Assembly (NCBI GenBank): GCA_963422645.2 | Contig: CAXXVO010000007.1 | Coordinates: 416,001 to 480,000, forward strand | Reading direction: 5' to 3' | Length of the DNA stretch: 64,000 nt | Origin: Alphaproteobacteria bacterium | GTDB taxonomy: Bacteria > Pseudomonadota > Alphaproteobacteria > UBA828 | Shown here: in pieces, positions 1 to 64,000 of the stretch | Position numbering within the stretch: the first letter of the stretch is position 1 | Layout of the letters: each line of letters begins with the position of its first letter | Notes under the pieces: model-generated | Databases searched by the model: none | Told to the model about the DNA's origin: nothing | The model's input: only the letters and a program-made list of their open reading frames with translations | Made by a program: the position numbers and the translations under genes

Positions 1-581
1 ATGACCAGGCGCTGGCGCAGGCGCGAGGCGATGGGCTGCAAGTCGGGCTGGCGGAGCCTGTCGATCAGGCGGCTGTCGCCGGCGAAGACGACCGAGAGGA
101 TGGCGCGCGAGTCGAAGTCGGTGGACGCCAGCAGGCGGATCTCGGAGATCACCGAGGGCAGCAGCTCCTGGGCCTCGTCGATGAGCACCACGGGCCGCAT
201 GCGGGTGTCGTCGACATGGGTGAGCCATCGCTCGCGCAGGTTTTTGAAGCTGGCCCAGCGGTTGTTGTACATCAGGTCGACGCCGAACATCCCGCCGATC
301 TCGCGGTAGAAGTCGGACAGCCTGGAAGAGGGGTGGGTGATGGCACAGACCCTGAGCCCGTCCGAGCGGCCGAGGCGGTCGGCGAGCACGCGCAACGCCA
401 CGCTCTTTCCGGTGCCGGGCTCGCCGGCGATCAACGCGAAGCCGCCCTGGCGCACAAGATGATGCTCGATTCTGAGGCAGAAGCTGTCGACGGCGGGGCT
501 CACCATGAGGCTGTCGACCGGAAGGTCGGTGGCGAAGGGGTTCCATTTGAGCCCGTAGAAGGTGAGCAGCTCGCGGTTCAT
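1..581 (-). CDS. ExeA-like AAA+ ATPase, transposition helper (runs off window start)
   Basis: Not in the ORF track. Manual translation from ATG 581 gives MNRELLTFYGLKWNPF...GEPGTGKS (Walker A)...VLIDEAQ (Walker B). ATGA overlap with the stop of the upstream transposase. Confidence 0.85.
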   Translation of the reverse strand, partial: MNRELLTFYGLKWNPFATDLPVDSLMVSPAVDSFCLRIEHHLVRQGGFALIAGEPGTGKSVALRVLADRLGRSDGLRVCAITHPSSRLSDFYREIGGMFGVDLMYNNRWASFKNLRERWLTHVDDTRMRPVVLIDEAQELLPSVISEIRLLASTDFDSRAILSVVFAGDSRLIDRLRQPDLQPIASRLRQRLV

Positions 582-1699
582 GACGGATCTCCCTGATCGT
601 CGTCCTCGCCCGGACCGGGCGTCTTGTTATGGGGTACCCAGGCCGGCGGCAGGCCTGTTGCGGCCTGGGCGTCGAGCACGCCCTTGAGCAGCGGCGGAAG
701 TTCGCCGACGCCCGCGCTGGCGCCGCCATGGTCGCTGCCGGGTCTCGCAGGACGGCGGACGCCATCGGCGTTGCCGCGCTTGTCGAGGGGGTACAGCGTG
801 CACAGCCGCTCGCCGCTTCGGCCTTCCACCAGATCGACGCCGCTGAGGTCCCAGCGCGCATAGCGGACCCAGAGCGTCCTCAGGTGGCGCCACGGCTGTG
901 GCACCTGGTAGCGGATGCCCTCGACCGAGACGGTGCCGTCCGAGCGCCTGAGCGTGCGCTTCCTGGCGATGCGGAAGGCCGCCTTGAGCTCGTCCGAGGC
1001 GGGGCAGGGCCTCGATGCCTTGACGCTCCCGGCGAGGCGTTCATGCGGCGTCATGCCGAGCTCGCGGTGCACCCGCCGATGGTAGTCCTGCTCCAGCCAG
1101 GCTATGGTGGCGTCGTTGAGCATCTTCAGGGTGAGCGCGTCGACGCCTTCGAGCTGAGCCATCAGGCGGCCCTCGACCGTGCCCCAGAACGACTCGATTT
1201 TTCCATTTTGATGGGGGCTGTAAGCGAGTGTCGTGGCCCCCACGATGCCGATGAGGCGGTGCAAGCCCTCCTCGACCTCGCCCGCCGTCATCGGCCCGCC
1301 GTTGTCGGTCAGCAGGGACCTGGGCAAGTCCCTCTTCATGAAGGCCTGACAGAGCCCGTGGACGAAGACCTCGGCGGTCTCCTCCAGGTACCACTGCAGG
1401 TGGCAGCCAAGCCTGGAGTGGTCGTCGAGGAAGCCGAGCAGGATGGGCGTCTGCCATTCGCCCGACGCCGTCAGCACGCGGCGCTTGCCGTGGTGGAAGT
1501 CCCCGTGCCACAGCGCGTGACTGCGAGACACCTCGTAGCTAAGGACCTCGCGGGCTTCGACCGCCGGCTTGTCCTCACCCTCGTGCCACTTCCTGGGGCG
1601 CTCGCGCACCAGGCCGCGATTGCGCATCGCCCGCGTCAGCGTCGCGTAGGACGGCATCGGGCCGAGCTCGGGATGGGTCGCAACATGAGCCTTGAGTGT
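578..1699 (-). pseudogene. DDE (Mu/IS481-like, rve) transposase, 5'-truncated by an IS21 end
   Basis: Motifs WHGDFHH, LDDHSR, TDNG, NGKIES. The frame stays open upstream of Met 1657 (TLKAHVATHPELGPMPSY) up to the IS21 IRL at 1700. Confidence 0.8.
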
Positions 1700-1730
1700 T
1701 GTTAAGCGTGGAAAAGTGACCCCCTATTGG
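1700..1730 (+). repeat. Orphan IS21 left-end fragment (31 bp)
   Basis: TGTTAAGCGTGGAAAAGTGACCCCCTATTGG is the exact reverse complement of 11796-11826, the IRL of the IS21 element. Confidence 0.9.
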
Positions 1731-1882
1731 AGATGCCGTAATGGGGCTTGGCGCCGGCGTGCAGCGTCTCGGCCTGTCGCGATGACGGCGAATCGGTTGT
1801 CGTTGCCCTTACACGCGTAGCGTGTTCACGGGGTCTTGCCGCAAGGCGCGCCCCAATTCCTCTGGAGGAAAGGGCAACGACA

Positions 1883-2923
1883 ATGGACGTCTGTATCGGG
1901 CTGGATGTATCGCTGGCAAGCACGGCGGTTTGCGTTCTCGACGAGAAGGGCAAGATCGCGACCGAGGCGCAGGTCGCCAGCACGCCTGAAGCGCTGGTTG
2001 GGTTCCTGCACAAGCTGCCGCACGAGATCACCGCGATCGGTCTCGAGGCCGGTCCCTTGTCCCACTGGTTGCACAAGGGAATGACCGACGCCGGCTTCGA
2101 GGCCGTGTTGATGGAGACCCGGCAGGTAAAGGGTGCGCTGAAGGCCATGCCGATCAAGACCGATCGCCGGGACGCCGAGGGCATCGCACGGCTGTTGCTG
2201 ATGGGGTGGTTTCGGCCGGTGCACTGCAAGTCGGTGTCATCGCAAGAGATGCGAGCCCTCCTGACCTCGCGCAAGTCCGTGCTGGACGCGATCATCCGCC
2301 TGGAGGTCTCGCTGCGCGGCGTCCTGCGTAACTTTGGCCTGAAGCTGGGCCTGATCTCGAAGGGCCGCTATGAGGCCCGAGTGCGGGAGTTGGTCGCCGG
2401 CAACGCGATGCTGGAAGCGGCAGCCGAACCGATCCTGGGCGCGCGGGCGGCCCTGCGCCGCGAGTTCGCCGAGCTGGAGAAGCTGGTCCGCACTCTGGCA
2501 AGGCAAGACAGGGCATGCCGCCTGTTGATGACCATGCCGGGCGTGGGGCATGTCATAGCCCTGACCTTCAAGTCCGCGATCGACGACCCGGAGCGGTTCC
2601 GAAGATCGAAGGATGTCGGCCCCTGGGTAGGGCTGACGCCGGCGCGGGAGCAGTCCGGGGAGAGGGATATTGTCGGCCGGATCACCAAGGCCGGCGATGC
2701 CGGTCTGCGCGCGGCTCTTTACCAAGCCGCAACGGTGATGCTGAACCGCACAGGGCCGAACTGGCTGAAGGCTTGGGCGCTACGTTTGGCGAAGCACAGG
2801 GGCAAGAAGCGCGCGACCGTTGCCTTGGCCCGGCGCATCGGTGTTGTGCTTCACCGAATGTGGCGGGATGGAACCGAGTTCCGCTTTACGCGCGAGGAAG
2901 CGATGGCGCTTCGGACGGCATAG
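1883..2923 (+). CDS. IS110-family DEDD transposase/recombinase
   Basis: GLDVS, LEAG and KTDRRDA (DEDD RuvC-like); PGVG and QSG (catalytic Ser) in the C-terminal domain; purine-rich RBS before ATG 1883. Confidence 0.92.
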   Translation: MDVCIGLDVSLASTAVCVLDEKGKIATEAQVASTPEALVGFLHKLPHEITAIGLEAGPLSHWLHKGMTDAGFEAVLMETRQVKGALKAMPIKTDRRDAEGIARLLLMGWFRPVHCKSVSSQEMRALLTSRKSVLDAIIRLEVSLRGVLRNFGLKLGLISKGRYEARVRELVAGNAMLEAAAEPILGARAALRREFAELEKLVRTLARQDRACRLLMTMPGVGHVIALTFKSAIDDPERFRRSKDVGPWVGLTPAREQSGERDIVGRITKAGDAGLRAALYQAATVMLNRTGPNWLKAWALRLAKHRGKKRATVALARRIGVVLHRMWRDGTEFRFTREEAMALRTA

Positions 2924-3210
2924 GCGCGGCTGCATCCCATCGGCAGTCAGCGAGGAGAGGAGGAAAGAGCCGCGCCTGAAGGTGGGCGAGCCACCAACGT
3001 CCCCTCGCCGGGACGCGGTCCCCGATGATGCACGTGGGCCCACTTGTTTGCCGAACCGGCCTGTCGTGTTCGAGCACGCTGTGGAGATAGGCACTCGGGA
3101 ACCGATTTGGACTGGGCATGATGTTGGCAGCCGATGCGCTGACCACGGACAGAAGCGAGAACCCGGCGAAGGACACAAGACGTTGAGCAAGCGCGAGATC
3201 GATACGGTCG
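2924..3210 (+). ncRNA. Putative bridge RNA/seekRNA region of the IS1111-like element
   Basis: Long non-coding stretch between tnp stop and right IR with GC-rich hairpins (e.g. GTCCC-CTCGCC-GGGAC). IS1111 elements encode their guide RNA at this position. Inferred from position only. Confidence 0.5.
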
Positions 3211-3357
3211 GCCCCATTGCACCTGACACCGGCAACCTCCTCCGCGCCTCACCCGGCGCCTCATAGCCAGGCCGAAGGAGCCCCTACACCACGCCAGGAA
3301 AACAACTGATTGGCGCGACAATGATCTATTGAAAATCGAGCTTGACGGGAAACGCCA

Positions 3358-3640
3358 ATCGACGGCTACCTCTCGGCCGACAAGGACGGCGATTGGCGCA
3401 CCATGACCGAGGCCGCGAAGGAGCTCGGGGTGACCAATCATGTGATCCGCCGTCTCAATCAAGGACGGCGAGTTGCCGGCCGAGCAACTCGTTCCTCGTG
3501 CGCCGTACCAGATCAAGGTTGTGGATCTGCATTCCGAGAAGGTCGCCAACGCCCTGGCCCGAAGCAAAGGCCCGTGTCGGGTCTCATGTCCAGACCAGAT
3601 GTCAATGTTTTCAGGAAGTTGACAAAGAGGTGCATAATGA
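3358..3640 (+). pseudogene. C-terminal remnant of a large serine recombinase-type element
   Basis: Frameshifted IDGYLSADKDGDWRTMTEAAKELGVTNHVIRRL/KDGELPAEQLVPRAPYQI (HTH-like tail) followed by GAGGTGCATAATGA, exactly where the IS66 tnp is cut. Confidence 0.5.
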
Positions 3641-5947
3641 CCCCATCGTCACCGCCCCTCGGAGTTCGCGCTCCGCGACATTGTTGTCCATGGGGACCCG
3701 GGGATTGTCGACGAAGACGCTCAGTCCCTCGCGATGCTTGAGCAGCGATCGCAGCGGCTTGGTCCTGCGCGCCTTGTCCGTCAGCCCGGCCAGTTCCGCT
3801 TCGGCCTGCGCGAACAGCTCGTCGACCGCCTTCTTCAACTCGTCCTGCGCCGCGCCGAACGCTGGCGTCTGGCGTTCGAGAGCGGGGTCGTAATGCTTCA
3901 ACCGCTCCTTGTTCAGCCGGCAGACCGACGCGAACCGCTCGATCCATCCCTCGCACCATTGCCTCAGCTTCGGCTGGCCGGCCGCGCACTCGATGAAGTC
4001 GCGCCTCTGGTGGATCCAGCACCAGCACAGAATCACCTTGCCGTCGAGTTCGCGCGCCATCTTGGTGTAGGCGCCGTAGCGGTCGCAGACCACGAACACG
4101 GTGCAGGCGGTGTCGCCGAACAGCGTCTTCGCGACCTCGGCGCTGCGCGACGGGTCGATGTGGAAGTAGGCCGCGTCGCTGCTGACCGACGTCCACAGCC
4201 AGGCGCGGCTCGACCGGCCGCTGTCGCAGAACTCCTGCACCCGCCAGCCAGTCTCGTCGGCATGGCGCACCATCGTCCGGTTCTGGTGCGCGAGGATCGC
4301 CTTGGCGAGCGGCTCGAACAGCGGCACGAAGCGCTTCAGGCTGTTGGCCAGCGTACCCGGCGCGACCGGCAGGCCCTGGTCGGCATACCACGCCGCGACC
4401 CGGCTCAACGGGCGCAGGCAAGCACAGTGCTCGAACAGGAAGCGCGCCCAGAAGCTGGTGCCGTAGAGCGTTCCGTGGAACAGACGCGGCGTCGGCGGCG
4501 CCGTCACCTCCAGGGGCGAGGAGGCGCACTCGCAACCCCGGCGCCAGCGCGTCCGCTCGATCCTGCGGATATGGGCCTCGACCGCGACCTCGATGAGGGT
4601 CGTCGCATGCTCGCCGTTGGCGACATAGGACTTGCCGCAACAGGAACAGATGCGCGCATCCTTCGGCGGGTTGCGCCGTTCCGTCTTCTCTCCGAGCCCG
4701 GGCCGCTGAGTGCGGCCGTGGCCCGGCGCGCCGGGCTGCTGGCCGCGTTTGCGCCCCGTGTCCGCCTTCTTCCGCTTCTCGCTCCTGCTGCCGAACAGCG
4801 CCTTCGACAGGACCCTCCGGGTCGAACGCAGCTTCTCGACCTGGGCTTCCAGCGTCTCGACGCGCGATGCCAGCACCGCCCTCTCGGCCTTCAACGCCCG
4901 CGTCTCGGCCCGCAGTTCGGCGTTGCGCCGACGCAGCGATTCGATGATGTCCCTGGCCCGCACGATCGCCCTGCGAAGCTGGGCAAGCCGCTTGTGCAGC
5001 GGCCCGATGATGGCCTCCCGGACCTCCCAGCTCCGAGCACGGAACGAGCGCTCCCGGGCGATATCCCCGTTCAGCCGGTCTATCTCGTCGCGATGCCGGT
5101 TCTTGAGCTGCTCCTCGCGCTCGTGGGAGTTGCGCAGCGCCCAGCGCAGATCGGCGTTCTCGGTCTCGAGCCATTTGCACCGGCTCTCCGAGGCCCTCGT
5201 CGTCTTGTGCAGGGCGGCATTCTCCACGCGCAGCGCCTCGATCGCGTCCGCCAGGGCCGTCGACGCCGACGCTTCCTCGCCCAGCCCCGCGACCTCCACG
5301 CCGAGCTGCGCAATCTTCTTGTTCAGCCGCGCCGTTCCCTTGTGCGCCTCGCGCAGCTCCGTGCGCAGCGCCTCGATCGTGTCCTTCTGCCGGTCCGTGC
5401 GCTCCAGGGCTTTGCGCAACTTGGCGCTTTCCCTCGACAGAGACGCCTGAACCGCCCGTTCCGACTTCCGCAGCGCCGAGATCTCCCCGCGAAACGACGC
5501 GATCTCGTCTTTCTGTTCCCCCGCTCGCTCCAGCGCCCTGTGCAGCCGAGCGTTCTCCCTCCGCAGCCGCCCGGTCGCACCTTTTCTCGAATCGACGCCG
5601 GCTTCCGCAAGCAGCTTCTCCAGTCGCGCCACTTCCGCCTGATGGAAAAGCGCGTCCTTCGCCGCACGGCAAACCTCCGCCGTCTCCTCGACGGCCGCCT
5701 TCAGCTTGGTCCGGCTCCTGTCGAGTTGCCACTTCAGCGAGCCCGCCCGGGAGCGGGCATCCCTCTCCGCCTGGAGCAGCTCCTCGACACGCGCTTCCGC
5801 CGCCTCCGCCCGTGCACGCGCCTGTTCGCACAGAGACTGCCAGTCGCATGGCCCGCGTGGCAGCGCCGCCATCGGCGGCGACCAAAGTCCGTCCTCCGCC
5901 TCGACAGGCGTCAGCACCGCCCCAAAGTCTTCGTCGCGCACCGCCAT
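3641..5947 (-). pseudogene. IS66-family transposase with very long N-terminal coiled coil, 3'-truncated
   Basis: LFGSRSEK, GQQPGAPGHGR, Cys zinc-finger segments, HADETGW, CDRY, CWIHQRRDF, DNNVAERELR. Homology stops at 3641, before the usual C-terminus. Possible IRL GTAACG at 5981. Confidence 0.85.
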
Positions 5948-6148
5948 GGGGACGACGATATCCGATGGCCAGCGGCGTTACCAGAGGTTTATCCAATATG
6001 TTCAAGATGACGGCAGCACCCATATGAAGCGCGCCGAGCCGAGAAAGGACGTCTGGCTGAGGCCGCTGAGACGAGACTGGAAGCGAACACTCAATCGGTG
6101 AAATCTCCACCCATCACCAGACAACGGAAGAATTACGGGGAGACCGCC

Positions 6149-7321
6149 ATGGCCACCCACTTCAAGATCACCAAACGCGCCGTCGACCATCTTCAGGGCG
6201 ATGGCACCGAGAAGTTCTACTGGGACGACGACCTCCCCGGCTTCGGCGTTCGCATCCGAGCCTCGGGGCGCAAGTACTACGTCGCGCAGTTCCGCGCCGA
6301 TGGCCGAATGAGGCGCATCACCCTGGGCCGTCACGGCGCGGTGCCGACCGAGACGGCGCGGCGACGGGCCATGGCGGCGATCTCCGAAGCCAAGGGCGGC
6401 GGCGACCCGGCGGCCGCCCGGGACGCGCGCCGCAAGGCCCCGACCATGAAGCAGCTCGGCAAGCGGTTCCTCGAGGACTATGTGCCGGACCACTGCAAGC
6501 CCAGCACCGCCTACGAGTACGGACGCTCGGTAAAGCTCTTCATCGAGCCCCGGATTGGCAAGCGCAAGGTGAGGGACATCAAGCGCAGCGACATCGCGGA
6601 ACTGCACCACGCCTTGCGGGAGACGCCCTACCAGGCCAACCGGACGCTGGGGGTGCTTTCCAAGATGTTCTCCATGGCGGAGGTTTGGGGCTGGCGTCCG
6701 GACGGCTCCAACCCGTGCCTGCACATCAAGCGCTACAAGGAGGAGAAGCGGGAGCGGTTTCTGAACGCAGAGGAGTTCGCGCGGCTCGGGAAGGTGCTCG
6801 ACGAGATCTTGCGGGACGGCTCAGAGACCCGCTCCGCGGTGGTAGCGATCCGCTTGCTGATGCTGACCGGGTGCCGGCTATCGGAGATCCAGAAGCTGCG
6901 ATGGGAGCATGTCGACCTGGAGGCGGGCGAGCTGCGGCTACCGGATACCAAGACTGGCGGGCGGGCGGTGCCGCTGGCGCCTTCGGCGGTGCGACTGCTG
7001 GAGGGCCTAACCCGTGACGAGGACAACCCGTGGGTGATCGCCGGCCGTAAGCCGGGCAGCCATCTGACCGACCTTCAGCACCCCTGGCGCCGCATCCGAG
7101 CGCGGGCCGAGCTCGACGATGTGCGGATCCACGATCTTCGACACAGCTTTGCCTCGCGTGCGCTGGCGCTCGGCGAGGGTTTGCCGATGATCGGGAAGCT
7201 GCTGGGGCACACGCAGGTTCAGACGACAGCCCGCTACGCCCACCTCGCCCGCGACACCGTCAAGGCCTCCGCCGCCCGCATCGGCGACAGCATCGACGGC
7301 GATCTTGCGACAGCGGAATAG
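6149..7321 (+). CDS. Tyrosine integrase (arm-binding domain type)
   Basis: WDDDLPGFGVR N-terminal arm domain; catalytic TGCRLSE, DTKTG, HDLRHSFAS, LLGH, TTARY; GGGGAG RBS. Confidence 0.93.
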   Translation: MATHFKITKRAVDHLQGDGTEKFYWDDDLPGFGVRIRASGRKYYVAQFRADGRMRRITLGRHGAVPTETARRRAMAAISEAKGGGDPAAARDARRKAPTMKQLGKRFLEDYVPDHCKPSTAYEYGRSVKLFIEPRIGKRKVRDIKRSDIAELHHALRETPYQANRTLGVLSKMFSMAEVWGWRPDGSNPCLHIKRYKEEKRERFLNAEEFARLGKVLDEILRDGSETRSAVVAIRLLMLTGCRLSEIQKLRWEHVDLEAGELRLPDTKTGGRAVPLAPSAVRLLEGLTRDEDNPWVIAGRKPGSHLTDLQHPWRRIRARAELDDVRIHDLRHSFASRALALGEGLPMIGKLLGHTQVQTTARYAHLARDTVKASAARIGDSIDGDLATAE

Positions 7322-7492
7322 TGGGCGGACTCCCTAGGTGACGTATCGCGTGGCCGCGCGGGCCCTGACCTTCCAACGTGCATCTAAGGCGTTCTGCGGT
7401 CGACAGTAGCTCTGGTTGTCTTGGTCGAACCTTGAGGCTGTACCTGGTGACCGGCATCATATCCTCACAAAGTTCTATACCTCATTCGGGAT

Positions 7493-8545
7493 GTGATGTA
7501 TGTTCCCTTATTGATGATTATCCTCTCGGTGATTGACGTGACAAGGAGCAACACAACCCACCGTTCCGAGGCCGCAGTCGCGGCCGTGCTCCCTCCTTCG
7601 GTCCAGATTCGGCGCCGCCGCGAGGACGGTCATATGATCGACCTCGAACTTAACGGAGAGCCTATCACGGTCGAATGGCTGGGCGAGGGCGGATTGCGTC
7701 AGGCGCGCGAGTTACTCGCCGGCCGCAAGGAACGCCCGGACGTCGCGGCAGCTCGCCACATGTCTCCAGGCGCACGCGAGGCACTCTCGGCCGCGGGGGT
7801 CGGCTGGGTGGACGAGACCGGTGCGGCGGAGATTGTGCTGGAGTCCCTGATCATTTCCAGGAGTGGGCACCCCATCAAGGTGCCGCCGAAACCGCTTCGC
7901 TGGTCGCCCTCCGTCCTGGCTGTCTCCGAGGCGTTGCTCTGCGGCAGCCGGGCCACCGTCGGCGCCATGCAGGAGACCACGCGGCTTTCTGCCGGAAGCG
8001 CCACGAACGCCCTTAGAACTCTCACCGATCTCGGGCTCATAAGCGCCGCAACGCGTCGTGGGCGCAACTCCGCGCGCCGAATTCCCGATCAGAACCGACT
8101 GCTGGACGCGTACGCGACTGCGGCTGCCTCGATGATGCCAGAGACCGCTCTTACGGTCGGTGTGACGTGGCGCGACCCGGCGACGGCTCTGGCGGAAACC
8201 GGTCAGCGATGGAACAACACAGGTATCTCGTGGGCGGCCACGGGCACGGTGGCAGCATCGGTGTTCGCTCCCTATCTCACCACGGTTACGACCGGCGAGG
8301 TCTACGTCGACAGGAAGACGATTGCAGGGCTTGAGGAGGTGGCCGCGAAGGCGGACCTGCGACCGATTGAAGGTGGGCGCCTCACCCTTCGTCCATTCCC
8401 CACGGTTACAACGCGGTTGCTTGCCGAGGTGAAGAACGGCCTCAGCCTCGCACCGTGGCCTCGCGTATACGCCGACCTGCGTGTCGTCGGCGTGCGAGGC
8501 GAGGAAGCCGCCGAACATCTCCGGGACGTGATCCGTGGCCGATGA
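7493..8545 (+). CDS. Type IV TA antitoxin, AbiEi-like (wHTH plus C-terminal domain)
   Basis: Central wHTH, LLDAY, WAATG, C-terminal PRVYADL...RGEEAAEHL; overlaps the downstream nucleotidyltransferase. The true start may be GTG 7538. Confidence 0.65.
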   Translation: MMYVPLLMIILSVIDVTRSNTTHRSEAAVAAVLPPSVQIRRRREDGHMIDLELNGEPITVEWLGEGGLRQARELLAGRKERPDVAAARHMSPGAREALSAAGVGWVDETGAAEIVLESLIISRSGHPIKVPPKPLRWSPSVLAVSEALLCGSRATVGAMQETTRLSAGSATNALRTLTDLGLISAATRRGRNSARRIPDQNRLLDAYATAAASMMPETALTVGVTWRDPATALAETGQRWNNTGISWAATGTVAASVFAPYLTTVTTGEVYVDRKTIAGLEEVAAKADLRPIEGGRLTLRPFPTVTTRLLAEVKNGLSLAPWPRVYADLRVVGVRGEEAAEHLRDVIRGR

Positions 8546-9278
8546 TCCGCCTCCCCGCTCCCGTGCCGCACGTGAAGCGGCTGAGAGGGCGCTTGTACGC
8601 ATCATCCACCACTACGGGGCGCGACCGGAGTTCGTCGTGATCGGGGGGCTGGTGCCGGAATTACTCTGTGCCGGCAGCGAATTTCAACACGCCGGGACCA
8701 CTGACGTGGACGTGCAAGTCGATCTTGAGATCGCCTATGGCGCCGTGAATACCGCACGACTGGAGCAAGCGCTTCGCAATGCGGAGTTCGTCCCCCAGGA
8801 TGGCCGGATCTGGTGTTGGGTGGCCGACGGGGCTGCCGTGCGGACGGTTGTGAAGTTCGAGCTCTTGGCAGATCTACACGACAAACCGACGTCAGCGACA
8901 ATCAGATTCGACGAGTGCGAGAACCTCGGCGCGATCAATCTACGTGGTACGGGCTTCGCATCCCGCGACACCGAAGTGCGCGACCTTACCGCCCGGATCG
9001 GAGGCGTCACCTACAACACCCAAGTGAAGGTAGCGGGCTTGGCTGGGTTTCTGCTCGCCAAGGCAGCAGCCGCATACTCAAGGCGGGCGCCCAAAGACTG
9101 GTACGACGTGGCGTTCGTGCTCCTGCATAATGACGCCGGGGGACCGACAGTCGCAGCCACGCTGGTGCGGGAGCGGTTCGGTGACGACCTCCGCGCCGTC
9201 CACACGGCTCTCGAAGATTTGCGAGCCAATTTTGACAGTCCGGCTGCCCAGGGTTCCCGAGCCTATTCTGCACAAATG
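8535..9278 (+). pseudogene. AbiEii-like nucleotidyltransferase toxin, C-terminus cut by IS21
   Basis: VVIGGL, GTTDVD, AK...R..KDWYD nucleotidyltransferase motifs. The ORF runs into the IS21 IRR at 9279. Confidence 0.7.
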
Positions 9279-9480
9279 TGTCAATCGGCTTTCAATACTG
9301 ACCCCCGATCGGCGTGCAAAATTGACCCCCCTGAGTGGCACGGCGGAGGTTGTCCCGGTAGCCAATAGGGGGGACCCGCGCGGCTTCGTGTGGCGCCCTG
9401 CGCTACGCGGAGCGAAGCCGCGTGGGGGGTCCCTGTTGGCCCACCGGGGCAACCGGGCCGCAAGGGAGGCCGGCGGCGGG

Positions 9481-10209
9481 TCAGGAGCGGTTCTTGAAGC
9501 GCCAGCTCTCGTTGCCGGTCTCGATGATCTCGCAATGATGGGTGAGGCGATCGAGCAGCGCTGTGGTCATCTTGGGGTCGCCGAAGACGGATGGCCATTC
9601 GCCGAAGGCGAGGTTTGTGGTGATGACGATCGAGGTGCGCTCGTAGAGCCGGCTCATCAGATGGAAGAGCAGCTGCCCACCGGCCTGGGCGAAGGGCAGG
9701 TAGCCGAGCTCGTCGAGGATGACGAAGTCGCGGCGGACGAGCTGGTCTGCAGTGCGGCCCTGGCGTCCGGCGCGAAGCTCGGCCTCGAGGAGGTTGACCA
9801 GGTCGACGACGTTGTAGCACCGGCCGCGCGCGCCCTTGCGGATGCAGGACCGCGCGATGGCGACGGCGAGATGGGTCTTGCCGGTACCGGTGCCGCCGAC
9901 CAGCACGATGTTGCGTTTGCCCTCGAGGAAGCCGCCGCCGGCGAGCTCCTGGATCAGGGGCTCGTTGACCGGCGAGGCGGCGAAGTCGAAGTCGGCCAGC
10001 TCCTTGACCGTCGGCAGCTTGGCGGAGGCCATCTGGTACTTGATCGAGCGGGCCCTCTTGTCGGCGATCTCGACCTGCAGCAGCGTACCGATGATCTGTT
10101 GCACCGGATGGCGGCGCTTGAGCCCGTCGGCAAGGATGTCGTCGTAAGCGGCGCGCATACCTGCGAGCTTCAGCTGGGTCATCATCTCCAGCACATCATG
10201 ACGCTCCAT
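9481..10209 (-). CDS. istB: IS21 helper ATPase IstB
   Basis: [32 protein letters not shown]. Confidence 0.96.
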
Positions 10210-11710
10210 GACCGGCCTCCCTCAGGCTGTCGTAGCGCTGACAGTCGGCTACCGGCTTGTGGCGAAGCTGCAGGCCCTCGGGCGTCGGGATGATTGCCGG
10301 CGGTGCCGGCTGGCGCTGCCGGGCGAGGATGTTGAGCACCACGTCGGCGCTGCAGGCACCGCAGTCGAGCGTCTCGGCACAGGCCGCCTCAACCGCCTCC
10401 AGTCCGTCCTCCAGCACCGCCGCGAGCACCTTGACGAACTGCCGGTCGCCGTCGTCGTGGCCCGCGAGCCGGGTTCGCAGGCGGCCGAGCGCGTTGGGCA
10501 ACTGCCAGTCCTTGAAGGGCGCGCCATTGCGTAGCGCGCCGGGCTTCCGCGTCAGGATCGGCACGTAATGCCACGGATCGTAGACGAACCGGCCGCGCCC
10601 GAAGCTGCGGGGGTGCTCGGCAACGGTCTTGCCGTCCTGGCGGATGACGATCCGATCGGCATAGGCCCGCACGTCCACCGGCCGGCCGACGGCGCGGGCC
10701 GCGACGCTGTACTGGTTGTTGTCGAAGCGCACCAGACAGGTCTTCGAGACCGACACCTCGCTGGCATGGAAGCCGTCGAAGGGGCCGCGATACGCCATCA
10801 GGAAGGGCTGCTCCTCCTCGAACACCTGCCACACCGTCTTGCCCGGGATTGTCGGATGCGGATGCTTCTTGGCGTCCTCGATGCACCGATCCATCAGCCA
10901 CTCGTTGATCTCGGCGTAGGAGCGGCCCCGCGGGATGGGCACGAACAGGCGGCCGCGAAGGTCACCCACCTGCTTCTCGACCTGCCCCTTCTCCCAGCCA
11001 GCCCCTGGCGTGCACGCCACAGGCTCCACCAGATGGTGCGAGCACAGCTCCTGGAAGCGGCGGTTGTAGTCCCGCTTCTTGCCCACGAAGATCGTGCTCA
11101 CCGCCGTCTTCATGTTGTCGTAGATGCCCCGCCGGCAGACCCCGCCGAAGAAGCGGAAGGCACGCTCGTGCGCCTCGAAGACCATCTCCTGGCTCTCGCG
11201 GGGAAAGATCTGGACCAGATACATCCGGCTGTGGCACAGCCGCATGTGCGCCGCCTTCACCCTGGTCGTCGCGCCCGACAGACGCGCGTACTCGTGGCTC
11301 CAGTCGAACTGGTAGGCCTCGCCGGGATCGAAGATCAGCGGCACATAGGCCTGCGCCGGCGACAACAGCCGCCACCGGCGCCGCCAGGCCCTGGCATAGC
11401 GGCGAACCGCGTCATAGCCGCCCTTGTAGCCCAGCGACACAAGGTCTTCATGAATCCGCAGAAGAGACAGCCGATCCTTGCGTGCCTTCTTCTCGTTGGC
11501 CTTCAGCTGGCGCTCAAGCTCCTCCACCCACAGCCCAAGCTTCGGCATCGGCTGGATCTTGCGCTCGTAGCTGTGCGAGGTCGCATCGCCCCGCACCACC
11601 TTGCGTATCGTGTTCTTGGAAACCCTCAAATCCCGGGCGAGCTTCTTGATCGGAACGCCCTTCACCAGATGATCCCGACGGATCTTCGCGATCGTTTCCA
11701 CAACCAGCAT
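10196..11710 (-). CDS. istA: IS21 transposase IstA
   Basis: HTH N-terminus, [20 protein letters not shown]. Confidence 0.96.
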
Positions 11711-11826
11711 CTCCCCCACCACCCCGTCCGTCCAAACGACGAGGTGTGTTCATGGACACAAATCCAAGGGGGTCAATTTTGGACGCCGATCACCCCCAAT
11801 AGGGGGTCACTTTTCCACGCTTAACA

Positions 11827-12744
11827 ACACCACCACCGCGCAAGCGGGTCCGTCCGCAGGGTCGAGCATGGCGGCGAGATGCTGCATGCTCGAGCCGGCC
11901 GGCAGGGCGGCGAGGAAACGCGTCGGACGGCCCGCGGGGCGCGCCATCGGGTGGAAGCGGCCCCGCAGCCGGGTCTCGCGCAGGGCGGTATCCAGCAAGG
12001 GACGCGCGGAATCCGCCGGCATCCAGTTCCGGATGAGCGGCACGAGCGCCGGCAGGGCGGGCTCCATGGCGTGTCGCCCCGCACCCGGCCGGAGAGGCCG
12101 CTGGCGGCCGCCAGGCGAACCTCGGGCGAGCGGTCCAGCAGCCAGTAAAGGGCGGCGCGGCCGTACCGCTCCTCTTCGCGCCCCGAAACATGGTGGACGA
12201 AGGTCGGCCTGAACTCGGACGGAAGGACCGCCATCAGGTTGGCGAGGAGGTCGTGCAGCAGATGATCGTCGCCGCCCGCATGGCGCGCGAGACGGTCGAT
12301 CTCCCCGTCCAGCAGGCCGGGAAACGCGGCAAGCGCCTGGCCGGTGCCGGGTTCGCCGGCGAAGATCGGGAAGAGGCATTCCGGCGCATCCAGGCCTGCG
12401 CGGATGAAGGCGCGTGCCAGACCGAGCGCGGCGTGGTCCGGGAGGTCGCCGCGGGCGGCCAGGGTATCGATGGCGCCGCGCGCCTCGGCGAGGAAGGGCT
12501 CGCCGAAGCGGCGTCGGTTCTCGGCATCGCGTTGCGCCCGTTCGACCAGGACCCCGAACAGGTCGAGCGGAGCGTTGCGCTCCGGGTCCGCGGTCCGCGC
12601 GATGCGGGCGGCGAGCATGGAAGCGATGCCCGTCCTGCCGAGAAGCACCGGCGCGTGCTCCTCCGCCAGCTCCCTTCGGTCGAGGAAGTCGTCGAAGCCG
12701 TCGAGCTCGTCGAGGCAGGCTTGCAGAAGATCGGCTTCGGGCAT
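11827..12744 (-). pseudogene. Hypothetical protein, frameshifted near 12080 and 3'-truncated by IS21
   Basis: Coding-like reading MPEADLLQACLD...ALYWLLD continues in another frame (MEPALPALVPLIRNWMPAD...) up to the IS21 end. Confidence 0.45.
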
Positions 12745-12878
12745 GGTCGTGTCCGGGATAGAGGGCTGATGCCGGGGATCGAGACGCATCGTGCCATGGC
12801 GAGCCCGGTCGTTGAAGACGGCAGGGAGAGACGAAGAGGCGGCGGGGCGCCCGCAGCGGACACCCCGCCGACGGTGGA

Positions 12879-13199
12879 TCAGCGGCGCCGGGCGTCGACG
12901 AAAATGCCCGCCGCGTAGCTCCCCCACATTTGCATGCCCGAGTCCGTCAGGTTGACCCCGGTGCAGACGATGACCTCGTGGCGCTCGGGCCGCAGCCGCT
13001 GAACGGCCCGCAAGCTCATCGCCTTGCGCGCCTGCTTGCGTCCGCCCTTCGATCCCTTGCCGGGCCGCCAGGGCCGGATCTGGCCCTAGTAGTCGGACAG
13101 GTACCGCTCGACCACGTAGCGCTGGTCATCGAGCCCTTGCCCGAACAGGTGGGTGAGGTAGGTTCGGGCGTTTCCATGGAGTGTGCCGTTGATCTGCAT
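12879..13199 (-). pseudogene. 106-codon ORF with one in-frame TAG
   Basis: GGGAGG RBS, ATG 13199, MQINGTLHG...YLSDY*GQIRPWRPG...DARRR; TAG at 13086-13088. Confidence 0.4.
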
Positions 13200-13641
13200 G
13201 TGCCGCCTCCCGCTAGCCTGTGAGTGGAAGCGGCGAGGACGCCTCTCGCCGGACGCCGCACGCCGCGCCCCGCTTCAGGCCGGGCTCTCCCTCCTGCCGG
13301 CGTGAGGGCGCCGGCGCGGAGCAAGGATCGTGATGCGGGTTGCAGGCGGGGGGCCGCACGCCGCCGGGCCGGGCGGCCCTGCGGCGCCGCCGAGGCCCGG
13401 ATGGGCGACGGCATGGCTGGGCCGTGCGCGGCTGCGGAGGACGGGGCGGCGATCCCGCTGCCAGGGTTTCCGCGGGCTTTTGAGGTCAGGAGTGGTCTGG
13501 AGTTTACTTCGGGGTGGTTACTGGGTGATTATTTTCCTCGTTCCGGCGTCGGGCGCACGCTCGTGTCTTCTCCCAAGCTATTGAAATGAAATGGTTATGC
13601 GCGACGGCGCGCCCAACCGTGTTGGTGGTGAGAAATCCGGG

Positions 13642-15486
13642 CTAATCCACGATGTGGTAGACGGGGGCCTTCTCCATGGCCCATTCCCCGGACTCCCGGT
13701 CGTAGCGGGACAGGGTGAAGCAGTGCCAATCGGTGTCGTCCAGCTTCGGATGGTCGCCCCGATAGTAGTATCCCGGCCACCGCGTCTCCGTCCTGAACAT
13801 CGTGTGGTGGGTCACCGCCTCCGAGGCCAGCACCCGGTGGTGCAGCTCCCACGCCCGCTGAAGCTGGTGCAGGTCCTCGGCCCCGAGATGGTCGAGGTCT
13901 TCCTTCAGCATGTCCAGCAGCTCCAGCCCGCGCGTGAGCATGGGCTCGTTCGTCGTGTAGTTGGCACCGATACCGCCGACGTACTCGTCCATGATCTTCT
14001 CGAGACGCTGGAGACCGTGAATCGGCAGCATGTAGCTGGGTGAGACAGTTCCCGCGACGATCTCGTTGCGGCCGATGCGGTAGGTCTCCAGGGGCTGGAA
14101 GATGACCGTCTTGAGGTCTTCGTACTCTTTCTCGCTGACTTGCGGTTGCTCGCTCTTCAGGTCGTTGACGTAGTTGACCGCCGCCTTCCCGGCGATCCGG
14201 CCTTCCGTGTAGGAGCCCGACGAGAACTTGTGGGCGGAGCCTCCGATGGTGTCGCCGGCGCCGAAGAGCCCGTCGACGGTCATCATCCGGTTGTATCCCC
14301 ACTGGTAGTCCGCCGGCGCGCAGTCTTCCGGGCCGCTAGCCCAGGCGCCCGAGCACGTGGCGTGCGAGCCCATGACGTAGGGCTCGGACGTGGTCAGCTC
14401 CGGATTGGTGTGCTTGGGATCGATGTTCTGGGAGGCCCAGACGACCGCCTGCCCGATCGTCATGCCCAGGAAATTCTCCCAGCCGACCTGCTCCTTGTGC
14501 GGATCGGCGAAGGCCTCCTTCGTCACCATGCGGATCGGGCCCCGGCCGGCCTTGACCTCCTCCAGGAAGGCATGGTTGCGCAGGCAGGTCGGCACCGGAT
14601 GCATGTCGATGTAGTCGCCGACCAGCGTCTTGGTTTGGTCGTACCACTTGGACTCGTACTCCTCCCCATAGGCGTTCTCGGTGTAGGTCTTGAGGTGGAG
14701 GAAATAGGCGCCGACCGGCCCGTAGCCGTCCTTGAAGCGGGTGAGGACGATCCGGTTCTCCATCTGGGTCATCTTGGCGCCGACGAGGATCGGCAGCGCA
14801 TAGGCCGACGCGCTGCTCCAGGGCGCATACCAGGTGCGTCCCATGCCCTCGCCCACCGCGCGGGGCTTGAAGATGTGCGACGCGCCGCCGGCGGAGACGA
14901 TCACGGCCTTGGCGCGAAAGACGTAGAATTCCCCGCTGCGGACGTTGAACCCGACTGCGCCCGCGACGCGGCTGGGCTTGGTCCGGTCCATCAGCAGGTG
15001 GGTCACCATGATCCGGTTGTAGACCTCGGTGGCGGCCTTGCGGGCGGCCTCGGCGACGATCGGCTTGTAGCTCTCGCCGTGGATCATGATCTGCCACTTG
15101 CCTTCCCGCTGATAGCGCCCGGTCTCCGGGTCCTTCATCATGGGAAGGCCCCACTCCTCGAACTTGTGCACCGTGGAGTCGACGTGGCGGGCGATGTCGT
15201 AGCCCAGATCCTCCCGCACCAGGCCCATGAGGTCGTTCCGGGCGTAGCGGACATGGTCCTCAGGCTGGTTCTCGTTCCACTGCATGCCCATGTAGCAGTT
15301 GATCGCATAGAGGCCCTGGGCCACGGCGCCGCTGCGCTCGATGTTCGCCTTCTCGACGCAGACCACCTTCAGGTCGCGCCCCCAGTATCGGGCCTCGTAG
15401 GTCGCCCCGCAGCCGGCCATGCCGCCGCCGATGACCAGGATGTCTGCATCCACGAAGACCGTCTTACGGCGCGAGAACAAAGCCAC
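13642..15486 (-). CDS. aprA: Adenylylsulfate (APS) reductase alpha subunit
   Basis: DILVIGGGMAGCG, RSGAVAQGL, GKWQIMIHGESYK, RFKDGYGPVGA, EPYVMGSH, HKFSSGS. GTG start overlaps the aprB stop, GAGGGAGG RBS. Confidence 0.96.
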   Translation of the reverse strand: MALFSRRKTVFVDADILVIGGGMAGCGATYEARYWGRDLKVVCVEKANIERSGAVAQGLYAINCYMGMQWNENQPEDHVRYARNDLMGLVREDLGYDIARHVDSTVHKFEEWGLPMMKDPETGRYQREGKWQIMIHGESYKPIVAEAARKAATEVYNRIMVTHLLMDRTKPSRVAGAVGFNVRSGEFYVFRAKAVIVSAGGASHIFKPRAVGEGMGRTWYAPWSSASAYALPILVGAKMTQMENRIVLTRFKDGYGPVGAYFLHLKTYTENAYGEEYESKWYDQTKTLVGDYIDMHPVPTCLRNHAFLEEVKAGRGPIRMVTKEAFADPHKEQVGWENFLGMTIGQAVVWASQNIDPKHTNPELTTSEPYVMGSHATCSGAWASGPEDCAPADYQWGYNRMMTVDGLFGAGDTIGGSAHKFSSGSYTEGRIAGKAAVNYVNDLKSEQPQVSEKEYEDLKTVIFQPLETYRIGRNEIVAGTVSPSYMLPIHGLQRLEKIMDEYVGGIGANYTTNEPMLTRGLELLDMLKEDLDHLGAEDLHQLQRAWELHHRVLASEAVTHHTMFRTETRWPGYYYRGDHPKLDDTDWHCFTLSRYDRESGEWAMEKAPVYHIVD

Positions 15487-15947
15487 TAGAGGCCTCCCTC
15501 CTTGAATCGCTCCGGCGCGAGCACAGGCAGCGCCTCGATGTTGAGCGCGTCCGGCTCGTGCGCGAGTTCCTGGGATTTCATCGCGTCCGCCGTGGGTGCC
15601 GCGTAGTCGGTCGGCGGCTTGATCGATCCCCACGGCGTGGTCCGGATCGGCGAAACGAAATCCTTTTCCCTGCCGTCCCGGAACTTGATCTTCCAGGAGA
15701 TCGTGCCTTTCGCCTCCTCCCGCAGCACCCGCACGCTGTGCCCCATGGGAGCGAAGTCGGCGTAGCCGCGGCAGTCGATGGCATTCTGCGGACACGCCTT
15801 CACGCAGGAGTAGCACTCCCAGCACATGTTGGGCTCGATGTTGTAGGCGCGCCGGTAGGTTTTATCGATATGCATGATGTCGGACGGGCAGATGTCGACG
15901 CAGTATCCGCAGCCGTCGCACCGGGTCATGTATACGAATGTCGGCAT
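15486..15947 (-). CDS. aprB: APS reductase beta subunit (2x[4Fe-4S])
   Basis: MPTFVYMTRCDGCGYCVDICPSD...CWECYSCVKACPQ...RGYADF. Confidence 0.97.
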   Translation of the reverse strand: MPTFVYMTRCDGCGYCVDICPSDIMHIDKTYRRAYNIEPNMCWECYSCVKACPQNAIDCRGYADFAPMGHSVRVLREEAKGTISWKIKFRDGREKDFVSPIRTTPWGSIKPPTDYAAPTADAMKSQELAHEPDALNIEALPVLAPERFKEGGL

Positions 15948-15990
15948 GGGGCTCCGTTATCTCCTCTGTCGAAGACCGCTGGCGGGCCGA

Positions 15991-16767
15991 TCAGTAGTGG
16001 CGGGGCCGTTCGCGGGCACTGCCGAAAGTTTCGGGCTTGTCGGCGGGGGCCGGCAGGTTGCTTCTCGAGCCGGCTGCCTCCGATACCCGCTTTTCGAAGG
16101 CCGCCGCGGGCTTGAAGAACATGTGCGAGAACTTGGACCACGGAACGGCGCCGAAGAGCACCGTCGTGGCGATGAGGTAAAGGACGAGGACGATGTACGT
16201 TCCCCAGCTCTCGACCGACTGCAGGGCGGCCCAGATCAGCCCCAGCGACGTGGTGGCGAGAAGCGAGAGGACGAAGAGGTCGGCGCGCATGATCCGGAAG
16301 GGCGTATGGCCCTCGGCCGACACGTCGACCCGGATGAAGAACCAGAACCAGTAACCGCCGAGGCAGACCAGCAGGGCGCCTGCGATCCACAACTGGGGCA
16401 GGACGGCGGGCGTCGCCGTGGCGGGGCAGAACACCATGACGACGGTGGTCGCGACGTAGAGCAGGAAGCCGTACATCGTCAGCAGATGGGCAACGCGGCG
16501 GCGGCCCAGGCCGAATTCCGCGGAGGTCAGGACCTCCACCAAAGCAGTCTGGATCGCGAGCGACAGCATTTTCCCGCCGCCAACTTTCTGCGTGCCCTTG
16601 TCCCGTGAGTTCCGCCAGCTGCCGAAGAAGTAGGCGGCGCTCCCCTTGTGCCAGACATCGAAGAGGGTGCCGCCCACGACCAGCGCGATCATGACGCCGA
16701 CGTAGGCCTGTATCGCGGAGGGCGGTATGGACTCCGAAAGCACGGCGAAGGGATTATTGGTGAACAC
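15991..16767 (-). CDS. aprM: APS reductase membrane anchor
   Basis: (M)FTNNPFAVLS, DVWHKGSA, AHLLTMYG, WFWFFIRVDV, WSKFSHMFFKP; several TM segments; directly upstream of aprBA. Confidence 0.9.
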   Translation of the reverse strand: MFTNNPFAVLSESIPPSAIQAYVGVMIALVVGGTLFDVWHKGSAAYFFGSWRNSRDKGTQKVGGGKMLSLAIQTALVEVLTSAEFGLGRRRVAHLLTMYGFLLYVATTVVMVFCPATATPAVLPQLWIAGALLVCLGGYWFWFFIRVDVSAEGHTPFRIMRADLFVLSLLATTSLGLIWAALQSVESWGTYIVLVLYLIATTVLFGAVPWSKFSHMFFKPAAAFEKRVSEAAGSRSNLPAPADKPETFGSARERPRHY

Positions 16768-16992
16768 GCGACGACCCCCAATGTGAGCCTGTTCCATTCA
16801 ACGCGGGCAGCGACGTTATCAATGCATCCCCGCAAAGGGCATCAAATTCTTGTTGGAGTCGGATGGCGAGCGCTGGACCGGTGCACTCCGTCGCAGACGC
16901 GCGGTGAAACCGGTTACATCTCTCGCACGGGCGCAAGATCATGCGCAAGCATAATCGAGTTGCAGGCGCGGGAAAATCGGCCCGGGCGACGC

Positions 16993-18417
16993 TCAGTCCC
17001 CGCCGGCAAGCGCCGGCACAGGCAGGCCGCTCGGCACGCTCTCGGGCACGATGAGCGCGCGGCTGTCGGCCTGGGCGTCCTCCAGGCTCTGGAGGAAGGC
17101 GAGGAGGCTCGCGCGCCCGTCTTCGTCGAGCGTCACGCCCCTTCTCAGCATGGGCGCGAAACTCGCGCGCCGCAGCGCCTCGGCGGAGGGGTCGGCCGCG
17201 GCATCGGCCCCCGCCCCGCCGGTGGGCGGCGCGAGATGGAGCGCGATGGCGTCCTCCAGGCTCGCGACGGCCCCGCTGTGGAAATAGGGTGCGGTCAGCG
17301 TGACGTTGCGGAGCGGCGGCGTGCGGAACTGATAGCGGTGCCGGGGAATCCGCGTCGCCTCGTAGCGGCCGCGGTCGTCGCCGGTCTCGTCGATTCCCGG
17401 GCCGATCTGGGGCGCGGCGAGGGAGTGGAACTGGAAGTCGCTCAGGAGCGGGCCGCTGTGGCAGGCGACGCAGCGGCCCTTGCCGTAGAAGAGCAGTGCG
17501 CCCCGCTTCGCCGCGGTGTCGATGGCGTCCTTGTCGCCGGCGAGATAACGATCCCACGGCGTCTCGCGCGTGGCGAAGGCCAGCCCCTGGAAGTGGCCGA
17601 CGGCGTTGGCGAGATCGCCGATGGTGACCGCACCGAGCAGGGTCTCGGGAAAGGCCTGGGCGATGAGCCGGCGGTAGGCGATCTGCCAGTCGGCGAGCGG
17701 CGTGCCGGCCTGGCCGAGGAGCCGGCGCATCAGCGCGTCGTGGACCGCGACGAAGCGCTCGGGCTCATCCTCGTCCAGGCCCGCCGCCGCGAGGGCGATC
17801 TCGTTGGGCCGATCCCCATGACCGCCGGGCAGGTCGGGCGCCGAGCGGTCGCCGGGGAGGCCCAGCATCTCCTCCTCGCCGACGAGCGGGAAGAGCGCCT
17901 GCGCTGCCAGCACGCTCTCAATCCCGTCCGGCAGGTAATCCATCATCGGGGTCTGGAATCGGCTCACTGGCGCCTCGATCTCGCTCACCCGCCCGTCCCA
18001 GAACATGTTGCGCACGCTCGGGTGCCCGCGATTCCAGAGGTCCATGGTGTTGCGCGGGTGTACTCGCTCCGTGTCGAGCGCGCGGCGCTCCTCCGCGAGG
18101 CCGGCGGCACGCACGCCGAGCGAGAGCGCCACCCCGTCCGACGTGCCCCGCCCCAGCAGGTGGCAGGTGGCGCAGGCCACGTCGCGCGTGCCGCTGAGGA
18201 TGGGGTCGAAGAAGAGCATCTGGCCCAGGCGGAACTTGGGCGACGTCACCAGCGGCGGCATCTCCAGGGGCTCGAGCCCGCGCGCCCTGATGACGCGGTC
18301 GAGCGCCGCATCGAGGTCGTCGCCTGCCGCCAGCGCCGGCAACGCCGCTGCGCCGCAGGAAAGGCACAGCCAGGCACACAAGAAGAGCAGCGCTTTGACA
18401 GGCTGAAGCAGCCGCAT
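16993..18417 (-). CDS. Di-heme cytochrome c peroxidase/MauG-family protein, exported
   Basis: Signal peptide, LGQMLFFDPILS, CATCH, FWDGR, CVACH, FRTPPLRNV, PYFHSG. Confidence 0.9.
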   Translation of the reverse strand: MRLLQPVKALLFLCAWLCLSCGAAALPALAAGDDLDAALDRVIRARGLEPLEMPPLVTSPKFRLGQMLFFDPILSGTRDVACATCHLLGRGTSDGVALSLGVRAAGLAEERRALDTERVHPRNTMDLWNRGHPSVRNMFWDGRVSEIEAPVSRFQTPMMDYLPDGIESVLAAQALFPLVGEEEMLGLPGDRSAPDLPGGHGDRPNEIALAAAGLDEDEPERFVAVHDALMRRLLGQAGTPLADWQIAYRRLIAQAFPETLLGAVTIGDLANAVGHFQGLAFATRETPWDRYLAGDKDAIDTAAKRGALLFYGKGRCVACHSGPLLSDFQFHSLAAPQIGPGIDETGDDRGRYEATRIPRHRYQFRTPPLRNVTLTAPYFHSGAVASLEDAIALHLAPPTGGAGADAAADPSAEALRRASFAPMLRRGVTLDEDGRASLLAFLQSLEDAQADSRALIVPESVPSGLPVPALAGGD

Positions 18418-18460
18418 GACGGCAGTTCCTCAACCCGTTCGATCCTGCCGGCGAGCTTAG

Positions 18461-18524
18461 CCCGGATTTCTCCGCAGGGTCATGGTCTGCGTCACCTGGA
18501 GCGCGGCGGCGCGAGAAATCCGAG
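18461..18524. repeat. MITE-like 64-bp inverted-repeat unit
   Basis: CCCGGATTTCTC...GAGAAATCCGAG preceded by TTAG; the same end occurs as GAGAAATCCGGG-CTAA at 13630-13645. Confidence 0.5.
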
Positions 18525-18653
18525 CGATGCCTATCGGGGCATGTGAGACGGGTGTGATCCCGTCCCCTCTGCGCTACGATGCGGCCCCGCGGCGGTGCCG
18601 GACGTGTGCCGACACCCCGCGGGCGGCATTTCAACGGACGAAGGGGGACGTCC

Positions 18654-19469
18654 ATGCCAGAGTTGCTTCGGCCCGGCTCGATCGACGAAGCGGCCGATCT
18701 GATCGCCCGCCACGGCGCTGCGGCTGCGGTGCTCGCAGGCGGCACCAGCCTGATGCGCGAGACCTATCCGTCGGACGGGGGCTACCTGATCGGGGTGGAC
18801 CGCCTCGGCCTCGACAAGGTGGTGGCGCGCGATGGCGGGTGGTCGGTGGGGGCCGCAGTCTCGCTCAGCGTGCTACGCGAGGCCGTGCCGATTGCGGCGC
18901 TCCAGGCCGCGACCCGCGAGATCGGTGGGCCTGCGGTGCAGAACATGGCGACGGTCGGCGGCAACCTGTTCGCCCGGGCGCCCTTCGGCGACCTCGCCCC
19001 GGCGCTGCTCGCCCTCGGCGCGCAGCTGGTCTTCGCGACGGCCGACGGCGAGACGACTCAATCCATCGAGGATTTCTACGCCGGTTGGGCCGATGGCGCG
19101 CCGCCCGGCACCGGCCTGCTGACCCGGATCGAGCTCGACGCGCCAGCGGGCGCTTGCACCTACATGAAGTGCGCGCGGCGGCGCTATTCCACCCCGTCGG
19201 TGGTCACGGTTGCGGCCTGCGTACAGAAGGACGGAGACAGGGTGGCCGACGCCCGGATCGCGCTCAGCGGCGCGAACGCGCAGCCCACCCGCTGCGCACC
19301 GGCGGAGCAGGCGGTGATCGGCTCCGTCCTGGACGAGGGGGCCATAGCGGCGGCAGCTCAGGCGGCCGAGGGCGCAGTCGAGCCCCAGACCGACGCGATC
19401 GCAACCGACTGGTATCGCCGGCGCATGACCGGCGTCTTCGTCGGCCGGGTGCTGGCGGCGCTCGCCTGA
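18654..19469 (+). CDS. Mo-hydroxylase FAD-binding subunit (XDH family)
   Basis: LAGGTSL, IGGPAVQNMATVGGNL, DLAPALL. Confidence 0.9.
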   Translation: MPELLRPGSIDEAADLIARHGAAAAVLAGGTSLMRETYPSDGGYLIGVDRLGLDKVVARDGGWSVGAAVSLSVLREAVPIAALQAATREIGGPAVQNMATVGGNLFARAPFGDLAPALLALGAQLVFATADGETTQSIEDFYAGWADGAPPGTGLLTRIELDAPAGACTYMKCARRRYSTPSVVTVAACVQKDGDRVADARIALSGANAQPTRCAPAEQAVIGSVLDEGAIAAAAQAAEGAVEPQTDAIATDWYRRRMTGVFVGRVLAALA

Positions 19470-19491
19470 CGACGTTGAGCTGGAGGTAACG

Positions 19492-19983
19492 ATGGAAGAC
19501 AAGCTGATACGCCTCACGGTCAACGGCCGTGACGAGGCGGTGGTGATCCGGCCGTTGGCGACGCTGCAGGACGTGCTGCGGGACAATCTGGAGTTCAATG
19601 CAGTCAAGAGCGGCTGCGGCCAGGGCGGCTGCGGCAGCTGCTCGGTGCTGGTGGATGGGGAGCTTCACCTCTCCTGCCTGACACTCGCCGAGCGGGCGGA
19701 AGGGGCCGAGGTGACCACGCTCGAAGGTCTCAACGAGACCAACGCGATCGTGCCGCTGCAAGAGGCCTTCGTCGAGAACTACGCGGCGCAGTGCGGCTAC
19801 TGCACCGCCGGCATGGTCGTGGCGGCGAAGGCGCTGCTCGACCGCAACCCGACGCCAAGCCGCGACGAGATCGTGGAGGGGCTCTCGGGCAATCTCTGTC
19901 GCTGTACCGGGTTCGCGCCCATCGTCCGCGCGGTGCAGCAGGCCGCACAGGCGCTCTCGGATACCGAGGAGGAGGCGAGCTAA
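19492..19983 (+). CDS. Mo-hydroxylase 2x[2Fe-2S] subunit
   Basis: GCGQGGCGSC...C, QCGYC, NLCRCTG. Confidence 0.93.
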   Translation: MEDKLIRLTVNGRDEAVVIRPLATLQDVLRDNLEFNAVKSGCGQGGCGSCSVLVDGELHLSCLTLAERAEGAEVTTLEGLNETNAIVPLQEAFVENYAAQCGYCTAGMVVAAKALLDRNPTPSRDEIVEGLSGNLCRCTGFAPIVRAVQQAAQALSDTEEEAS

Positions 19984-21329
19984 TGTCGATGAAGGAACTC
20001 GGCGTCGTCGGCCGGAACGTCGGCCAGCGCGATCTCGAAAGCCACGCGCGCGGCCAGACCACCTATTACGAGGACGTCCATTACCCGCGCATGCTGCATC
20101 TCAAGATGCACCGGAGCGCGGAGCCCCACGCCCGCCTCGTGCGCGTAGACACCAGCGCGGCGGAGGCCAGTCCTGGCGTGGTCTGCGTCCTCACCCACGA
20201 AGACCTGCCCGGCAAGAAGGTGTGGAACGGCCTCGCCGCCGTCGGCGTTGGCCCTGAAGACGAGCCGATCCTCGCCTTCGACAAGGTGCGCTGGCGGGGC
20301 GAGCCGATCGTCGCCGTTTTGGGCGAGAGCGCCGAGGCCGCCCGCGTCGGCGCCGCCAAGGTGGAGGTCGAGTACGACCCGCTCCCCGGCGTGTTCGACG
20401 TGGAGGAAGCCATTTCCGGCGAGGCGCCGGTGCTGACCGCCCACTGGCCCAACAACCACTACATCTACCCCGACGACCACGCCGCCTCGCAGATCCGCTT
20501 TGGCGATGTCGATAAGGGCTTCGCCGAGGCCGACCACATCATCGAGGACCACTACCAGACCAGCCCCATCGAGCAGGCGCCGATGGAGACCAACGGCTGC
20601 ATCGCGAAGCCCGGCGGCGACGGGCGCATCACGGTGCACACCAACACGCAGGCCGTGCACTTCGCGCGCGACAACACCGCCGGCATCCTGGGGCTGGCGC
20701 CGGGCAAGCTGCGCTTCCTTGGCGGCACCGTGGGCGGCGGCTTCGGCGGCAAGGTGGACGTGGCGGTCGAGCCGATCTCGGTGCTGGCCGTCATGAGGAC
20801 CGGGCGGCCGGTCAAGTTCAAGTACACGCGGGAAGAGGAGATGCAGGTTTCCTCCACCCGATCCGCCTGGCGGCTTTTCATCAAGGATGGGGTGATGAAC
20901 GACGGGCGCATCGTCGCCCGCAAGATCACCTCCTATCAAGATTCCGGCGCCTACCTGCGCTTCAGCTCCTACGGCTCGATGAAGCACGCCGGCCACATGC
21001 CGGGGCCCTACACCATCCCCAACGTCTGGGTCGATGCGCGGGTGGTGTTCACCAACCGGCCGCCCTCGAGCGCGATGCGGGGCTTCGGCGTCATGGCCGC
21101 GTCCTTCGCCATCGAGTTGCAGATGGACAAGGTCGCCAAGACCATCGGCATGGACCCGTGGCAGCTCCGATTGCTCAACGCCTACCGCAACGGCGACATG
21201 CGGGCACACCGCAAGGTGAACGAGGACGCCGCGATGGTGGAGACCATCCAGGCAGCGGCCCGCCTTGCCGGCCAGGAGCTGCCGGCGGAGTACCAAGCGA
21301 TGACCTCCTGGGACAGAAAGGCAAGCTGA
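19983..21329 (+). CDS. Mo-hydroxylase molybdopterin subunit, N-terminal half (NdhL-like)
   Basis: Hammerhead a/b domain, QAPMET, GGGFGGK, GPYTIPN, AMRGFG; TAATG overlap with the upstream gene. Confidence 0.88.
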   Translation: MSMKELGVVGRNVGQRDLESHARGQTTYYEDVHYPRMLHLKMHRSAEPHARLVRVDTSAAEASPGVVCVLTHEDLPGKKVWNGLAAVGVGPEDEPILAFDKVRWRGEPIVAVLGESAEAARVGAAKVEVEYDPLPGVFDVEEAISGEAPVLTAHWPNNHYIYPDDHAASQIRFGDVDKGFAEADHIIEDHYQTSPIEQAPMETNGCIAKPGGDGRITVHTNTQAVHFARDNTAGILGLAPGKLRFLGGTVGGGFGGKVDVAVEPISVLAVMRTGRPVKFKYTREEEMQVSSTRSAWRLFIKDGVMNDGRIVARKITSYQDSGAYLRFSSYGSMKHAGHMPGPYTIPNVWVDARVVFTNRPPSSAMRGFGVMAASFAIELQMDKVAKTIGMDPWQLRLLNAYRNGDMRAHRKVNEDAAMVETIQAAARLAGQELPAEYQAMTSWDRKAS

Positions 21330-22372
21330 TGACCAAGCTAAGGGGCACCGGCTTCGCGGCCGTGAACTATCCGACCGGAATGCACCTCGGCGGCGATCCT
21401 ACCCAGTCGCTGATCCATATGACACCGGCGGGCGACATCGTCGTCACCATGGCGAGCGTCGATCTGGGGCAGGGGCTCAGGACCGTGCTCGCGCAAATCG
21501 CGGCGGAGACCCTGGGCGTCCCCTACGAGAGCATCGTGGTGGAGACCGCCGATACCGACACCGGCCCCCACTGCACCGGCACCTTCGCGAGCCGCACCAC
21601 GCATCGCGCCGGCAATGCGGTGGTGATGGCGGCGCAGGAGGCGCGCAAGGCGATGCTGGAGGTGGCGGGAGAGCTGCTGGAGGCGAGCCCGGACGATCTG
21701 GAGACCGACGGCGAGGGCAACATCCACATCAAGGGCGTGGCCGAGAAGTCGGTCTCGGTCGGCGAAGTCGCGGGCGCGGCTCACTTCGGCTACGGCAAGA
21801 CCATTGCCGGACGTGGCGCCTATCTCAAGCCGCCGAGCCCGATGGACCCGGAGACCGGAGAGTGCGACCCGGATTCGACCCAGGCCCACGCCTGCACGGT
21901 GGTCGAGGTCGAGGTCGATACCGAGACCGGGATGGTCGAGGTGCTCGACATGAAGAGCGTCTACGAGGTGGGCCAGCAGGTGAACCCCGACCTGGTGAAG
22001 GGCCAGATCGTCGGCGGCTCCTGGATGGGCATCGGCCACGCGCTCTACGAGACCACGGCGCCCGGCTACCCAGCTATCGACCCGGCGCCGGTCGATTTTC
22101 AGAACTACCTCCAACCCGGCGCGTCGGAGATGCCCGAGGTCACCTGCGAGGTGCTGGAGTATCCGGCGGAGAGCGGCCCCTACGGCGGCAAGGGCGTGGG
22201 CGAGATGGTGACGAATGGCCCGATCCCGGCCATCGTGAACGCCATCAACAACGCGCTCGACGTCCGCATCACCCAGATTCCGGTGACGCCCGAGGTCGTC
22301 CTCCGCGCCCTCGACGAGAAGAAGGCGCAAGTCGAAGGTTCAGACTTCCTGACCTCTGCTGATTTTAGGTGA
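21329..22372 (+). CDS. Mo-hydroxylase molybdopterin subunit, C-terminal half (NdhM-like); last ~10 codons come from the inserted IS
   Basis: DLGQG, GTFASR, GQIVGG, GKGVGE (catalytic Glu); TGATG overlap. Confidence 0.87.
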   Translation: MTKLRGTGFAAVNYPTGMHLGGDPTQSLIHMTPAGDIVVTMASVDLGQGLRTVLAQIAAETLGVPYESIVVETADTDTGPHCTGTFASRTTHRAGNAVVMAAQEARKAMLEVAGELLEASPDDLETDGEGNIHIKGVAEKSVSVGEVAGAAHFGYGKTIAGRGAYLKPPSPMDPETGECDPDSTQAHACTVVEVEVDTETGMVEVLDMKSVYEVGQQVNPDLVKGQIVGGSWMGIGHALYETTAPGYPAIDPAPVDFQNYLQPGASEMPEVTCEVLEYPAESGPYGGKGVGEMVTNGPIPAIVNAINNALDVRITQIPVTPEVVLRALDEKKAQVEGSDFLTSADFR

Positions 22373-24857
22373 CACGAGCCGCGCGGATTCCGAGGCCCCG
22401 TCGATGTCGTAGACTATGCGCAGACGGGTGCCGGGGAAGACCGTTTCGGTGGCGTTCAGGTCGCTCAGAACCGCATCGATCCAACGGTCGCAGGCGTCGT
22501 TTGCGAGGCCAAGAATGTGGACCCGCAGGAGGCCATTGCCAGGATCCGGCAGGATGTCGGCATCGGCGGTGAGCAGCGCTTGAAGCAGTTTCCGGGGATG
22601 GGGCTTGTGGCCCTGCGCCTGCATGACGGGAAGCATCATGCGGGTTTCGGCGCGGTAGGCGATCATCCGGATGACGTCGAGGAGGAGGCGCTCGCGCGCG
22701 GGCAAGGCATCGAGCTGCTCGGCTTCGTCGAGGTCGCCGGCCCGGCAGTGCTTGGGCGTCTCCCTGCGGCTGGCCCTGACGATGTCGCGGACATCCTGGA
22801 GGTCCCTGACTTCCCTCCTGAGTTCCGCCGTCGGCTGCTTCTTCCGGGCCGTGTCGGCGATGCGGTTGCGCAGGCGGCCAAGCTGGCGGTCGAGGCGATG
22901 GATTGCCTTGTCATAGGCCCGCCGCAGCGGGTTGACGACCATGGCGGCGGGATCGAGAGGCTCGAGCTCGTGGGTCGGCAGGGCGTCGAGATTGAACTCG
23001 TCACGCATGTACTTGAAGAAGTTCTCCTGCGACCAGCGCGAGAACATGGCGCCCGCAACCTCAGCCATCGGCTTGTGCGGATCGGTGGTGATCAGCGGCA
23101 CCTGACGGCCGTTGTCGAGCAGGCGGCGGATCTGGCGCACCCTGAAGCCGTTCGGCAACGTCACCGGCTTCTCAGCCAGCCGCATGGTGGCGCTGCCGTC
23201 CGCCGCCGGTCCGTGAATGGGAACGGTCATCGCGCCGAAGTCCTCGGCCGGCCAGTCCTCGCCCCTGAAGTTCTTGTGCCAGGTCAGGCAGGCGACGCCG
23301 CGCCTCGCCAGCCGGCGGAACAGATCCGGGCTCCAGCCCTCGCGGTCGAAGACCAGGGTGAGCGCCGGCTGGCCGGGATGCTCGGCGGTCAGGTCCGGCG
23401 CCCCGGCGCCAACGATCCCAAGCTCCTGCAGCGCCGGCACCACGTCGGCTTCGATGGCCGCGACCATCTTCGGGTCCAGCGGCTTGTGCAGACAGAGCAG
23501 CGGCTTGCCGCCCAGAGCGTTGATCCAGTAGCTGGCGCTCGCCGGCAGGCACAGCTTCTCGCGCGAGACGAAGTGCTTGGGCAAGCGCCCCTTGCGGCCG
23601 GAGTAGACCTTGACGTGCCCGTCGATGGCCAGCGTCGCCCAGAGCTCCGGCTCGTCGGCGCCTGCCAGCGCCTGGCAAGGGCGAGCTGCCACGCCCGCAC
23701 GCCGGCCTCGTCGTCGGCGATGAGAGCGATCTTGCGGCGCAGCGTCTTGACCTCGGGGCAGCGATCGAGGCCGAGAATGGCGCCCCATTCGCCCGGCGCC
23801 TGGTAGCGCAGGCTCTCGGGGTTGCGCACCCGCGCCAAGGTCATGAAGGCCAGGAAGAGCAGGATCGTAGGCAAGCCGTAATAGCCCTTCGGCAGCAATG
23901 GCAGGAGACCGGTCTCGGAGAGAAGACCTTCCTTCAGCAGGGCCGGCAGGGCGGCGAGCACGCCGCCGAAGCGGACACCGCGGGCGGCGGCGGCGAACTG
24001 CGGTTCGACCGGCCCCGCCTGTCCACAACTGGCCAGAACCCGAGCCGGAACATCGCAAGTCGCACGCCCCATCGGCGCCTGCCGGTCCCGCCGATCGCGC
24101 GCGCTGCGATCCGTTTGCGGCTGCGCTTCCAGCCCCGGCGCCGTCTCCGGCCCCGGGGCACCGGTACTCTCTTCATCGACACGGCCTTCAGGAGCCGCAC
24201 CCGCGTCAGGCGGCGCAGCCAGCGCTGAGCGTCCGGGCTCCCCATCCGCCTCCGTGTTGCCGATCAGTCCCTGACGGCGCCACTTGTTGACCGATGGCGC
24301 TGACACGCCGAGAACCCGGGCCGCCGCAGAGCCGCTCAGGCCCGATGCCAGCAACGCCGTCGCCTTCTCCGCCAACTCCGGAGTGAACACCGACGGCCCG
24401 CGACCGCGCCGGGGCTTCATGAACCCCGCTTCGCCCTCGGCCAGGTAGCGCCGTCGTGCGCGCTGCACCGTCGCGCGCGAGACAGCGAAAGCGTCAGCCA
24501 GTTCCTGCGGCGAGACCGCGCTGATCGCCGCGAGGCGGCCGATCCGCAAGAGCATGGCCGTGCGGTCATCGGCGGCGTGGCTGTCAAAGGGAATGAGGTT
24601 GGAAAAGTAGGTGAAGGTGTCGTCCGAGATCAGGACGGCGAAGCAGCTGTTGCCGATCGAGACCGCCTCTGGAGGGCACATTGGGAGGGTACTGGGCATG
24701 GTTGAGACCCCGTGCAATTGGTATCAAATTATACTATCAGACCTCGGGCGCGACACCCAGCGAAAAACCGCCTGAAACAACCGAAATGTATCAGAATTCA
24801 AGGAGTTCCCGGCACGCTGCCCAGAACAGCCAGCATCACGAGGTCAGGAAGTCTGAA
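22339..24857 (-). mobile_element. Unclassified IS with 18-bp terminal inverted repeats
   Basis: TTCAGACTTCCTGACCTC (22339-22356) and GAGGTCAGGAAGTCTGAA (24840-24857) are perfect inverted repeats enclosing one transposase. Confidence 0.85.
22340..24717 (-). pseudogene. Large putative DDE transposase, frameshifted near 23660
   Basis: Two N-terminal HTHs, then IDGHVKVY, VFDREG and RWSQENFFKY in the second frame; the stop lies inside the IR. Confidence 0.75.
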
Positions 24858-25199
24858 TCTATGGTCGAACCGAAAGTCGGAATTCCGGAAATGAGTGAAA
24901 CACTGACGAGGCTGAAATCAGCGTTCGACCTTGGCCTTTCCCGGTATGCACCTTCTATGAATCGCCCGTTGTCGTGGCCGGAAATTTTCTTTGTTCCCGC
25001 TCCGGGGGACGGCAATATATGACGATTTTCTGGCAGAATGGGCGGTCAACTCCCCTTAGTCGAAATGACCACTCTTGCCGCCGCTAGGCGTCGGGACGAT
25101 CTACAATGATGGTATCGATCAGCTGAGAAATTGGCTCTGTTGGCATACAGAAAAGCCCTTTGCCGTTCATCGCGTCAGCCTAGGCATTGCCGATATAGC

Positions 25200-25300
25200 G
25201 TTTGCCAGCTTTCCCCTCAGAAGATGACCGCCCTTGTACTCGACGACGAGAATGCGGCCATCTCTCTGCCGTGCGCGGGATGGCGGGTGTCGGCATCCCG
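25200..25300 (-). pseudogene. Possible remnant of a type III restriction (Res) nuclease C-terminus
   Basis: DGRILVVEYKGGHL resembles the (D/E)xK motif at the end of type III Res-like proteins. Very short. Confidence 0.35.
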
Positions 25301-25319
25301 GTTGGGGTCTTCGGCCGGA

Positions 25320-25596
25320 ATCGGCGAGGTTCGAGGAACGAGGGGAAGTGGGAGCTCTTCCTGAGCTTCGGGATGCGAAGTTCGACGGTCCCCGCGCGGG
25401 TCTGCCGGTCCCGGTCGCGATAGCTGTCGCGCCGAGCCTGACGCAGCGGGTTCTTCTCGCCATAACCGGCGCCGGTAGCCGCGCCCACCTCCAGCTCCAT
25501 CAGCCGCTCGGCGGCAAACCCGATCATCTCTCGCAGCAGGTCCGCGTCCGGGGTCTTCTCCACGAACGTGCGCAGGCTCATCACATCTTCGGTCAC
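25320..25596 (-). pseudogene. IS256-family transposase N-terminal fragment
   Basis: DADLLREMIGFAAERLMELEV...YRDRD..TRAGTVELRIPKLRK..FPSFLEPRR, then homology is lost. Confidence 0.85.
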
Positions 25597-26055
25597 CGGT
25601 GTTCTCTCCGGTCAAAGTTTGGTCTCGCAACCAGATCCTACCGGAGACCGCCGATGACCAACCCGCTCTCCAGGTACACGATCGCGCCTCTGACGCGACC
25701 CTATATTTCAAGATGCCGGCGATCCACCGTCTTTTCTGGGCACATAGGACGAACCGAACCCATCGCGCGCGGACCGGCGAAGGCCTCACTCGGAAAGCCG
25801 CGCGTCGCTCCCCGGAAACCGGTCTCCGATTAGGGATCGGGGGTGGTAAGTTCGTGGACGGTGGCAGGCTGGAAGCATTCGCATGCCGACATGCCGTCGT
25901 GGATCTGGCAGTTTCCAGGAGGGCAATTGCCGCATCTTCGCGTTGACCTCCAGGAGCGGGAGGGACATAATGTACTTCATTTGTTCTCCAGAATCCAGAT
26001 TGGGATTTCCCCGGAAGATAGCAGCAGGGGCTGCCCAAACGGATGGGCCCTTTGG

Positions 26056-26084
26056 TTGACCGACAATGTCGCTTATAACATGAT
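26056..26084 (+). promoter_or_regulatory. Putative sigma70 promoter with palindromic operator
   Basis: TTGACC-N17-CATGAT; palindrome CGACA-A-TGTCG (26061-26071) lies in the spacer; GGAGG RBS at 26095 before the HTH gene. Confidence 0.5.
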
Positions 26085-26107
26085 GGGCGAAATTGGAGGC
26101 AGTGGCG

Positions 26108-26323
26108 ATGAAGAATGTCGATTTTGCCTCGCTCGTGAGGCTCGTGCGCGAGACTCGGGGGCAAACACAGGAAGAGCTCGCTCATGAGCTTGATGTCACG
26201 GTTGGTACGATGAATGGCTGGGAGAATGGAAGGCACCGCCCTGTCAGAGCCCAGCGTCGCCGACTGATCGCACTAGCTGAAGGGATGGGGCTCGCCGTCC
26301 CTGAGGCGGATCGTGACTCCTAG
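26108..26323 (+). CDS. XRE/Cro-type HTH regulator (controller-like)
   Basis: TQEELAHELDVTVGTMNGWENGRHRP HTH_3 signature. Confidence 0.88.
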   Translation: MKNVDFASLVRLVRETRGQTQEELAHELDVTVGTMNGWENGRHRPVRAQRRRLIALAEGMGLAVPEADRDS

Positions 26324-26388
26324 GCTAGGGGAGATGGGCCGGATGGTCGGGAGCGGGGTGTTGCTCTCAAAGACTGAGTCTTTCCAAA

Positions 26389-27768
26389 ATGGACGCGATT
26401 TCGCGGAGTGGGCCAGGGAGGCTGCCTGTGCGTCGCGATGATTCCCTAGTGGACATACATCTCCCCGTTGCGGAGGTCGCACCCACTTTCATCGATGTGT
26501 TTGCAGGGTGTGGTGGTCTCACACTCGGGCTCATGCGCGCCGGCTGGCGCGGGATTTTTGCCATAGAGAAGGATACCTTCGCGTTTGCCACGCTCGAAGC
26601 GAACTTCCTCCAGGCAACTGCACGTCATCAATTCGAATGGCCCGAATGGTTGCCGAAGAAGACCTGTGATATACGCGTGCTGCTTGAGACGCACGCTGAT
26701 GAACTAAGGAATCTGCGAGGTTCTGTAGATCTCTTGGCCGGAGGTCCACCGTGTCAAGGTTTTTCATCTGCTGGGCGCCGAAAGCCCCATGATCCCCGAA
26801 ACCAACTTTTCCGCGATTATGTCGCCCTCGTTGAACTCGTTCAGCCGCGACTGATCCTCCTCGAGAACGTAGAGGGTATCACATTCGCCTTCGGCGAGGA
26901 AGTAGTTCATGGAAGGATTACGAGACCAGGTTTGTGTGATAAACGCGAATCATACGCAGACTCTATTATAAGAACACTTGCGGCGAAGTATCACGTTTTC
27001 AGCTCAATTATCCGGTGCTCTGATTATGGAATTCCACAGAGCCGCCCAAGATTCATTCTTATAGGATACTCGAAAGAATGCTTCGATGAGGCAGATGTAG
27101 CCCAGCCGTTCGAACAAATCGAGTCGTGTCGTGCAGGTTTCCTTGCAGCGAGGGGATTAAAGTGTCGTACGACGGCAAAGCAAGCGCTTTCGGACTTGGC
27201 AATCAGACGAAATGGCCTCATAGATGGCGACGGGACGCCGCGCTTCAAGTCAATCGGTTATAGAGGACCGCTGTCTGCCTATCAAAAAGCAATGCGTGAT
27301 GGGTATACCGGAATACCGTCTGACACGCGCCTAGCGCGTCATCAACCGAACATTGTACGACGCTTTGCGCGCATCATTGCCGCAATGAAGAAGCGAAACC
27401 GGCTCGGCATCCAACTAAACGCAGAGCAACGGAAGGAATTCGGCGTGGCAAAGTCAACGCTGCGTGTGTTGAACCCGGAAGCTCCAGCACCAACGATCAC
27501 AAGTTTGCCCGACGACCTTCTTCACTATGAGGAACCTCGGACACTAACTGTCCGGGAGAATGCGCGTCTACAGACCTTCCCTGACTGGTTCGTGTTCAAG
27601 GGAAAGTACACGACGGGCGGCAACTTGCGCGCGCGCGAGGTGCCGAGATTTACGCAAGTGGCAAACGCTGTACCACCATTGCTAGCCGAGCTGTTAGGAA
27701 CGATACTCAGTAGAGCGATCACTCCGTGCAAGGATCGGGCCAAGGCGCAAAGAAGCGAGGCAGCGTAA
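26389..27768 (+). CDS. DNA (cytosine-5) methyltransferase
   Basis: Motif I FAGCGG, IV GGPPCQGFS, VI ENV, VIII PQSRPR, IX RLQTFPD, X QVANAVPP. Start codon uncertain. Confidence 0.96.
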   Translation: MDAISRSGPGRLPVRRDDSLVDIHLPVAEVAPTFIDVFAGCGGLTLGLMRAGWRGIFAIEKDTFAFATLEANFLQATARHQFEWPEWLPKKTCDIRVLLETHADELRNLRGSVDLLAGGPPCQGFSSAGRRKPHDPRNQLFRDYVALVELVQPRLILLENVEGITFAFGEEVVHGRITRPGLCDKRESYADSIIRTLAAKYHVFSSIIRCSDYGIPQSRPRFILIGYSKECFDEADVAQPFEQIESCRAGFLAARGLKCRTTAKQALSDLAIRRNGLIDGDGTPRFKSIGYRGPLSAYQKAMRDGYTGIPSDTRLARHQPNIVRRFARIIAAMKKRNRLGIQLNAEQRKEFGVAKSTLRVLNPEAPAPTITSLPDDLLHYEEPRTLTVRENARLQTFPDWFVFKGKYTTGGNLRAREVPRFTQVANAVPPLLAELLGTILSRAITPCKDRAKAQRSEAA

Positions 27769-27769
27769 C

Positions 27770-30031
27770 GTGGCCTACTATACTAACCCGATAATAGATT
27801 ATTTGCTTCGGCACTCTTATGGACAGGGCGGTACGGTGGCGGTACCGACTCGGGAAGCTGCCACGCCTGTGGCATCATCGGTACGCGTGAAGGGCGGGTT
27901 ACCAGCAGGTGTTCAGGACGTGCTCAATCGGCTCGTTGACGTCTACGCGGCGTGGACACCGTCCGCGAATAGCGTGCCGCTAGAGTGGTGTTTCCTGGTC
28001 GGAGGTCCCGGAAACGGAAAGTCCGAGGCGTTGCGCGAGCTTGCAGGTGCCTTGCAGGTCGAGCTGCCACTGCGAGTTGGTGGTGAGCCCGCGCCGAGGA
28101 CCGTCCCCCAAAGTTGGCCAAGCCAAGGCGCATTCGTTGTTCCAGGGCTGGAGATCGCGTTCGTCAACGACGCATCGGTTCCGCGGCAGGATGCGTATGG
28201 TAATCGCCGCACCGGATCACTGTTTCTCGATCTCCGCGATGGGGTTCGCCAACTGCTCAGAGACGGCCCTGCGGTCGTGATGTTCGCTAATGTAAACCGC
28301 GGGATCCTCGTCGAAGAGCGTAGGGCTCTTGATAATCCAAGGACAGAGGAGCCGCCAACAGCGGCGGCGGCCGCAATCATTCAATGGCTCGCAGATCCGC
28401 GCTCACATCAGGGTGGCTCGCGCATTGGAGTGCAGGTGACCGTTCCTGTAACCTCGACCTCCCCATACTACGGGCAGCTAACGGTCAAACTGACGGATCA
28501 TGGAGCTCCGCACGACATTGTCGTGCACGCGGTTTTTCTCGACACGCTCTCACTGCTTGAACCAACTCCCGGGCGTGATAGTCGTGAATCAATAGATTTC
28601 TCTACGCTCCCCCCGAAGTCCGCGCACTACGAGCCACTTGGCGGCCTGGCCGAAGGCCCGTTGTCGAGATCGTGTACAATCGCAGGTGACGTAACAGGCC
28701 AAGTCGCGGACAAGGCGCACTGGGAAGTCGGAGGGTGTCGCGCCGAGGGAACCGCGTCAATTTGTGAAGCGCACGCGTCCTGTCCGTTCGCGCAGAACGC
28801 TCGCTGGCTCCATGATCGGCAGCTACGCGAGCGGTTTCTCGATACACTCAGGGCAGCGGAACTGGCCGGTGGGCGCCGATTGACGTACCGAGACCTGCTC
28901 GGGCACCTCGGACTGGCTGTTATTGGTACACCGGAGCGTAGTTGGCTCACGGACGAGCACCCTTGTCGATGGGTTGAGCGCACGGTTCGCGAGGCGCGCG
29001 ACGGGAATGCACAGAGCTTGGCGGAACTCGCGAGCCACCGAATCTACGCGAACCTTTTCCCCGTCACGGACACTGCTGCCTGGCCAAGAAGAAGGGCACT
29101 GGCAGAGCCGCGCGCATATCGCGTGGTCGCGTCGACTATGCGGGCCGTTCATGACGCACCTCGTGTACGAGCATTTGAGCAAGCATTTAACTTAATTGAT
29201 CCGGCACGAGACACGGATTCATGGGGTGGATTGCGAGCGACGATCTTGGACATGGTGGAAGCCATGAATGTGTCGCCACCTGCTTCGGAAATCAGGACCA
29301 TCGATGGTTGGAACGATGAAGCGAGCTGTGAAATCGAACGGCAACTCGATGCGGTGGTTGCAGGAGAGATAATGGGAGAGTTCGGGCGCGGCCGCGAAGC
29401 ATTGGCGCGCGCGCAGCTGCTCCGTAAATGGCGAGCAGTGTTGCTACTGCGTCAGGCTGGCCTCGCCCTTGGATGGCTGCCCTACAAGGGCGTCATACAG
29501 AGCTGGCTGGCCGAGCATCAAGCGGCGTTGGGAAAGAGGGCACCTGGCGCGCTCCGTCGCGGTCTAAATTTCCTTGTCTTTCCCGGAGGGGACGAGCTGA
29601 ATCTTGCACCGTTTCGCCCCCGCACCATGGAGCTTGGCAGCGTCTTGCCTTCGAGCTGTGTGGTGGTTTCGCTTCTTGAGCGAGACATTCGACTTGAAAT
29701 TGTAGCCGACGGCGACACGCTGTCAGCAGAACTGCGATTGACGACTGCCCAAGGGGGTGCTGCAGAAGTGGTTACCCGGCTCCCGATCGATCTGCGGGTA
29801 GCTCGCGAGGCACTGCTCAACGTCGACGGCCCGTCCGGGTCATTCACGGAGATCGGTGAGGCAGCATTTGCGCGAATTGAACGGGCGCGTGCTGTGCTTG
29901 TCAGCGAGCGCTATTTAGCTAGCGCGAGACTGCTGTTCTCAGACACTGCGGGGCAGGAGTGGGAGATCACGCCTCAGACGATGGGTTCGTCTGAGTTTCG
30001 AATCCGACGAGATATCGGCGGATTGCGATGA
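27770..30031 (+). CDS. P-loop NTPase, DndF/DptF-like
   Basis: LVGGPGNGKS (Walker A), FVNDAS, ANVNRGIL, CPFAQN, TYRDLL, IDP. Motif order recalls DptF; this is from memory, not alignment. Confidence 0.55.
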   Translation: MAYYTNPIIDYLLRHSYGQGGTVAVPTREAATPVASSVRVKGGLPAGVQDVLNRLVDVYAAWTPSANSVPLEWCFLVGGPGNGKSEALRELAGALQVELPLRVGGEPAPRTVPQSWPSQGAFVVPGLEIAFVNDASVPRQDAYGNRRTGSLFLDLRDGVRQLLRDGPAVVMFANVNRGILVEERRALDNPRTEEPPTAAAAAIIQWLADPRSHQGGSRIGVQVTVPVTSTSPYYGQLTVKLTDHGAPHDIVVHAVFLDTLSLLEPTPGRDSRESIDFSTLPPKSAHYEPLGGLAEGPLSRSCTIAGDVTGQVADKAHWEVGGCRAEGTASICEAHASCPFAQNARWLHDRQLRERFLDTLRAAELAGGRRLTYRDLLGHLGLAVIGTPERSWLTDEHPCRWVERTVREARDGNAQSLAELASHRIYANLFPVTDTAAWPRRRALAEPRAYRVVASTMRAVHDAPRVRAFEQAFNLIDPARDTDSWGGLRATILDMVEAMNVSPPASEIRTIDGWNDEASCEIERQLDAVVAGEIMGEFGRGREALARAQLLRKWRAVLLLRQAGLALGWLPYKGVIQSWLAEHQAALGKRAPGALRRGLNFLVFPGGDELNLAPFRPRTMELGSVLPSSCVVVSLLERDIRLEIVADGDTLSAELRLTTAQGGAAEVVTRLPIDLRVAREALLNVDGPSGSFTEIGEAAFARIERARAVLVSERYLASARLLFSDTAGQEWEITPQTMGSSEFRIRRDIGGLR

Positions 30032-31569
30032 CAGGAAGTTGGCTAGTAAACTGCCTGCTCCCATTGCCGCGGCCAGAATATGCAAAGCAGACCGAAGCGC
30101 TGCTGACAGACCTGCTCTGGCGGTCTCGTGGCTCAAGCCTCGGTGGAAATACCGGGAACGGGGGATACTTCGAGGACCTTGCACGTATTAGGCACGGGAC
30201 GAAATCCCAGGACAAGCGCAGGCTCGTAGCGCGAAAGACGCAGGGGGGCTCCCCAAAGACATTGGAGACCTACCCTATTGCGCTAGAGACTTCGTTGGGC
30301 GAGTTGATTGATGGAGTGCCGCCCAGCCTAAACCCAATATCCGTAATTCTTGAATCCATTCTGGCGCCGCGGGCAAGGGGTGACAAGTCGCTCGCGTGCG
30401 CACCGATCACGCCTGATGTTGTGACCCTACAAACTCTACACGGCATGGTAAACAAGGACAGTCCGGCAAATCAGGCGCGCGCAATCGAGGCGGTCGGGTG
30501 GCTGGGAGGCTCGCCGGGAGAGGGCTACGTTGCTTCGGTCTTTCTGATCTCTCTCGTTGCTGAGCATTCCGGCGGCGCCTTGCACCGATTGATAACCGAT
30601 GCGCTCCGAACCATGGCTCAACATGTCTGGAGCGAGCTCGGCACAGGAGTTGAAGACTGGCGTGCCTGGCCGGCGGTGGGTCCTGTCGCGCTAGGGGATA
30701 GCCGGCCTCACGTGTTGGCCTCAGCTCGTTTTACCCCATTCAGATGGTTCTGGACTAAGTGGGCCACTCTTTGCGACCCCACGAGTGAATGGCGGGAGGC
30801 GCTTCCGGCCCGGCGTTTTACCGACTGGTCGCTCTGCCTGCTCCGGACCGCTCTGGCTTTCGCGTATCTTTGGGAAGCCGAGTTCTTCCGCCTCCTTCAT
30901 AGAGCTATCGTCGAAACGCGAGACGAGACGAGCCAAGCGGAGACTTCAGTCCTTGCGGTCACAAGTTTCATACAAAATGGAGAACGCCTAGCATCAATCG
31001 AACCCGTCGAAGTGCCTCCGTCCGAAAAGAATTCGTGGCCGGCACTGGAAGCTCTCTTGATGCAAGGCTACATGGCGCGAGAGGCAATTGAGAACGTGCT
31101 TGAGGAGCACCCGCTCCATCTCGATCTTTCGAACATTGAACCATGCAACTTAACCAATAGCATCGCCACTTGGATTACGGACTTTTCTCGTCTTGGTGGC
31201 AGAGCCCTGGAAGCGCGCTTGGAACCCGAGAGTAACACAGCGAAAAACACCCGAGAGTTCGTCCGATATCTGCTGGTCCCCAGGGTCTCAGACGATGACA
31301 CCGCAGATCAGGCGGACTTCTATTATCTCGCGCGCAGTAACCAGAAAAATTCTTGGTTTGAGCCAGGCCCGGAATGGCTGGCCGTCGTTTGTAGCCTTCT
31401 TTCGGGCCGGCCACGCGGACACTGCACTCTCGGCGAACTAGTGGATGATCTGGCGTCTCTCGGCATCCGCAATGAGCGGTCTGTCCTGGTAAATATGCTG
31501 GAAGAGGCGGGGCTGAGTACGGATAGTCCCGACGCCGACAACGCGCTTGTCATTCGATCGGCATTCTAG
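30028..31569 (+). CDS. Hypothetical protein, DndG/DptG-like
   Basis: ATGA-coupled. C-terminal wHTH-like TLGELVDDLASLGI...LEEAGLSTDSPDADNALVI recalls the DptG C-terminus. Confidence 0.45.
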   Translation: MTGSWLVNCLLPLPRPEYAKQTEALLTDLLWRSRGSSLGGNTGNGGYFEDLARIRHGTKSQDKRRLVARKTQGGSPKTLETYPIALETSLGELIDGVPPSLNPISVILESILAPRARGDKSLACAPITPDVVTLQTLHGMVNKDSPANQARAIEAVGWLGGSPGEGYVASVFLISLVAEHSGGALHRLITDALRTMAQHVWSELGTGVEDWRAWPAVGPVALGDSRPHVLASARFTPFRWFWTKWATLCDPTSEWREALPARRFTDWSLCLLRTALAFAYLWEAEFFRLLHRAIVETRDETSQAETSVLAVTSFIQNGERLASIEPVEVPPSEKNSWPALEALLMQGYMAREAIENVLEEHPLHLDLSNIEPCNLTNSIATWITDFSRLGGRALEARLEPESNTAKNTREFVRYLLVPRVSDDDTADQADFYYLARSNQKNSWFEPGPEWLAVVCSLLSGRPRGHCTLGELVDDLASLGIRNERSVLVNMLEEAGLSTDSPDADNALVIRSAF

Positions 31570-31586
31570 GATGGGGTTCCGCGAGA

Positions 31587-34500
31587 ATGAGATCGAATAG
31601 CATGGGATTCCTTGGACGAGCGATCGCAGCGCATCTTTCGAACCTCAAGGGACTGTACTCGGTTGAGCTACCGCTTTCCTTAGAGAAAGAGATGCTCGAC
31701 CTTGTTGCCGCGTGCAATTCGGTTGAGAGTACGCGGGCAGTCTTGGTCGGCGAGCGCGCGAACCTACCGGGCAATATCGTGCAAGTAAGTTGGCCCGACC
31801 TGCTCGGATGGCGGACGGCTGATGATCGAGTGTTCGTCTGGAGGCGGGGCGAGCGCGACCCGGATACGTCGTTCCGAGACGTAGTGCGTCCATTCATATC
31901 TGCTCGGTTTCCGGGAACTGGTGGAGGGGAATGCTCTAGCGACTTGCTCGCGAACCTCTGTGTAGACGAGCTGTGGCGGAGTCTCTCGCTTCCACTTGGC
32001 GGGCCTGTATTGGAATCTTTCAAGGACAGCGCCTCGTGGCTTGCGGAAGTACTAGTTGCAGCTTTCGAACATGCTGGCGGTACGGCGACAGAGCACTGGA
32101 CTGATCGGTTCCTGGAACATTGGGCGCTGACATGGTCAGACCTTGAAAAGGGAATGAAAAGCTTAGGCTCGGCCCCAGAGGAGCGGCACGCGTGGGAACT
32201 CTTGCGGCTAGCAGGGATCCCGGTTCCCGCGCGCGAAAGTGATACCGAAAACCCATTCCTGCAAACCCCAGTTGCGCGACTTCGTGGACTTGAAGTTGGT
32301 AGCGTGCGCTTCACCCGCTTTATCCAGTGGTGGCAGCTGGTCATCGACGAGTTCGTAATCCCTCGGGGCGGGATCGAAACGCTCTTGATGGCCTTGGATC
32401 TCCAAGTGCCAGGAGCCCAGAAACCTACGCCCTGGCGCGGGCTGGATTGGACGCGGGCGCTCGACATGACATCGGGAAGCCCTGCGCCAGTAGTGGCACG
32501 CCGTGTGTTTGCCTGCGCGCCTTCTCCAACCGTTCTCATGCCCAACCCGCCGGCCTTTCCCGTTGCCCCTGTTCCGGCATGGTGGGGCGTTAACGCCCAC
32601 CAGATCGCACGTGCGCAGAAGGCTCTGCATGAAGCCCGCGGATTAGTGAGCAACCCATCATGTACCAGCCTTACTGTTCTTCCCGGAAGGGAGGCCGCGC
32701 TCATCTTGTTGACACGGGCCGGCGCTGTTTCCGAGGAGACGTTGGCCAGGAAGTGGCGGGCGTCATTATCTCTTTCCGGTTTGTCATTACGACTCAAGGA
32801 GCCATGGACTTCGCTCCTCGTCGCGCACTCACCGCCGCCTCAAGGAGCCCATGGGACAACTGCAATAGAGCCGGACAGTGTGAAGTTGCACGTTTCGGGG
32901 ACTGGTGTGAAAGCCGAGGTCCGCGCGGTCCGCGTTTCGTCGGGCGAGCACCTTCAGGTGGAGTTCGATACTACGATCACTTACTCGGCTGCCGTTGATT
33001 CTCGTGGTACGAAATCCGGCTCGTGGCATCCTGTTCGGGCGTTGCGCCTTACAGCGAGCGCCCGCGATGGCAATGGAACCGGTTGGGGTGAACTTCGCAC
33101 CGTAGACCACTCGGTAGAGGTGGTTGTTCCGTCGTGCTTTTCGCCCACGTTACTGTCCTATAGTGGAAGTCGGGGCAAGATTGTGGTTGCACCGGACCGC
33201 GGGGACACCTTTGTTCGCGTTGGGCCCGGCGACGCGAACTGGAACGCGAGTTCCACGCCGGATTTGTTGCTTGCCGAGGAAGGCTCGTATGACCTCGTCG
33301 GTTACGATGGCAGAATCATTGGCGGAGGTTCGTTCGGTGCGGAAGCGGTGATCGAAGTTGAAGGTCGCTCATTCACCTTGATCGGCGGGTTGCAACATGT
33401 CGAGGCGAGGTTAGACGAGGGCGATCAAGTAACAGGATCGACTACGGGCGTTATAGCAGTTGCAAAGGTTAGGCAACGTTCGCGCTCTGTTACGTCGGGC
33501 CTTGTGGCGGCGATAAGGAAGTCGGGACCGGGGCGAAAGCCTCCCTCTTCGAGCGCGCGCTCTAGCGTTCTGGGCCGCTTTCAGAGTGCGGTCGCCAGCT
33601 CGGTTCGGGGATCCAGCGACGACACTCACAGTAGCTTGTTTCAGTACGTCCTCGGGACAGCTCAAACCATCACTGAATGGCCGCCGCTCTGTTCAGGCAC
33701 AGCGCCAACCGTCATGGCTAATCTCCCAGTGGGCTTCCAATTGCCTGGAGTCGGGAACGGTCTGAGCCCCTCCGTGGTTGCGAGTACCACGTGGATAGAA
33801 TTCATGGCCGCCGCGCATGCTGTGCTGGATCACCTCGGTGTGCGCCAAGCAGGAGAAGAGATCTGGCTTTCAGCGATGAATCCTGGCGAGTTGCCAGGCG
33901 TTGTTGTTTGGGCTCTTGTCGAAGCACACCGTAACTTGATCGCTGATGTTCGGGCCGCGTCCGCGGGAGATGCGTTCTGGGCGAGCTACCCCTTTTCGGT
34001 CATCGTGGTAGACGACACACCTGGCGCGAATCTTGGACAGGTTCAAGCGGTCTTTCTTTCGCCGCTCCATCCCGTTCGGTTAGCGTGGGCGTTTTCTGTG
34101 GCGCGCCTTGCCCAAAGCCCCGGTGTCGACCGTACACTGCTCGGGCTAGCGGAGGGATGGAATCTGCCGCTGACAGGTACAACGATCTCAGTTACTGGCC
34201 AGCCAATCCCGATGGTAGCTTTACCCCTTGATCCCGGGGAGGACGCCGACTTCGCTACCTGGAGCGCCCTCGCCATCCTCGGAAATGATGGTCTTGTCCG
34301 TGCGCCAAGACTTGCCGCAGGTCTCGAGCTTCCCTGGGGTGGTCCTAGCGGTATTAATGAGAAGGTAGTTAGTCAGGCGATCACCGACTACCTCTCCATC
34401 CATCCGTACCTGAACTCTCTCGAGATAGATGTCCGATCAGTGTCGCGGGCGCCTCGGGCCCGTGAAATTGATGACGCCCTTATCCGCACGGTTGGAGGAG

Positions 34501-37496
34501 CCACGGTAAACGAAGTTTCTCTACTGGGTGGAGCAACGCGCGTTTGGGATTCCCGAAATAGACTGGGAGAACCACCCTCGCGCGATCAACTACTGAAACT
34601 GCGCGATACAAATCGGCGGGACCGTCCGTTCGAATGGCGTCGTTACTCGGAGACAAGCGCGGCGCCAGTTTCCGATATCGCACTTATCGAGAGCGCCAGC
34701 GCCCACATGGGGGCTGTCGAAGCACAAACTACCGGCGTACTCGGACCATTACCGCTTCGGCGATTCACTGTTCCCGCGATATCAGGCCAAGTGCTTGACC
34801 AGCAGTACGCGGCGTACCCCGGAGATGACGTGTTGGGTATCTCGCGATTGCTGGCCGAGATCGAGCATACCTTGCCAAGCGGACTTGCCGCTCTCCGCGT
34901 TGCGCCACAGGCGAATGCCCTCGGTATAGGTAGCGGTGCTCGATGGGAGGTACTTGGCACGCTCAACGTAGATCCCGCTCTCTTGTCGAGAATCATTAGG
35001 TCGAGTGGCCACGCTGACCGCATGCTCTGGGAATGGCGCCCGTCTTGGCTTGCGAGTGGCCATGGGGATCGAGATGAAATTGCGAAGCGAGCCCATTACG
35101 TCGTAGCGCGCGTGCCGGCATCGCTCGCAAGAGGCCTTGCCATCCGGCAAGGGCTAACGGAGTCACGCGCTCGAGAAATGATTACCGAGTTAGGACGTCG
35201 CGGTATTGGCCTGGCTTCGTTGCAGGCTACCGGCGGTACGCAGGAGAGTGCAGCGGCAGGCCACTTCTATGCAACTCGGCTGTTGCTTCCCCCCGAGGGA
35301 CATGCACAGCCACAAAGCTGGTTTACTCCCGCCAACAATACATATTCTGGACTTCTGCCCATAGACCCAGTGTCAGAAATCTTGTGCGCCATTGCCGGGG
35401 AGTCCCCTAATCGCCGTGCCGATCTGCTCGTGTTCAAGGTGATTATCGAGGGCGATGCGGTCCGCGTCAAAATCTTACCCATCGAGGTGAAGCACCATGG
35501 CCAACCCCAGTCACCGAGCCCGCTCCCCGCAGATTCTGATCGGGAGCTCAAGCGCGCCAGGGAACAACTGAAGGAGGCTTCGAAGCTCGTTCGAGCATTG
35601 TCAGCAGCGCTAGATCCAGGTCCGGAACTCGCTGACGATCCCGCAGCCGCGGTTACGCGCAGACAAGCTTGCGCAGTTCTCCTCGATCTTGCACTCAGTT
35701 TCGCCGACGAGGAGGTAGACCCTCGGGCTCGAGCGATGATCCTAAGATGCGTGGTCCAAGGGCGAGTGGTCGTCGATGCGGCACCCGCAATGCTGCTTTG
35801 GTTCGCCCCCGGTTCCATGGCTTCAAGCGGAGCGGCGTGCATAGTTCGCCCCGGCACGGGGGGAAGCCGCGAAGCCTTCATTGACCCTGCGGTGGTTCCT
35901 GGCACCTGGTGGCAAGATACACCGCCAGGACCTGACGACGCTGCTTTGAGAAGTGCGATTGACGACGCACTGCGGGAGATGCTCAGGGCAAGAAAGGACA
36001 TCCCCGCGGAACCAGAAACCGATCTCACCGCAGCGCTCTTGGGAATGCTTGATCTGGCGTCTGACACGGCAAGTGAACCCGCACCTGCCGGACCGACTGA
36101 GGGTGAACCTACCGGATTGCTGCCAGCGGACCGAGAAGCGGACCAATCAGGAACGGCCGATCCGAAAACGAGTGAACTCGCAGCGCGAGTAATCGAAGCT
36201 AGGGTAGATGCAAATTCCGCCACCACTTCCCACGCTGATATTAAGGCTTCCAATGAGCCTGCGTCGTCCGTCTTTGTACCTGCCAACATGGCACCTCCGG
36301 CAGCTTATGTTGGTTGGGATAAGCCCGCTACACGATATTGTCTCTTGGGAAATCTTGTTGATACCGGCGAGAAGGTGGGACTTGACCTTGATAATCCGAA
36401 GGCGATTGGGGTTTTCGGATATATGGGTTCAGGCAAGAGCTATCTGCTTGGAACGCTGGTCGAGTCGTGCCTTGTCCCGATAGCGGGTATCAACTCGCTA
36501 CCGGCACCTCTCGCCGTTGTCATCTTCAATTACCGCCGCCACTCCGCCGATCGTTTCGAGTTAAGCTCTCTTGCGCACCCCAATCCCGATCAGAAAGACC
36601 GCGAGCGCCTCGAACGGATGTATCAAGCGTCACCTCAGGCAGTGGACGATATTCATATACTGTGCCTCCCCGGCCAACTAACTCCGGAGCGGGTCGCCGA
36701 GTACGGCGGCTTGCCGACTACGGAGCTCTTTTTCGATCCATCCGCGCTTGGCGTGGAGGATTGGGAGCTCCTCATGGGTGAACCTGGGAGCAACGCCGTA
36801 TTTGCCAGGGCAATCAGAAATTCATTGATGGATCTGCAGGCGGCCGGCGATGTCAGCCTCGAAAGCCTCGAGCGAAGCATCGCCAATACGCTGAACAGGG
36901 CGAGTCAATCGGCGGCTCAGCTTAGGTTGGACTTCATGCGTAGGTATCTCTCTGCGGAGCGAGGTCTACGATTTGGCGAAATTCTGAGACCAGGGCGAAC
37001 TGTGATTTTCGACCTTCGCCAACCTTTGTTCAACAAGGATGATGCCCTCCGTTTTTTCTTGGTATGCTCAAATCATATCAGCCGGGTACAAGGCGGGTTC
37101 AACAAGCTCGTCGTATTTGATGAAGCGCACGAATACTTGAGCGAGGCATTCGGAGAGAAGATAGAAGCGCGAATCCGTTTAATGCGACATGAGGGTACGT
37201 CGTACGTCTTTGCTACACAGGACGTGGGGTCAATCCCCCTCCAGGTCAGGCGGTTCATCACCACGAGGTTTGTCTTTGGCCTGGGGACTCGCGACAACGT
37301 CAATGATCTGGTGCGATTTGCGCCAGAATTTGCAAACCTGCCGTTGCAACAGCTCGCACCAGGAACTTGCTATGTCCAATCAGCCCCCTCACAACGCAAT
37401 TTGTTTGAGCGCCCGCGATTGGTTCAGGTGCGCCCGCGAGTGACACAGCATGGTGGAACAAGCCGGATCTTCCCAGTCGCGGCTGAAGACAAGTAG
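31587..37496 (+). CDS. 1969-aa protein with PD-(D/E)xK-like motif and C-terminal HerA/FtsK-like ATPase, DndH/DptH-like
   Basis: LSPLHP; RRADLLV...PIEVK; GYMGSGKS (Walker A); VVFDEAH (Walker B); R..RHEG (Arg finger); FATQ. Confidence 0.65.
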   Translation: MRSNSMGFLGRAIAAHLSNLKGLYSVELPLSLEKEMLDLVAACNSVESTRAVLVGERANLPGNIVQVSWPDLLGWRTADDRVFVWRRGERDPDTSFRDVVRPFISARFPGTGGGECSSDLLANLCVDELWRSLSLPLGGPVLESFKDSASWLAEVLVAAFEHAGGTATEHWTDRFLEHWALTWSDLEKGMKSLGSAPEERHAWELLRLAGIPVPARESDTENPFLQTPVARLRGLEVGSVRFTRFIQWWQLVIDEFVIPRGGIETLLMALDLQVPGAQKPTPWRGLDWTRALDMTSGSPAPVVARRVFACAPSPTVLMPNPPAFPVAPVPAWWGVNAHQIARAQKALHEARGLVSNPSCTSLTVLPGREAALILLTRAGAVSEETLARKWRASLSLSGLSLRLKEPWTSLLVAHSPPPQGAHGTTAIEPDSVKLHVSGTGVKAEVRAVRVSSGEHLQVEFDTTITYSAAVDSRGTKSGSWHPVRALRLTASARDGNGTGWGELRTVDHSVEVVVPSCFSPTLLSYSGSRGKIVVAPDRGDTFVRVGPGDANWNASSTPDLLLAEEGSYDLVGYDGRIIGGGSFGAEAVIEVEGRSFTLIGGLQHVEARLDEGDQVTGSTTGVIAVAKVRQRSRSVTSGLVAAIRKSGPGRKPPSSSARSSVLGRFQSAVASSVRGSSDDTHSSLFQYVLGTAQTITEWPPLCSGTAPTVMANLPVGFQLPGVGNGLSPSVVASTTWIEFMAAAHAVLDHLGVRQAGEEIWLSAMNPGELPGVVVWALVEAHRNLIADVRAASAGDAFWASYPFSVIVVDDTPGANLGQVQAVFLSPLHPVRLAWAFSVARLAQSPGVDRTLLGLAEGWNLPLTGTTISVTGQPIPMVALPLDPGEDADFATWSALAILGNDGLVRAPRLAAGLELPWGGPSGINEKVVSQAITDYLSIHPYLNSLEIDVRSVSRAPRAREIDDALIRTVGGATVNEVSLLGGATRVWDSRNRLGEPPSRDQLLKLRDTNRRDRPFEWRRYSETSAAPVSDIALIESASAHMGAVEAQTTGVLGPLPLRRFTVPAISGQVLDQQYAAYPGDDVLGISRLLAEIEHTLPSGLAALRVAPQANALGIGSGARWEVLGTLNVDPALLSRIIRSSGHADRMLWEWRPSWLASGHGDRDEIAKRAHYVVARVPASLARGLAIRQGLTESRAREMITELGRRGIGLASLQATGGTQESAAAGHFYATRLLLPPEGHAQPQSWFTPANNTYSGLLPIDPVSEILCAIAGESPNRRADLLVFKVIIEGDAVRVKILPIEVKHHGQPQSPSPLPADSDRELKRAREQLKEASKLVRALSAALDPGPELADDPAAAVTRRQACAVLLDLALSFADEEVDPRARAMILRCVVQGRVVVDAAPAMLLWFAPGSMASSGAACIVRPGTGGSREAFIDPAVVPGTWWQDTPPGPDDAALRSAIDDALREMLRARKDIPAEPETDLTAALLGMLDLASDTASEPAPAGPTEGEPTGLLPADREADQSGTADPKTSELAARVIEARVDANSATTSHADIKASNEPASSVFVPANMAPPAAYVGWDKPATRYCLLGNLVDTGEKVGLDLDNPKAIGVFGYMGSGKSYLLGTLVESCLVPIAGINSLPAPLAVVIFNYRRHSADRFELSSLAHPNPDQKDRERLERMYQASPQAVDDIHILCLPGQLTPERVAEYGGLPTTELFFDPSALGVEDWELLMGEPGSNAVFARAIRNSLMDLQAAGDVSLESLERSIANTLNRASQSAAQLRLDFMRRYLSAERGLRFGEILRPGRTVIFDLRQPLFNKDDALRFFLVCSNHISRVQGGFNKLVVFDEAHEYLSEAFGEKIEARIRLMRHEGTSYVFATQDVGSIPLQVRRFITTRFVFGLGTRDNVNDLVRFAPEFANLPLQQLAPGTCYVQSAPSQRNLFERPRLVQVRPRVTQHGGTSRIFPVAAEDK

Positions 37497-37497
37497 C

Positions 37498-38193
37498 GTG
37501 ACCAGTCGGGCGATTCCTTTGGATGCGCCAACCCTCAATAAGGCTCGTTGGTGTCGCCGTCAACTCCTCGCGTGGTATGTTCGACATGGTCGCGAATTTC
37601 CATGGCGTTCGTGCAATGCGAGTCTCTACCAGCAGGTCGTCGCCGAGGTCCTGCTTCAGCGAACACAAGCTTCGACAGTCAGCAAGTTCTTTGACTCTTT
37701 CTTTCAGAAGTTCAAGACTTGGAATGACATCGACATGGCTCCGATTGGGCAGTTGGAGAATGCGCTTAGACCTATCGGTCTTTGGCGACGAAGAGCAACC
37801 GCCCTGAAGGCACTTGCTAGGGAACTGGTAGTGCGAGGGGGCAGTTTTCCACCATCGCGCGAGGAACTTGAGGCCTTGCCCGCTGTCGGGCAGTATGTCG
37901 CGAGCTCTGTGCTATTGTTCGCATACAATCGTGCAGAGCCTTTGCTTGATGAAAGCATGGCGCGCGTCATTGAACGTGTATTCGAGCCGCGACGTCTGGT
38001 GGACATTCGCTATGACCGGCGCCTGCAAGCTCTGGCGCGGTTATTGGTGCGGTCGCGCAATCCAGCTCGGGTCAACTGGGCGCTGCTCGATGTGGCCGCT
38101 CGAAACTGCCTCCGTCGAACACCGAATTGCAATGAGTGTCCCCTGAAACGACATTGCAATTTCGCGAATGGCATTAAGGTGCCGACGTACTGA
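37498..38193 (+). CDS. HhH-GPD DNA glycosylase with [4Fe-4S], Mig (T:G mismatch)-like
   Basis: FPWR, EVLLQRT, IGL...RA, LPAVGQY, conserved Asp, C-x6-C-x2-C-x5-C; no MutY NUDIX tail. Confidence 0.8.
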   Translation: MTSRAIPLDAPTLNKARWCRRQLLAWYVRHGREFPWRSCNASLYQQVVAEVLLQRTQASTVSKFFDSFFQKFKTWNDIDMAPIGQLENALRPIGLWRRRATALKALARELVVRGGSFPPSREELEALPAVGQYVASSVLLFAYNRAEPLLDESMARVIERVFEPRRLVDIRYDRRLQALARLLVRSRNPARVNWALLDVAARNCLRRTPNCNECPLKRHCNFANGIKVPTY

Positions 38194-38386
38194 ACATCTG
38201 CGTCTGCCGTTTAATGGCGCGGGTTTGTTTAGAGGTACCTGTCACCATAAGGGCAAGAGCGCGACACGCTCACACCGCGTATGAAGGTAGCCTAATGTTT
38301 GTGCGGATCTCGAACGAAAACACTGCGAGGCTCACGAAATACGTGGCCCAAGAATGTCGAACCTCTTCCGGGAGTGGAAGGAAGAA

Positions 38387-39074
38387 TTATTTGTCGGACA
38401 GTCGCCGCCCGTGAGCCTCCACAATACGCGATATTCCTTTGTCTAGAATTTCTATATTGATGCGTGCTTTCCGATATAGAGCAATATGCATTTTGACAAA
38501 TATATTGAATAAGTTCGCTTGATGGACCATGGTCCCGAAGAAGAGTTGATTTACAGCTTCTTCGTCATCGACGAGAAATGGTGCGATCGATCCCAAGTTT
38601 CCGTCCGTTGGCTTGAACTGAGTTCTGGCTCCGGCGAAAAGCAGTCGGACACCAAGCTTGTCGAATGAGTCGTACCGAGCCATTTGTGTGGCAACATCGG
38701 GAGAACGTCCGAAATGTCTCGCTCGGTCTAAGGGATTTTGAAGAACGAGTTGAGGTCCATGTTTGAGCTTGTTGTAAGCAATCGAAACTCTCGGAATTTG
38801 TGTCTCAACGTGGAACGAATTAGCAACTCGCCGGAGCTCGCTGGGAAGCTGTCTCCAAAACTCAATATGGCGTTTGGGAATGAGCCTTGTGCTCGGAATT
38901 GCTCGCCATTTGTACCCGAGAAAGAACTCGACGATCTCCGCATCGGTCTTTTCGCATACTTCCTGAAAAAACGATCTTCGGTTTACCTGAACGCTTGTGG
39001 ATTTGTTGCTCTTTAGTTTTGTGTGTACCTCTTGTATCTCGGACCCATCTTTTATCGTCAATTGGTGCCTCATG
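38387..39074 (-). pseudogene. Lower-GC hypothetical protein (possible HEPN-like), probably 5'-truncated by IS66
   Basis: YNKLKHG motif; the first Met abuts the IS66 IR at 39075. Confidence 0.4.
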
Positions 39075-39687
39075 GTAACTGCCCAGGTACCCCCTCTCTC
39101 TTATGGAACAAGCCAGTTCCTTTTGCGTCAACGCCCCCACGCCGCGGGGGTGCCTACTCTCTTGAGCGCGAGAGGATGATGAACGCCGCGTCGCGAACAA
39201 GATGAGAGGACAGCGATACTCAGGATGAGCCGGAGAAGTTCAGGAGCGCAGTATAGGGATCAGCTGCATCGGTTCCGGGTGCGCCAGGATTTGCAGGATG
39301 TTCCAGCCTTGCTTTCGAGCGGTGACGATGACGCTGCGCATTCCGGCGAAGTTGCAGGCGCCTTGCAGGGAGCGGAAGCCGCCTGAGATCTTCTCATGCA
39401 CTTTGTTCATACGGATGTCACGCTCCGCCTCGTTATTCGTGAACGGCGTGCGCAGGTCGGTGAGGAAGCGCAGGCAGCCCTCCTTATGCTTTTGAAGGCG
39501 GCGCGCGAGGTTGTGGCCGATGCGGCGTTTCTTTCGCCCTCGCTTTGCGATCTGGAGCGGCGGTTGGGCCTCATGGAAGGCGATGGCTTCTTCGAGGATA
39601 CGGTCCCATGCCCTTGAGATGCGGGCCACCAGGGAGGCGGGGACTTGACGGTCTTTCTCACGGGCGAAGCGGGCGGCCCTGCGCGCG
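39075..39687 (-). mobile_element. Partial IS66 copy (IRR plus 3' end of tnp)
   Basis: Reverse complement of 60395-61007; begins GTAACTGCCCAGGTACCCC. Confidence 0.93.
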
Positions 39688-39919
39688 AAACCGACCCGAT
39701 TTGCCGCCGTCGCAAGACCCCTGAAACGCCCCGAAAATCGCCGTTTCCAGCCAATTCACGGCCTCTGCACGGCCCGATTCGCAAAGACTTCCGTCCGCAC
39801 GCCAGCCGCCGCACCGCCACCGTGCCGCCGCGCATCCCCTTGAGATTCCGCCACCTTCCGCCCGATTCCGCCTGATTCCACCCCTTGACCCGATTCACAA
39901 CGACTTTCGTCCGTCTACA

Positions 39920-41005
39920 ATGGCGATCACCGCTGATCCCCCGTCAACGGCACCGGACCTGCTGAGTGCGGATGGCTCGGGAACGCCCGCCGACAACACA
40001 ATGCTCGAGGAGACGGCCGACGCGGCCAGAACGAAGATCGTCGACTGGGCCGACACTGTGTACGAGCGAACGACTGCGTCGGATTCAACCGATACGTTCG
40101 TGATTTACAGCAACAAGGGCGGGCCAACGCCCACGGCGTTTCACATGGTCCACCCGCTCGACAGCAATGGGGCGTTGGTCCTCGACAACTCGAAATTGGG
40201 GTTGGTCAGCGGCGTGGCCGGGTTCCCGTCGGCAGTCAATCAGGTGGACGTGCCGTTCATGGACGACGATGAGTTCACGGGCATGTTCGACGATGCGCCG
40301 GGCACCTACACGTGCGTCTCGATGTGCACCCTCTCAACCGATGTGGACGGCGAGTTGGTCGACGTCGACGGCGATTGGCAGTTTGCGCCCGATGACGACG
40401 AGTTCCCGGTGCCGGTGGACGACAGCGACTACGTCCATTTCGGCTATTGGATGAATGAGTCAGGAGAAGACGACCAGCCCGTCATCATGGCGGCCGCCAT
40501 CGCCGGCGGAACCGCCGAGTCCGCGATCGGCACCGTTCAAGACCTGGAAGGCCACGCGACCTACACCGGGGCGGCGACAGGTCTCTATGTGATCAGGACC
40601 TACACGCTGGACGGTGATATCGATAGCCGAAGGGGCGGACAGTTCACCGCCGACGCGATGCTGACGGCCTACTTCGGCGGTGACGACGTGGCGGTCAACA
40701 AACATTACTCGATCGTTGGCTCGATCAAGGACTTCGTGGACCGGCACGGTAGAGCCATCGACTCCAGCTGGACTGTGGACCTGGCAGCGCAGTTCGGCAG
40801 CCAACAGGGCGCCATGTTCGAAGGAGATACCGTGGGCGACACAGTCGAAGGTACGGGCTCCTGGGATGGCCGGTTCTTCGGGCCCAGCAACGCCGCGACG
40901 CCCGGCAATCAGTCCACGTTCCCGAGCGCCGTGGCTGGCACCTTCGACGCTCAGTTCACCAACGGCGCCGTCATCGGCGCCTTCGGCGCGGTGAACGACG
41001 AGTAG
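39920..41005 (+). CDS. Acidic transferrin-binding-protein (TbpB)-like beta-barrel surface protein, probably N-truncated
   Basis: FGYW, ATYTGAATGLYV, GQFTADA, GSWDGRFFG, VAGTFDA, GAFGA; no signal peptide or lipobox. Confidence 0.6.
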   Translation: MAITADPPSTAPDLLSADGSGTPADNTMLEETADAARTKIVDWADTVYERTTASDSTDTFVIYSNKGGPTPTAFHMVHPLDSNGALVLDNSKLGLVSGVAGFPSAVNQVDVPFMDDDEFTGMFDDAPGTYTCVSMCTLSTDVDGELVDVDGDWQFAPDDDEFPVPVDDSDYVHFGYWMNESGEDDQPVIMAAAIAGGTAESAIGTVQDLEGHATYTGAATGLYVIRTYTLDGDIDSRRGGQFTADAMLTAYFGGDDVAVNKHYSIVGSIKDFVDRHGRAIDSSWTVDLAAQFGSQQGAMFEGDTVGDTVEGTGSWDGRFFGPSNAATPGNQSTFPSAVAGTFDAQFTNGAVIGAFGAVNDE

Positions 41006-41073
41006 CGCAGACGGAGCGGGCGCGCGACGGCGAAGACGTCAATTGATCCCGACGGCGCCTTTCGCCCCTCTCT

Positions 41074-41832
41074 TCAGTACCGCCCCACGGTAACCCCGCC
41101 ATCGACGATGATGGTCTGGCCGCTGACATAGCGCGCGCCGTCGGAGCAGAGGAAGAAGATCACGTCGGCGATGTCGTCCGCTTCGCCGTAGCGGCCGAGC
41201 GGGATGTACTCGGCGGCTGCCTCCAGCCCCGCGAGCCCGAGCGAGTGCACGGTCGAGAGCGCCTGCGCGGTCTTGATGAAGCCGGGTGCGATGCCGTTGA
41301 CTCGGATGCCGTCGCCGCCCAGGTCGCAGGCCATGCCGCGCACCAGCCCGACCACGCCGGACTTGGCCGCGTTGTACTGCACGTGATCGTGCCAGCCCCA
41401 GGTGGTGCCCATCACCGAGGAGACGGCCACCATCGCGCCGCGCTTTGCCTCGCGCATCCCCGGCGCCGCGGCGCGCAGCAGGCGGAACACGCCTGAGAGG
41501 TCGACATCGAGGGTGTGGTTCCATTTCTCGTCGCTCATCTCGGTGAGCGACACCTTGTGAGCGATACCGGCATTGGCGACCACGACGTCCAGAGCGCCAG
41601 TGGCGGCCTCGGCAGCCGCGACCGCATCGTTCACATTGGCGCTGTCGGTCACGTCCACATGGCTGAAGCTCGCGCTGCCGCCTTCCGCCTCGATCGCAGC
41701 GACGGTTCCCTGCCCTTCCTCGTCTAGCAGGTCGGTGACGTAGACGTGATATCCGGCCCGGCCGAAGGCCAGGCCCGTGGCCTTGCCGATGCCGATTCCG
41801 GCGCCCGTAATCATGACTGTCGGCTTGCTCAT
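41074..41832 (-). CDS. Short-chain dehydrogenase/reductase
   Basis: TGAGIGIG, NAG, YNAAK, PGFIKT. Confidence 0.93.
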   Translation of the reverse strand: MSKPTVMITGAGIGIGKATGLAFGRAGYHVYVTDLLDEEGQGTVAAIEAEGGSASFSHVDVTDSANVNDAVAAAEAATGALDVVVANAGIAHKVSLTEMSDEKWNHTLDVDLSGVFRLLRAAAPGMREAKRGAMVAVSSVMGTTWGWHDHVQYNAAKSGVVGLVRGMACDLGGDGIRVNGIAPGFIKTAQALSTVHSLGLAGLEAAAEYIPLGRYGEADDIADVIFFLCSDGARYVSGQTIIVDGGVTVGRY

Positions 41833-41913
41833 GTAAGACTCCCGTGCCCGCGCGTTGGTGTGAGTTCGGCCCCCTGATAGTGCATATCCCCGGCACTCTC
41901 AACGCGCCGGGAG

Positions 41914-43038
41914 CTAACCTGGGATCAGCACGCTCTGGCCGGTGGTGCGCCTTGCTTCGAGGTCGCGATGGGCGTCTGCTGCATCGGCGAGCGCATAGCG
42001 CCGCTCGACAAGGGGGGCGACCGCCCCGCTCTCCAGCACCTCGAAGAGCGCCCTGGCGCGGGCCTGGAGCGCCGCCGGCGTGTCGTTCTCCTGGAAGAGG
42101 CCTGGGCGCACGACTCTGATGGACTTCGCCGCCGCTGCGGCAAGCGCGCTCTGCGAAGGAGCGCCCGATGAGCTGCCGTAGAGCACCAGCGTGCCGCCGG
42201 GGCGAAGGCAGGCGACCGAGGCCTCGGCGGTATCCCGACCGACGGAATCGTAGACCGCGGCAAGCCCCTCGCCACCGGTGAGCGCCGTGACGCGGGCCGC
42301 AACGTCCTCCCGCCGGTAGTCGATGGCGTGGCGGCAGCCGTGGGCTTCGGCGAGCCTGCGCTTCTCGTCGCTGCCGGCGCAGCCGATGACGGTGGCGCCC
42401 GTATGCGCGAGCCATTGGCAGAGCAGCAGGCCGGTGCCGCCCGCCGCCGCATGGACCAGCACGGCATCGCCCGGCTGCACCGCGCCGCTCTTGTGGACCA
42501 GGTATTCCGCGGTCATGCCCTTGAGCATGGTGGCGGCGGCCTGCTCGAAGCCGATGGCGTCGGGCAGTCTGACCAGCGCATCGGCCGCGATGGTGCGAAG
42601 CCCCGCATAGGCGCCGGGCGGGGCGCTCGCGTAGGCAACGCGGTCGCCCTCCTTGAGCGTCGTCACCGCGCCGCCGACGGCCTCGACCATGCCCGCGCCC
42701 TCGAAGCCGATGACCCAGGGCAGCCCCGGCGAGGGGAAGGTGCCGCGCCGCTGATAGGTGTCGAGGAAGTTGAGGCCGATCGCCCGCTGCGCAATTCGTA
42801 CCTCGGTGGCGCCGGGGTCCGGCACCCAGAGATCCTCGACGCGCAGCACCTCCGGCCCGCCGGCCTCGTGCATCCGCACGGCTTGGGTCTTGACCGGAAG
42901 CCGGGTCCGAGCGCGGTGCTTCTGCCCGTACATCGTGGTGAAGATGCGGGTGAACTGGCGCTCGCGGGTGTGGATCGCGCTGAGGGGCACGGCTTGTGCC
43001 GCTGGGGTTGGAGGCTCGACAGACGTTAGCGTGGTCAT
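41914..43038 (-). CDS. NADPH:quinone oxidoreductase (MDR family)
   Basis: GGPEVL, GLNFLD, GFEGAG, LKGMTA, AAAGGTG, YDSVG. The real start may be about 50 codons downstream. Confidence 0.9.
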   Translation of the reverse strand: MTTLTSVEPPTPAAQAVPLSAIHTRERQFTRIFTTMYGQKHRARTRLPVKTQAVRMHEAGGPEVLRVEDLWVPDPGATEVRIAQRAIGLNFLDTYQRRGTFPSPGLPWVIGFEGAGMVEAVGGAVTTLKEGDRVAYASAPPGAYAGLRTIAADALVRLPDAIGFEQAAATMLKGMTAEYLVHKSGAVQPGDAVLVHAAAGGTGLLLCQWLAHTGATVIGCAGSDEKRRLAEAHGCRHAIDYRREDVAARVTALTGGEGLAAVYDSVGRDTAEASVACLRPGGTLVLYGSSSGAPSQSALAAAAAKSIRVVRPGLFQENDTPAALQARARALFEVLESGAVAPLVERRYALADAADAHRDLEARRTTGQSVLIPG

Positions 43039-43063
43039 TGTGCGGCGCGCTCGAGGTGCAGGG

Positions 43064-43858
43064 TCAGATCCGGGGCAGGTCGGCGCCCCCCGTCACGTTG
43101 AGGTTGGCGCCGGTGATGAAGCTGCCGGCATCCGAACACAGCAGGAGCGCGGCACCCGCGAGGTCCTCCGGCAGTCCGGCGCGTCCCATCGGGCTCGCCC
43201 GCTCGATCGTCGCCTGCCACTCGGCTTTGGAGTGCTGCAGAAAACGGTTGCGATCCGTATCGATCAGGCCCGGGGAGAGGTTGTTGATGGTGACCCCCGA
43301 CTTGTCGTATTCGCGGCTCAAATTCACGACCAGGTTGTACTGGGCGCTCTTCAGCCCCGCATAGACCGCGAGCTCGATCATCGGGGCGGACTGCTGCACG
43401 CTGCCGATGGTCAAGACCCGGCCCCAGCCGCGTTCCGCCATCGGGGGCAGCGCGCGCTGGAGGAGCTGGATGGGCATGCGGTAATTCATCCGGCATTGCA
43501 GGTCGATCTGCTCGGCCGTCACCTCGTCGAAGGCGCAGGGGATCTGGATGTTGGCGTTGCTCACAAGGATATCGACGCGCCCCAGCGCCGAGACCGCCCG
43601 GTCGAACGCATCGAATACGGCGCCGTCGACCGAGAGGTCGCCTTCGATCGCGAAGGCTTCGACCCCGTGGGATCTCGCCTCGTCGACCAGGTCTCGCGCA
43701 GCGTCCGGAAAGCCCACCTCGGCATCGAAGGCCGAGGTGTGGTTGATCGCGACGTCGGCGCCCTGCTCGGCCAACGCGAGCGCGATGGCGCGGCCGATTC
43801 CCCGGCTCGCCCCGGTAACGAATGCGGTTCGACCGGAAACATCGAAACGGTCCTTCAA
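43064..43858 (-). CDS. Short-chain dehydrogenase/reductase
   Basis: TGASRGIG, YAGLK, PGLIDT; GAGGAGGAG RBS before TTG 43858. Confidence 0.9.
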   Translation of the reverse strand: MKDRFDVSGRTAFVTGASRGIGRAIALALAEQGADVAINHTSAFDAEVGFPDAARDLVDEARSHGVEAFAIEGDLSVDGAVFDAFDRAVSALGRVDILVSNANIQIPCAFDEVTAEQIDLQCRMNYRMPIQLLQRALPPMAERGWGRVLTIGSVQQSAPMIELAVYAGLKSAQYNLVVNLSREYDKSGVTINNLSPGLIDTDRNRFLQHSKAEWQATIERASPMGRAGLPEDLAGAALLLCSDAGSFITGANLNVTGGADLPRI

Positions 43859-44024
43859 GCTCTCCTCCTCTCGGCGGCCCTGAGACAAGCTCCAGTATGC
43901 CACACCGTCCGAGCCATCGACCTACAGCCTGACCACGCTTAGCGTCCCTGGTTCCGCCGCTGCGGAGCCGAAAGCTCGACGGTCGTCGGCGTATTCATCG
44001 GGCGCCGCGCTCGCCCCGGCGTGT

Positions 44025-44477
44025 TCAGGCGGTTTCGGGGAAGCGCTCGCCGCCTTCAGGCGCGCGGCCCGGCAGCCAGGTCTCGTGGACGTGCAGCCAC
44101 GTCACGCCGCAGGGCGTCGCCTCCGCGCGGCGGAAGAGCGCCGTCGAGAGACGCGCCGATTCCGCGCCCTGCCGCCGGTGCCACTCTTCGTAGGTGACCA
44201 GCGCATGATCGCCCACGGCCCAGCGGCAGCGAAAATTCTCGATCCAGATCTCGAATGCGTCGGCGTCGGCGGCGAGCTCTCCGTGCAGCCCTTCGAACTC
44301 GGTGACCAGCGCCTCCCGCCCGGTCACCGTCCCACGCGGGCCGATGACCTCGAGCCCATCGCCCATCACGCCGGAAAAGCGGGCGAAGCTCTCGGCTGTG
44401 CGCGGCACCGCACCGGCCAGCCAATCCCGCAGGAAGGCATGGAACCCCCGCACCTCCCCCTCGCAGTTCTTCTCCAT
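44025..44477 (-). CDS. NTF2-like/DUF4440-like protein
   Basis: FLRDWLAG...VTYEEW...STALF...WLHVHETW; GGAGG RBS. Confidence 0.6.
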   Translation of the reverse strand: MEKNCEGEVRGFHAFLRDWLAGAVPRTAESFARFSGVMGDGLEVIGPRGTVTGREALVTEFEGLHGELAADADAFEIWIENFRCRWAVGDHALVTYEEWHRRQGAESARLSTALFRRAEATPCGVTWLHVHETWLPGRAPEGGERFPETA

Positions 44478-44626
44478 CCTCAGGCCTCCGCTTCGGCAAA
44501 GATCGTAACTGTGCGCCGCAGATGGGGTAGTGTGGGGCAGCGGATATCGCGCGGCAACGGTCCGGCCCGGCCGATCAAGGGAGCGCCGTGGTGCCGGCAC
44601 CGACCGCGCCTATAAGGGAGGCAACC

Positions 44627-46075
44627 ATGTCGACGCTGATCAGGGGCGGCACGGTGGTGACCGCAGACGAGCGCTACCCGGCCGATGTCTATTGCGCGGA
44701 CGGCAAGATTCAGGAGATCGGGACCGGCCTCGACGTGCCCGCGGGCACGGCGACGGTCGATGCCGGAGAGGCGCTGGTCATGCCAGGAGGCATCGACCCC
44801 CACACCCATATGGAAACGCCCTTCATGGATACCGTGACTGGCGATGACTTCTATACCGGCCCCGCCGCCGGGCTCTCGGGCGGCACCACCATGATCATCG
44901 ACTTCGTCATCCCGGCGCCCGACCAGCGGCCGATGGACGCCTACCGCATCTGGCAGCAGCGCGCGGCGAAGGCGCCGTCGGACTATTCCTTCCACGTCGC
45001 GATCACCAACTGGAACGACGAGATTCACGAGGATATGGAGACGCTGACCCGCGATCACGGCGTCAACAGCTTCAAGCACTTCATGGCCTACAAGGGCGAG
45101 GTCATGCTCGACGCGGAGAAGATGATGAACAGCTTCGCGCGGGCGCGGGATCTCGGCGCGCTCTGCACCGTTCACTGCGAGGACGGCCATCTGGTCTGGA
45201 TGATGCAGCAGGAGCTGCTCAAGGCCGGCGTCACCGGGCCGGAGGGCCACCCCCAGTCGCGCCCGCCCGAGGTCGAGGGCGAGGCGACCAACCGCGCGAT
45301 CCGCATCGCCCAGCTGCTCAAGGCGCCGATCTACATCGTCCACGTGACCTGCCGGGAGTCGCTGGAGGCGATCACGCGCGCGCGCCTGGAGGGGCAGCGG
45401 GTCTATGGCGAGTGTCTGGCGCAGCACCTGGTGATCGACGATAGCGTCTATTACGACCCCGACCCGGAGGTCGCCCGCGGCTACGTGATGAGCCCGCCCT
45501 TCCGGCCCAAGGACCATCAGGAGGACCTCTGGCGCGGCCTGCAATCGGGCAACCTGCAGACCACGGCGACCGATCACTGCGCCTACTGCAACTGGCAGAA
45601 GGAGAAGGGCAAGGATGACTTTTCCAGGATCCCGAACGGCACCAGCGGCATCGAGGACCGCATGTCGGTGCTCTGGGACCAGGGCGTCGAGACCGGCCGG
45701 ATCACGGCCAACGAGTACGTCGCGATCACGTCGGCCAACGCCGCGAAGATTTTCAACGTCTATCCGCGCAAGGGGGCGATCAAGGTGGGCGCGGACGCGG
45801 ACATCGTTGTCTGGGACCCCAAGGCCACGCGCACGATCTCGGCCAAGACCCATCTCCAGAACAACGATTTCAATATCTATGAGGGGATGACCGTGACCGG
45901 CGTCGCCCGCGCCACCGTGAGCCGGGGCCGGCACGTGTGGGACGGCTCGGAGATCCGCGCCGACCAGGGCGACGGCGCCTACGTCGAGCGGCCGACCTTC
46001 CCGGCCGTGTTCGACGCCGTGAACACGCTGCGCGCCCGCCACCCCTTCCGCAGCGTCGATCGCCCGGCCGGCTAG
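44627..46075 (+). CDS. hydA: Dihydropyrimidinase/D-hydantoinase
   Basis: PGGIDPHTH, SFKHFMAYK, VHCEDG, SRPPEVEGEA, MSPPFR, TDHC, IPNG. Confidence 0.93.
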   Translation: MSTLIRGGTVVTADERYPADVYCADGKIQEIGTGLDVPAGTATVDAGEALVMPGGIDPHTHMETPFMDTVTGDDFYTGPAAGLSGGTTMIIDFVIPAPDQRPMDAYRIWQQRAAKAPSDYSFHVAITNWNDEIHEDMETLTRDHGVNSFKHFMAYKGEVMLDAEKMMNSFARARDLGALCTVHCEDGHLVWMMQQELLKAGVTGPEGHPQSRPPEVEGEATNRAIRIAQLLKAPIYIVHVTCRESLEAITRARLEGQRVYGECLAQHLVIDDSVYYDPDPEVARGYVMSPPFRPKDHQEDLWRGLQSGNLQTTATDHCAYCNWQKEKGKDDFSRIPNGTSGIEDRMSVLWDQGVETGRITANEYVAITSANAAKIFNVYPRKGAIKVGADADIVVWDPKATRTISAKTHLQNNDFNIYEGMTVTGVARATVSRGRHVWDGSEIRADQGDGAYVERPTFPAVFDAVNTLRARHPFRSVDRPAG

Positions 46076-46198
46076 AGCGCGTCCGTCTTTGACCGACGCG
46101 CGACAGGCCGCGACCGCGGCCCGCCGCGAATGCGGCGCCCTCGCGGAGGCGCCGGCCACAGGCCGGCTGCCGTGAGCGACAAATTGCTGGAGCCCTTC

Positions 46199-47503
46199 TT
46201 AGACGGCTGCGCTCCAGCTCCGTTCGCAGACGATCTCCGGGTCCTCCCTGAACACCTTGAGCGGCGAGCAGGGCGGCGGGACCGAGATCGCCTGAATCAC
46301 GGTCAGGGGCTCGCGCAGGTAGTCGCCGAGCGCGCAGTCTTCGGCGCTCCGCTCCGGGGTTTCGATATGCGTGCCCAGGCGGCGGCCGAAGCGGACCAGG
46401 GCGCGGCCGTAGCGGGTCCGCTCCTCGTCGTAGGCCGAAAGCGCGCTCCCGAGATCGCCAGGATGGGCCTCGATGGCCCGGGTGAGGCAGTTCGCATCGC
46501 CGGTCGCCTTGACCACGCCCATGCCGGTGTGGGGCCTGGCGGAGAACGCCGAATCGCCCAGCATGGCGACGCGCCCCTGCACCATCCGGGGCACCTCCAG
46601 GTCCACGATGGTCTGGAAGAAGAGCCCTTCCGCCAGGCTCATCGGCTCCGCGAGCGAAGGCGGCAGGCGCTCGGCCGCCGTTCGATGGACCTCATCGATG
46701 AACGAAGGGAGGATAAGGTGCGGCGCGATCCCCCCCTCGTGATAGTGGCCGGTGGCGTCGGTCTGCATCCGCCGCAGCTTCTCGGCCGGGGTCAGCGTGT
46801 ACCAGACGATGTTGAAGCGGCGCTTGCCGGGGCTCAGCTCGCCCTCCGGGCCCGCCACCGGGTAGGCGACCACGTGCTCGCCGGGCGGCAGGTAGACGAT
46901 GAAATGCGACATCAGCATGTCGCGCCACTCGGCCGAGAGCCGGTTCTCGTCGACGATGCCGCGCCAGGCGACATAGCCCGCGTACTGCGGCGCCGCATCC
47001 GGCCAGACCTGGGGGCGAACTGTGGAGCGCACGCCGTCGGCGCCGATCAGAAGATCGGCCTCGATGCTGGTGCCGTCGGCGAAGTGCGCAAGCACGCCCT
47101 CGCCGTGGGGCTCGAAGCCTGTAAAGTTGGCGCCAGAGATGTAGCGCTCGCCGGGAAAGTTGCTGCGCAGCAGGCCGAATAGATGCCCCCAGGACGCCTG
47201 GATCTGCGGCAGGCGGTAGCGCGCGAGAATGCTGCCGTCGGCGCCGAGGGTGATGCGCTCCTCGAGCCTCACGCCATAGGCCTCGTCGATGGACAGCCCC
47301 AGGCTCTCGAGCGCGGCGTGAAGCTCCGGGTGGGTCGCGATGCCGACGCCCCGCTCGGCAAGCTCGGTGCCGATCCGCTCGTGCACCGTCACGTCGCAGC
47401 CGGCGCGGTAGAGCATGTTGCCGGCGAGCAAGCCGCCCATCGACCCGCCGACGACAACCACGCGGGGGCTTCGGGCACCTTGCCCGACAGAACCCTTTGT
47501 CAT
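46199..47503 (-). CDS. FAD monooxygenase, 2,6-dihydroxypyridine 3-hydroxylase-like
   Basis: VVGGSMGG, GADG, YAGYVAWRG, RFNIVWY, GD.A...RPH..G..KA. Confidence 0.75.
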   Translation of the reverse strand: MTKGSVGQGARSPRVVVVGGSMGGLLAGNMLYRAGCDVTVHERIGTELAERGVGIATHPELHAALESLGLSIDEAYGVRLEERITLGADGSILARYRLPQIQASWGHLFGLLRSNFPGERYISGANFTGFEPHGEGVLAHFADGTSIEADLLIGADGVRSTVRPQVWPDAAPQYAGYVAWRGIVDENRLSAEWRDMLMSHFIVYLPPGEHVVAYPVAGPEGELSPGKRRFNIVWYTLTPAEKLRRMQTDATGHYHEGGIAPHLILPSFIDEVHRTAAERLPPSLAEPMSLAEGLFFQTIVDLEVPRMVQGRVAMLGDSAFSARPHTGMGVVKATGDANCLTRAIEAHPGDLGSALSAYDEERTRYGRALVRFGRRLGTHIETPERSAEDCALGDYLREPLTVIQAISVPPPCSPLKVFREDPEIVCERSWSAAV

Positions 47504-47774
47504 GGAAACTGACTCCGTTCCAAGCGTTACTTACCGCTCGGGCGGGCGGCCCCGAAGCCGGCCCGCCGCGAACGAATTTCCGGGCACAAGCCTACGCCAT
47601 GCGCGCGCCGCTCGCCATTCGGCAGCGTGCGTGCCGGCTCTCTTGCGCCACACTTTTCCTTCACACGCCTCGCGGTATACCCTCTCCGCGATTGCCCACC
47701 GGGGCGTCGATTACAGGGGTCTGGGCGCCGGCCTGGTCCCAAAGCGTGTCGCGAGCGAGAGGGAGTGGGGGCTT

Positions 47775-48086
47775 ATGCATCTCACTGTGCGGGAAGAAGA
47801 ACGGATACAGATTTGGGCCGCGGCGGAGATGGCCAGGCGGCGTCTCGATCGGGGCGTCAAGCTGAACTACCCCGAGGCGATCGCTCTGATCTGCGACGAG
47901 ATTCTCGAGCGGGCGCGCGAGGGCAGCATCCCGATGCTGACCGACATGATGGAATACGGCGCCACCATCCTGAAGCGGGACGACGTGATGACCGGCGTGC
48001 CCGAGATGATGAAGATCGTCCAGGTCGAGGCCATGTTCCCGGACGGGACGAAGCTCGTCACGGTGATGAACCCGATCCGCGAGTAG
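47775..48086 (+). CDS. ureA: Urease gamma subunit
   Basis: MHLTVREEE, LNYPEAIA, QVEAMFPDGTKLVTV. Confidence 0.93.
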   Translation: MHLTVREEERIQIWAAAEMARRRLDRGVKLNYPEAIALICDEILERAREGSIPMLTDMMEYGATILKRDDVMTGVPEMMKIVQVEAMFPDGTKLVTVMNPIRE

Positions 48087-48111
48087 CGCGGGCCAAGCGT
48101 GGAGAAGAGCC

Positions 48112-48621
48112 ATGGCTGAGAGAAAATGGAGCCCGCCGCCTATCCCGGAATCGATCGTGCCGGACGAGGCGTTCGAGGTGGGCGAGCCGGAGAAGTGCGG
48201 CGCCATCGACTTCGCCGACGACGACATCGAGATCAATGCCGGTCGCCCCGCGATAGAGGTCGTCATGGTCAACACCGGCGACCGCCCGATCCAGATCGGC
48301 GCCCACTACCACCTCGCCGAGTGCAACAGGGCGATGGCCTTCGACCGGGCGGCCGCCTTCGGCATGCGCCTCGACGTGCCGAGCGGCAGCGCCGTGCGCT
48401 TCGAGCCCGGCCAGAGCCGCAAGGTGCAGATCACCGGCTACGTCGGCCGCCAGGTCGCCTACGGCATGAACAACATGACCAACGGCTCGGTCCGCTCCGG
48501 CATCATCAAGGAGCAGACCATGCGTCGCCTCAGGGCCGAGGGCTATTGCTTCGAGGGCGAGCGTTTTCCGGTGCAAACGCCGCCCGACGAGAAGTTCGGC
48601 GGCGGCAAGGACGGCGACTGA
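48112..48621 (+). CDS. ureB: Urease beta subunit with N-terminal extension
   Basis: NTGDRPIQIGAHYH, GMRLDVPSGSAVRFEPG. Confidence 0.92.
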   Translation: MAERKWSPPPIPESIVPDEAFEVGEPEKCGAIDFADDDIEINAGRPAIEVVMVNTGDRPIQIGAHYHLAECNRAMAFDRAAAFGMRLDVPSGSAVRFEPGQSRKVQITGYVGRQVAYGMNNMTNGSVRSGIIKEQTMRRLRAEGYCFEGERFPVQTPPDEKFGGGKDGD

Positions 48622-48678
48622 GGTTGGCAGCGCCGGCCTGAGAAGGCGCCGGCCGCGCCAGGAGTGGGGAAGCAAAGC

Positions 48679-50385
48679 ATGAGCATGAAGATCGCCCGCC
48701 CGGACTACGCCGCGCAGTACGGGCCGACCACCGGAGACAAGATCCACCTCGCCGACACCGGCCTCGTGGCCGAGATCGAGCACGACTACACCACCTATGG
48801 CGACGAGTTGGTTTTCGGCGGCGGCAAGACCATCCGCGACGGCATGGGCCAGGCGTCGAAGTGGAAGCAGAGCGACGGCGGGCTCGACATGGTGATCACG
48901 AACGCCGTGATCATCGACCCCGTCCTCGGCGTCGTGAAGGGCGACATCGGGGTGCTGGACGGCGAGATCGTCGGCGTCGGCAAGGCCGGCAACCCCGACA
49001 CCATGAACATCACGCCGGGGCTCATCGTCTCGCCCAACACCGACATCCTCTCGGTGGAGGGGATGATCTGCACGCCGGGCTTCGTCGACATCCATCCCCA
49101 CTTCGATTCCGTGCAACAGCTCTACGAGTATCAGAACGCGGGCTTCACCACGGTGATCGGCGGCGGCTCGGGACCGAAGACGGTGGGCATCGAGTGCCCC
49201 GGCGTCTTCAACATCCAGCGCATGCTGGAGGCGATGGCGGACATCCCGCTCAACTTCGGCAACTTCGGCAAGGGCAACGCGGCGACGCCGGGCTCGCTGG
49301 TGGAGCAGATCCTCGCTGGCGCCACGGGGCTGAAGATCCACGAGGACTGGTCGTCCTCGCCCGCCGCCATCGAGACCACGATGGAGCTTGCGGACGAGTA
49401 CGACTTCCAGGTCCAGATCCACGCCGACACGCTGAACGAGACCGGCTACTACGAGGACACCATCGCCGCGATCAACGGCCGCGTCATGCACATCTACCAC
49501 TGCGAGGGCGCCGGCGGCGGCAACGCGCCCGACATGATGCGAGTCTGCGGCGAGCCGAACCTGCTGCCAAGCTCGACCAACCCGACCAACCCCTTCTCGA
49601 TCAACACGTACGACGAAGAGATCGACATGTTGATCACCTGCCACAACCTGAACAAGAGCGTGCCGACGGACATCGCCTTCATCCAGGGCCGCGCACGCGC
49701 GGAGACCATGCGGGCCGAGGACGTGCTGCACGACATGGGCGCGATCAGCATGATCGGCTCCGACAGCCAGGGCGTGGGCCGCGCGGCGGAGAGCGCGCAG
49801 CGCTCCTTCCAGCTCGCGGCGGTCAACAAGGTGCGCTTCGGGCGGCTCTCGGAGGACGGTTCGGGCAACGACAACTTCAGGATCAAGCGCTATCTCGCCA
49901 AGGTCACGATCAACCCCTCGATCTGCTTCGGCGTCGACTCTTACGTGGGCTCGATCACGCCGGGCAAGCTCGCGGACCTGGTGTTCTGGCGGCCCGAGTT
50001 CTTCATCGCCAAGCCCGAGGTGACGCTGAAGGGCGGCTTCATCTCGCACGCGGTGATGGGCGACCCGGCGGGCTCGCTGATGACCGGCCAGCCGCTCAAG
50101 TACCGCCCGCAGTACGGCTCCCTCGGCGTCAACCCGAAGCGGACCTGCTACTCCTTCGTGACCAAGGCGGCGCTCGACAACGGCCTCGCGGACCAGATCG
50201 AGACCCAGAGGCTGGTGCCGGTGAAGCGCTGCCGCACGATCTCCAAGCGCGACATGATCCACAACGACGCGCTGCCGGATATCGAGATCGACCCAGAGAC
50301 CTACAACGTCTACGTCGATGGCGAGCGCGTCACGGTGAAGCCGGCAAAGACCCTGCCGCTGACCCAGCTCTTCTACTTCCGCTAG
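48679..50385 (+). CDS. ureC: Urease alpha subunit, divergent
   Basis: DIHPH, GLKIHEDW, HADTLNE, YHCEGAGGG, CH flap, SDSQ; all Ni ligands present. Confidence 0.93.
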   Translation: MSMKIARPDYAAQYGPTTGDKIHLADTGLVAEIEHDYTTYGDELVFGGGKTIRDGMGQASKWKQSDGGLDMVITNAVIIDPVLGVVKGDIGVLDGEIVGVGKAGNPDTMNITPGLIVSPNTDILSVEGMICTPGFVDIHPHFDSVQQLYEYQNAGFTTVIGGGSGPKTVGIECPGVFNIQRMLEAMADIPLNFGNFGKGNAATPGSLVEQILAGATGLKIHEDWSSSPAAIETTMELADEYDFQVQIHADTLNETGYYEDTIAAINGRVMHIYHCEGAGGGNAPDMMRVCGEPNLLPSSTNPTNPFSINTYDEEIDMLITCHNLNKSVPTDIAFIQGRARAETMRAEDVLHDMGAISMIGSDSQGVGRAAESAQRSFQLAAVNKVRFGRLSEDGSGNDNFRIKRYLAKVTINPSICFGVDSYVGSITPGKLADLVFWRPEFFIAKPEVTLKGGFISHAVMGDPAGSLMTGQPLKYRPQYGSLGVNPKRTCYSFVTKAALDNGLADQIETQRLVPVKRCRTISKRDMIHNDALPDIEIDPETYNVYVDGERVTVKPAKTLPLTQLFYFR

Positions 50386-50410
50386 GCGGCCGGCTCGGGC
50401 CGCGACGCGC

Positions 50411-50887
50411 ATGGCGGTCGTCACCGCGGTCCTCGGCACCGTCGAATCCCTGCGCGGCCGCTTCGAGAACGAGGACCCGGTCCTGCTCAACTCGGAGGAG
50501 CGCGCGAGCGCCCACCTCGTGGGCCGCTCAGAAGGCGGGCGCAACGTTCGCATCTCGCTGCCGCGCGGCACCGAGATCAACGACGGCGACGTGCTCACGC
50601 TGGAGGGAACCACGGCCGTGGTGGCGCGCGCGGCGCCGGAGGCGCTCTACGTGGTCAGCCCCGACGACGCCTACACCTGGGGCGTCGCCGGCTACCAGCT
50701 CGGCAATCTGCACCGGCCCGTGCGCTTCACGGACGATGGCATGCTGACGCCGGCCGACCCCATGGTGGCCGATCTTCTCACGCGCCTCGGCATCGCCTTC
50801 GAGGAGCGGACCATGCCCTTCGTCGGCCGCCGCTACGGTGCCCACGGCGCGCACCATCATCTCCACGACCACCACCATGACCACTGA
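50411..50887 (+). CDS. ureE: Urease accessory protein UreE
   Basis: DGDVL, LGNLH, His-rich C-terminus. Confidence 0.88.
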   Translation: MAVVTAVLGTVESLRGRFENEDPVLLNSEERASAHLVGRSEGGRNVRISLPRGTEINDGDVLTLEGTTAVVARAAPEALYVVSPDDAYTWGVAGYQLGNLHRPVRFTDDGMLTPADPMVADLLTRLGIAFEERTMPFVGRRYGAHGAHHHLHDHHHDH

Positions 50888-51575
50888 CGCGCCCGACCGT
50901 CTCCTTTACCTGCTGCAGGTGGCGAACGCCTCGTTCCCGACCGGCGCGTTCAATCACTCCTACGGCTTCGAGACCTGGATCGACTCAGGCGCACTCGACA
51001 ACGCCGCAAGCTTCGAGAGCGCCTGCCGGGACTGGCTCCGCTACGCCGCCGTGCCGACGGACGGGGCCGCCGTCGCCCTCGCCCACCGACACGCCGCCGC
51101 CGGCGATCTCGACGGGCTCGTGGACCTCGACCACATCGTCTGCGCGCTCAAGCTCAGCCGTGAGGCGCGCGAGGCGTCGTTCAAGACCGGCCGCGCGCTG
51201 CTCGGCGCCTACCGCGACATCTTCTCGGCCGATTCCCTCGCTCCCTTCGCCGAGGCGACGCGCGACGGGCGCTGCGAGGGGCATCAGGCGGTCATCTTCG
51301 GCGCGGCGGCTGAGGCGCAGGGTATCGGCGTGGAAGACGCGGTGCTTGCCTTCCTTCACGCGGCGCTCTCCAACCTGGTCAGCGTCGGCGCGCGGCTGAT
51401 CCCCCTCGGCCAAATCGAGAGCCAGCGCATCGTGCGGGAGGCTTGGCCGCTGCTGACCCGAGGGGCCGACCAGGCCTGCGCCATGGAGATCGACACGCTC
51501 GGCAGCGCCACCGCCGGCCTCGATGTCGCCAGCATGCGGCACGAGCGCCTGCACACGCGGCTCTGCATGTCATGA
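50877..51575 (+). CDS. ureF: Urease accessory protein UreF
   Basis: [31 protein letters not shown]. Confidence 0.92.
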
Positions 51576-51612
51576 TAGGTTAGCCACGGAACAGCCGGGG
51601 AGGTCTTGGGGT

Positions 51613-52257
51613 ATGCGCAAGCCGGTCAGGATCGGCATCGGCGGGCCGGTGGGCTCGGGCAAGACGGCGCTGCTGGTGTCGCTCTGCCGCAGCATGGGCG
51701 GGCACCATTCGCTGGCCGCCATCACCAACGACATCTACACCAAGGAAGACGCCGAGTTCGTCGTCAAGTCCGGCGCCATCGCGCCCGAGCGCGTGGCCGG
51801 CGTCGAGACCGGCGGCTGCCCCCACACCGCGATCCGCGAGGATGTCTCGATGAACGCCCACGCCATCGAGGAGATGGCGGCGCTGCATCCCGACCTCGAC
51901 ATCGTCTTCGTCGAGAGCGGCGGCGACAATCTCGCGGCGACCTTCAGCCCCGAGCTGGTGGACAGCTACATTTACGTGATCGACGTGGCGGAGGGCGACA
52001 AGATCCCGCGCAAGGGCGGCCCCGGCATCACCAAGTCGCCGCTGCTGGTCATCAACAAGATCGACCTCGCGCCCTTCGTCGGTGCCGACCTGGGGGTGAT
52101 GGAGCGCGATTCCAAGAAGATGCGGGGCGCGCGGCCCTTCCTCTTCACCAACCTGCGCGCCGGCGACGGCCTTGCCGAGGTGATCGCCTGGATCGAGCGC
52201 GACGTTCTCCTGATGGATGGGCATGACGGAGCCGAGCAGCGCGCCCATTCAGCCTGA
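51613..52257 (+). CDS. ureG: Urease accessory GTPase UreG
   Basis: [26 protein letters not shown]. Confidence 0.96.
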
Positions 52258-53095
52258 TCCCGAATGGATCGTCGGCAAGTACGCGCTGATGAACGTCCGC
52301 GCGATGAGCCGGCTCGGGCGCACGGAAATCGACCCGCTCTGCTGGCGCATCCCCTTCCAATGGCAGGGCTATCACTACCAGGATCACGACGACCAGCCCT
52401 TCATGCTGCTGCTCAACAGCGGCGGCGGCTTCGTCGAGGGCGACGTCTCGCACTTCAATGCCGTGCTGGAGCCCGGCACCCGCGCCCTCTTCACCACCAC
52501 GGCATCGAGCAAGTTCTACAAGTGCCCGGGCGGGGCGATCTCGCGCGAGATCGTGGACCTCCATGTGGGCGAAGACGCGCTGCTGGAGTTCTGCCCGGAC
52601 GAGGCGATCCCCTTTGCCCGCAGCCGGGTGCACCGAATCAACCGCATCGCGCTGGAGCCCTCGTCGCGGCTCTTCGCCACCGACATGGTCTCGGCAGGCC
52701 GGGTGCACTATGGCGACGGCGAGATCTTCCGCTTCCACCGCCTGGTCTCCGAGTTCCGCATCGCCATCGGTGGCCGGCTGGTCGCCCTCGACCGCCTGAT
52801 CGCGACCACGCCCGAGACCATCGCCGCGCTGCAGAGGCTGTGGCAGGAGCGGCTGCACATGGCGATGGCGTTCGCCTACGCGCCGGACCTGGCGCCCGGC
52901 GTCGAGGACGACGTGCACGAGGCGATCGAAGGCGTCGACGGCACCGAGGCGGGCGTCACCCGCATCGGCAACCTGGTGATCGTCCGCATCCTGAGCCACG
53001 AGACCTGGCAGGCCCACGAGACCCTCTTCAACGCGTGGGCCGCGCTCCGCCCCGCCATCGCAGGCAAGAACGCCCGCCCGATACGCAAGTGCTAG
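52217..53095 (+). CDS. ureD: Urease accessory protein UreD
   Basis: [31 protein letters not shown]...GE.F; last gene of the ure cluster. Confidence 0.85.
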
Positions 53096-53315
53096 CCCCG
53101 ACTTCTCGCCCTTGCGCACCATCCGATCATCCCGGTTCACGGCGACCCGAACGACACCCACCTCCCCATTCACCCTGCCGAACCAATTTCGCAGAGGAAT
53201 CCTATTAGGGGGGAGAGGGACGGGGAGAGGTGAGTGTGCGGCCGTATCGGCACCGGTTGTCAGCGCCCGCGCGCTCTCATAGTCTCCGCGCCAGTCAAGT
53301 GGAGAGGAGGTCGCG

Positions 53316-54221
53316 ATGGCCAAGAAGGAAATCTTCGTCGCAATCGGCGTGGACGTCGATTCGGTGGCGGGGCAGATCGGTTCCTACGCGGGCGGCGATT
53401 CGCCGAGCGACATTTCGCGGGGCGTGTTCGCCTCCGAGGTCGGAACCCCCCGCATGCTCAAGCTCTTCGACCGGGCGGGAATCCAGACCAGCTGGTTCAT
53501 CCCCGGCCACTCGATCGAGACCTTCCCGAGAGAGATGAAGGCGGTCGCGGCGGCAGGGCACGAGATCGGGCTGCACGGCTACACTCACGAGAACCCGATC
53601 TCGATGACGCCAGAGCAGGAGGCGGACGTCCTCGACAAGACCCTCGATCTGGTGACCAAGCTCGCCGGCAAGGCGCCCACGGGCTACGTCGCGCCCTGGT
53701 GGGAGATGAGCCCGTTCACGCCCCACCTCCTGATGGAGCGCGGCATCAAGTACGACCACAGCCAGATGCACAACGACTTCGAGCCCTATTGGATGCGGAT
53801 CAACGAGGAGTGGACGTTGATCGACTATTCCAAGCCGGCGAAGTCGTGGATGAAGCCGATGAAGAAGGGCACCACCTTCCCCATCGTGCAGATCCCCGGC
53901 AGCTGGTACCTCGACGACCTGCCGCCGATGATGTTCATGAAGAAGGTGCCGAACTCCGGCGGCTGGACCAACCCGCGCGATATCGAGGACTGGTGGCGCG
54001 ATCAGTTCGACTGGGTCTATCGGGAGATGGACTACGCGGTCTACACGCTGACCATCCACCCCGACATCTCGGGCCGGCCGCAGACGCTGCTGATGCTGGA
54101 GCGCATCATCGCCCACATCGCCGCCCATGAAGGGGTGACCTGGGCGACCTTCGACGAGATCGCCGACGACTTCATCAAGCGCCGGCCCTTCAAGGGCAAG
54201 AGGGCACCCAAGAAGAAGTAA
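53316..54221 (+). CDS. CE4 polysaccharide deacetylase family, PuuE/HP0310-like
   Basis: [53 protein letters not shown]. Confidence 0.85.
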
Positions 54222-54235
54222 GCCGCAGGCCCGCG

Positions 54236-54598
54236 ATGTGCGCGCTCTGCGGCGTGCTCACCGACGGCCCGCATTGGACTGAGGCAGGCACCGATGCGGG
54301 CCGGAGCGCCGAGGCGCCCACCGGCCGGGAGCGGCACCTGGAGCGCGCGCGGCGCCTCGCGCTGCTGAACCGCGTGCTGAGCGCTTACGGCTGCACCGCA
54401 GACGACTGGGCCGGCGCGCAATACATGGTGCACCGGCGGAGCGGCGGCGCGACCGAGATGGCGGCCGACCTGCCCACGCTCTGGGCCGCGGTCGAAGGCT
54501 TGGTCGGCTATGCGCCCGATCCGCTAGACCCCGCCCTGGTCGCGCGGCTCGAGGCTGCGCCATCCGCCGGGGGGCGCGCGGCCCGGCGGCGGGCTTGA
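54236..54598 (+). CDS. Small hypothetical protein with N-terminal CxxC
   Basis: MCALCGVL...HW...DPLDP; overlaps or abuts the CobW-like gene. Confidence 0.7.
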   Translation: MCALCGVLTDGPHWTEAGTDAGRSAEAPTGRERHLERARRLALLNRVLSAYGCTADDWAGAQYMVHRRSGGATEMAADLPTLWAAVEGLVGYAPDPLDPALVARLEAAPSAGGRAARRRA

Positions 54599-54603
54599 GG
54601 GCG

Positions 54604-55653
<1,050 letters not shown>

Positions 55654-55663
55654 GGAGAGCATC

Positions 55664-56596
55664 ATGCCCGACAAGATCGCGATCATCGGCGCCGGCCTGG
55701 TGGGCAGCGCCTGGGCGATCGTCTTCGCCCGTGCCGGCCACCGGGTCGCGCTCTACGACGGGACGGAGGGCCAGTGCGAAGCCGCGCTCGCGCGCATCGA
55801 GACCAACCTCGAGGCCCTCGAAGGCCACGGGCTGATCAACGACCCTGCTGCCGCCCGGGCGCGCATCTCGATCGCCGCCGGTCTCGCCGACGCGTTGGAC
55901 GGTGCGGCCTACGCGCAAGAGAGCGTGTTCGAGCGCGCCGACGTGAAGCGCGAGGTCTACGAACAGATCGACGGCATCGCCGGGCCCGAGATTATCTTTG
56001 GCTCGTCGTCTTCAGGGATTCCCGCCTCGACCTTCACAGAAGGCCTGGGCATAGCCCCGCGCTGCCTGATCGCACACCCCATCAACCCACCCTACGTGAT
56101 CCCCCTGGTCGAGATCGTGCCGGCGCCCTGGACCGAGGAGGAGACGGTCACGCGCTGCTGGGCGCTGATGGAAGCCGCCGGCATGGAGCCGGTCAGGCTC
56201 ACGCGGGAGATCGACGGCTTCATCGCCAACCGGCTGCAAGCGGCGCTCCTGTGGGAGGCCTTCCGCCTGCTGGAAGGCGGCTACGCCACGGCGAAGGACA
56301 TCGACACCACGATCTCGGCCGGCCTCGGCCGGCGCTGGTCCTTCATCGGGCCCTTCGAGACCATCGACCTGAACGCGCCGGGCGGCCTCGCCGACTTCTG
56401 TGCGCGCCTGGGCGAGGGCTTCTACGAGTTCGTGAAGCAGGGGGAGCCGGCCCAGCCCTGGTCCGACGCGGTGGTCGCCAAGGCGCACGAGGAGCGCCGG
56501 GGCAGGCTGCCCATGGAGGTTCACGGCGACCGCCAGGCATGGCGCGACCGCCGCCTCATGGGCCTCGCCGCGCACCTCCGCGACGCGGGGGATTAG
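55664..56596 (+). CDS. 3-hydroxyacyl-CoA dehydrogenase family (L-gulonate/carnitine dehydrogenase-like)
   Basis: GAGLVG, QESVFE, SSSSG, HPINPP, GFIANRLQ, GPFE. Confidence 0.88.
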   Translation: MPDKIAIIGAGLVGSAWAIVFARAGHRVALYDGTEGQCEAALARIETNLEALEGHGLINDPAAARARISIAAGLADALDGAAYAQESVFERADVKREVYEQIDGIAGPEIIFGSSSSGIPASTFTEGLGIAPRCLIAHPINPPYVIPLVEIVPAPWTEEETVTRCWALMEAAGMEPVRLTREIDGFIANRLQAALLWEAFRLLEGGYATAKDIDTTISAGLGRRWSFIGPFETIDLNAPGGLADFCARLGEGFYEFVKQGEPAQPWSDAVVAKAHEERRGRLPMEVHGDRQAWRDRRLMGLAAHLRDAGD

Positions 56597-56613
56597 ATCG
56601 GCTTACTCTTTTG

Positions 56614-58499
56614 GTAACTGCCCAGGTCGTCTGATTTGTCATTTTGGGCCAGTGGATTGAGGCGTTTCTCGTTCGGAGTTGGTGGAAAGGGCTTGACGGG
56701 AATTTCGGGAAATGACTCAACAACGACATGAGCAATCCCGAGTCGCCGCGCGGCCCTTCGACGGGAGCAGCGCCCGAAACGCCCGCGCAGAAGATCGCCC
56801 GCCTGGAGGAGGAGAACGCCCGGCTTCGGGAGGAAAATGCCTGGCTTCGGCAGCAGAACGCGCGGCTGGAAGAGCAAGTCGCGCGTCTCGTCGAGCGCAT
56901 CGAGGAGTTGGAGCGCCGTCTCGGCCTCAACAGCGGCAACAGCGGCAAGCCGCCTTCGAGCGATGGGCTGAGGAAGCCGAATTCGAAGCGGCGAACCCGA
57001 AGCCTGCGCGGCAAATCGGGCCGCAAGCCCGGTGGCCAGCCCGGCCACAAGGGCAAGACGCTGCGCCGCGCCGATCACCCGGATCGGGTGAAGGATCACG
57101 TCCCGGCTTCCTGCAAGGGATGCGGTTCGCCGCTTTCGGACGCGGCCAGGGCGGGAACGCCCGTCGCCCGCCAGGTGTTCGATCTGCCCGAGCCGAGCCC
57201 CCTGGAGGTGACCGAGCACCGGGCGCATGCCAAGTGCTGCGGGCATTGCGGGACGGTGACCCGGGCGGCGTTCCCCGACGGGGTGTCGGCGCCGGTGCAG
57301 TACGGCCCGCGCATTGCCGGGGTGGCGGTCTACCTTCAGCACGCTCACTTCCTGCCGGAGGATCGGCTGTCGCAGGTGATGGCCGAGCTCTTCGGCGCGC
57401 CGGTGACGGCTGCGACGTTGGCGACGATGAGCGAGAGGGCGGCCGAGCGGCTGCGGGACGCGGCCTTGCACATACAGGACCTGGCGGCGGGCACGGCGCG
57501 GGTGAAACACATGGACGAGACCGGCTTGCGGATCGGCGGTCAGACGCAGTGGCTTCATGTGATCTGCACGCCGCTGCTGGCGGCGTACCGGGTCAGCGGC
57601 AAGCGCGGCGCCCTGCTCTCGGGTGTCTCCGGCATCGTCGTGCACGATCACTGGAAGCCGTACTTCGCGATGGAAGGGGTGGAGCACGGCCTGTGCAACG
57701 CCCATCACCTGCGGGAGTTGCAGGCGCTGGTGGACATCGAAGGGGAGGCTTGGGCCCGGCGGATGCAGCAGCTCCTGCGCCGAGCCAATCGCGCCGCCCG
57801 CATCGCGCTGGACAAGGATATCGCCGTTCCGGCGAGGCTTGTGGCGCTGATCGAGCGCCGATACGACGAGATCATCGCCGATGCGCTGGCCTTTCACGAG
57901 AGCCAACCACCGTTCTCGCCTGGCAAGAGGAAGAAGCGCCGGAAGCGAAGGATCGGTCACAATCTGGCCTTGAGGCTGCGCGACCACAAATGCGCGGTGC
58001 TCCGGTTCCTGATCGACCTCGAGGTCGGGTTCACGAACAACGAGGCCGAGCGCGACCTTCGGATGATGAAGCTGCGCCAGAAGATCTCCGGGGGCTTCCG
58101 GTCCGCGCAGGGGGCCGAGAACTTCGCCATCCTGCGCAGCGTCATCACCACCGCCAGAAAGCAGGGCTGGAATATCATCGAAGCCCTGACCAGCCCATCG
58201 GATCGGCTCATCGCCACCGTCAAGTGCGCGTAAGCTCACCTGGCACGGGTTCTCCAACAGCGGAGCCATTCTCATAAACGATCATGGTCGACGCCGTGCT
58301 GGACCACCCCATAGAATGAAAATCGGTGCCCGTCGCGCGGGCGGACTTCGGGCCACATCGGGGTAGCTTACCGGTCGCAGTCCGCAAGAGGGGCATCGTG
58401 AGCTGTGAAACCCGGCGACCCCAGAGGAGCACACGGGCGTCGCGTGGGTAGCGTTGTGCCGAATCCCAGAGAATTTTCACAGCAAGAACCTGGGCAGTT
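56614..58499 (+). mobile_element. IS66-family element A (single ORF)
   Basis: IRL GTAACTGCCCAGG at 56614; IRR CCTGGGCAGTT ends at 58499, lacking the terminal AC. Confidence 0.88.
56728..58233 (+). CDS. IS66 transposase
   Basis: NSGKPPSSD, GGQPGHKG, DETG, HDHW, CNAHHLREL, TNNEAERDLR. Confidence 0.95.
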   Translation: MSNPESPRGPSTGAAPETPAQKIARLEEENARLREENAWLRQQNARLEEQVARLVERIEELERRLGLNSGNSGKPPSSDGLRKPNSKRRTRSLRGKSGRKPGGQPGHKGKTLRRADHPDRVKDHVPASCKGCGSPLSDAARAGTPVARQVFDLPEPSPLEVTEHRAHAKCCGHCGTVTRAAFPDGVSAPVQYGPRIAGVAVYLQHAHFLPEDRLSQVMAELFGAPVTAATLATMSERAAERLRDAALHIQDLAAGTARVKHMDETGLRIGGQTQWLHVICTPLLAAYRVSGKRGALLSGVSGIVVHDHWKPYFAMEGVEHGLCNAHHLRELQALVDIEGEAWARRMQQLLRRANRAARIALDKDIAVPARLVALIERRYDEIIADALAFHESQPPFSPGKRKKRRKRRIGHNLALRLRDHKCAVLRFLIDLEVGFTNNEAERDLRMMKLRQKISGGFRSAQGAENFAILRSVITTARKQGWNIIEALTSPSDRLIATVKCA

Positions 58500-58641
58500 G
58501 TAACTACCCAGGTACCCCAATCCTGAGTTGAGGACGGTGATTATGGCGGCGGCCGCGGCCTGGTTCTGCCACCGCGATTGGTTCTTGACCTCATAGAGTT
58601 GCGGGACTATGGACTGCTCTCTCGCGTGACGGGAGCGGTCC

Positions 58642-59307
58642 ATGGGGTATTTCGGCTCGAAGGCGACAGCAGGTCTGTGCCAAGCGCTGATTGCGCTGAT
58701 GCCGCCGCACTCCGTCTACATCGAAAGCCACCTTGGGGGCGGGGCGCTGATGAAGCGCAAGCCGCCGGCCGTGCGTTCGATCGGCATCGACCGCGATGCG
58801 CAGGCGCTCGAGGCCTTCGTCTGCGACTACCCGGTCGATCTGGTTCACGGCTGTGCCCATGACTTCCTGGCCTCGTTCCCGTTCCTGGGCCCGGAGCTGG
58901 TTTACAGCGATCCGCCCTATCTGCACGCGACCCGCCGCTCGGCGCAGCGCTACCGCTTCGAGTACGAGGAGGCCGGCCACGTCGCGCTTCTCGCGCTGCT
59001 CAAGGCTCTGCCCTGCCAGGTCATGATCTCGGGCCATCCGTCGGCGCTCTATGACGAGGTGCTGGCGGGATGGCGCCGGCTGGCGCTGCAGGTCACGACC
59101 CAGGGTCTGGTGCGAACCGAGGTCGTCTGGTTCAACTACGCCCCCGACCGGATGCATTGGGCCAGCCACGCAGGCCGGAACTTCACCGACCGCCAGCGCA
59201 TCAAGCGCAAGGCAGCCAACTGGGGCCGGCGCTACCAGGCCTTGCCGCCGGGCGAACGCCTCGCCGTGCTCGCCGCCATGATGGCCGTCGAGGCCGAAGA
59301 CACGTGA
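58642..59307 (+). CDS. Dam-like (D12 class) N6-adenine DNA methyltransferase
   Basis: YFGSK, YIESHLGGG, YSDPPY, EVVWFNY; GTGA overlap with tnp. Confidence 0.85.
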   Translation: MGYFGSKATAGLCQALIALMPPHSVYIESHLGGGALMKRKPPAVRSIGIDRDAQALEAFVCDYPVDLVHGCAHDFLASFPFLGPELVYSDPPYLHATRRSAQRYRFEYEEAGHVALLALLKALPCQVMISGHPSALYDEVLAGWRRLALQVTTQGLVRTEVVWFNYAPDRMHWASHAGRNFTDRQRIKRKAANWGRRYQALPPGERLAVLAAMMAVEAEDT

Positions 59308-60842
59308 CGGTGTCGCACTGGCACGAAGACCTCGCCGCCCGTAACGAGGCCTTCTGCTGCCTGAAGGAGCTTCTCGAGCCATCATCCCTCGCAACCACTG
59401 TCGTCGTTGCCGTCCGGGAATGGGGGCAGGGGCTGCTGCGATCAGCCACCGCGCTCGCCCGGGAAAATGCCGCACTCGAGCAGGAGAACGCGGCCCTGCG
59501 CGAGCGCATCGCCGAACTCGAGCGCAGCGCGGCCCTCAACAGCACCACAAGCAGCAAGCCCCCCGCCAGCGACGGGCTCAAGAAGAAAAGCGGAGCCCAG
59601 AGGCGCACCCAAAGCCAGCGCGGAAAGTCCGGCGGGCCCAGTGGCGGCCAGCCCGGCCACAAGGGAACCACCCTCGCGCGGAGCGACAGCCCGGACCGTG
59701 TCGTCGATCACCACCCCTCCACCTGTTCCGGCTGTGGCGTCGAGCTCTCGGACGCCGACCGGCAAGGCGCGCCCGCCTGTCGGCAGGTCTTCGACGTACC
59801 CGAGCCGCAGCCTCTCGAGGTCACCGAACACCGCGCCCATCGCTGCCTCTGCGGCGCATGCGGCACGCTGACACGAGCCGCCTTCCCGCCGGGCGTCACC
59901 GCCCCGGTCCAGTACGGCCCTCGCATCACCGCTTGGGTGAGTTACCTGCTGTACGCCCAGTTCGTGCCCGAGAAGCGTCTGGCCGAACTCATGAGCGACA
60001 TCTTCGCGGTGTCCATCTCCACTGCCACGATCGCCGCCATGGGCCGGCGCACAGCGCAGCGCTTCGAGGGCTTCCTCGACCATGTCGCCGATCTGATCCG
60101 CACGCAGGCGCCGGTCAAGCACCTCGACGAGACCGGCCTGCGTATCGCCGCCCGTACCCGCTGGCTCCATGTGCTGTGCACCCCGTTGCTCACCGTCCTG
60201 CGCATCGGCGAGGGACGCGGCGATGTCGAAAAGAACCTGAAAGGCATCCTCGTCCACGACGACTTCGCCCCCTACTTCACCATCAAGGGCGTCCGCCACG
60301 GCGCCTGCAACGCACATCACCTGCGCGAACTCCAGGCCCTGATCGACATCGAGAAGGAGGAATGGGCGGCGAGCATGCACCGCCTGCTTCAGCGCGCGCG
60401 CAGGGCCGCCCGCTTCGCCCGTGAGAAAGACCGTCAAGTCCCCGCCTCCCTGGTGGCCCGCATCTCAAGGGCATGGGACCGTATCCTCGAAGAAGCCATC
60501 GCCTTCCATGAGGCCCAACCGCCGCTCCAGATCGCAAAGCGAGGGCGAAAGAAACGCCGCATCGGCCACAACCTCGCGCGCCGCCTTCAAAAGCATAAGG
60601 AGGGCTGCCTGCGCTTCCTCACCGACCTGCGCACGCCGTTCACGAATAACGAGGCGGAGCGTGACATCCGTATGAACAAAGTGCATGAGAAGATCTCAGG
60701 CGGCTTCCGCTCCCTGCAAGGCGCCTGCAACTTCGCCGGAATGCGCAGCGTCATCGTCACCGCTCGAAAGCAAGGCTGGAACATCCTGCAAATCCTGGCG
60801 CACCCGGAACCGATGCAGCTGATCCCTATACTGCGCTCCTGA
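59304..60842 (+). CDS. IS66 transposase
   Basis: SSKPPASD, GGQPGHKG, DETG, CNAHHLREL, TNNEAERDIR. Confidence 0.94.
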   Translation: MTVSHWHEDLAARNEAFCCLKELLEPSSLATTVVVAVREWGQGLLRSATALARENAALEQENAALRERIAELERSAALNSTTSSKPPASDGLKKKSGAQRRTQSQRGKSGGPSGGQPGHKGTTLARSDSPDRVVDHHPSTCSGCGVELSDADRQGAPACRQVFDVPEPQPLEVTEHRAHRCLCGACGTLTRAAFPPGVTAPVQYGPRITAWVSYLLYAQFVPEKRLAELMSDIFAVSISTATIAAMGRRTAQRFEGFLDHVADLIRTQAPVKHLDETGLRIAARTRWLHVLCTPLLTVLRIGEGRGDVEKNLKGILVHDDFAPYFTIKGVRHGACNAHHLRELQALIDIEKEEWAASMHRLLQRARRAARFAREKDRQVPASLVARISRAWDRILEEAIAFHEAQPPLQIAKRGRKKRRIGHNLARRLQKHKEGCLRFLTDLRTPFTNNEAERDIRMNKVHEKISGGFRSLQGACNFAGMRSVIVTARKQGWNILQILAHPEPMQLIPILRS

Positions 60843-61036
60843 ACTTCTCCGGCTCATCCTGAGTATCGCTGTCCTCTCATCTTGTTCGCGACGCGGCGTT
60901 CATCATCCTCTCGCGCTCAAGAGAGTAGGCACCCCCGCGGCGTGGGGGCGTTGACGCAAAAGGAACTGGCTTGTTCCATAAGAGAGAGGGGGTACCTGGG
61001 CAGTTACGTATTCACTGCACAAGGATCCTTGACTCC

Positions 61037-61481
61037 ATGCACACGAATCTACAGCGCCCGCAACGCCTTTTCGCCCAGCCAGTCCGTTACGAGATGCCCG
61101 CATTTCAGCGCCGTTATGTGTGGGAGCAGGAGGAGCAGTGGGAGCCGTTGTGGAACGACATCGAAGAGCTTGCACAATCGATTCTGGAAGACGGCCAGAT
61201 AGAACCCCACTTCATGGGCGCTGTGGTTCTTCAGCAGATGCAATATCCCGTGGGCACGATTGAGCGCCGTATTGTCGTTGATGGCCAACAGCGGCTGATC
61301 ACTCTTCAACTTCTCATCGATGCGATCCAGGAGGTGCTGGAGGGGCGAGGCCACTCCGATCCGGCCAAGCGTCTTGCGGCTCTCGTAGACAACCAGGAGG
61401 AATTCCGGGACGGCGACGCTGACAACGCCTTCAAGGTATGGCACACGCTCATAGACCGGGATGCGTTTCGGCAAGCGATGA
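61037..61481 (+). pseudogene. DUF262 (GmrSD N-terminal) protein truncated by IS3
   Basis: PAFQRRYVW, HFMGAVV, VVDGQQRL; the IS3 IRR starts at 61482. Confidence 0.85.
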
Positions 61482-61958
61482 TGACCTGCCCCCGTCGACT
61501 GGTCCGGTTTGAATTTTAGTGCATTGACGGTTTCTCGGCCAAGCTGGATGGCCGGCGGAGCGTAGCGGAGCCGGGCGGCCAGCTTGGCATGACGATCGTT
61601 TCCGGGGCCGGCGGCCGGTATCCCAGGCTGCTGTGTGGGCGTATAGCGTTGTAATGGCGCCGCCAAGATTCGATGAGAACCTGGGCTTCCTTCAGGGTAT
61701 AGAAAATCTCCCCGTTCAGGAGCTCGTCGCGCAGCCGCGCATTGAAGCTCTCGATATAGCCGTTCTCCCAAGGAGAACCAGGCTCGATGAAGGCGGTCCG
61801 GGCCCCGACCGCGGCAATCCATCCCCGGACGGCCTCAGCGACAAACTCCGGGCCGTTATCGGAGCGGATATAGGCCGGAATACCGCGCAGGATGAACAGG
61901 TCGGTCAGCGCGTCGATGACATCGGTCGAGGAGAGCTTGCGCCGGACACGGATCGCTA

Positions 61959-63141
61959 GTCACCTGGCACTGAAGCAGGGTTCATTGTAAGGTGGCTCTC
62001 CGGGTCGGACAGAGGAGGTCATCTCGATGGCGCGCGGTACGGGACGGCCGCTGGCGGCCCTGGTCTTGAGCGGTGAGGAGCGGTCGTTTCTGGAAGCGCA
62101 GGTTCGCCGCCACCGTGTGGCGCGCTCCATGTCGGATCGCTGCCGCATGATCCTGCTTTGCGCGGACGGGCTTGGCAACAAGGCGGTGGCCGCAGAGATC
62201 GGCGTGCACGAACACACCGTCGGCAAGTGGCGGAGGCGCTTCGTCAAGGACCGCATCGAGGGTCTGTCGGACGAACCCCGGCCGGGACGGCCGCGGACCA
62301 TCGCGGACGAGAAGGTGGCGCAAGTGATCGAGCGGACGCTCACCTCGACGCCTGCGGACGCCACCCACTGGTCGCTGCGCTCGATGGCGAAGGAGGCGGG
62401 GCTGTCGCACACGTCGATCTGGCGCATCTGGGGCGCCTTCGGCCTGCAGCCCCATCGGGCCGAGACCTTCAAGCTGTCGGCCGATCCGCACTTCGTGGAG
62501 AAGGTCCGCGACATCGTAGGCCTCTACATGTCGCCGCCGGATCGCGCGCTGGTGCTCTGTGTCGACGAAAAGAGCCAGATCCAGGCGCTCGACCGCAGCC
62601 AGCCGGTCCTGCCGATGCTGCCGGGCATCCCTGAGCGGCGCACCCATGACTACAAGCGCAACGGCACGACCTCGCTCTTCGCCGCCCTCGACGTTGCCAC
62701 CGGCTCGGTCATAGGCAAGTGCTATCGCCGCCACCGGGCCAGGGAGTTCCTCGACTTCCTGAAGGTGATCGATCGCAATGTCCCGGACGGACTGGACATC
62801 CACGTCGTCATGGACAACTACGCCACCCACAAGACGGCGGGGGTCAAGGCCTGGCTGGCGCGGCGTCCGCATTGGCACGTCCACTTCACGCCGACATCGG
62901 CGTCGTGGCTCAACCAGGTCGAGCGCTGGTTCGCCGAGCTGACACGCAAGCAGCTGCAACGCGGGGTGCACACATCCACCCGCCAGCTCGAAGCCGACAT
63001 CCACGCCTTCATCGAAACCCACAACGAAAATCCCCGACCCTTCAGGTGGACCAAATCAGCCGACGACATCCTCGCTGCCGTCAAGCGCTTCTGCCTTCGG
63101 GTCGAACAAAACTTATGCCACGAACTTTAGATTCAGGTGAC
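61959..63141 (+). mobile_element. IS630-family element
   Basis: Ends GTCACCTG/CAGGTGAC flanked by duplicated TA (61957-8, 63142-3); removing it restores IS3 orfB ...ESLAI... Confidence 0.95.
62027..63130 (+). CDS. IS630 transposase
   Basis: [34 protein letters not shown]. Confidence 0.96.
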
Positions 63142-63828
63142 TAGGCTCTCGCGGGTGAACTCGTCCAGGACATTGAGCATGCGGAAGGCCCGGCCGTCAT
63201 GGGTCTGGTGATGCACGAAGTCATAGGACCAGACATGGTTTGCCTACTCGGCGCGCAGCCGGACGCAGGAACCGTCGTTGAGCCGGAGCCGGCCCCGCTT
63301 GGGTTGTTTGCCGGGCACCTTCAGCCCCTCGCGCCGCCACAGGCGCTCGACCCGCTTGTCATTGACCTGCCAGCCGGCGTCGCGCAGCAGGGCTGCGATC
63401 CGCCGGTATCCGTAGCGGCCATACTGGCGGGCCAGCTCGATCATGTCCGCTACCAGGCGATCCTCGTCGGCACGGCCGCGCGGGATGCGGCGCTGGGTCG
63501 AGCGATGCTGCCCCAGCACCCGGCAAGCGCGGCGCTCCGAGATCCCGAGCCGGTCGCAGACATGATCGATGCACTGACGGCGGCGCGAGGGGCTCACAAG
63601 TTTCCCTGGGCTGCCTCCTTGAGGATCTGCTTGTCCAGCGTCAGGTCCGAGACCGCACGGCGCAGCCGCTCGTTCTCTTTCTCAAGCGCCGCTGAGACGA
63701 CGGAGCTGGTCGCCGCTCATCCCGCCATACTCCTTGCGCCAGCGGTAGTGCGTGACCCAGCCTACTCCAACAAATTCCTGCCCAAACCAGCCAATCCGGC
63801 CGCAACTGGCCGGCGCTACGGAAGCCTG

Positions 63829-64000
63829 CTAGCTCGCCGGCGGCCGGCGCGCGATCACGAACCTCACGACATCGTCGATCAGAAATCGGCTCTCGGCGAG
63901 TTCGAGGCCAGCAGGCTCGACATGGCGATGCGGCTCGCGGTCGAAGCCCGCGCCGTAGGCCCACCGCACCCAGGGCGCCCAGAGCCCCATGACGAAGCGC
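63829..64000 (-). CDS. C-terminus of a probable class I SAM methyltransferase (partial)
   Basis: Manual translation RFVMGLWAPWVRWAYGAGFDREPHRHVEPAGLELAESRF...ARRPPAS*. Confidence 0.4.
   Translation of the reverse strand, partial: RFVMGLWAPWVRWAYGAGFDREPHRHVEPAGLELAESRFLIDDVVRFVIARRPPAS

What the first reader, a model, noticed from the sequence alone, without database searches (positions are those of the whole stretch)
26108..38193. Candidate novel defence system: 5mC methyltransferase coupled to a DndFGH-like restriction module and a Mig-like glycosylase
Seen: six co-oriented, tightly packed genes (65-bp gap, 1-bp gap, 4-bp overlap, 17-bp gap, 1-bp gap) in visibly lower-GC DNA, all uninterrupted in an otherwise IS-shattered region: HTH, C5-MTase, 753-aa P-loop protein, 513-aa protein, 1969-aa nuclease-motif plus HerA/FtsK protein, HhH-GPD glycosylase. 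Known: DndFGH (and SspFGH) are three-gene restriction modules that use phosphorothioate as the self mark, and DndH is a very large protein with a C-terminal ATPase. Inference: order, sizes and motifs (GxxGxGKS/NDA/N.G.L/CP..N; C-terminal D..DA..V; SPLHP/EVK/G.MG.GK) suggest a distant FGH module in which cytosine methylation replaces dndABCDE, none of which is in the window. It does not fit type I-IV RM, BREX, DISARM or Hma as I know them. Novelty must be verified; related architectures may exist in comparative-genomics literature.
Basis: partly seen in the sequence, partly recalled or inferred. Interest (0 to 1): 0.92.

Follow-up and report, generated by a model that had tools for sequence, protein, structure and literature searches.

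The report
Cytosine-methylation-coupled DndFGH-like restriction system
A six-gene island pairs a cytosine-5 DNA methyltransferase with distant relatives of the three-protein DndFGH/SspFGH restriction machine and a mismatch-repair glycosylase, which looks like an undescribed way of wiring a known anti-phage machine to ordinary DNA methylation instead of DNA sulphur modification.

Summary
The 753-aa protein is a distant DndF/SspF relative: 15 of 42 family members hit PADLOC SspF and nothing else, and it has Walker A, ND and Walker-B Asn. The 1969-aa protein shares three colinear motifs with a canonical DptH (LSPLHP, P[IL]EVK, G.MG.GK). Its D/D/E/K nuclease residues are invariant in 45 sequences, and the top PDB hit of its family profile is DptH 7es4. 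The 513-aa protein is DndG-like only by position, size, a C-terminal motif and language-model features. HMM, hhalign and Foldseek found nothing. A P0002-like C5-methyltransferase is adjacent in 12 of 12 genome loci from several phyla and in 12 of 33 metagenome contigs; most of the other 21 are too short to judge. It is adjacent in 0 of 7 DptFGH/SspFGH control loci. I found no dndC, dndD or sspC in the 99.6%-complete genome. The glycosylase is Mig-like and an accessory. PADLOC 2.0 has no such system and six literature searches found no description. Verdict: a real, conserved, probably new 5mC-coupled variant of FGH-type restriction. Function is inferred, not shown.

The parts
26093..26323 (+). 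Small Xre-type HTH protein (76 aa from TTG 26093, 71 aa from ATG 26108). It is a likely controller (C-protein-like) of the operon.
   Evidence: Pfam HTH_31 2.3e-9 and HTH_3 4.6e-6. There is a weak PADLOC 'Control_protein' match at 0.047. A homologue stands in the same place only in the two closest loci, L009 and L011. The controller role is inferred.
26389..27768 (+). Cytosine-5 DNA methyltransferase (459 aa), the proposed self-marking enzyme.
   Evidence: Pfam DNA_methylase 8e-48, PADLOC MTase_II PDLC03234 1.7e-77, TIGR00675 dcm 2.6e-36. Read directly from the translation: FAGCGG, GPPCQGFS, ENV, QSRPR, RENARLQTFPD and ANAVPP, the usual C5-MTase motifs (their names are recalled). A homologue of 30-76% identity is adjacent to F-G-H in 12 of 12 genome loci.
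27770..30031 (+). DndF/SspF-like P-loop protein (753 aa).
   Evidence: It has 354 representative relatives. In a 42-sequence alignment G78, G83, K84, S85, D134, N176 and G178 are invariant. 15 of 42 members hit PADLOC SspF (best 1.8e-9) and no other PADLOC family. The family HMM ranks 6 of the 7 F-position proteins ahead of every G and H protein in a 21-protein reference set. hhalign to one canonical DptF is weak, at probability 34%.
30028..31569 (+). 513-aa protein in the DndG/SspG position, with a C-terminal winged-helix-like unit. It is the putative DNA-recognition subunit.
   Evidence: At least 149 relatives, all unnamed and without Pfam families. AF2 gave pLDDT 83.2 and pTM 0.89, mostly helical, with helix-strand-helix-helix-strand at 448-510. 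ESM Atlas rank 3 is a 'DptG' cluster (0.96) and MAD7 scores 0.90. The C-terminal G-L-x-x-(x)-S-(P)-D-A motif resembles SspG/DptG C-termini by eye. There was no HMM, hhalign, PDB-sequence or Foldseek match.
31587..37496 (+). DndH/SspH-like protein (1969 aa). In order it has an N-terminal region, a beta-rich region, the LSPLHP motif (825), a PD-(D/E)xK nuclease (D1260, D1279, E1300, K1302), a low-complexity linker and a C-terminal HerA/FtsK-type ATPase (Walker A at 1611).
   Evidence: D, D, E and K are invariant in 45 sequences. Three motifs are colinear with a canonical DptH, with 466 against 471 residues between the first two. PADLOC mad8 5.4e-15 over 1588-1904. The family profile's top PDB hit is 7es4 DptH at 3.6e-7. 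Intermediate relatives L061_H and L062_H hit PADLOC DndH at 8e-67 and 1.4e-62 and match the window family in the nuclease and LSPLHP regions. AF2 of residues 250-1440 gave pLDDT 85.2, and Foldseek gave only sub-threshold Ig-like and Rossmann methyltransferase hits.
37450..38193 (+). Mig-like HhH-GPD/[4Fe-4S] DNA glycosylase without the MutY C-terminal domain (247 aa from ATG 37450, 231 aa from GTG 37498). It probably repairs T:G mismatches left by 5mC deamination.
   Evidence: The best PDB match is 1kea 'possible G-T mismatches repair enzyme' at 1.7e-30, just ahead of MutY catalytic domains. PADLOC PDLC03398 'Type II nicking endonuclease' 2.6e-32 over 8-216 of 221. TIGR01084 mutY scores 143.8 bits, below its 286.5 cut-off. 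C-x6-C-x2-C-x5-C is read from the translation. A homologue directly follows H in 6 of the 9 L009-L018 loci that cover that side, in 0 of 2 distant loci (L061, L062) and in 10 metagenome contigs.

Best explanation
This is a restriction-modification-type defence island. The cytosine-5 methyltransferase marks the host's own DNA with 5-methylcytosine at its target motif. A complex of the F, G and H proteins attacks DNA that lacks the mark. F is a DndF/SspF-like P-loop nucleotide-binding subunit. G sits in the DndG position and is a presumed DNA-recognition subunit. H is DndH-like and combines a PD-(D/E)xK nuclease with a HerA/FtsK-type motor. By analogy with DndFGH, the complex moves along DNA using ATP and nicks it, and the self mark (here 5mC rather than phosphorothioate) suppresses the motor on host DNA. 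The Mig-like glycosylase is an accessory that removes T from the T:G mismatches caused by 5mC deamination, as Vsr or Mig do for other C5-methyltransferases. The small HTH protein probably controls expression. Shown here: the gene content and its integrity, the homology of F, the shared motifs and domains of H, the conserved linkage with the methyltransferase, and that no PT-modification genes were found. Inferred: complex formation, the nicking-translocation mechanism, 5mC as the protective mark, and the roles of the glycosylase and the HTH protein.
For: Six intact, tightly spaced co-oriented ORFs, with a 4-bp F/G overlap. F: 15 of 42 family members hit PADLOC SspF only. The family HMM ranks 6 of the 7 F-position proteins ahead of every G and H protein in the 21-protein reference set, at 4e-14 to 2.2e-5; the seventh, xF_L043, was missed. 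The Walker A, ND and Walker-B Asn pattern that PMC10853773 section 20 (read whole) gives for DndF is invariant. H: LSPLHP, P[IL]EVK and G.MG.GK are colinear with a canonical DptH. The nuclease D, D, E and K are invariant in 45 sequences. The top PDB hit is DptH 7es4 at 3.6e-7. ESM clusters named DptH score 0.96. Members differ in the Pfam type of the C-terminal ATPase (FtsK in P0310, AAA in P0328), as PMC10853773 section 22 (read whole) describes for DndH. Linkage: a P0002-like C5-MTase is adjacent in 10 of 10 genome loci from Alphaproteobacteria, Rokubacteria, Chloroflexota and Planctomycetota. It is also adjacent in 2 of 2 more distant F-G-H loci and in 12 of 33 metagenome contigs. It is adjacent in 0 of 7 DptFGH/SspFGH control loci. 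Of the contigs without it, two pairs have the module cut by mobile elements. F, G and H pairwise identities correlate at 0.96-0.98. No dndC or dndD family match and no SspC match in the 99.58%-complete genome. Precedents: 6mA can replace PT in resisting DndFGH (PMC6435447, Fig. 5B legend, passage). DndFGH is a 2:2:1 translocating nickase whose ATPase is repressed by PT (PMC11662687 discussion, passage). SspFGH alone damages unmodified host DNA (PMC8092258, passages).
Against: No experiment and no methylome data were available. G shows no detectable sequence or fold similarity to DndG or SspG: hhalign probability is below 1%, and there were 0 Foldseek hits at E<=0.001. The DndH-defining N-terminal and inactive-methylase domains were not demonstrated in H. 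Foldseek gave 0 hits at E<=0.001, with only weak Ig-like (2e-3) and Rossmann methyltransferase (probability 0.6-0.8) matches. NCBIfam DptF, DptG and DptH models do not hit the window proteins, nor do any of the 42 F-family members hit DptF. The methyltransferase tree is only loosely congruent with F, G and H (Spearman 0.55-0.60), so it may be exchanged or may simply evolve more slowly. Two metagenome contigs, L073 and L083, have an apparently intact module and no methyltransferase in the part covered. PMC10853773 section 25 (read whole) argues that DndFGH works without any modification module.
Confidence: 0.68

Rival explanations
1. The F-G-H triad is a standalone counter-invader system that needs no self mark, as Rakesh et al. 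propose for DndFGH. The methyltransferase plus glycosylase would then be an unrelated solitary methylase/repair pair, or a remnant of a type II system, that merely travels in the same defence island.
For: PMC10853773 (sections 12 and 25 read whole) reports that all eight Dnd genes (DndABCDE plus DndFGH) occur together in only 316 of 5228 taxa (7%), and proposes sensing by nucleotides and multiple DNA-binding domains. Methyltransferase identities track F, G and H only loosely (0.55-0.60). L073 and L083 show no methyltransferase in the covered flanks. C5-MTase plus Mig/Vsr-type repair pairs exist on their own (recalled: M.MthTI with Mig.MthI).
Against: The same methyltransferase subfamily is immediately adjacent in 12 of 12 genome loci across several phyla, and even next to F-G-H relatives with under 26% identity. 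None is present in 7 PT-type control loci. The own genome has only 2 C5-MTase genes in 5.9 Mb, so chance adjacency is very unlikely. The methyltransferase keeps its place in two different arrangements, upstream co-oriented and downstream convergent.
Confidence: 0.15
2. It is a modification-dependent (type IV-like) or dual system. F-G-H would attack DNA carrying a foreign cytosine modification, and the resident methyltransferase would serve another purpose, such as blocking the site or epigenetic regulation.
For: Two of eight longer, distant F-family members carry N-terminal domains found in modification-dependent enzymes: DUF3427 in P0185 (5.1e-11) and the McrB-like N-terminal domain in P0249 (4.5e-27). 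PMC10853773 section 20 suggests that DndF senses modified nucleotides.
Against: Those fusions are absent from the window protein and its close relatives. A resident C5-MTase next to an enzyme that cuts 5mC DNA would be self-destructive unless the specificities differ. The experimentally studied relatives, DndFGH and SspFGH, attack unmodified DNA (passages).
Confidence: 0.07
3. It belongs to a mobile element's own DNA-processing machinery: a HerA/FtsK pump with a nuclease used for transfer or segregation, and a methyltransferase for anti-restriction. It would not be a host defence system.
For: The DNA is low in G+C and lies between an IS and an IS66 fragment. HerA/FtsK ATPases serve conjugation and packaging elsewhere (PMC10853773 section 22).
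Against: I saw no relaxase, integrase, replication or coupling genes inside the conserved unit. The conserved block in other genomes is only MTase-F-G-H with or without the glycosylase. tblastn with the G protein found no plasmid match among 72,556 plasmid records. One relative sits beside TIR-domain proteins, a defence-island setting.
Confidence: 0.05

Closest known systems
DndFGH (DptFGH), the restriction module of the phosphorothioate Dnd system
   Same: Three co-transcribed genes in the same order, with similar sizes for G and H. F has Walker A, an ND motif and a Walker-B Asn. H has LSPLHP, then P[IL]EVK, then a HerA/FtsK-type ATPase in the same order and spacing as a canonical DptH. The H profile's top PDB hit is DptH 7es4. 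The C-terminal ATPase type varies between members, as described for DndH.
   Different: The NCBIfam DptF, DptG and DptH models and the PADLOC DndF, DndG and DndH models do not hit the window proteins. F is about 200 residues longer than the canonical DptF used here (753 against 538 aa). G has no detectable similarity. The neighbouring modification gene is a C5-methyltransferase, not dndABCDE, and I found no dndC or dndD in the genome.
SspFGH, the restriction module of the SspABCD single-strand phosphorothioate system
   Same: It is the only PADLOC family hit by the F family (15 of 42 members). The sizes are very similar (SspF 606-635, SspG 509-593 and SspH 1801-1824 aa in three reference loci). 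The C-terminal ATPases of both hit mad8. SspFGH is toxic without its modification module (PMC8092258, passages), which is the behaviour predicted here.
   Different: SspFGH sits next to sspBCD. This module sits next to a C5-methyltransferase, and no SspC match was found in the genome. There is no HMM similarity in G, and none in H outside the ATPase. The LSPLHP motif was not found in the three SspH sequences.
MADS (methylation-associated defence system, mad1-8)
   Same: It is a defence system marked by base methylation that contains relatives of the G and H subunits. A canonical DptG hits PADLOC mad7 at 5.9e-35 and SspH hits mad8 at 4.4e-21. The window's H hits mad8 at 5.4e-15, and the ESM Atlas lists a MAD7 cluster at 0.90 for G. 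mad5 could not be deleted unless mad2 or mad3 was also deleted, and the authors suggest that its loss alone is lethal (bioRxiv 10.1101/2023.03.30.534895, passage).
   Different: MADS uses m6A and eight genes, including an OLD-like MAD3-MAD4 nuclease (PMC13662399, passages). The PADLOC mad8 model has only 314 positions, so MAD8 is probably a short ATPase rather than a 1969-aa fusion. The window's F and G do not hit any mad model. Here the mark would be 5mC, made by a single type II-like C5-methyltransferase.
C5-methyltransferase with Mig/Vsr-type mismatch repair (for example Mig.MthI, PDB 1kea)
   Same: A short HhH-GPD/[4Fe-4S] glycosylase lacking the MutY C-terminal domain is encoded beside a C5-methyltransferase, and its best PDB match is 1kea.
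   Different: Here the pair flanks a 10-kb F-G-H module instead of a type II endonuclease. The glycosylase is dispensable for the cassette: it is absent in L013, L017, L018, L061, L062 and L083. Its substrate was not tested.

Membership tests
DndF/SspF | P-loop with a canonical Walker A, an ND motif after strand 2, and Asn in place of the Walker-B Asp (PMC10853773 section 20) | tested here: met
   GGPGNGKS, VNDAS and NVNRG are read from the translation. G78, G83, K84, S85, D134, N176 and G178 are invariant in 42 sequences. The placement on strands was not checked on a structure.
DndF/SspF | Sequence homology to recognised DndF/SspF models | tested here: met
   15 of 42 family members hit PADLOC SspF (best 1.8e-9), and the window protein itself hits at 7.1e-4. 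The family HMM finds SspF and DptF at 4e-14 to 2.2e-5 in two colinear regions. However, 0 of 42 hit NCBIfam DptF, and hhalign to one DptF gives probability 34%.
DndF/SspF | Large helical lid and a C-terminal alpha+beta domain | not tested
   No structure of the 753-aa protein was predicted because both prediction jobs went to G and H. PDB profile hits are sub-threshold, and 19 of the 27 rows are nucleotide or sugar kinases.
DndG/SspG | Three winged-helix domains forming a compact three-bladed DNA-binding protein related to the FokI recognition domain and SspB (PMC10853773 section 19) | tested here: inconclusive
   The AF2 model (pLDDT 83.2, pTM 0.89) shows one clear C-terminal winged-helix-like unit (448-510) and a mostly helical remainder. 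Foldseek against the PDB gave 0 hits at E<=0.001, with no FokI or SspB match.
DndG/SspG | Sequence homology to DndG/SspG models | tested here: not met
   No PADLOC, NCBIfam or Pfam hit. The HMM and hhalign comparisons against 3 SspG, DptG and 3 others gave probabilities below 1%. The only support is an ESM Atlas 'DptG' cluster at 0.96 and a C-terminal motif seen by eye.
DndH/SspH | An active PD-(D/E)xK restriction-endonuclease domain followed by a C-terminal HerA/FtsK-class ATPase | tested here: met
   D1260, D1279, E1300 and K1302 are invariant in 45 sequences. Walker A GYMGSGKS, the DEAH Walker B and TQD are nearly invariant. PADLOC mad8 5.4e-15. PDB top hit is 7es4 DptH at 3.6e-7. P[IL]EVK is shared with canonical DptH.
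DndH/SspH | N-terminal inactive SWI2/SNF2 C-domain plus HTH, two beta-sandwich domains, a TRD, and an inactive DAM methylase with a nested TRD | tested here: inconclusive
   The AF2 model of residues 250-1440 (pLDDT 85.2) has a long all-beta stretch (segment positions 103-381) followed by alpha/beta domains. The best Foldseek hits are tandem Ig-like domains (2e-3 to 1e-2) and Rossmann methyltransferases (probability 0.6-0.8, E 0.025-0.2), none at E<=0.001. Residues 1-249 were not folded.
DndH/SspH | Match to the curated DptH model (TIGR03237) or to PADLOC DndH/SspH | tested here: not met
   The window protein has no such hit at E<=0.1. More distant methyltransferase-linked relatives, L061_H and L062_H, do hit PADLOC DndH (8e-67 and 1.4e-62). 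They match the window family at 2.9e-18 and 7e-10.
Dnd/Ssp phosphorothioate defence system as a whole | A PT-modification module (dndABCDE or sspABCD) in the genome | tested here: not met
   No TIGR03183 (dndC) or TIGR03185 (dndD) match, no SspC match, and only a marginal SspD match (8.1e-4) in a genome that is 99.58% complete with 8.48% contamination. dndA, dndB, dndE, sspA and sspB were not searched.
MADS | MAD6, MAD7 and MAD8 are mandatory (MacSyFinder model in bioRxiv 10.1101/2023.03.30.534895, passage), with an m6A methylase | tested here: not met
   Only mad8 is hit, and only by the ATPase part of H. There are no mad6 or mad7 hits. The methylase is a C5 enzyme.
Mig-type T:G mismatch glycosylase | HhH-GPD fold with a [4Fe-4S] loop, no MutY C-terminal domain, and association with a C5-methyltransferase | tested here: met
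   Substrate specificity is not testable with these tools.

The most novel reading that the evidence does not exclude
F-G-H modules are general readers of epigenetic self-marks. The same translocating nickase architecture has been coupled independently to phosphorothioate (Dnd, Ssp), to m6A (MADS, through MAD7 and MAD8) and, in this widespread and uncharacterised clade, to 5-methylcytosine written by a dedicated C5-methyltransferase. That would make this cassette a new class of ATP-dependent 5mC restriction-modification system with its own deamination-repair glycosylase. It would also contradict the view that DndFGH-type systems lack an inbuilt modification module.
Probability: 0.5. Interest if true: 0.8.

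Novelty: new variant of a known kind. Interest (0 to 1): 0.7.

Why it matters
DndFGH and SspFGH are the only characterised members of this large and puzzling class of restriction machines, and both are known only as readers of DNA phosphorothioation. A recent comparative study argues that most DndFGH modules act alone, without any modification partner. A clade in which the same kind of machine is consistently wired to an ordinary cytosine-5 methyltransferase would change that picture. First, the machine could then use a base mark. Second, it would be a much easier experimental handle on how FGH complexes tell self from non-self, because 5mC motifs are easy to map and to install in vitro. Third, it would add a new ATP-dependent RM-like system to defence-system catalogues, which do not detect it at present (PADLOC 2.0 recognises no system here). 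The cassette occurs in soil and water bacteria of several phyla, so it may be a common, overlooked barrier to phages and to genetic manipulation.

Tried and rejected

Direct family scans of the F, G and H proteins against Pfam, PADLOC and NCBIfam gave almost nothing, and PDB sequence searches with the single proteins gave nothing.

hhalign of the F alignment against one canonical DptF was weak (probability 34%). hhalign of the H alignment against one DptH found only the P-loop (probability 80%).

HMM and hhalign comparisons of G with SspG and DptG were negative.

Foldseek of both AF2 models against the PDB gave no hit at E<=0.001. I expected FokI or SspB for G and BpuSI-like enzymes for H, and they did not appear, so fold-level membership stays open. 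The third fold search was not used.

Complex prediction with F residues 1-480 and the whole of G returned 'no answer' (score 0.00). This is evidence neither for nor against binding.

tblastn with G found nothing in the plasmid collection. No tRNA gene or island-bounding direct repeat was found. The promoter and terminator scans were not above chance.

Six literature searches found no paper that describes a C5-methyltransferase coupled to DndFGH- or SspFGH-like genes. One search was for MADS and for the 6mA precedent. The Prevotella paper PMC5608340 and the RIMS-seq2 preprint were checked and are irrelevant. The supplementary gene-neighbourhood data of PMC10853773 could contain these loci, and I could not see them. 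DefenseFinder and REBASE were not available.

I considered BREX, DISARM, Druantia and Hma and dropped them. Apart from the methyltransferase matching the DruM and DrmMII methylase models, no component of those systems was hit.

I do not interpret the apparent gene breaks in L009, because it is a metagenome-assembled genome of unknown read quality.

Full report
OBSERVATION. The window holds six co-oriented ORFs on the + strand at the coordinates given. They are an HTH protein (26093/26108-26323), a 459-aa protein (26389-27768), a 753-aa protein (27770-30031), a 513-aa protein (30028-31569), a 1969-aa protein (31587-37496) and a 247-aa protein (37450-38193, or 231 aa from a GTG at 37498). G+C falls to 0.51-0.62 between 25 and 40 kb, against 0.64-0.73 in most of the flanks.

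Upstream lies an IS with 21-nt inverted ends (22336-22356 and 24840-24860) that encodes a Transposase_29 in two overlapping ORFs. Downstream lies an IS66 transposase fragment at 39240-39629. I did not annotate the remainder of the window, so 'IS-shattered' is only partly checked.

THE EASY GENES. The 459-aa protein is a cytosine-5 DNA methyltransferase: Pfam DNA_methylase 8e-48, PADLOC MTase_II 1.7e-77 and TIGR00675 2.6e-36. The catalytic PCQ and the other conserved blocks are visible in the translation.

The last protein is an HhH-GPD glycosylase with a C-x6-C-x2-C-x5-C iron-sulphur loop and no MutY C-terminal domain. Its best match among all PDB sequences is 1kea, the Methanobacterium 'G-T mismatches repair enzyme', at 1.7e-30, narrowly ahead of MutY catalytic domains. 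It scores 143.8 bits against the mutY equivalog, well below the 286.5 cut-off. PADLOC files it under a REBASE-derived 'Type II nicking endonuclease' model at 2.6e-32. 'Mig-like' is therefore a fair description.

The first protein is an Xre-type HTH (HTH_31, 2.3e-9).

THE F PROTEIN. On its own the 753-aa protein hits only PADLOC SspF, weakly (7.1e-4 over 64 residues). An exhaustive search found 354 representative relatives. In an alignment of 42 of them (A1) the Walker A residues G78, G83, K84 and S85 are invariant, as are D134 of a VNDAS motif and N176 and G178 of a VNRG motif. This is the pattern that Rakesh, Aravind and Krishnan give as the signature of DndF: a canonical Walker A, an ND at the end of strand 2, and Asn in place of the Walker-B Asp (PMC10853773 section 20, read whole).

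Fifteen of the 42 members hit PADLOC SspF (best 1.8e-9), and no member hits any other PADLOC family. None hits the NCBIfam DptF model.

I fetched reference loci with bona fide DptFGH (L008; TIGR03238, TIGR03236 and TIGR03237 at 5.4e-148, 5.2e-91 and 0) and SspFGH next to sspBCD-sized genes (L038-L040). An HMM of A1, searched against the 21 F, G and H proteins of seven such loci, ranked six of the seven F-position proteins ahead of every G and H protein. Their E-values ran from 4e-14 to 2.2e-5, in two colinear regions, the P-loop and the start of the lid. The seventh, xF_L043, was not found.

A profile search of the PDB gave only sub-threshold hits, of which 19 of 27 rows are adenylate, shikimate, gluconate, UMP/CMP or polynucleotide kinases. 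I take F to be a divergent member of the DndF/SspF superfamily.

THE H PROTEIN. The C-terminus (1588-1904) hits PADLOC mad8 at 5.4e-15 and Pfam DUF87 at 3.5e-4. In 45 family members (A3) the residues D1260, D1279, E1300 and K1302 are invariant, which is a PD-(D/E)xK nuclease signature. The Walker A GYMGSGKS, the Walker B FDEAHEY and ATQD are nearly invariant.

Three motifs occur in the same order in a canonical DptH:
- FLSPLHPVRLAW at 825, against YLSPLHPLTLAY at 646 in DptH.
- ILPIEVKHHG at 1296, against LLPLEVKIGQ at 1112.
- GYMGSGKS at 1611, against GTMGTGKT at 1353.

The first two are 471 and 466 residues apart respectively.

Two more distant methyltransferase-linked relatives (L061, L062) bridge the gap. 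Their H proteins hit PADLOC DndH at 8e-67 and 1.4e-62, and in L062 the match extends back through the nuclease region. They also match the window family's HMM at 2.9e-18 and 7e-10, through the LSPLHP and nuclease regions (confirmed in reverse).

A profile of A3 finds 7es4, the solved C-terminal domain of DptH, as the best of all PDB sequences (3.6e-7), ahead of HerA proteins. ESM Atlas clusters named DptH score 0.96.

Different family members carry different precomputed Pfam ATPase types at the C-terminus: FtsK in the Chloroploca protein P0310 and AAA in P0328. This mirrors the 'HerA/FtsK capture' described for DndH (PMC10853773 section 22).

An AF2 model of residues 250-1440 (pLDDT 85.2, pTM 0.73) shows a long all-beta stretch followed by alpha/beta domains and the nuclease. 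Foldseek against the PDB gave no hit at E<=0.001. The best were tandem Ig-like domains (2e-3 to 1e-2) and Rossmann methyltransferases (probability 0.6-0.8). That is what a DndH-like architecture of two beta-sandwiches and an inactive methylase would give, but it is too weak to count. Residues 1-249 were not modelled.

THE G PROTEIN. The 513-aa protein belongs to a well-conserved family of at least 149 cluster representatives, all 'hypothetical' and without Pfam domains. Neither its HMM nor hhalign detects SspG or DptG, and a PDB profile search is empty. A good AF2 model (pLDDT 83.2, pTM 0.89) has no Foldseek match at E<=0.001.

Four things speak for a DndG-like role:
- Its fixed place between F and H, with a 4-bp overlap with F.
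- Its size, compared with SspG at 509-593 aa.
- A C-terminal winged-helix-like unit at 448-510 that ends in AGLSTDSPDADNALVIRSAF. By eye this resembles the C-termini of SspG (LGLVRRLSDSCSFVENPF) and DptG (MGNVERMSDSGDAVYV).
- Language-model features: a cluster named DptG at rank 3 (0.96) and MAD7 at 0.90.

Membership in DndG/SspG is therefore not shown.

LINKAGE WITH THE METHYLTRANSFERASE. Ten genome loci that encode a G homologue were fetched. They come from Alphaproteobacteria (including Roseomonas ponticola, Xanthobacteraceae, Phenylobacterium and Brevundimonas), Rokubacteria, Chloroploca (Chloroflexota), Pirellulales and another Planctomycetota. In 10 of 10 a homologue of the window's methyltransferase (42-76% identity) is adjacent to F-G-H. 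In eight it is upstream and co-oriented; in two (L013, L017) it is downstream and convergent.

A search of 401 genomes of the phylum with the F profile found two further strong matches besides the window (G039 and G041). Their F, G and H proteins are under 26% identical to the window's. Both again have a P0002-like methyltransferase directly upstream (44% identity, and 30-46% in two segments).

Among 33 metagenome contigs, 12 show the methyltransferase. L068, L069 and L070 have identical spacing and identities and are probably one element. Most of the other 21 are too short to judge. In L071 and L072 the H gene is cut by an IS, and in L064 and L065 the 5' end of F is replaced by three tandem tyrosine-recombinase genes. 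L073 and L083 look intact but are covered on one side only.

As a control, none of seven 13-20-kb DptFGH/SspFGH reference loci contains a relative of the methyltransferase, the glycosylase or the HTH protein. The window's genome has only two C5-methyltransferase genes in 5.9 Mb, so chance adjacency is negligible.

Pairwise identities of F, G and H across ten loci correlate at 0.96-0.98. Those of the methyltransferase correlate with them at only 0.55-0.60. The three restriction genes evolve as a unit, while the methyltransferase is either slower or occasionally exchanged.

The glycosylase follows H in 6 of the 9 L009-L018 loci that cover that side, in neither L061 nor L062 (no P0006 match), and in ten metagenome contigs. 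It is absent in L083. It is a frequent accessory. The HTH gene recurs only in the two closest loci.

ABSENCE OF PT MODIFICATION GENES. The window's genome is 5.9 Mb in 23 contigs, 99.58% complete with 8.48% contamination. It has no match to the dndC or dndD families and no match to an SspC protein. An SspD query gives only a marginal 8.1e-4 match. I did not search dndA, dndB, dndE, sspA or sspB.

MECHANISM. What is known for the relatives:
- SspFGH alone damages unmodified host DNA and is detoxified by the cognate modification (PMC8092258, passages).
- G6mATC can substitute for PT-modified GATC in resisting DndFGH (PMC6435447, legend of Fig. 5B).

I therefore propose that the C5-methyltransferase writes the self mark. 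The F-G-H complex would load on DNA, translocate with the HerA/FtsK motor and nick with the PD-(D/E)xK domain unless 5mC at the cognate motif holds it in check. The glycosylase would limit the mutational cost of 5mC. All of this is inference from homology and gene linkage.

COMPARISON WITH KNOWN SYSTEMS AND NOVELTY. PADLOC 2.0 recognises no system here. The closest systems are DndFGH, SspFGH and MADS.

MADS is relevant because a canonical DptG hits the mad7 model at 5.9e-35 and SspH hits mad8 at 4.4e-21. A base-methylation (m6A) system built partly from G/H-like parts therefore already exists (PMC13662399 and bioRxiv 10.1101/2023.03.30.534895, passages). The present cassette differs in four ways: it uses a single C5-methyltransferase, it has a full-length DndH-like fusion and an F subunit, it lacks the OLD-like module, and it adds a Mig-like glycosylase.

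[quoted passage not shown] They report cytosine methylases only with the CxC-ABC/DndE modification systems (passages, where 12 of 19 places were shown). Six literature searches found no description of a C5-methyltransferase-coupled FGH module. Supplementary data, DefenseFinder and REBASE could not be consulted.

I rate the finding as a new variant of a known kind, with moderate-to-high interest.

CAVEATS. The G assignment is weak and the N-terminal two-thirds of H is unassigned. No functional or methylome data exist. The loci are not phylogenetically independent, and many metagenome contigs are fragments.

Two of eight longer, distant F-family members carry N-terminal DUF3427 or McrB-like N-terminal domains. 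This hints that parts of this superfamily read cytosine modification directly, and it leaves room for a modification-dependent variant.

Noticed in passing
window 22336-24860: An apparently complete insertion sequence with 21-nt terminal inverted repeats (95% complementary). It encloses a Transposase_29 gene split into two overlapping minus-strand ORFs (22340-24058 and 23389-24717). This could be a frameshift or programmed frameshifting.
   Followed up: partly
window 39240-39629 (- strand): A fragment of an IS66-family transposase: only the last ~60 positions of the DDE_Tnp_IS66 model match, at 9.4e-12. It lies just downstream of the cassette. The neighbouring ORFs 38387-39073, 39407-39898, 39920-41005 and 41039-42415 have no Pfam match.
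   Followed up: no
PADLOC cross-hits; L008:11623-12924, L038:9517-16472: A canonical DptG hits the MADS mad7 model at 5.9e-35, SspG hits it at 9.6e-6, and SspH hits mad8 at 4.4e-21. MAD7 and MAD8 of the m6A-based MADS system therefore appear homologous to the G subunit and to the H-subunit ATPase of Dnd/Ssp restriction modules. The MADS passages I read do not state this.
   Followed up: partly
P0185 and P0249 (distant members of the F family): Two of eight longer F-family proteins have N-terminal fusions to domains associated with reading modified cytosine: DUF3427 (5.1e-11) and the McrB-like N-terminal domain (4.5e-27). The other six N-terminal extensions have no Pfam match.
   Followed up: no
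P0310 (Chloroploca, L013:11575-17442) and P0328: Within the H family the C-terminal ATPase differs in type. P0310 has precomputed Pfam FtsK_alpha plus FtsK_SpoIIIE, and P0328 has AAA/RuvB-type domains. BLAST similarity of the L013 protein to the window's H stops at about residue 1505. This looks like domain swapping.
   Followed up: partly
L064:699-4107 (also L065): Three tandem tyrosine-recombinase genes replace the methyltransferase and the first ~118 codons of F in a close relative of the cassette (76% identity). This is a 'recombinase in trio'-like insertion.
   Followed up: no
L073:19-5264: One relative of the cassette sits directly downstream of a 1372-aa protein kinase-WD40-Ras/Roc-TIR protein and a second TIR-domain protein, which is a defence-island-like setting.
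   Followed up: no
G000 contig C22:78633-79646 (L097): There is a second C5-cytosine methyltransferase gene elsewhere in the window's genome (PF00145, 1.9e-51). Its neighbourhood was not examined.
   Followed up: no
L008:10003-11619: The canonical DptF also hits a PADLOC 'REase_II, Type II restriction enzyme' model (PDLC03556) at 4e-111. DptF-like proteins therefore seem to be catalogued as type II restriction genes in the source of that model.
   Followed up: no
L041 (G099:C1): This F protein scores on both the SspF model (7.9e-62) and, weakly, the DptF model (1.4e-5). It sits in an F-G-H locus with divergently oriented genes of 364, 1127 and 298 aa, whose identity I did not check. It is a possible sequence bridge between the SspF and DptF families.
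   Followed up: no

What the first reader, a model, noticed from the sequence alone, without database searches (positions are those of the whole stretch)
48679..50385. Urease with intact di-nickel ligands but a rebuilt substrate pocket
Seen versus canonical Klebsiella UreC (recalled): HxH, carbamylated Lys, two His and Asp ligands are kept, but GTGPAAGTHATTCTPG becomes GSGPKTVGIECPG (3 aa shorter, loses the Ala167 loop), SDSQAMGR becomes SDSQGVGR (Ala363/Met364), GGGHAPD becomes GGGNAPD, flap EHLDMLMVCHHL becomes EEIDMLITCHNL, and SIPTPQP becomes SLMTGQP. Known: these segments line the urea site and are highly conserved. Full ureEFGD is retained, arguing against decay. Inference: a Ni amidohydrolase for a different substrate such as an N-substituted urea, carbamate or amide.
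Basis: partly seen in the sequence, partly recalled or inferred. Interest (0 to 1): 0.72.

Follow-up and report, generated by a model that had tools for sequence, protein, structure and literature searches.

The report
Divergent urease subfamily with rebuilt lid
This is an intact nickel-urease gene cluster from a rare, horizontally spread subfamily whose active-site lid (and, in relatives, the matching importer) is consistently altered, so it may prefer a urea-like compound rather than urea itself; nobody has tested it.

Summary

Three of the five listed changes are not special. The 3-aa shorter loop, A363G and SLMT are shared by a whole short-loop class of ureases, including this genome's two other ureC genes. 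CHNLN occurs in the characterised Yersinia urease.

What is special to this clade (81 sequences, several phyla, dN/dS 0.02-0.06):
- 24 fixed changes at positions conserved in other ureases, 10-11 of them in the mobile flap (p about 1e-5).
- H280N and M364V.

Supporting context:
- In relatives the operon travels with a Urt-like importer whose pocket has lost Ser122 and Tyr141. UrtA, AmiC, archaeal and class-II-linked binders all keep them.
- It also travels with LuxR/GerE regulators and Ni transporters.
- 12 of 13 carrier genomes have further ureC genes.
- A nested subclade has lost Cys319/His320.

My reading is a functional, diverged urease-family hydrolase. It prefers either a small urea analogue (~0.45) or urea with altered kinetics or pH response (~0.4). 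The window copy lacks importer and regulator. No paper was found. The scan noted the short-loop class before (e1-4766400), not this clade.

The parts
47775..48086 (+). ureA (gamma subunit, 103 aa)
   Evidence: Translation. TIGR00193 scores 133.9 bits and PF00547 132.6 bits (run on 47778-48086). The start ATG comes from the alignment with relatives.
48112..48621 (+). ureB (beta subunit, 169 aa, with N- and C-terminal extensions around the 98-aa core)
   Evidence: TIGR00192 scores 125.9 bits over residues 29-127. The best match is to the beta half of the fused gamma/beta model NF009671.
48679..50385 (+). ureC (alpha subunit, 568 aa; an in-frame GTG at 48664 is an alternative start)
   Evidence: TIGR01792 scores 749 bits against a cut-off of 680. 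Identity to solved ureases is 49-51%. The AlphaFold model (pLDDT 85.5) matches them at TM 0.94-0.95.
50411..50887 (+). ureE with a His-rich C-terminal tail
   Evidence: PF05194 scores 53.7 bits. All NCBIfam UreE models score below their cut-offs.
50838..51575 (+). ureF (the likely start is the internal ATG near 50877)
   Evidence: PF01730 scores 140 bits. There is no NCBIfam hit.
51613..52257 (+). ureG (GTPase), one of only two ureG genes found in the genome
   Evidence: TIGR00101 scores 334.6 bits against a cut-off of 204. The own-genome search is.
52217..53095 (+). ureD
   Evidence: PF01774 scores 151.9 bits.
47504..47774 (.). Intergenic region upstream of ureA. In the 99%-identical relatives L007 and L009 the Urt-like ABC importer and the LuxR gene sit here; they are absent in the window. 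A GGTATACC palindrome lies about 100 nt before ureA.
   Evidence: Gene maps, alignment, palindrome search (6 of 39 upstream regions, closest relatives only). No close copy of the binding protein or LuxR was found elsewhere in the genome.
46199..47503 (-). FAD-dependent monooxygenase. It is a neighbour only in the closest relatives and is not part of the conserved module.
   Evidence: NF005566 scores 438.9 bits. It is present near ureA in L007-L010 and L045 only, and in 2 of 38 full-flank loci.
44624..46075 (+). D-hydantoinase/dihydropyrimidinase. It is a neighbour only in the closest relatives and is not part of the conserved module.
   Evidence: TIGR02033 scores 564.5 bits against a cut-off of 393. 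It was found in L008 and L009 only, and in 0 of 38 full-flank loci.

Best explanation
ureABCEFGD encodes a working nickel enzyme of the urease family, from a distinct, horizontally spread subfamily nested in the short-loop (class II) ureases.

Shown:
- The fold, the di-nickel ligands, the carbamylated Lys, His219, Asp221, the flap Cys-His and Arg336 are intact.
- The gene is under strong purifying selection.
- The lid (mobile flap) and second shell (H280N, M364V, G223S/T225S) are rebuilt in a fixed way.

Inferred:
- The chemistry is urease chemistry. A Ni-bridging hydroxide attacks a Ni-bound carbamoyl or amide carbon, and the flap His protonates the leaving nitrogen.
- The rebuilt lid has shifted what the enzyme prefers, towards a small urea-like compound carrying an extra group, such as an N-substituted urea. 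Some activity on urea is probably kept.

In most relatives the substrate is brought in by a dedicated Urt-like ABC importer. Its pocket has Gly and His where urea and acetamide binders have Ser and Tyr. There the operon is switched by a LuxR/GerE-type regulator and fed by Ni transporters.

In this genome the importer and regulator are missing, so the enzyme would act on substrate made inside the cell or taken up otherwise.
For: (1) 24 of 246 positions conserved and identical in class I (15 sequences) and class II (28) are switched and fixed in 81 clade members. The sister clade has 8 of 231. With the flap as defined in PMC7547064, and without the three columns that define the set, 10 of 23 switched positions lie in the flap against 30 of 243 eligible positions (Fisher p 7e-5).

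(2) The stem branch is 0.33, the longest internal branch of the tree, and the crown is tight. The clade is sister to a canonical-flap clade with support 1.0. dN/dS is 0.02-0.06.

(3) 12 of 13 genomes with the clade carry further ureC genes. 7 of 10 isolates have a class I gene above 900 bits. 4 of 5 isolates also have a canonical UrtA.

(4) The clade-linked binding protein has pocket Y-G-H-Q-E-Y-F-V-T in 32 of 33 cases and in 4 of 4 metagenome loci. Ser122 and Tyr141 are kept in UrtA structures and 8tg1, AmiC, the Haloarcula archaeal-type binder, and the class-I- and class-II-linked binders. Mutating Ser122 lowers or abolishes urea binding (PMC10392092 passages).

(5) LuxR/GerE regulators of three architectures sit beside the operon in three phyla.

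(6) A nested subclade of 16 lost Cys319. 7 of these also lost His320, and some changed Asp221 to Asn, while all keep the Ni ligands.
Against: - Every residue known to contact urea or to catalyse is kept. Ala167, Gly277 and Ala363 act through backbone carbonyls.
- H321N and D323N are in the active Yersinia urease. H312, L313 and E334 also vary among solved ureases (alignment for Yersinia; the other sequences are recalled).
- UreC passes the NCBIfam equivalog cut-off.
- One isolate (Rhodobacteraceae QY30) has only this ureC and no canonical UrtA.
- In this genome it is the only ure cluster with all of ureEFGD.
- No further catabolic enzyme is conserved next to it, as expected if the products are just ammonia and CO2.
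- The importer is still closest to urea-transporter families.
- A333I with I337A, L313I and M317I may be mere repacking of the flap helices (my inference).
- No coordinates were available, so the pocket could not be measured.
Confidence: 0.45

Rival explanations
1. It is a true urease (EC 3.5.1.5), an isozyme whose rebuilt flap changes gating, affinity or pH response rather than substrate. It would be used alongside other ureases under different regulation. In this genome it may be the main urease and the supplier of UreEFGD for the two incomplete class II clusters.
For: - All catalytic and urea-contacting groups are kept.
- The CHNLN motif is shared with the acid-optimum, low-Km Yersinia urease.
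- TIGR01792 scores 749 against a cut-off of 680.
- The fold matches solved ureases at TM 0.94-0.95.
- QY30 has this ureC only.
- The window cluster is the only one here with ureE, F, G and D. Only 2 ureG genes are in the genome.
- The linked importer is nearest to archaeal-type Urt models.
- No extra catabolic gene is conserved nearby.
Against: - Changes are fixed at positions that both urease classes keep, about three times as many as in the sister clade, and they are concentrated in the flap.
- The importer pocket lacks Ser122 and Tyr141, which every urea or acetamide binder examined keeps.
- The clade nearly always occurs together with other ureases and UrtA.
- A nested subclade has dispensed with the catalytic flap His.
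Confidence: 0.4
2. It is a decaying or catalytically silent urease copy kept by chance or hitch-hiking.
For: The importer and regulator present in the 99%-identical relatives L007 and L009 are missing here. IS66 transposases lie downstream.
Against: - All seven genes have open frames.
- dN/dS is 0.02-0.06, including against relatives that also lack the importer.
- The clade states are conserved across phyla.
- Contigs 93-97% alike occur in three RNA libraries, a weak hint only.
Confidence: 0.03
3. The lid changes serve something other than substrate choice: a different oligomeric assembly, a partner protein, or control of nickel insertion.
For: UreB carries N- and C-terminal extensions. Yersinia UreB also has an N-terminal extension, and its C-terminal part is described as a loop and helix in that dodecameric enzyme (PMC7547064 passages). 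The UreE, F and D proteins are only 40-60% identical across the clade while UreC is 80-99% identical.
Against: This does not explain the altered importer pocket or the dedicated regulators. The flap is not an assembly interface in solved ureases (recalled).
Confidence: 0.08

Closest known systems
Canonical nickel ureases (Klebsiella aerogenes UreABC, Sporosarcina pasteurii, Helicobacter pylori, jack bean)
   Same: Three-subunit layout and the ureEFGD accessory set. Identity is 49-51% and TM 0.94-0.95. All Ni ligands, the carbamylated Lys, His219, Asp221, Cys319-His320 and Arg336 are shared.
   Different: The loop after Ala167 is 3 aa shorter. H280N, M364V, A363G and G223S/T225S differ, and 10-11 flap positions are changed and fixed. 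The regulator and importer are of another type.
Short-loop 'class II' ureases (fused UreAB type of Methylobacterium and Aminobacter; this genome's C9 and C16 copies; the 62%-identity sister clade P0096-P0121)
   Same: The short GP-x-TVGI loop, SDSQG-x-GR and SLMT are shared. The group is monophyletic with support 0.999. UreB resembles the beta half of the fused subunit.
   Different: Those enzymes keep GGGHAPD, EHLDM..CHHL, FAESRIR and QGMGR. In the window's clade gamma and beta are separate genes. I found no biochemical study of class II in my searches.
Acid-optimum ureases of Yersinia enterocolitica and Morganella morganii
   Same: Asn follows the catalytic His, and the motif is CHNLN instead of CHHLD (alignment; PMC2806259 passage).
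   Different: Yersinia keeps the long loop, H280, M364, A363, FAESRVR and G223/T225 (alignment). It has Phe seven residues before the His, where this clade has Ile.
Helicobacter mustelae UreA2B2 (iron urease, PDB 3QGA)
   Same: It is a precedent for a second urease that keeps all ligands yet differs in a key property. It matches the model at TM 0.94.
   Different: As I recall, UreA2B2 works without the nickel accessory proteins. Here ureEFGD and Ni transporters (HupE/UreJ, NikR, NicO-like, Nik permeases) accompany the genes.
UrtABCDE urea importer, archaeal-type Urt (TIGR03669/03622/03727), and the AmiC acetamide sensor
   Same: The clade-linked transporter has the same five-component layout. 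Its binding protein matches UrtA structures at 1e-37 to 1e-40 and AmiC at 1e-16. Gln144, Glu146, Tyr190 and Phe192 are kept.
   Different: All four Urt models score below their cut-offs (337/495, 267/374, 333/576, 229/304). Ser122 is Gly and Tyr141 is His, invariantly. This transporter is absent from the window's genome.

Membership tests
Urease alpha subunit (TIGR01792 / EC 3.5.1.5) | Family profile score above the curated cut-off | tested here: met
   749.2 bits against a cut-off of 680. Class I genes of other carrier genomes score 917-1030.
Urease alpha subunit (TIGR01792 / EC 3.5.1.5) | Di-nickel ligands His134, His136, carbamylated Lys217, His246, His272 and Asp360 | tested here: met
   All are present (P0001 H139, H141, K219, H248, H274, D362) and invariant in 41 of 41 aligned sequences.
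Urease alpha subunit (TIGR01792 / EC 3.5.1.5) | Substrate and catalytic residues His219, Asp221, Gly277, flap Cys319-His320 and Arg336 | tested here: met
   Present in the window protein and in the 81 core members. They are lost only in a nested subclade of 16.
Urease alpha subunit (TIGR01792 / EC 3.5.1.5) | Otherwise conserved second-shell and flap residues (His280, Met364, Ser335, Ala333, Ile337, Gly223, Thr225) | tested here: not met
   These are replaced by N, V, G, I, A, S and S, and the replacements are fixed in at least 90% of 81 members.
Urease alpha subunit (TIGR01792 / EC 3.5.1.5) | Urease fold | tested here: met
   The AlphaFold2 model has pLDDT 85.5. It matches H. pylori, K. aerogenes, S. 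pasteurii and jack bean ureases at TM 0.94-0.95 and rmsd 2.3-2.5. The short loop 166-169 is of low confidence.
Urease alpha subunit (TIGR01792 / EC 3.5.1.5) | Hydrolysis of urea as the physiological reaction | not testable with these tools
   This needs an enzyme assay. No paper on this clade turned up in searches.
Nickel urease operon | Accessory genes ureD, ureE, ureF and ureG next to the structural genes | tested here: met
   ureABCEFGD is conserved across the clade.
Urea ABC importer UrtABCDE (partner system) | Binding protein with the urea-contact residues Trp120, Ser122, Tyr141, Gln144, Glu146, Tyr190, Asn246 and Ser274 (PMC10392092) | tested here: not met
   The clade-linked binder has Y, G, H, Q, E, Y, V and T in 32 of 33 and 4 of 4 cases. 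Trp to Tyr and Asn to Val also occur in the Haloarcula archaeal-type binder, while Ser to Gly and Tyr to His do not. No such gene lies in the window, and the best own-genome paralogue is 52% identical with pocket YSHQEYFVN.
Acid-optimum ureases (Yersinia/Morganella type) | Phe seven residues before, and Asn one residue after, the catalytic His | tested here: inconclusive
   Asn is present. Ile stands at the -7 position instead of Phe.

The most novel reading that the evidence does not exclude
This clade is the first branch of the urease family whose physiological substrate is not urea. It would be a nickel-dependent hydrolase for a small substituted urea or related amide, with its own co-evolved ABC importer, ligand-sensing LuxR/GerE regulator and nickel supply, spread by gene transfer across Proteobacteria, Actinobacteria and Chloroflexi. 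On this reading, a nested sub-branch that has discarded the flap Cys-His pair has moved on to yet another reaction.
Probability: 0.4. Interest if true: 0.8.

Novelty: new variant of a known kind. Interest (0 to 1): 0.6.

Why it matters
Urease is treated as a one-substrate enzyme, and ureC is used as a marker gene for urea use in oceans, soils, sponges and wastewater. If this subfamily prefers another compound, three things would follow:
- Part of the ureC signal in metagenomes would be misread.
- A new route for degrading substituted ureas (natural ones, or residues of drugs and herbicides) would come to light.
- The nickel-urease scaffold would be shown to be evolvable.

If instead it is a urease with a rebuilt lid, it is a natural experiment on how the flap sets affinity and pH response.

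Either way it can be tested directly, because cultured carriers exist (Methylopila capsulata, Hansschlegelia plantiphila, Chelatococcus reniformis, Camelimonas abortus).

Tried and rejected
1. Window neighbours as clues. The hydantoinase, FAD monooxygenase, polysaccharide-deacetylase-like gene, CobW-type GTPase and 3-hydroxyacyl-CoA dehydrogenase are not conserved in the clade. I dropped them as functional partners. The caprolactamase-like pair downstream in L007, L009, L010 and L045 is likewise lineage-specific.

2. Riboswitch or leader. Rfam at gathering score found nothing in the window. In 6 relatives it found only a tRNA and two '5_ureB_sRNA' hits antisense inside ureC, which I take as echoes of coding similarity.

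3. Operator. The GGTATACC palindrome upstream of ureA occurs only in the closest relatives, 6 of 39 upstream regions.

4. My first reading of the importer pocket was that it had lost 5 of 8 urea residues. I cut this to 2 clade-specific changes after the Haloarcula archaeal-type binder showed Trp to Tyr and Asn to Val too.

5. Naming the 62% sister clade's organisms failed. The cluster look-up gave no names, and the metagenome loci carry none.

6. Expression. Contigs 93-97% alike lie over ureB/ureC and ureG/ureD in three RNA libraries from three studies. The tool warns that DNA may be present in them, and the uncovered stretches prove nothing.

7. Pocket modelling. The fold was predicted, but no coordinates are returned, so distances could not be measured.

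8. Phenotype of QY30, the only genome with this ureC alone. The two papers that hold the name are unrelated, judging from the search listing only.

9. The ESM Atlas only returned the automatic label 'putative urea ABC transporter substrate-binding protein' for the binder's own cluster.

10. A methylotrophy link (many carriers are methylotroph genera by name) was not tested. I had no reliable family accession for the methylamine pathway genes.
Full report
**Anatomy**

On the + strand lie seven genes with open frames:
- ureA (47775-48086)
- ureB (48112-48621, 169 aa)
- ureC (48679-50385, 568 aa)
- ureE (50411-50887, His-rich tail)
- ureF (50838-51575)
- ureG (51613-52257)
- ureD (52217-53095)

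The family scans agree. UreC scores 749 bits on TIGR01792 against a cut-off of 680. UreG scores 335 against 204. UreA and UreB score above their cut-offs. UreF, UreD and the UreE C-terminal domain are above Pfam's gathering score (the UreE N-terminal domain, 25.5 against 26.9, just misses it), and UreE is below every NCBIfam UreE cut-off. UreC is 49-51% identical to solved ureases. An AlphaFold2 model (41-sequence alignment, pLDDT 85.5, pTM 0.91) superposes on H. pylori, K. aerogenes, S. pasteurii and jack bean ureases at TM 0.94-0.95. Its two flap helices lie at 310-321 and 329-336, and confidence is low at the shortened loop 166-169.

**Observation check**

Against Klebsiella pneumoniae and Proteus mirabilis UreC fetched here, the loop after Gly-Pro is 3 residues shorter. 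SDSQAMGR is SDSQGVGR, GGGHAPD is GGGNAPD, EHLDMLMVCHHL is EEIDMLITCHNL, and SIPTPQP is SLMTGQP. The Ni ligands, Lys217, His219, Asp221, Cys319, His320 and Arg336 are kept.

**Which differences are special**

The genome holds three ureC genes: C9 at 809 bits, the window at 749, and C16 at 735. None has the long-loop class I form. A complete single-contig relative, G058, also has three, so the copies are not assembly contamination.

Both paralogues, the Aminobacter and Methylobacterium plasmid genes, and a 62%-identity clade (P0096-P0121) share the short loop, A363G and SLMTC. They keep GGGHAPD, EHLDM..CHHL and QGMGR. Haloarcula UreC also has SLMTCEP. The solved Yersinia enterocolitica urease reads ..FDMIMVCHNLN. 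PMC2806259 (passages read) states that the consensus MVCHHLD is MVCHNLN there, and that acid-optimum ureases carry Asn after the catalytic His.

The review PMC7433671 (passages read) shows how urea is held. The contacts are His222 N-epsilon, the backbone carbonyls of Ala170, Ala366 and Gly280 (S. pasteurii numbering), and the flap His323. The side-chain changes at Ala167 and Ala363 therefore need not remove them.

**The clade**

The search of the 5.8-billion-protein set lists about 90 clusters at 74-100% identity, two at 68-70%, then a gap to 62%. The clade motifs are near-invariant.

The genome collection gave 79 loci. By their titles the carriers include:
- Alphaproteobacteria: Hansschlegelia, Methylopila, Chelatococcus, Camelimonas, Mesorhizobium, Pseudaminobacter, Hyphomicrobium, Roseovarius and many MAGs.
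- Burkholderiales.
- Mycobacterium sp. 141 and NAZ190054.
- Thermoleophilia and a Dehalococcoidales MAG.

The ten weakest loci (L075-L084, 54-56% identity; titles Rokubacteria, Methylomirabilota, Acidobacteriota and an unclassified bacterium) are not clade members; four of them serve as class I sequences below.

UreC is 78-99% identical across the clade loci of these phyla, apart from one 68% outlier (L073), while UreE, F and D are mostly 40-60% identical. In an even sample of 400 genomes of the window's class, 99 had a UreC match. Only 2 carried this clade, and both are in the window's own family.

In a FastTree LG+gamma tree of 153 sequences, the short-loop class has support 0.999. The clade is sister to the canonical-flap 62% clade with support 1.0. 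Its stem, at 0.33, is the longest internal branch. One fragment, L073, was left out of the tree. dN/dS of the window gene against five close relatives is 0.024-0.062.

**Fixed changes**

246 positions are at least 85% conserved and identical in 15 class I and 28 class II sequences. Of these, 24 are switched and at least 90% fixed in the 81 core members (K. aerogenes numbering):
A146Y, T159S, G223S, T225S, I268M, H280N, T305S, H312E, L313I, M317I, H321N, A333I, E334Q, S335G, I337A, I342M, A343R, M364V, G368A, W375F, Q384R, G441I, A463G, F565Y.

The sister clade shows 8 of 231 by the same rule, one of them in the flap. Eleven of the 24 lie in 305-343, a segment I chose after seeing the data (p 5e-6).

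A cleaner test uses the flap as defined in the Yersinia cryo-EM paper (residues 312-355 there, which is 307-350 in K. aerogenes numbering; passages read). It also drops the three columns that define the core set. Then 10 of 23 switched positions fall among 30 of 243 eligible positions (Fisher p 7e-5).

Caveats: the sequences are related, so this counts positions and not events. H312, L313, E334 and H321 vary in some solved ureases (for Yersinia; the others recalled). A333I with I337A looks like a compensating swap.

**Context in relatives**

I clustered ORFs from 68 loci plus the window. My ORF caller misses genes in low-GC loci, so the counts are lower bounds. Among the 38 loci with full 10-kb flanks:
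- 26 have a periplasmic binding protein.
- 25 have a UrtC-like permease.
- 27 have ABC ATPases.
- 21 have a LuxR gene with an autoinducer-binding-type domain.
- 8 have HupE/UreJ.
- A few have NikR, NicO-like or Nik-type permeases.

The LuxR protein matches RhlR and LasR at about 1e-16. Burkholderiales and Actinobacteria loci carry other GerE-type regulators instead. The transporter proteins fit the archaeal-type Urt models best, but all score below cut-off: 337/495, 267/374, 333/576 and 229/304.

**The importer pocket**

PMC10392092 (passages read) names the UrtA residues around urea: Trp120, Ser122, Tyr141, Gln144, Glu146, Tyr190, Phe192, Asn246 and Ser274. Mutating Trp120, Ser122, Gln144, Tyr190 or Asn246 lowers or abolishes binding.

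| Binder | Pocket residues |
|---|---|
| Clade-linked | Y G H Q E Y F V T (32 of 33; 4 of 4 metagenome loci) |
| Haloarcula, next to its urease | Y S Y Q E Y F V A |
| Next to a class I ureC | WSYQEYYNA |
| Next to class II ureC genes | YSY[FYL]EY[WY]V[AS] |
| AmiC | Ser and Tyr kept at both positions |

Ser122 to Gly and Tyr141 to His are therefore peculiar to this system. Both changes make room and alter hydrogen bonding beside one urea nitrogen.

**Co-occurrence**

Of 13 genomes with the clade (G000, ten isolates, G058 and G361), 12 have further ureC genes. 7 of the 10 isolates have one above 900 bits. In one search at most three candidates per genome were scored. 4 of 5 isolates tested also have a UrtA above cut-off. 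Rhodobacteraceae QY30 has only the clade gene and no such UrtA.

**State in this genome**

The 99%-identical relatives L007 and L009 have the importer and LuxR gene between the FAD monooxygenase and ureA. The window, L008, L010 and L045 do not. The genome's best match to the binder is 52% identical, with pocket YSHQEYFVN. The LuxR protein matches only through its DNA-binding end. No UrtA exceeds cut-off.

Only two ureG genes exist in the genome, the window's and one on C5. Within the 1.5 kb fetched on either side, the C9 locus shows only ureF beside ureAB-ureC, and the C16 locus shows only ureD. The window cluster is therefore the only complete one.

**Nested subclade**

Inside the clade, 16 sequences (P0064-P0068, P0070-P0076, P0079, P0080, P0085, P0086; support 0.999) have lost Cys319. 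Seven also lack His320 (VF or VQ). Seven read HEN for HED, six of them among those lacking His320. All keep the Ni ligands. I have no loci for them.

**Reading**

The enzyme is functional and belongs to the urease family. The burst of fixed lid changes, the co-varying importer pocket, the dedicated regulators, the coexistence with ordinary ureases and the later loss of the catalytic His in a sub-branch all point one way. They are best explained by a shift of preferred substrate to a small urea analogue (0.45).

A true urease with altered gating, affinity or pH response is nearly as likely (0.40). It is favoured by the intact first shell, the Yersinia precedent, QY30, and the lack of any further conserved catabolic gene.

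That canonical urease slowly turns over formamide, acetamide and N-methylurea is known (Dixon et al. 1980; I saw only the title, in the reference list of PMC6077230). Such a shift would therefore need only tuning.

**Literature**

Eight full-text searches found no study of this clade or of class II enzymes. Subscription-only papers are not covered by that library.

Noticed in passing
window 26389-38193: A low-GC island (55-60% against 65-70% around it). It holds a C5 DNA methylase (DruM-like in PADLOC), three large ORFs of 753, 513 and 1969 aa with no Pfam family (the largest has a weak mad8 match), and an HhH-GPD or 'type II nicking endonuclease' gene. It looks like an acquired defence-type module.
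   Followed up: partly
proteins P0064-P0068, P0070-P0076, P0079, P0080, P0085, P0086 (metagenomes; no loci): A subclade nested in the urease clade, 74-78% identical to the window UreC. It keeps all Ni ligands but has lost flap Cys319. 7 of 16 members also lost the catalytic His320, and seven read HEN for HED. This is a urease-family nickel protein without the general acid.
   Followed up: partly
L001 (G000 contig C9) and L003 (G000 contig C16): The genome's two other ureC genes are short-loop class II genes with fused ureAB. Within the 1.5 kb fetched on either side, they show only ureF (C9) or only ureD (C16) beside them. The C16 copy has CHLL and EQLDM in the flap. Only two ureG genes exist in the genome.
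   Followed up: partly
window 47504-47774 compared with L007 3037-8798: Compared with the 99%-identical relatives L007 and L009, the five-gene ABC importer and the LuxR gene between the FAD monooxygenase and ureA are missing here, as in L008, L010 and L045. This is a clean loss of uptake and control while the enzyme genes stay under purifying selection.
   Followed up: yes
window about 47665-47685: A GGTATACC palindrome about 100 nt upstream of ureA, conserved only in the closest relatives (window, L007-L010, L027). It may be an operator.
   Followed up: partly
window 56728-58233 and 59070-60842: Two IS66-family transposase genes lie just downstream of the ure region.
   Followed up: no
window 53316-55653: Downstream of ureD lie a polysaccharide-deacetylase-family gene (distant from PuuE allantoinase, 78 bits against a cut-off of 425), a 120-aa ORF with no family, and a CobW/YjiA-type metallochaperone GTPase. 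None is conserved in the clade.
   Followed up: partly
L021 10156-10438 and L028 10152-10444: The Rfam family 5_ureB_sRNA (a Helicobacter antisense RNA) scores above its gathering threshold antisense to the 5' part of ureC in two relatives. This most likely reflects conserved coding sequence and not an RNA gene.
   Followed up: no
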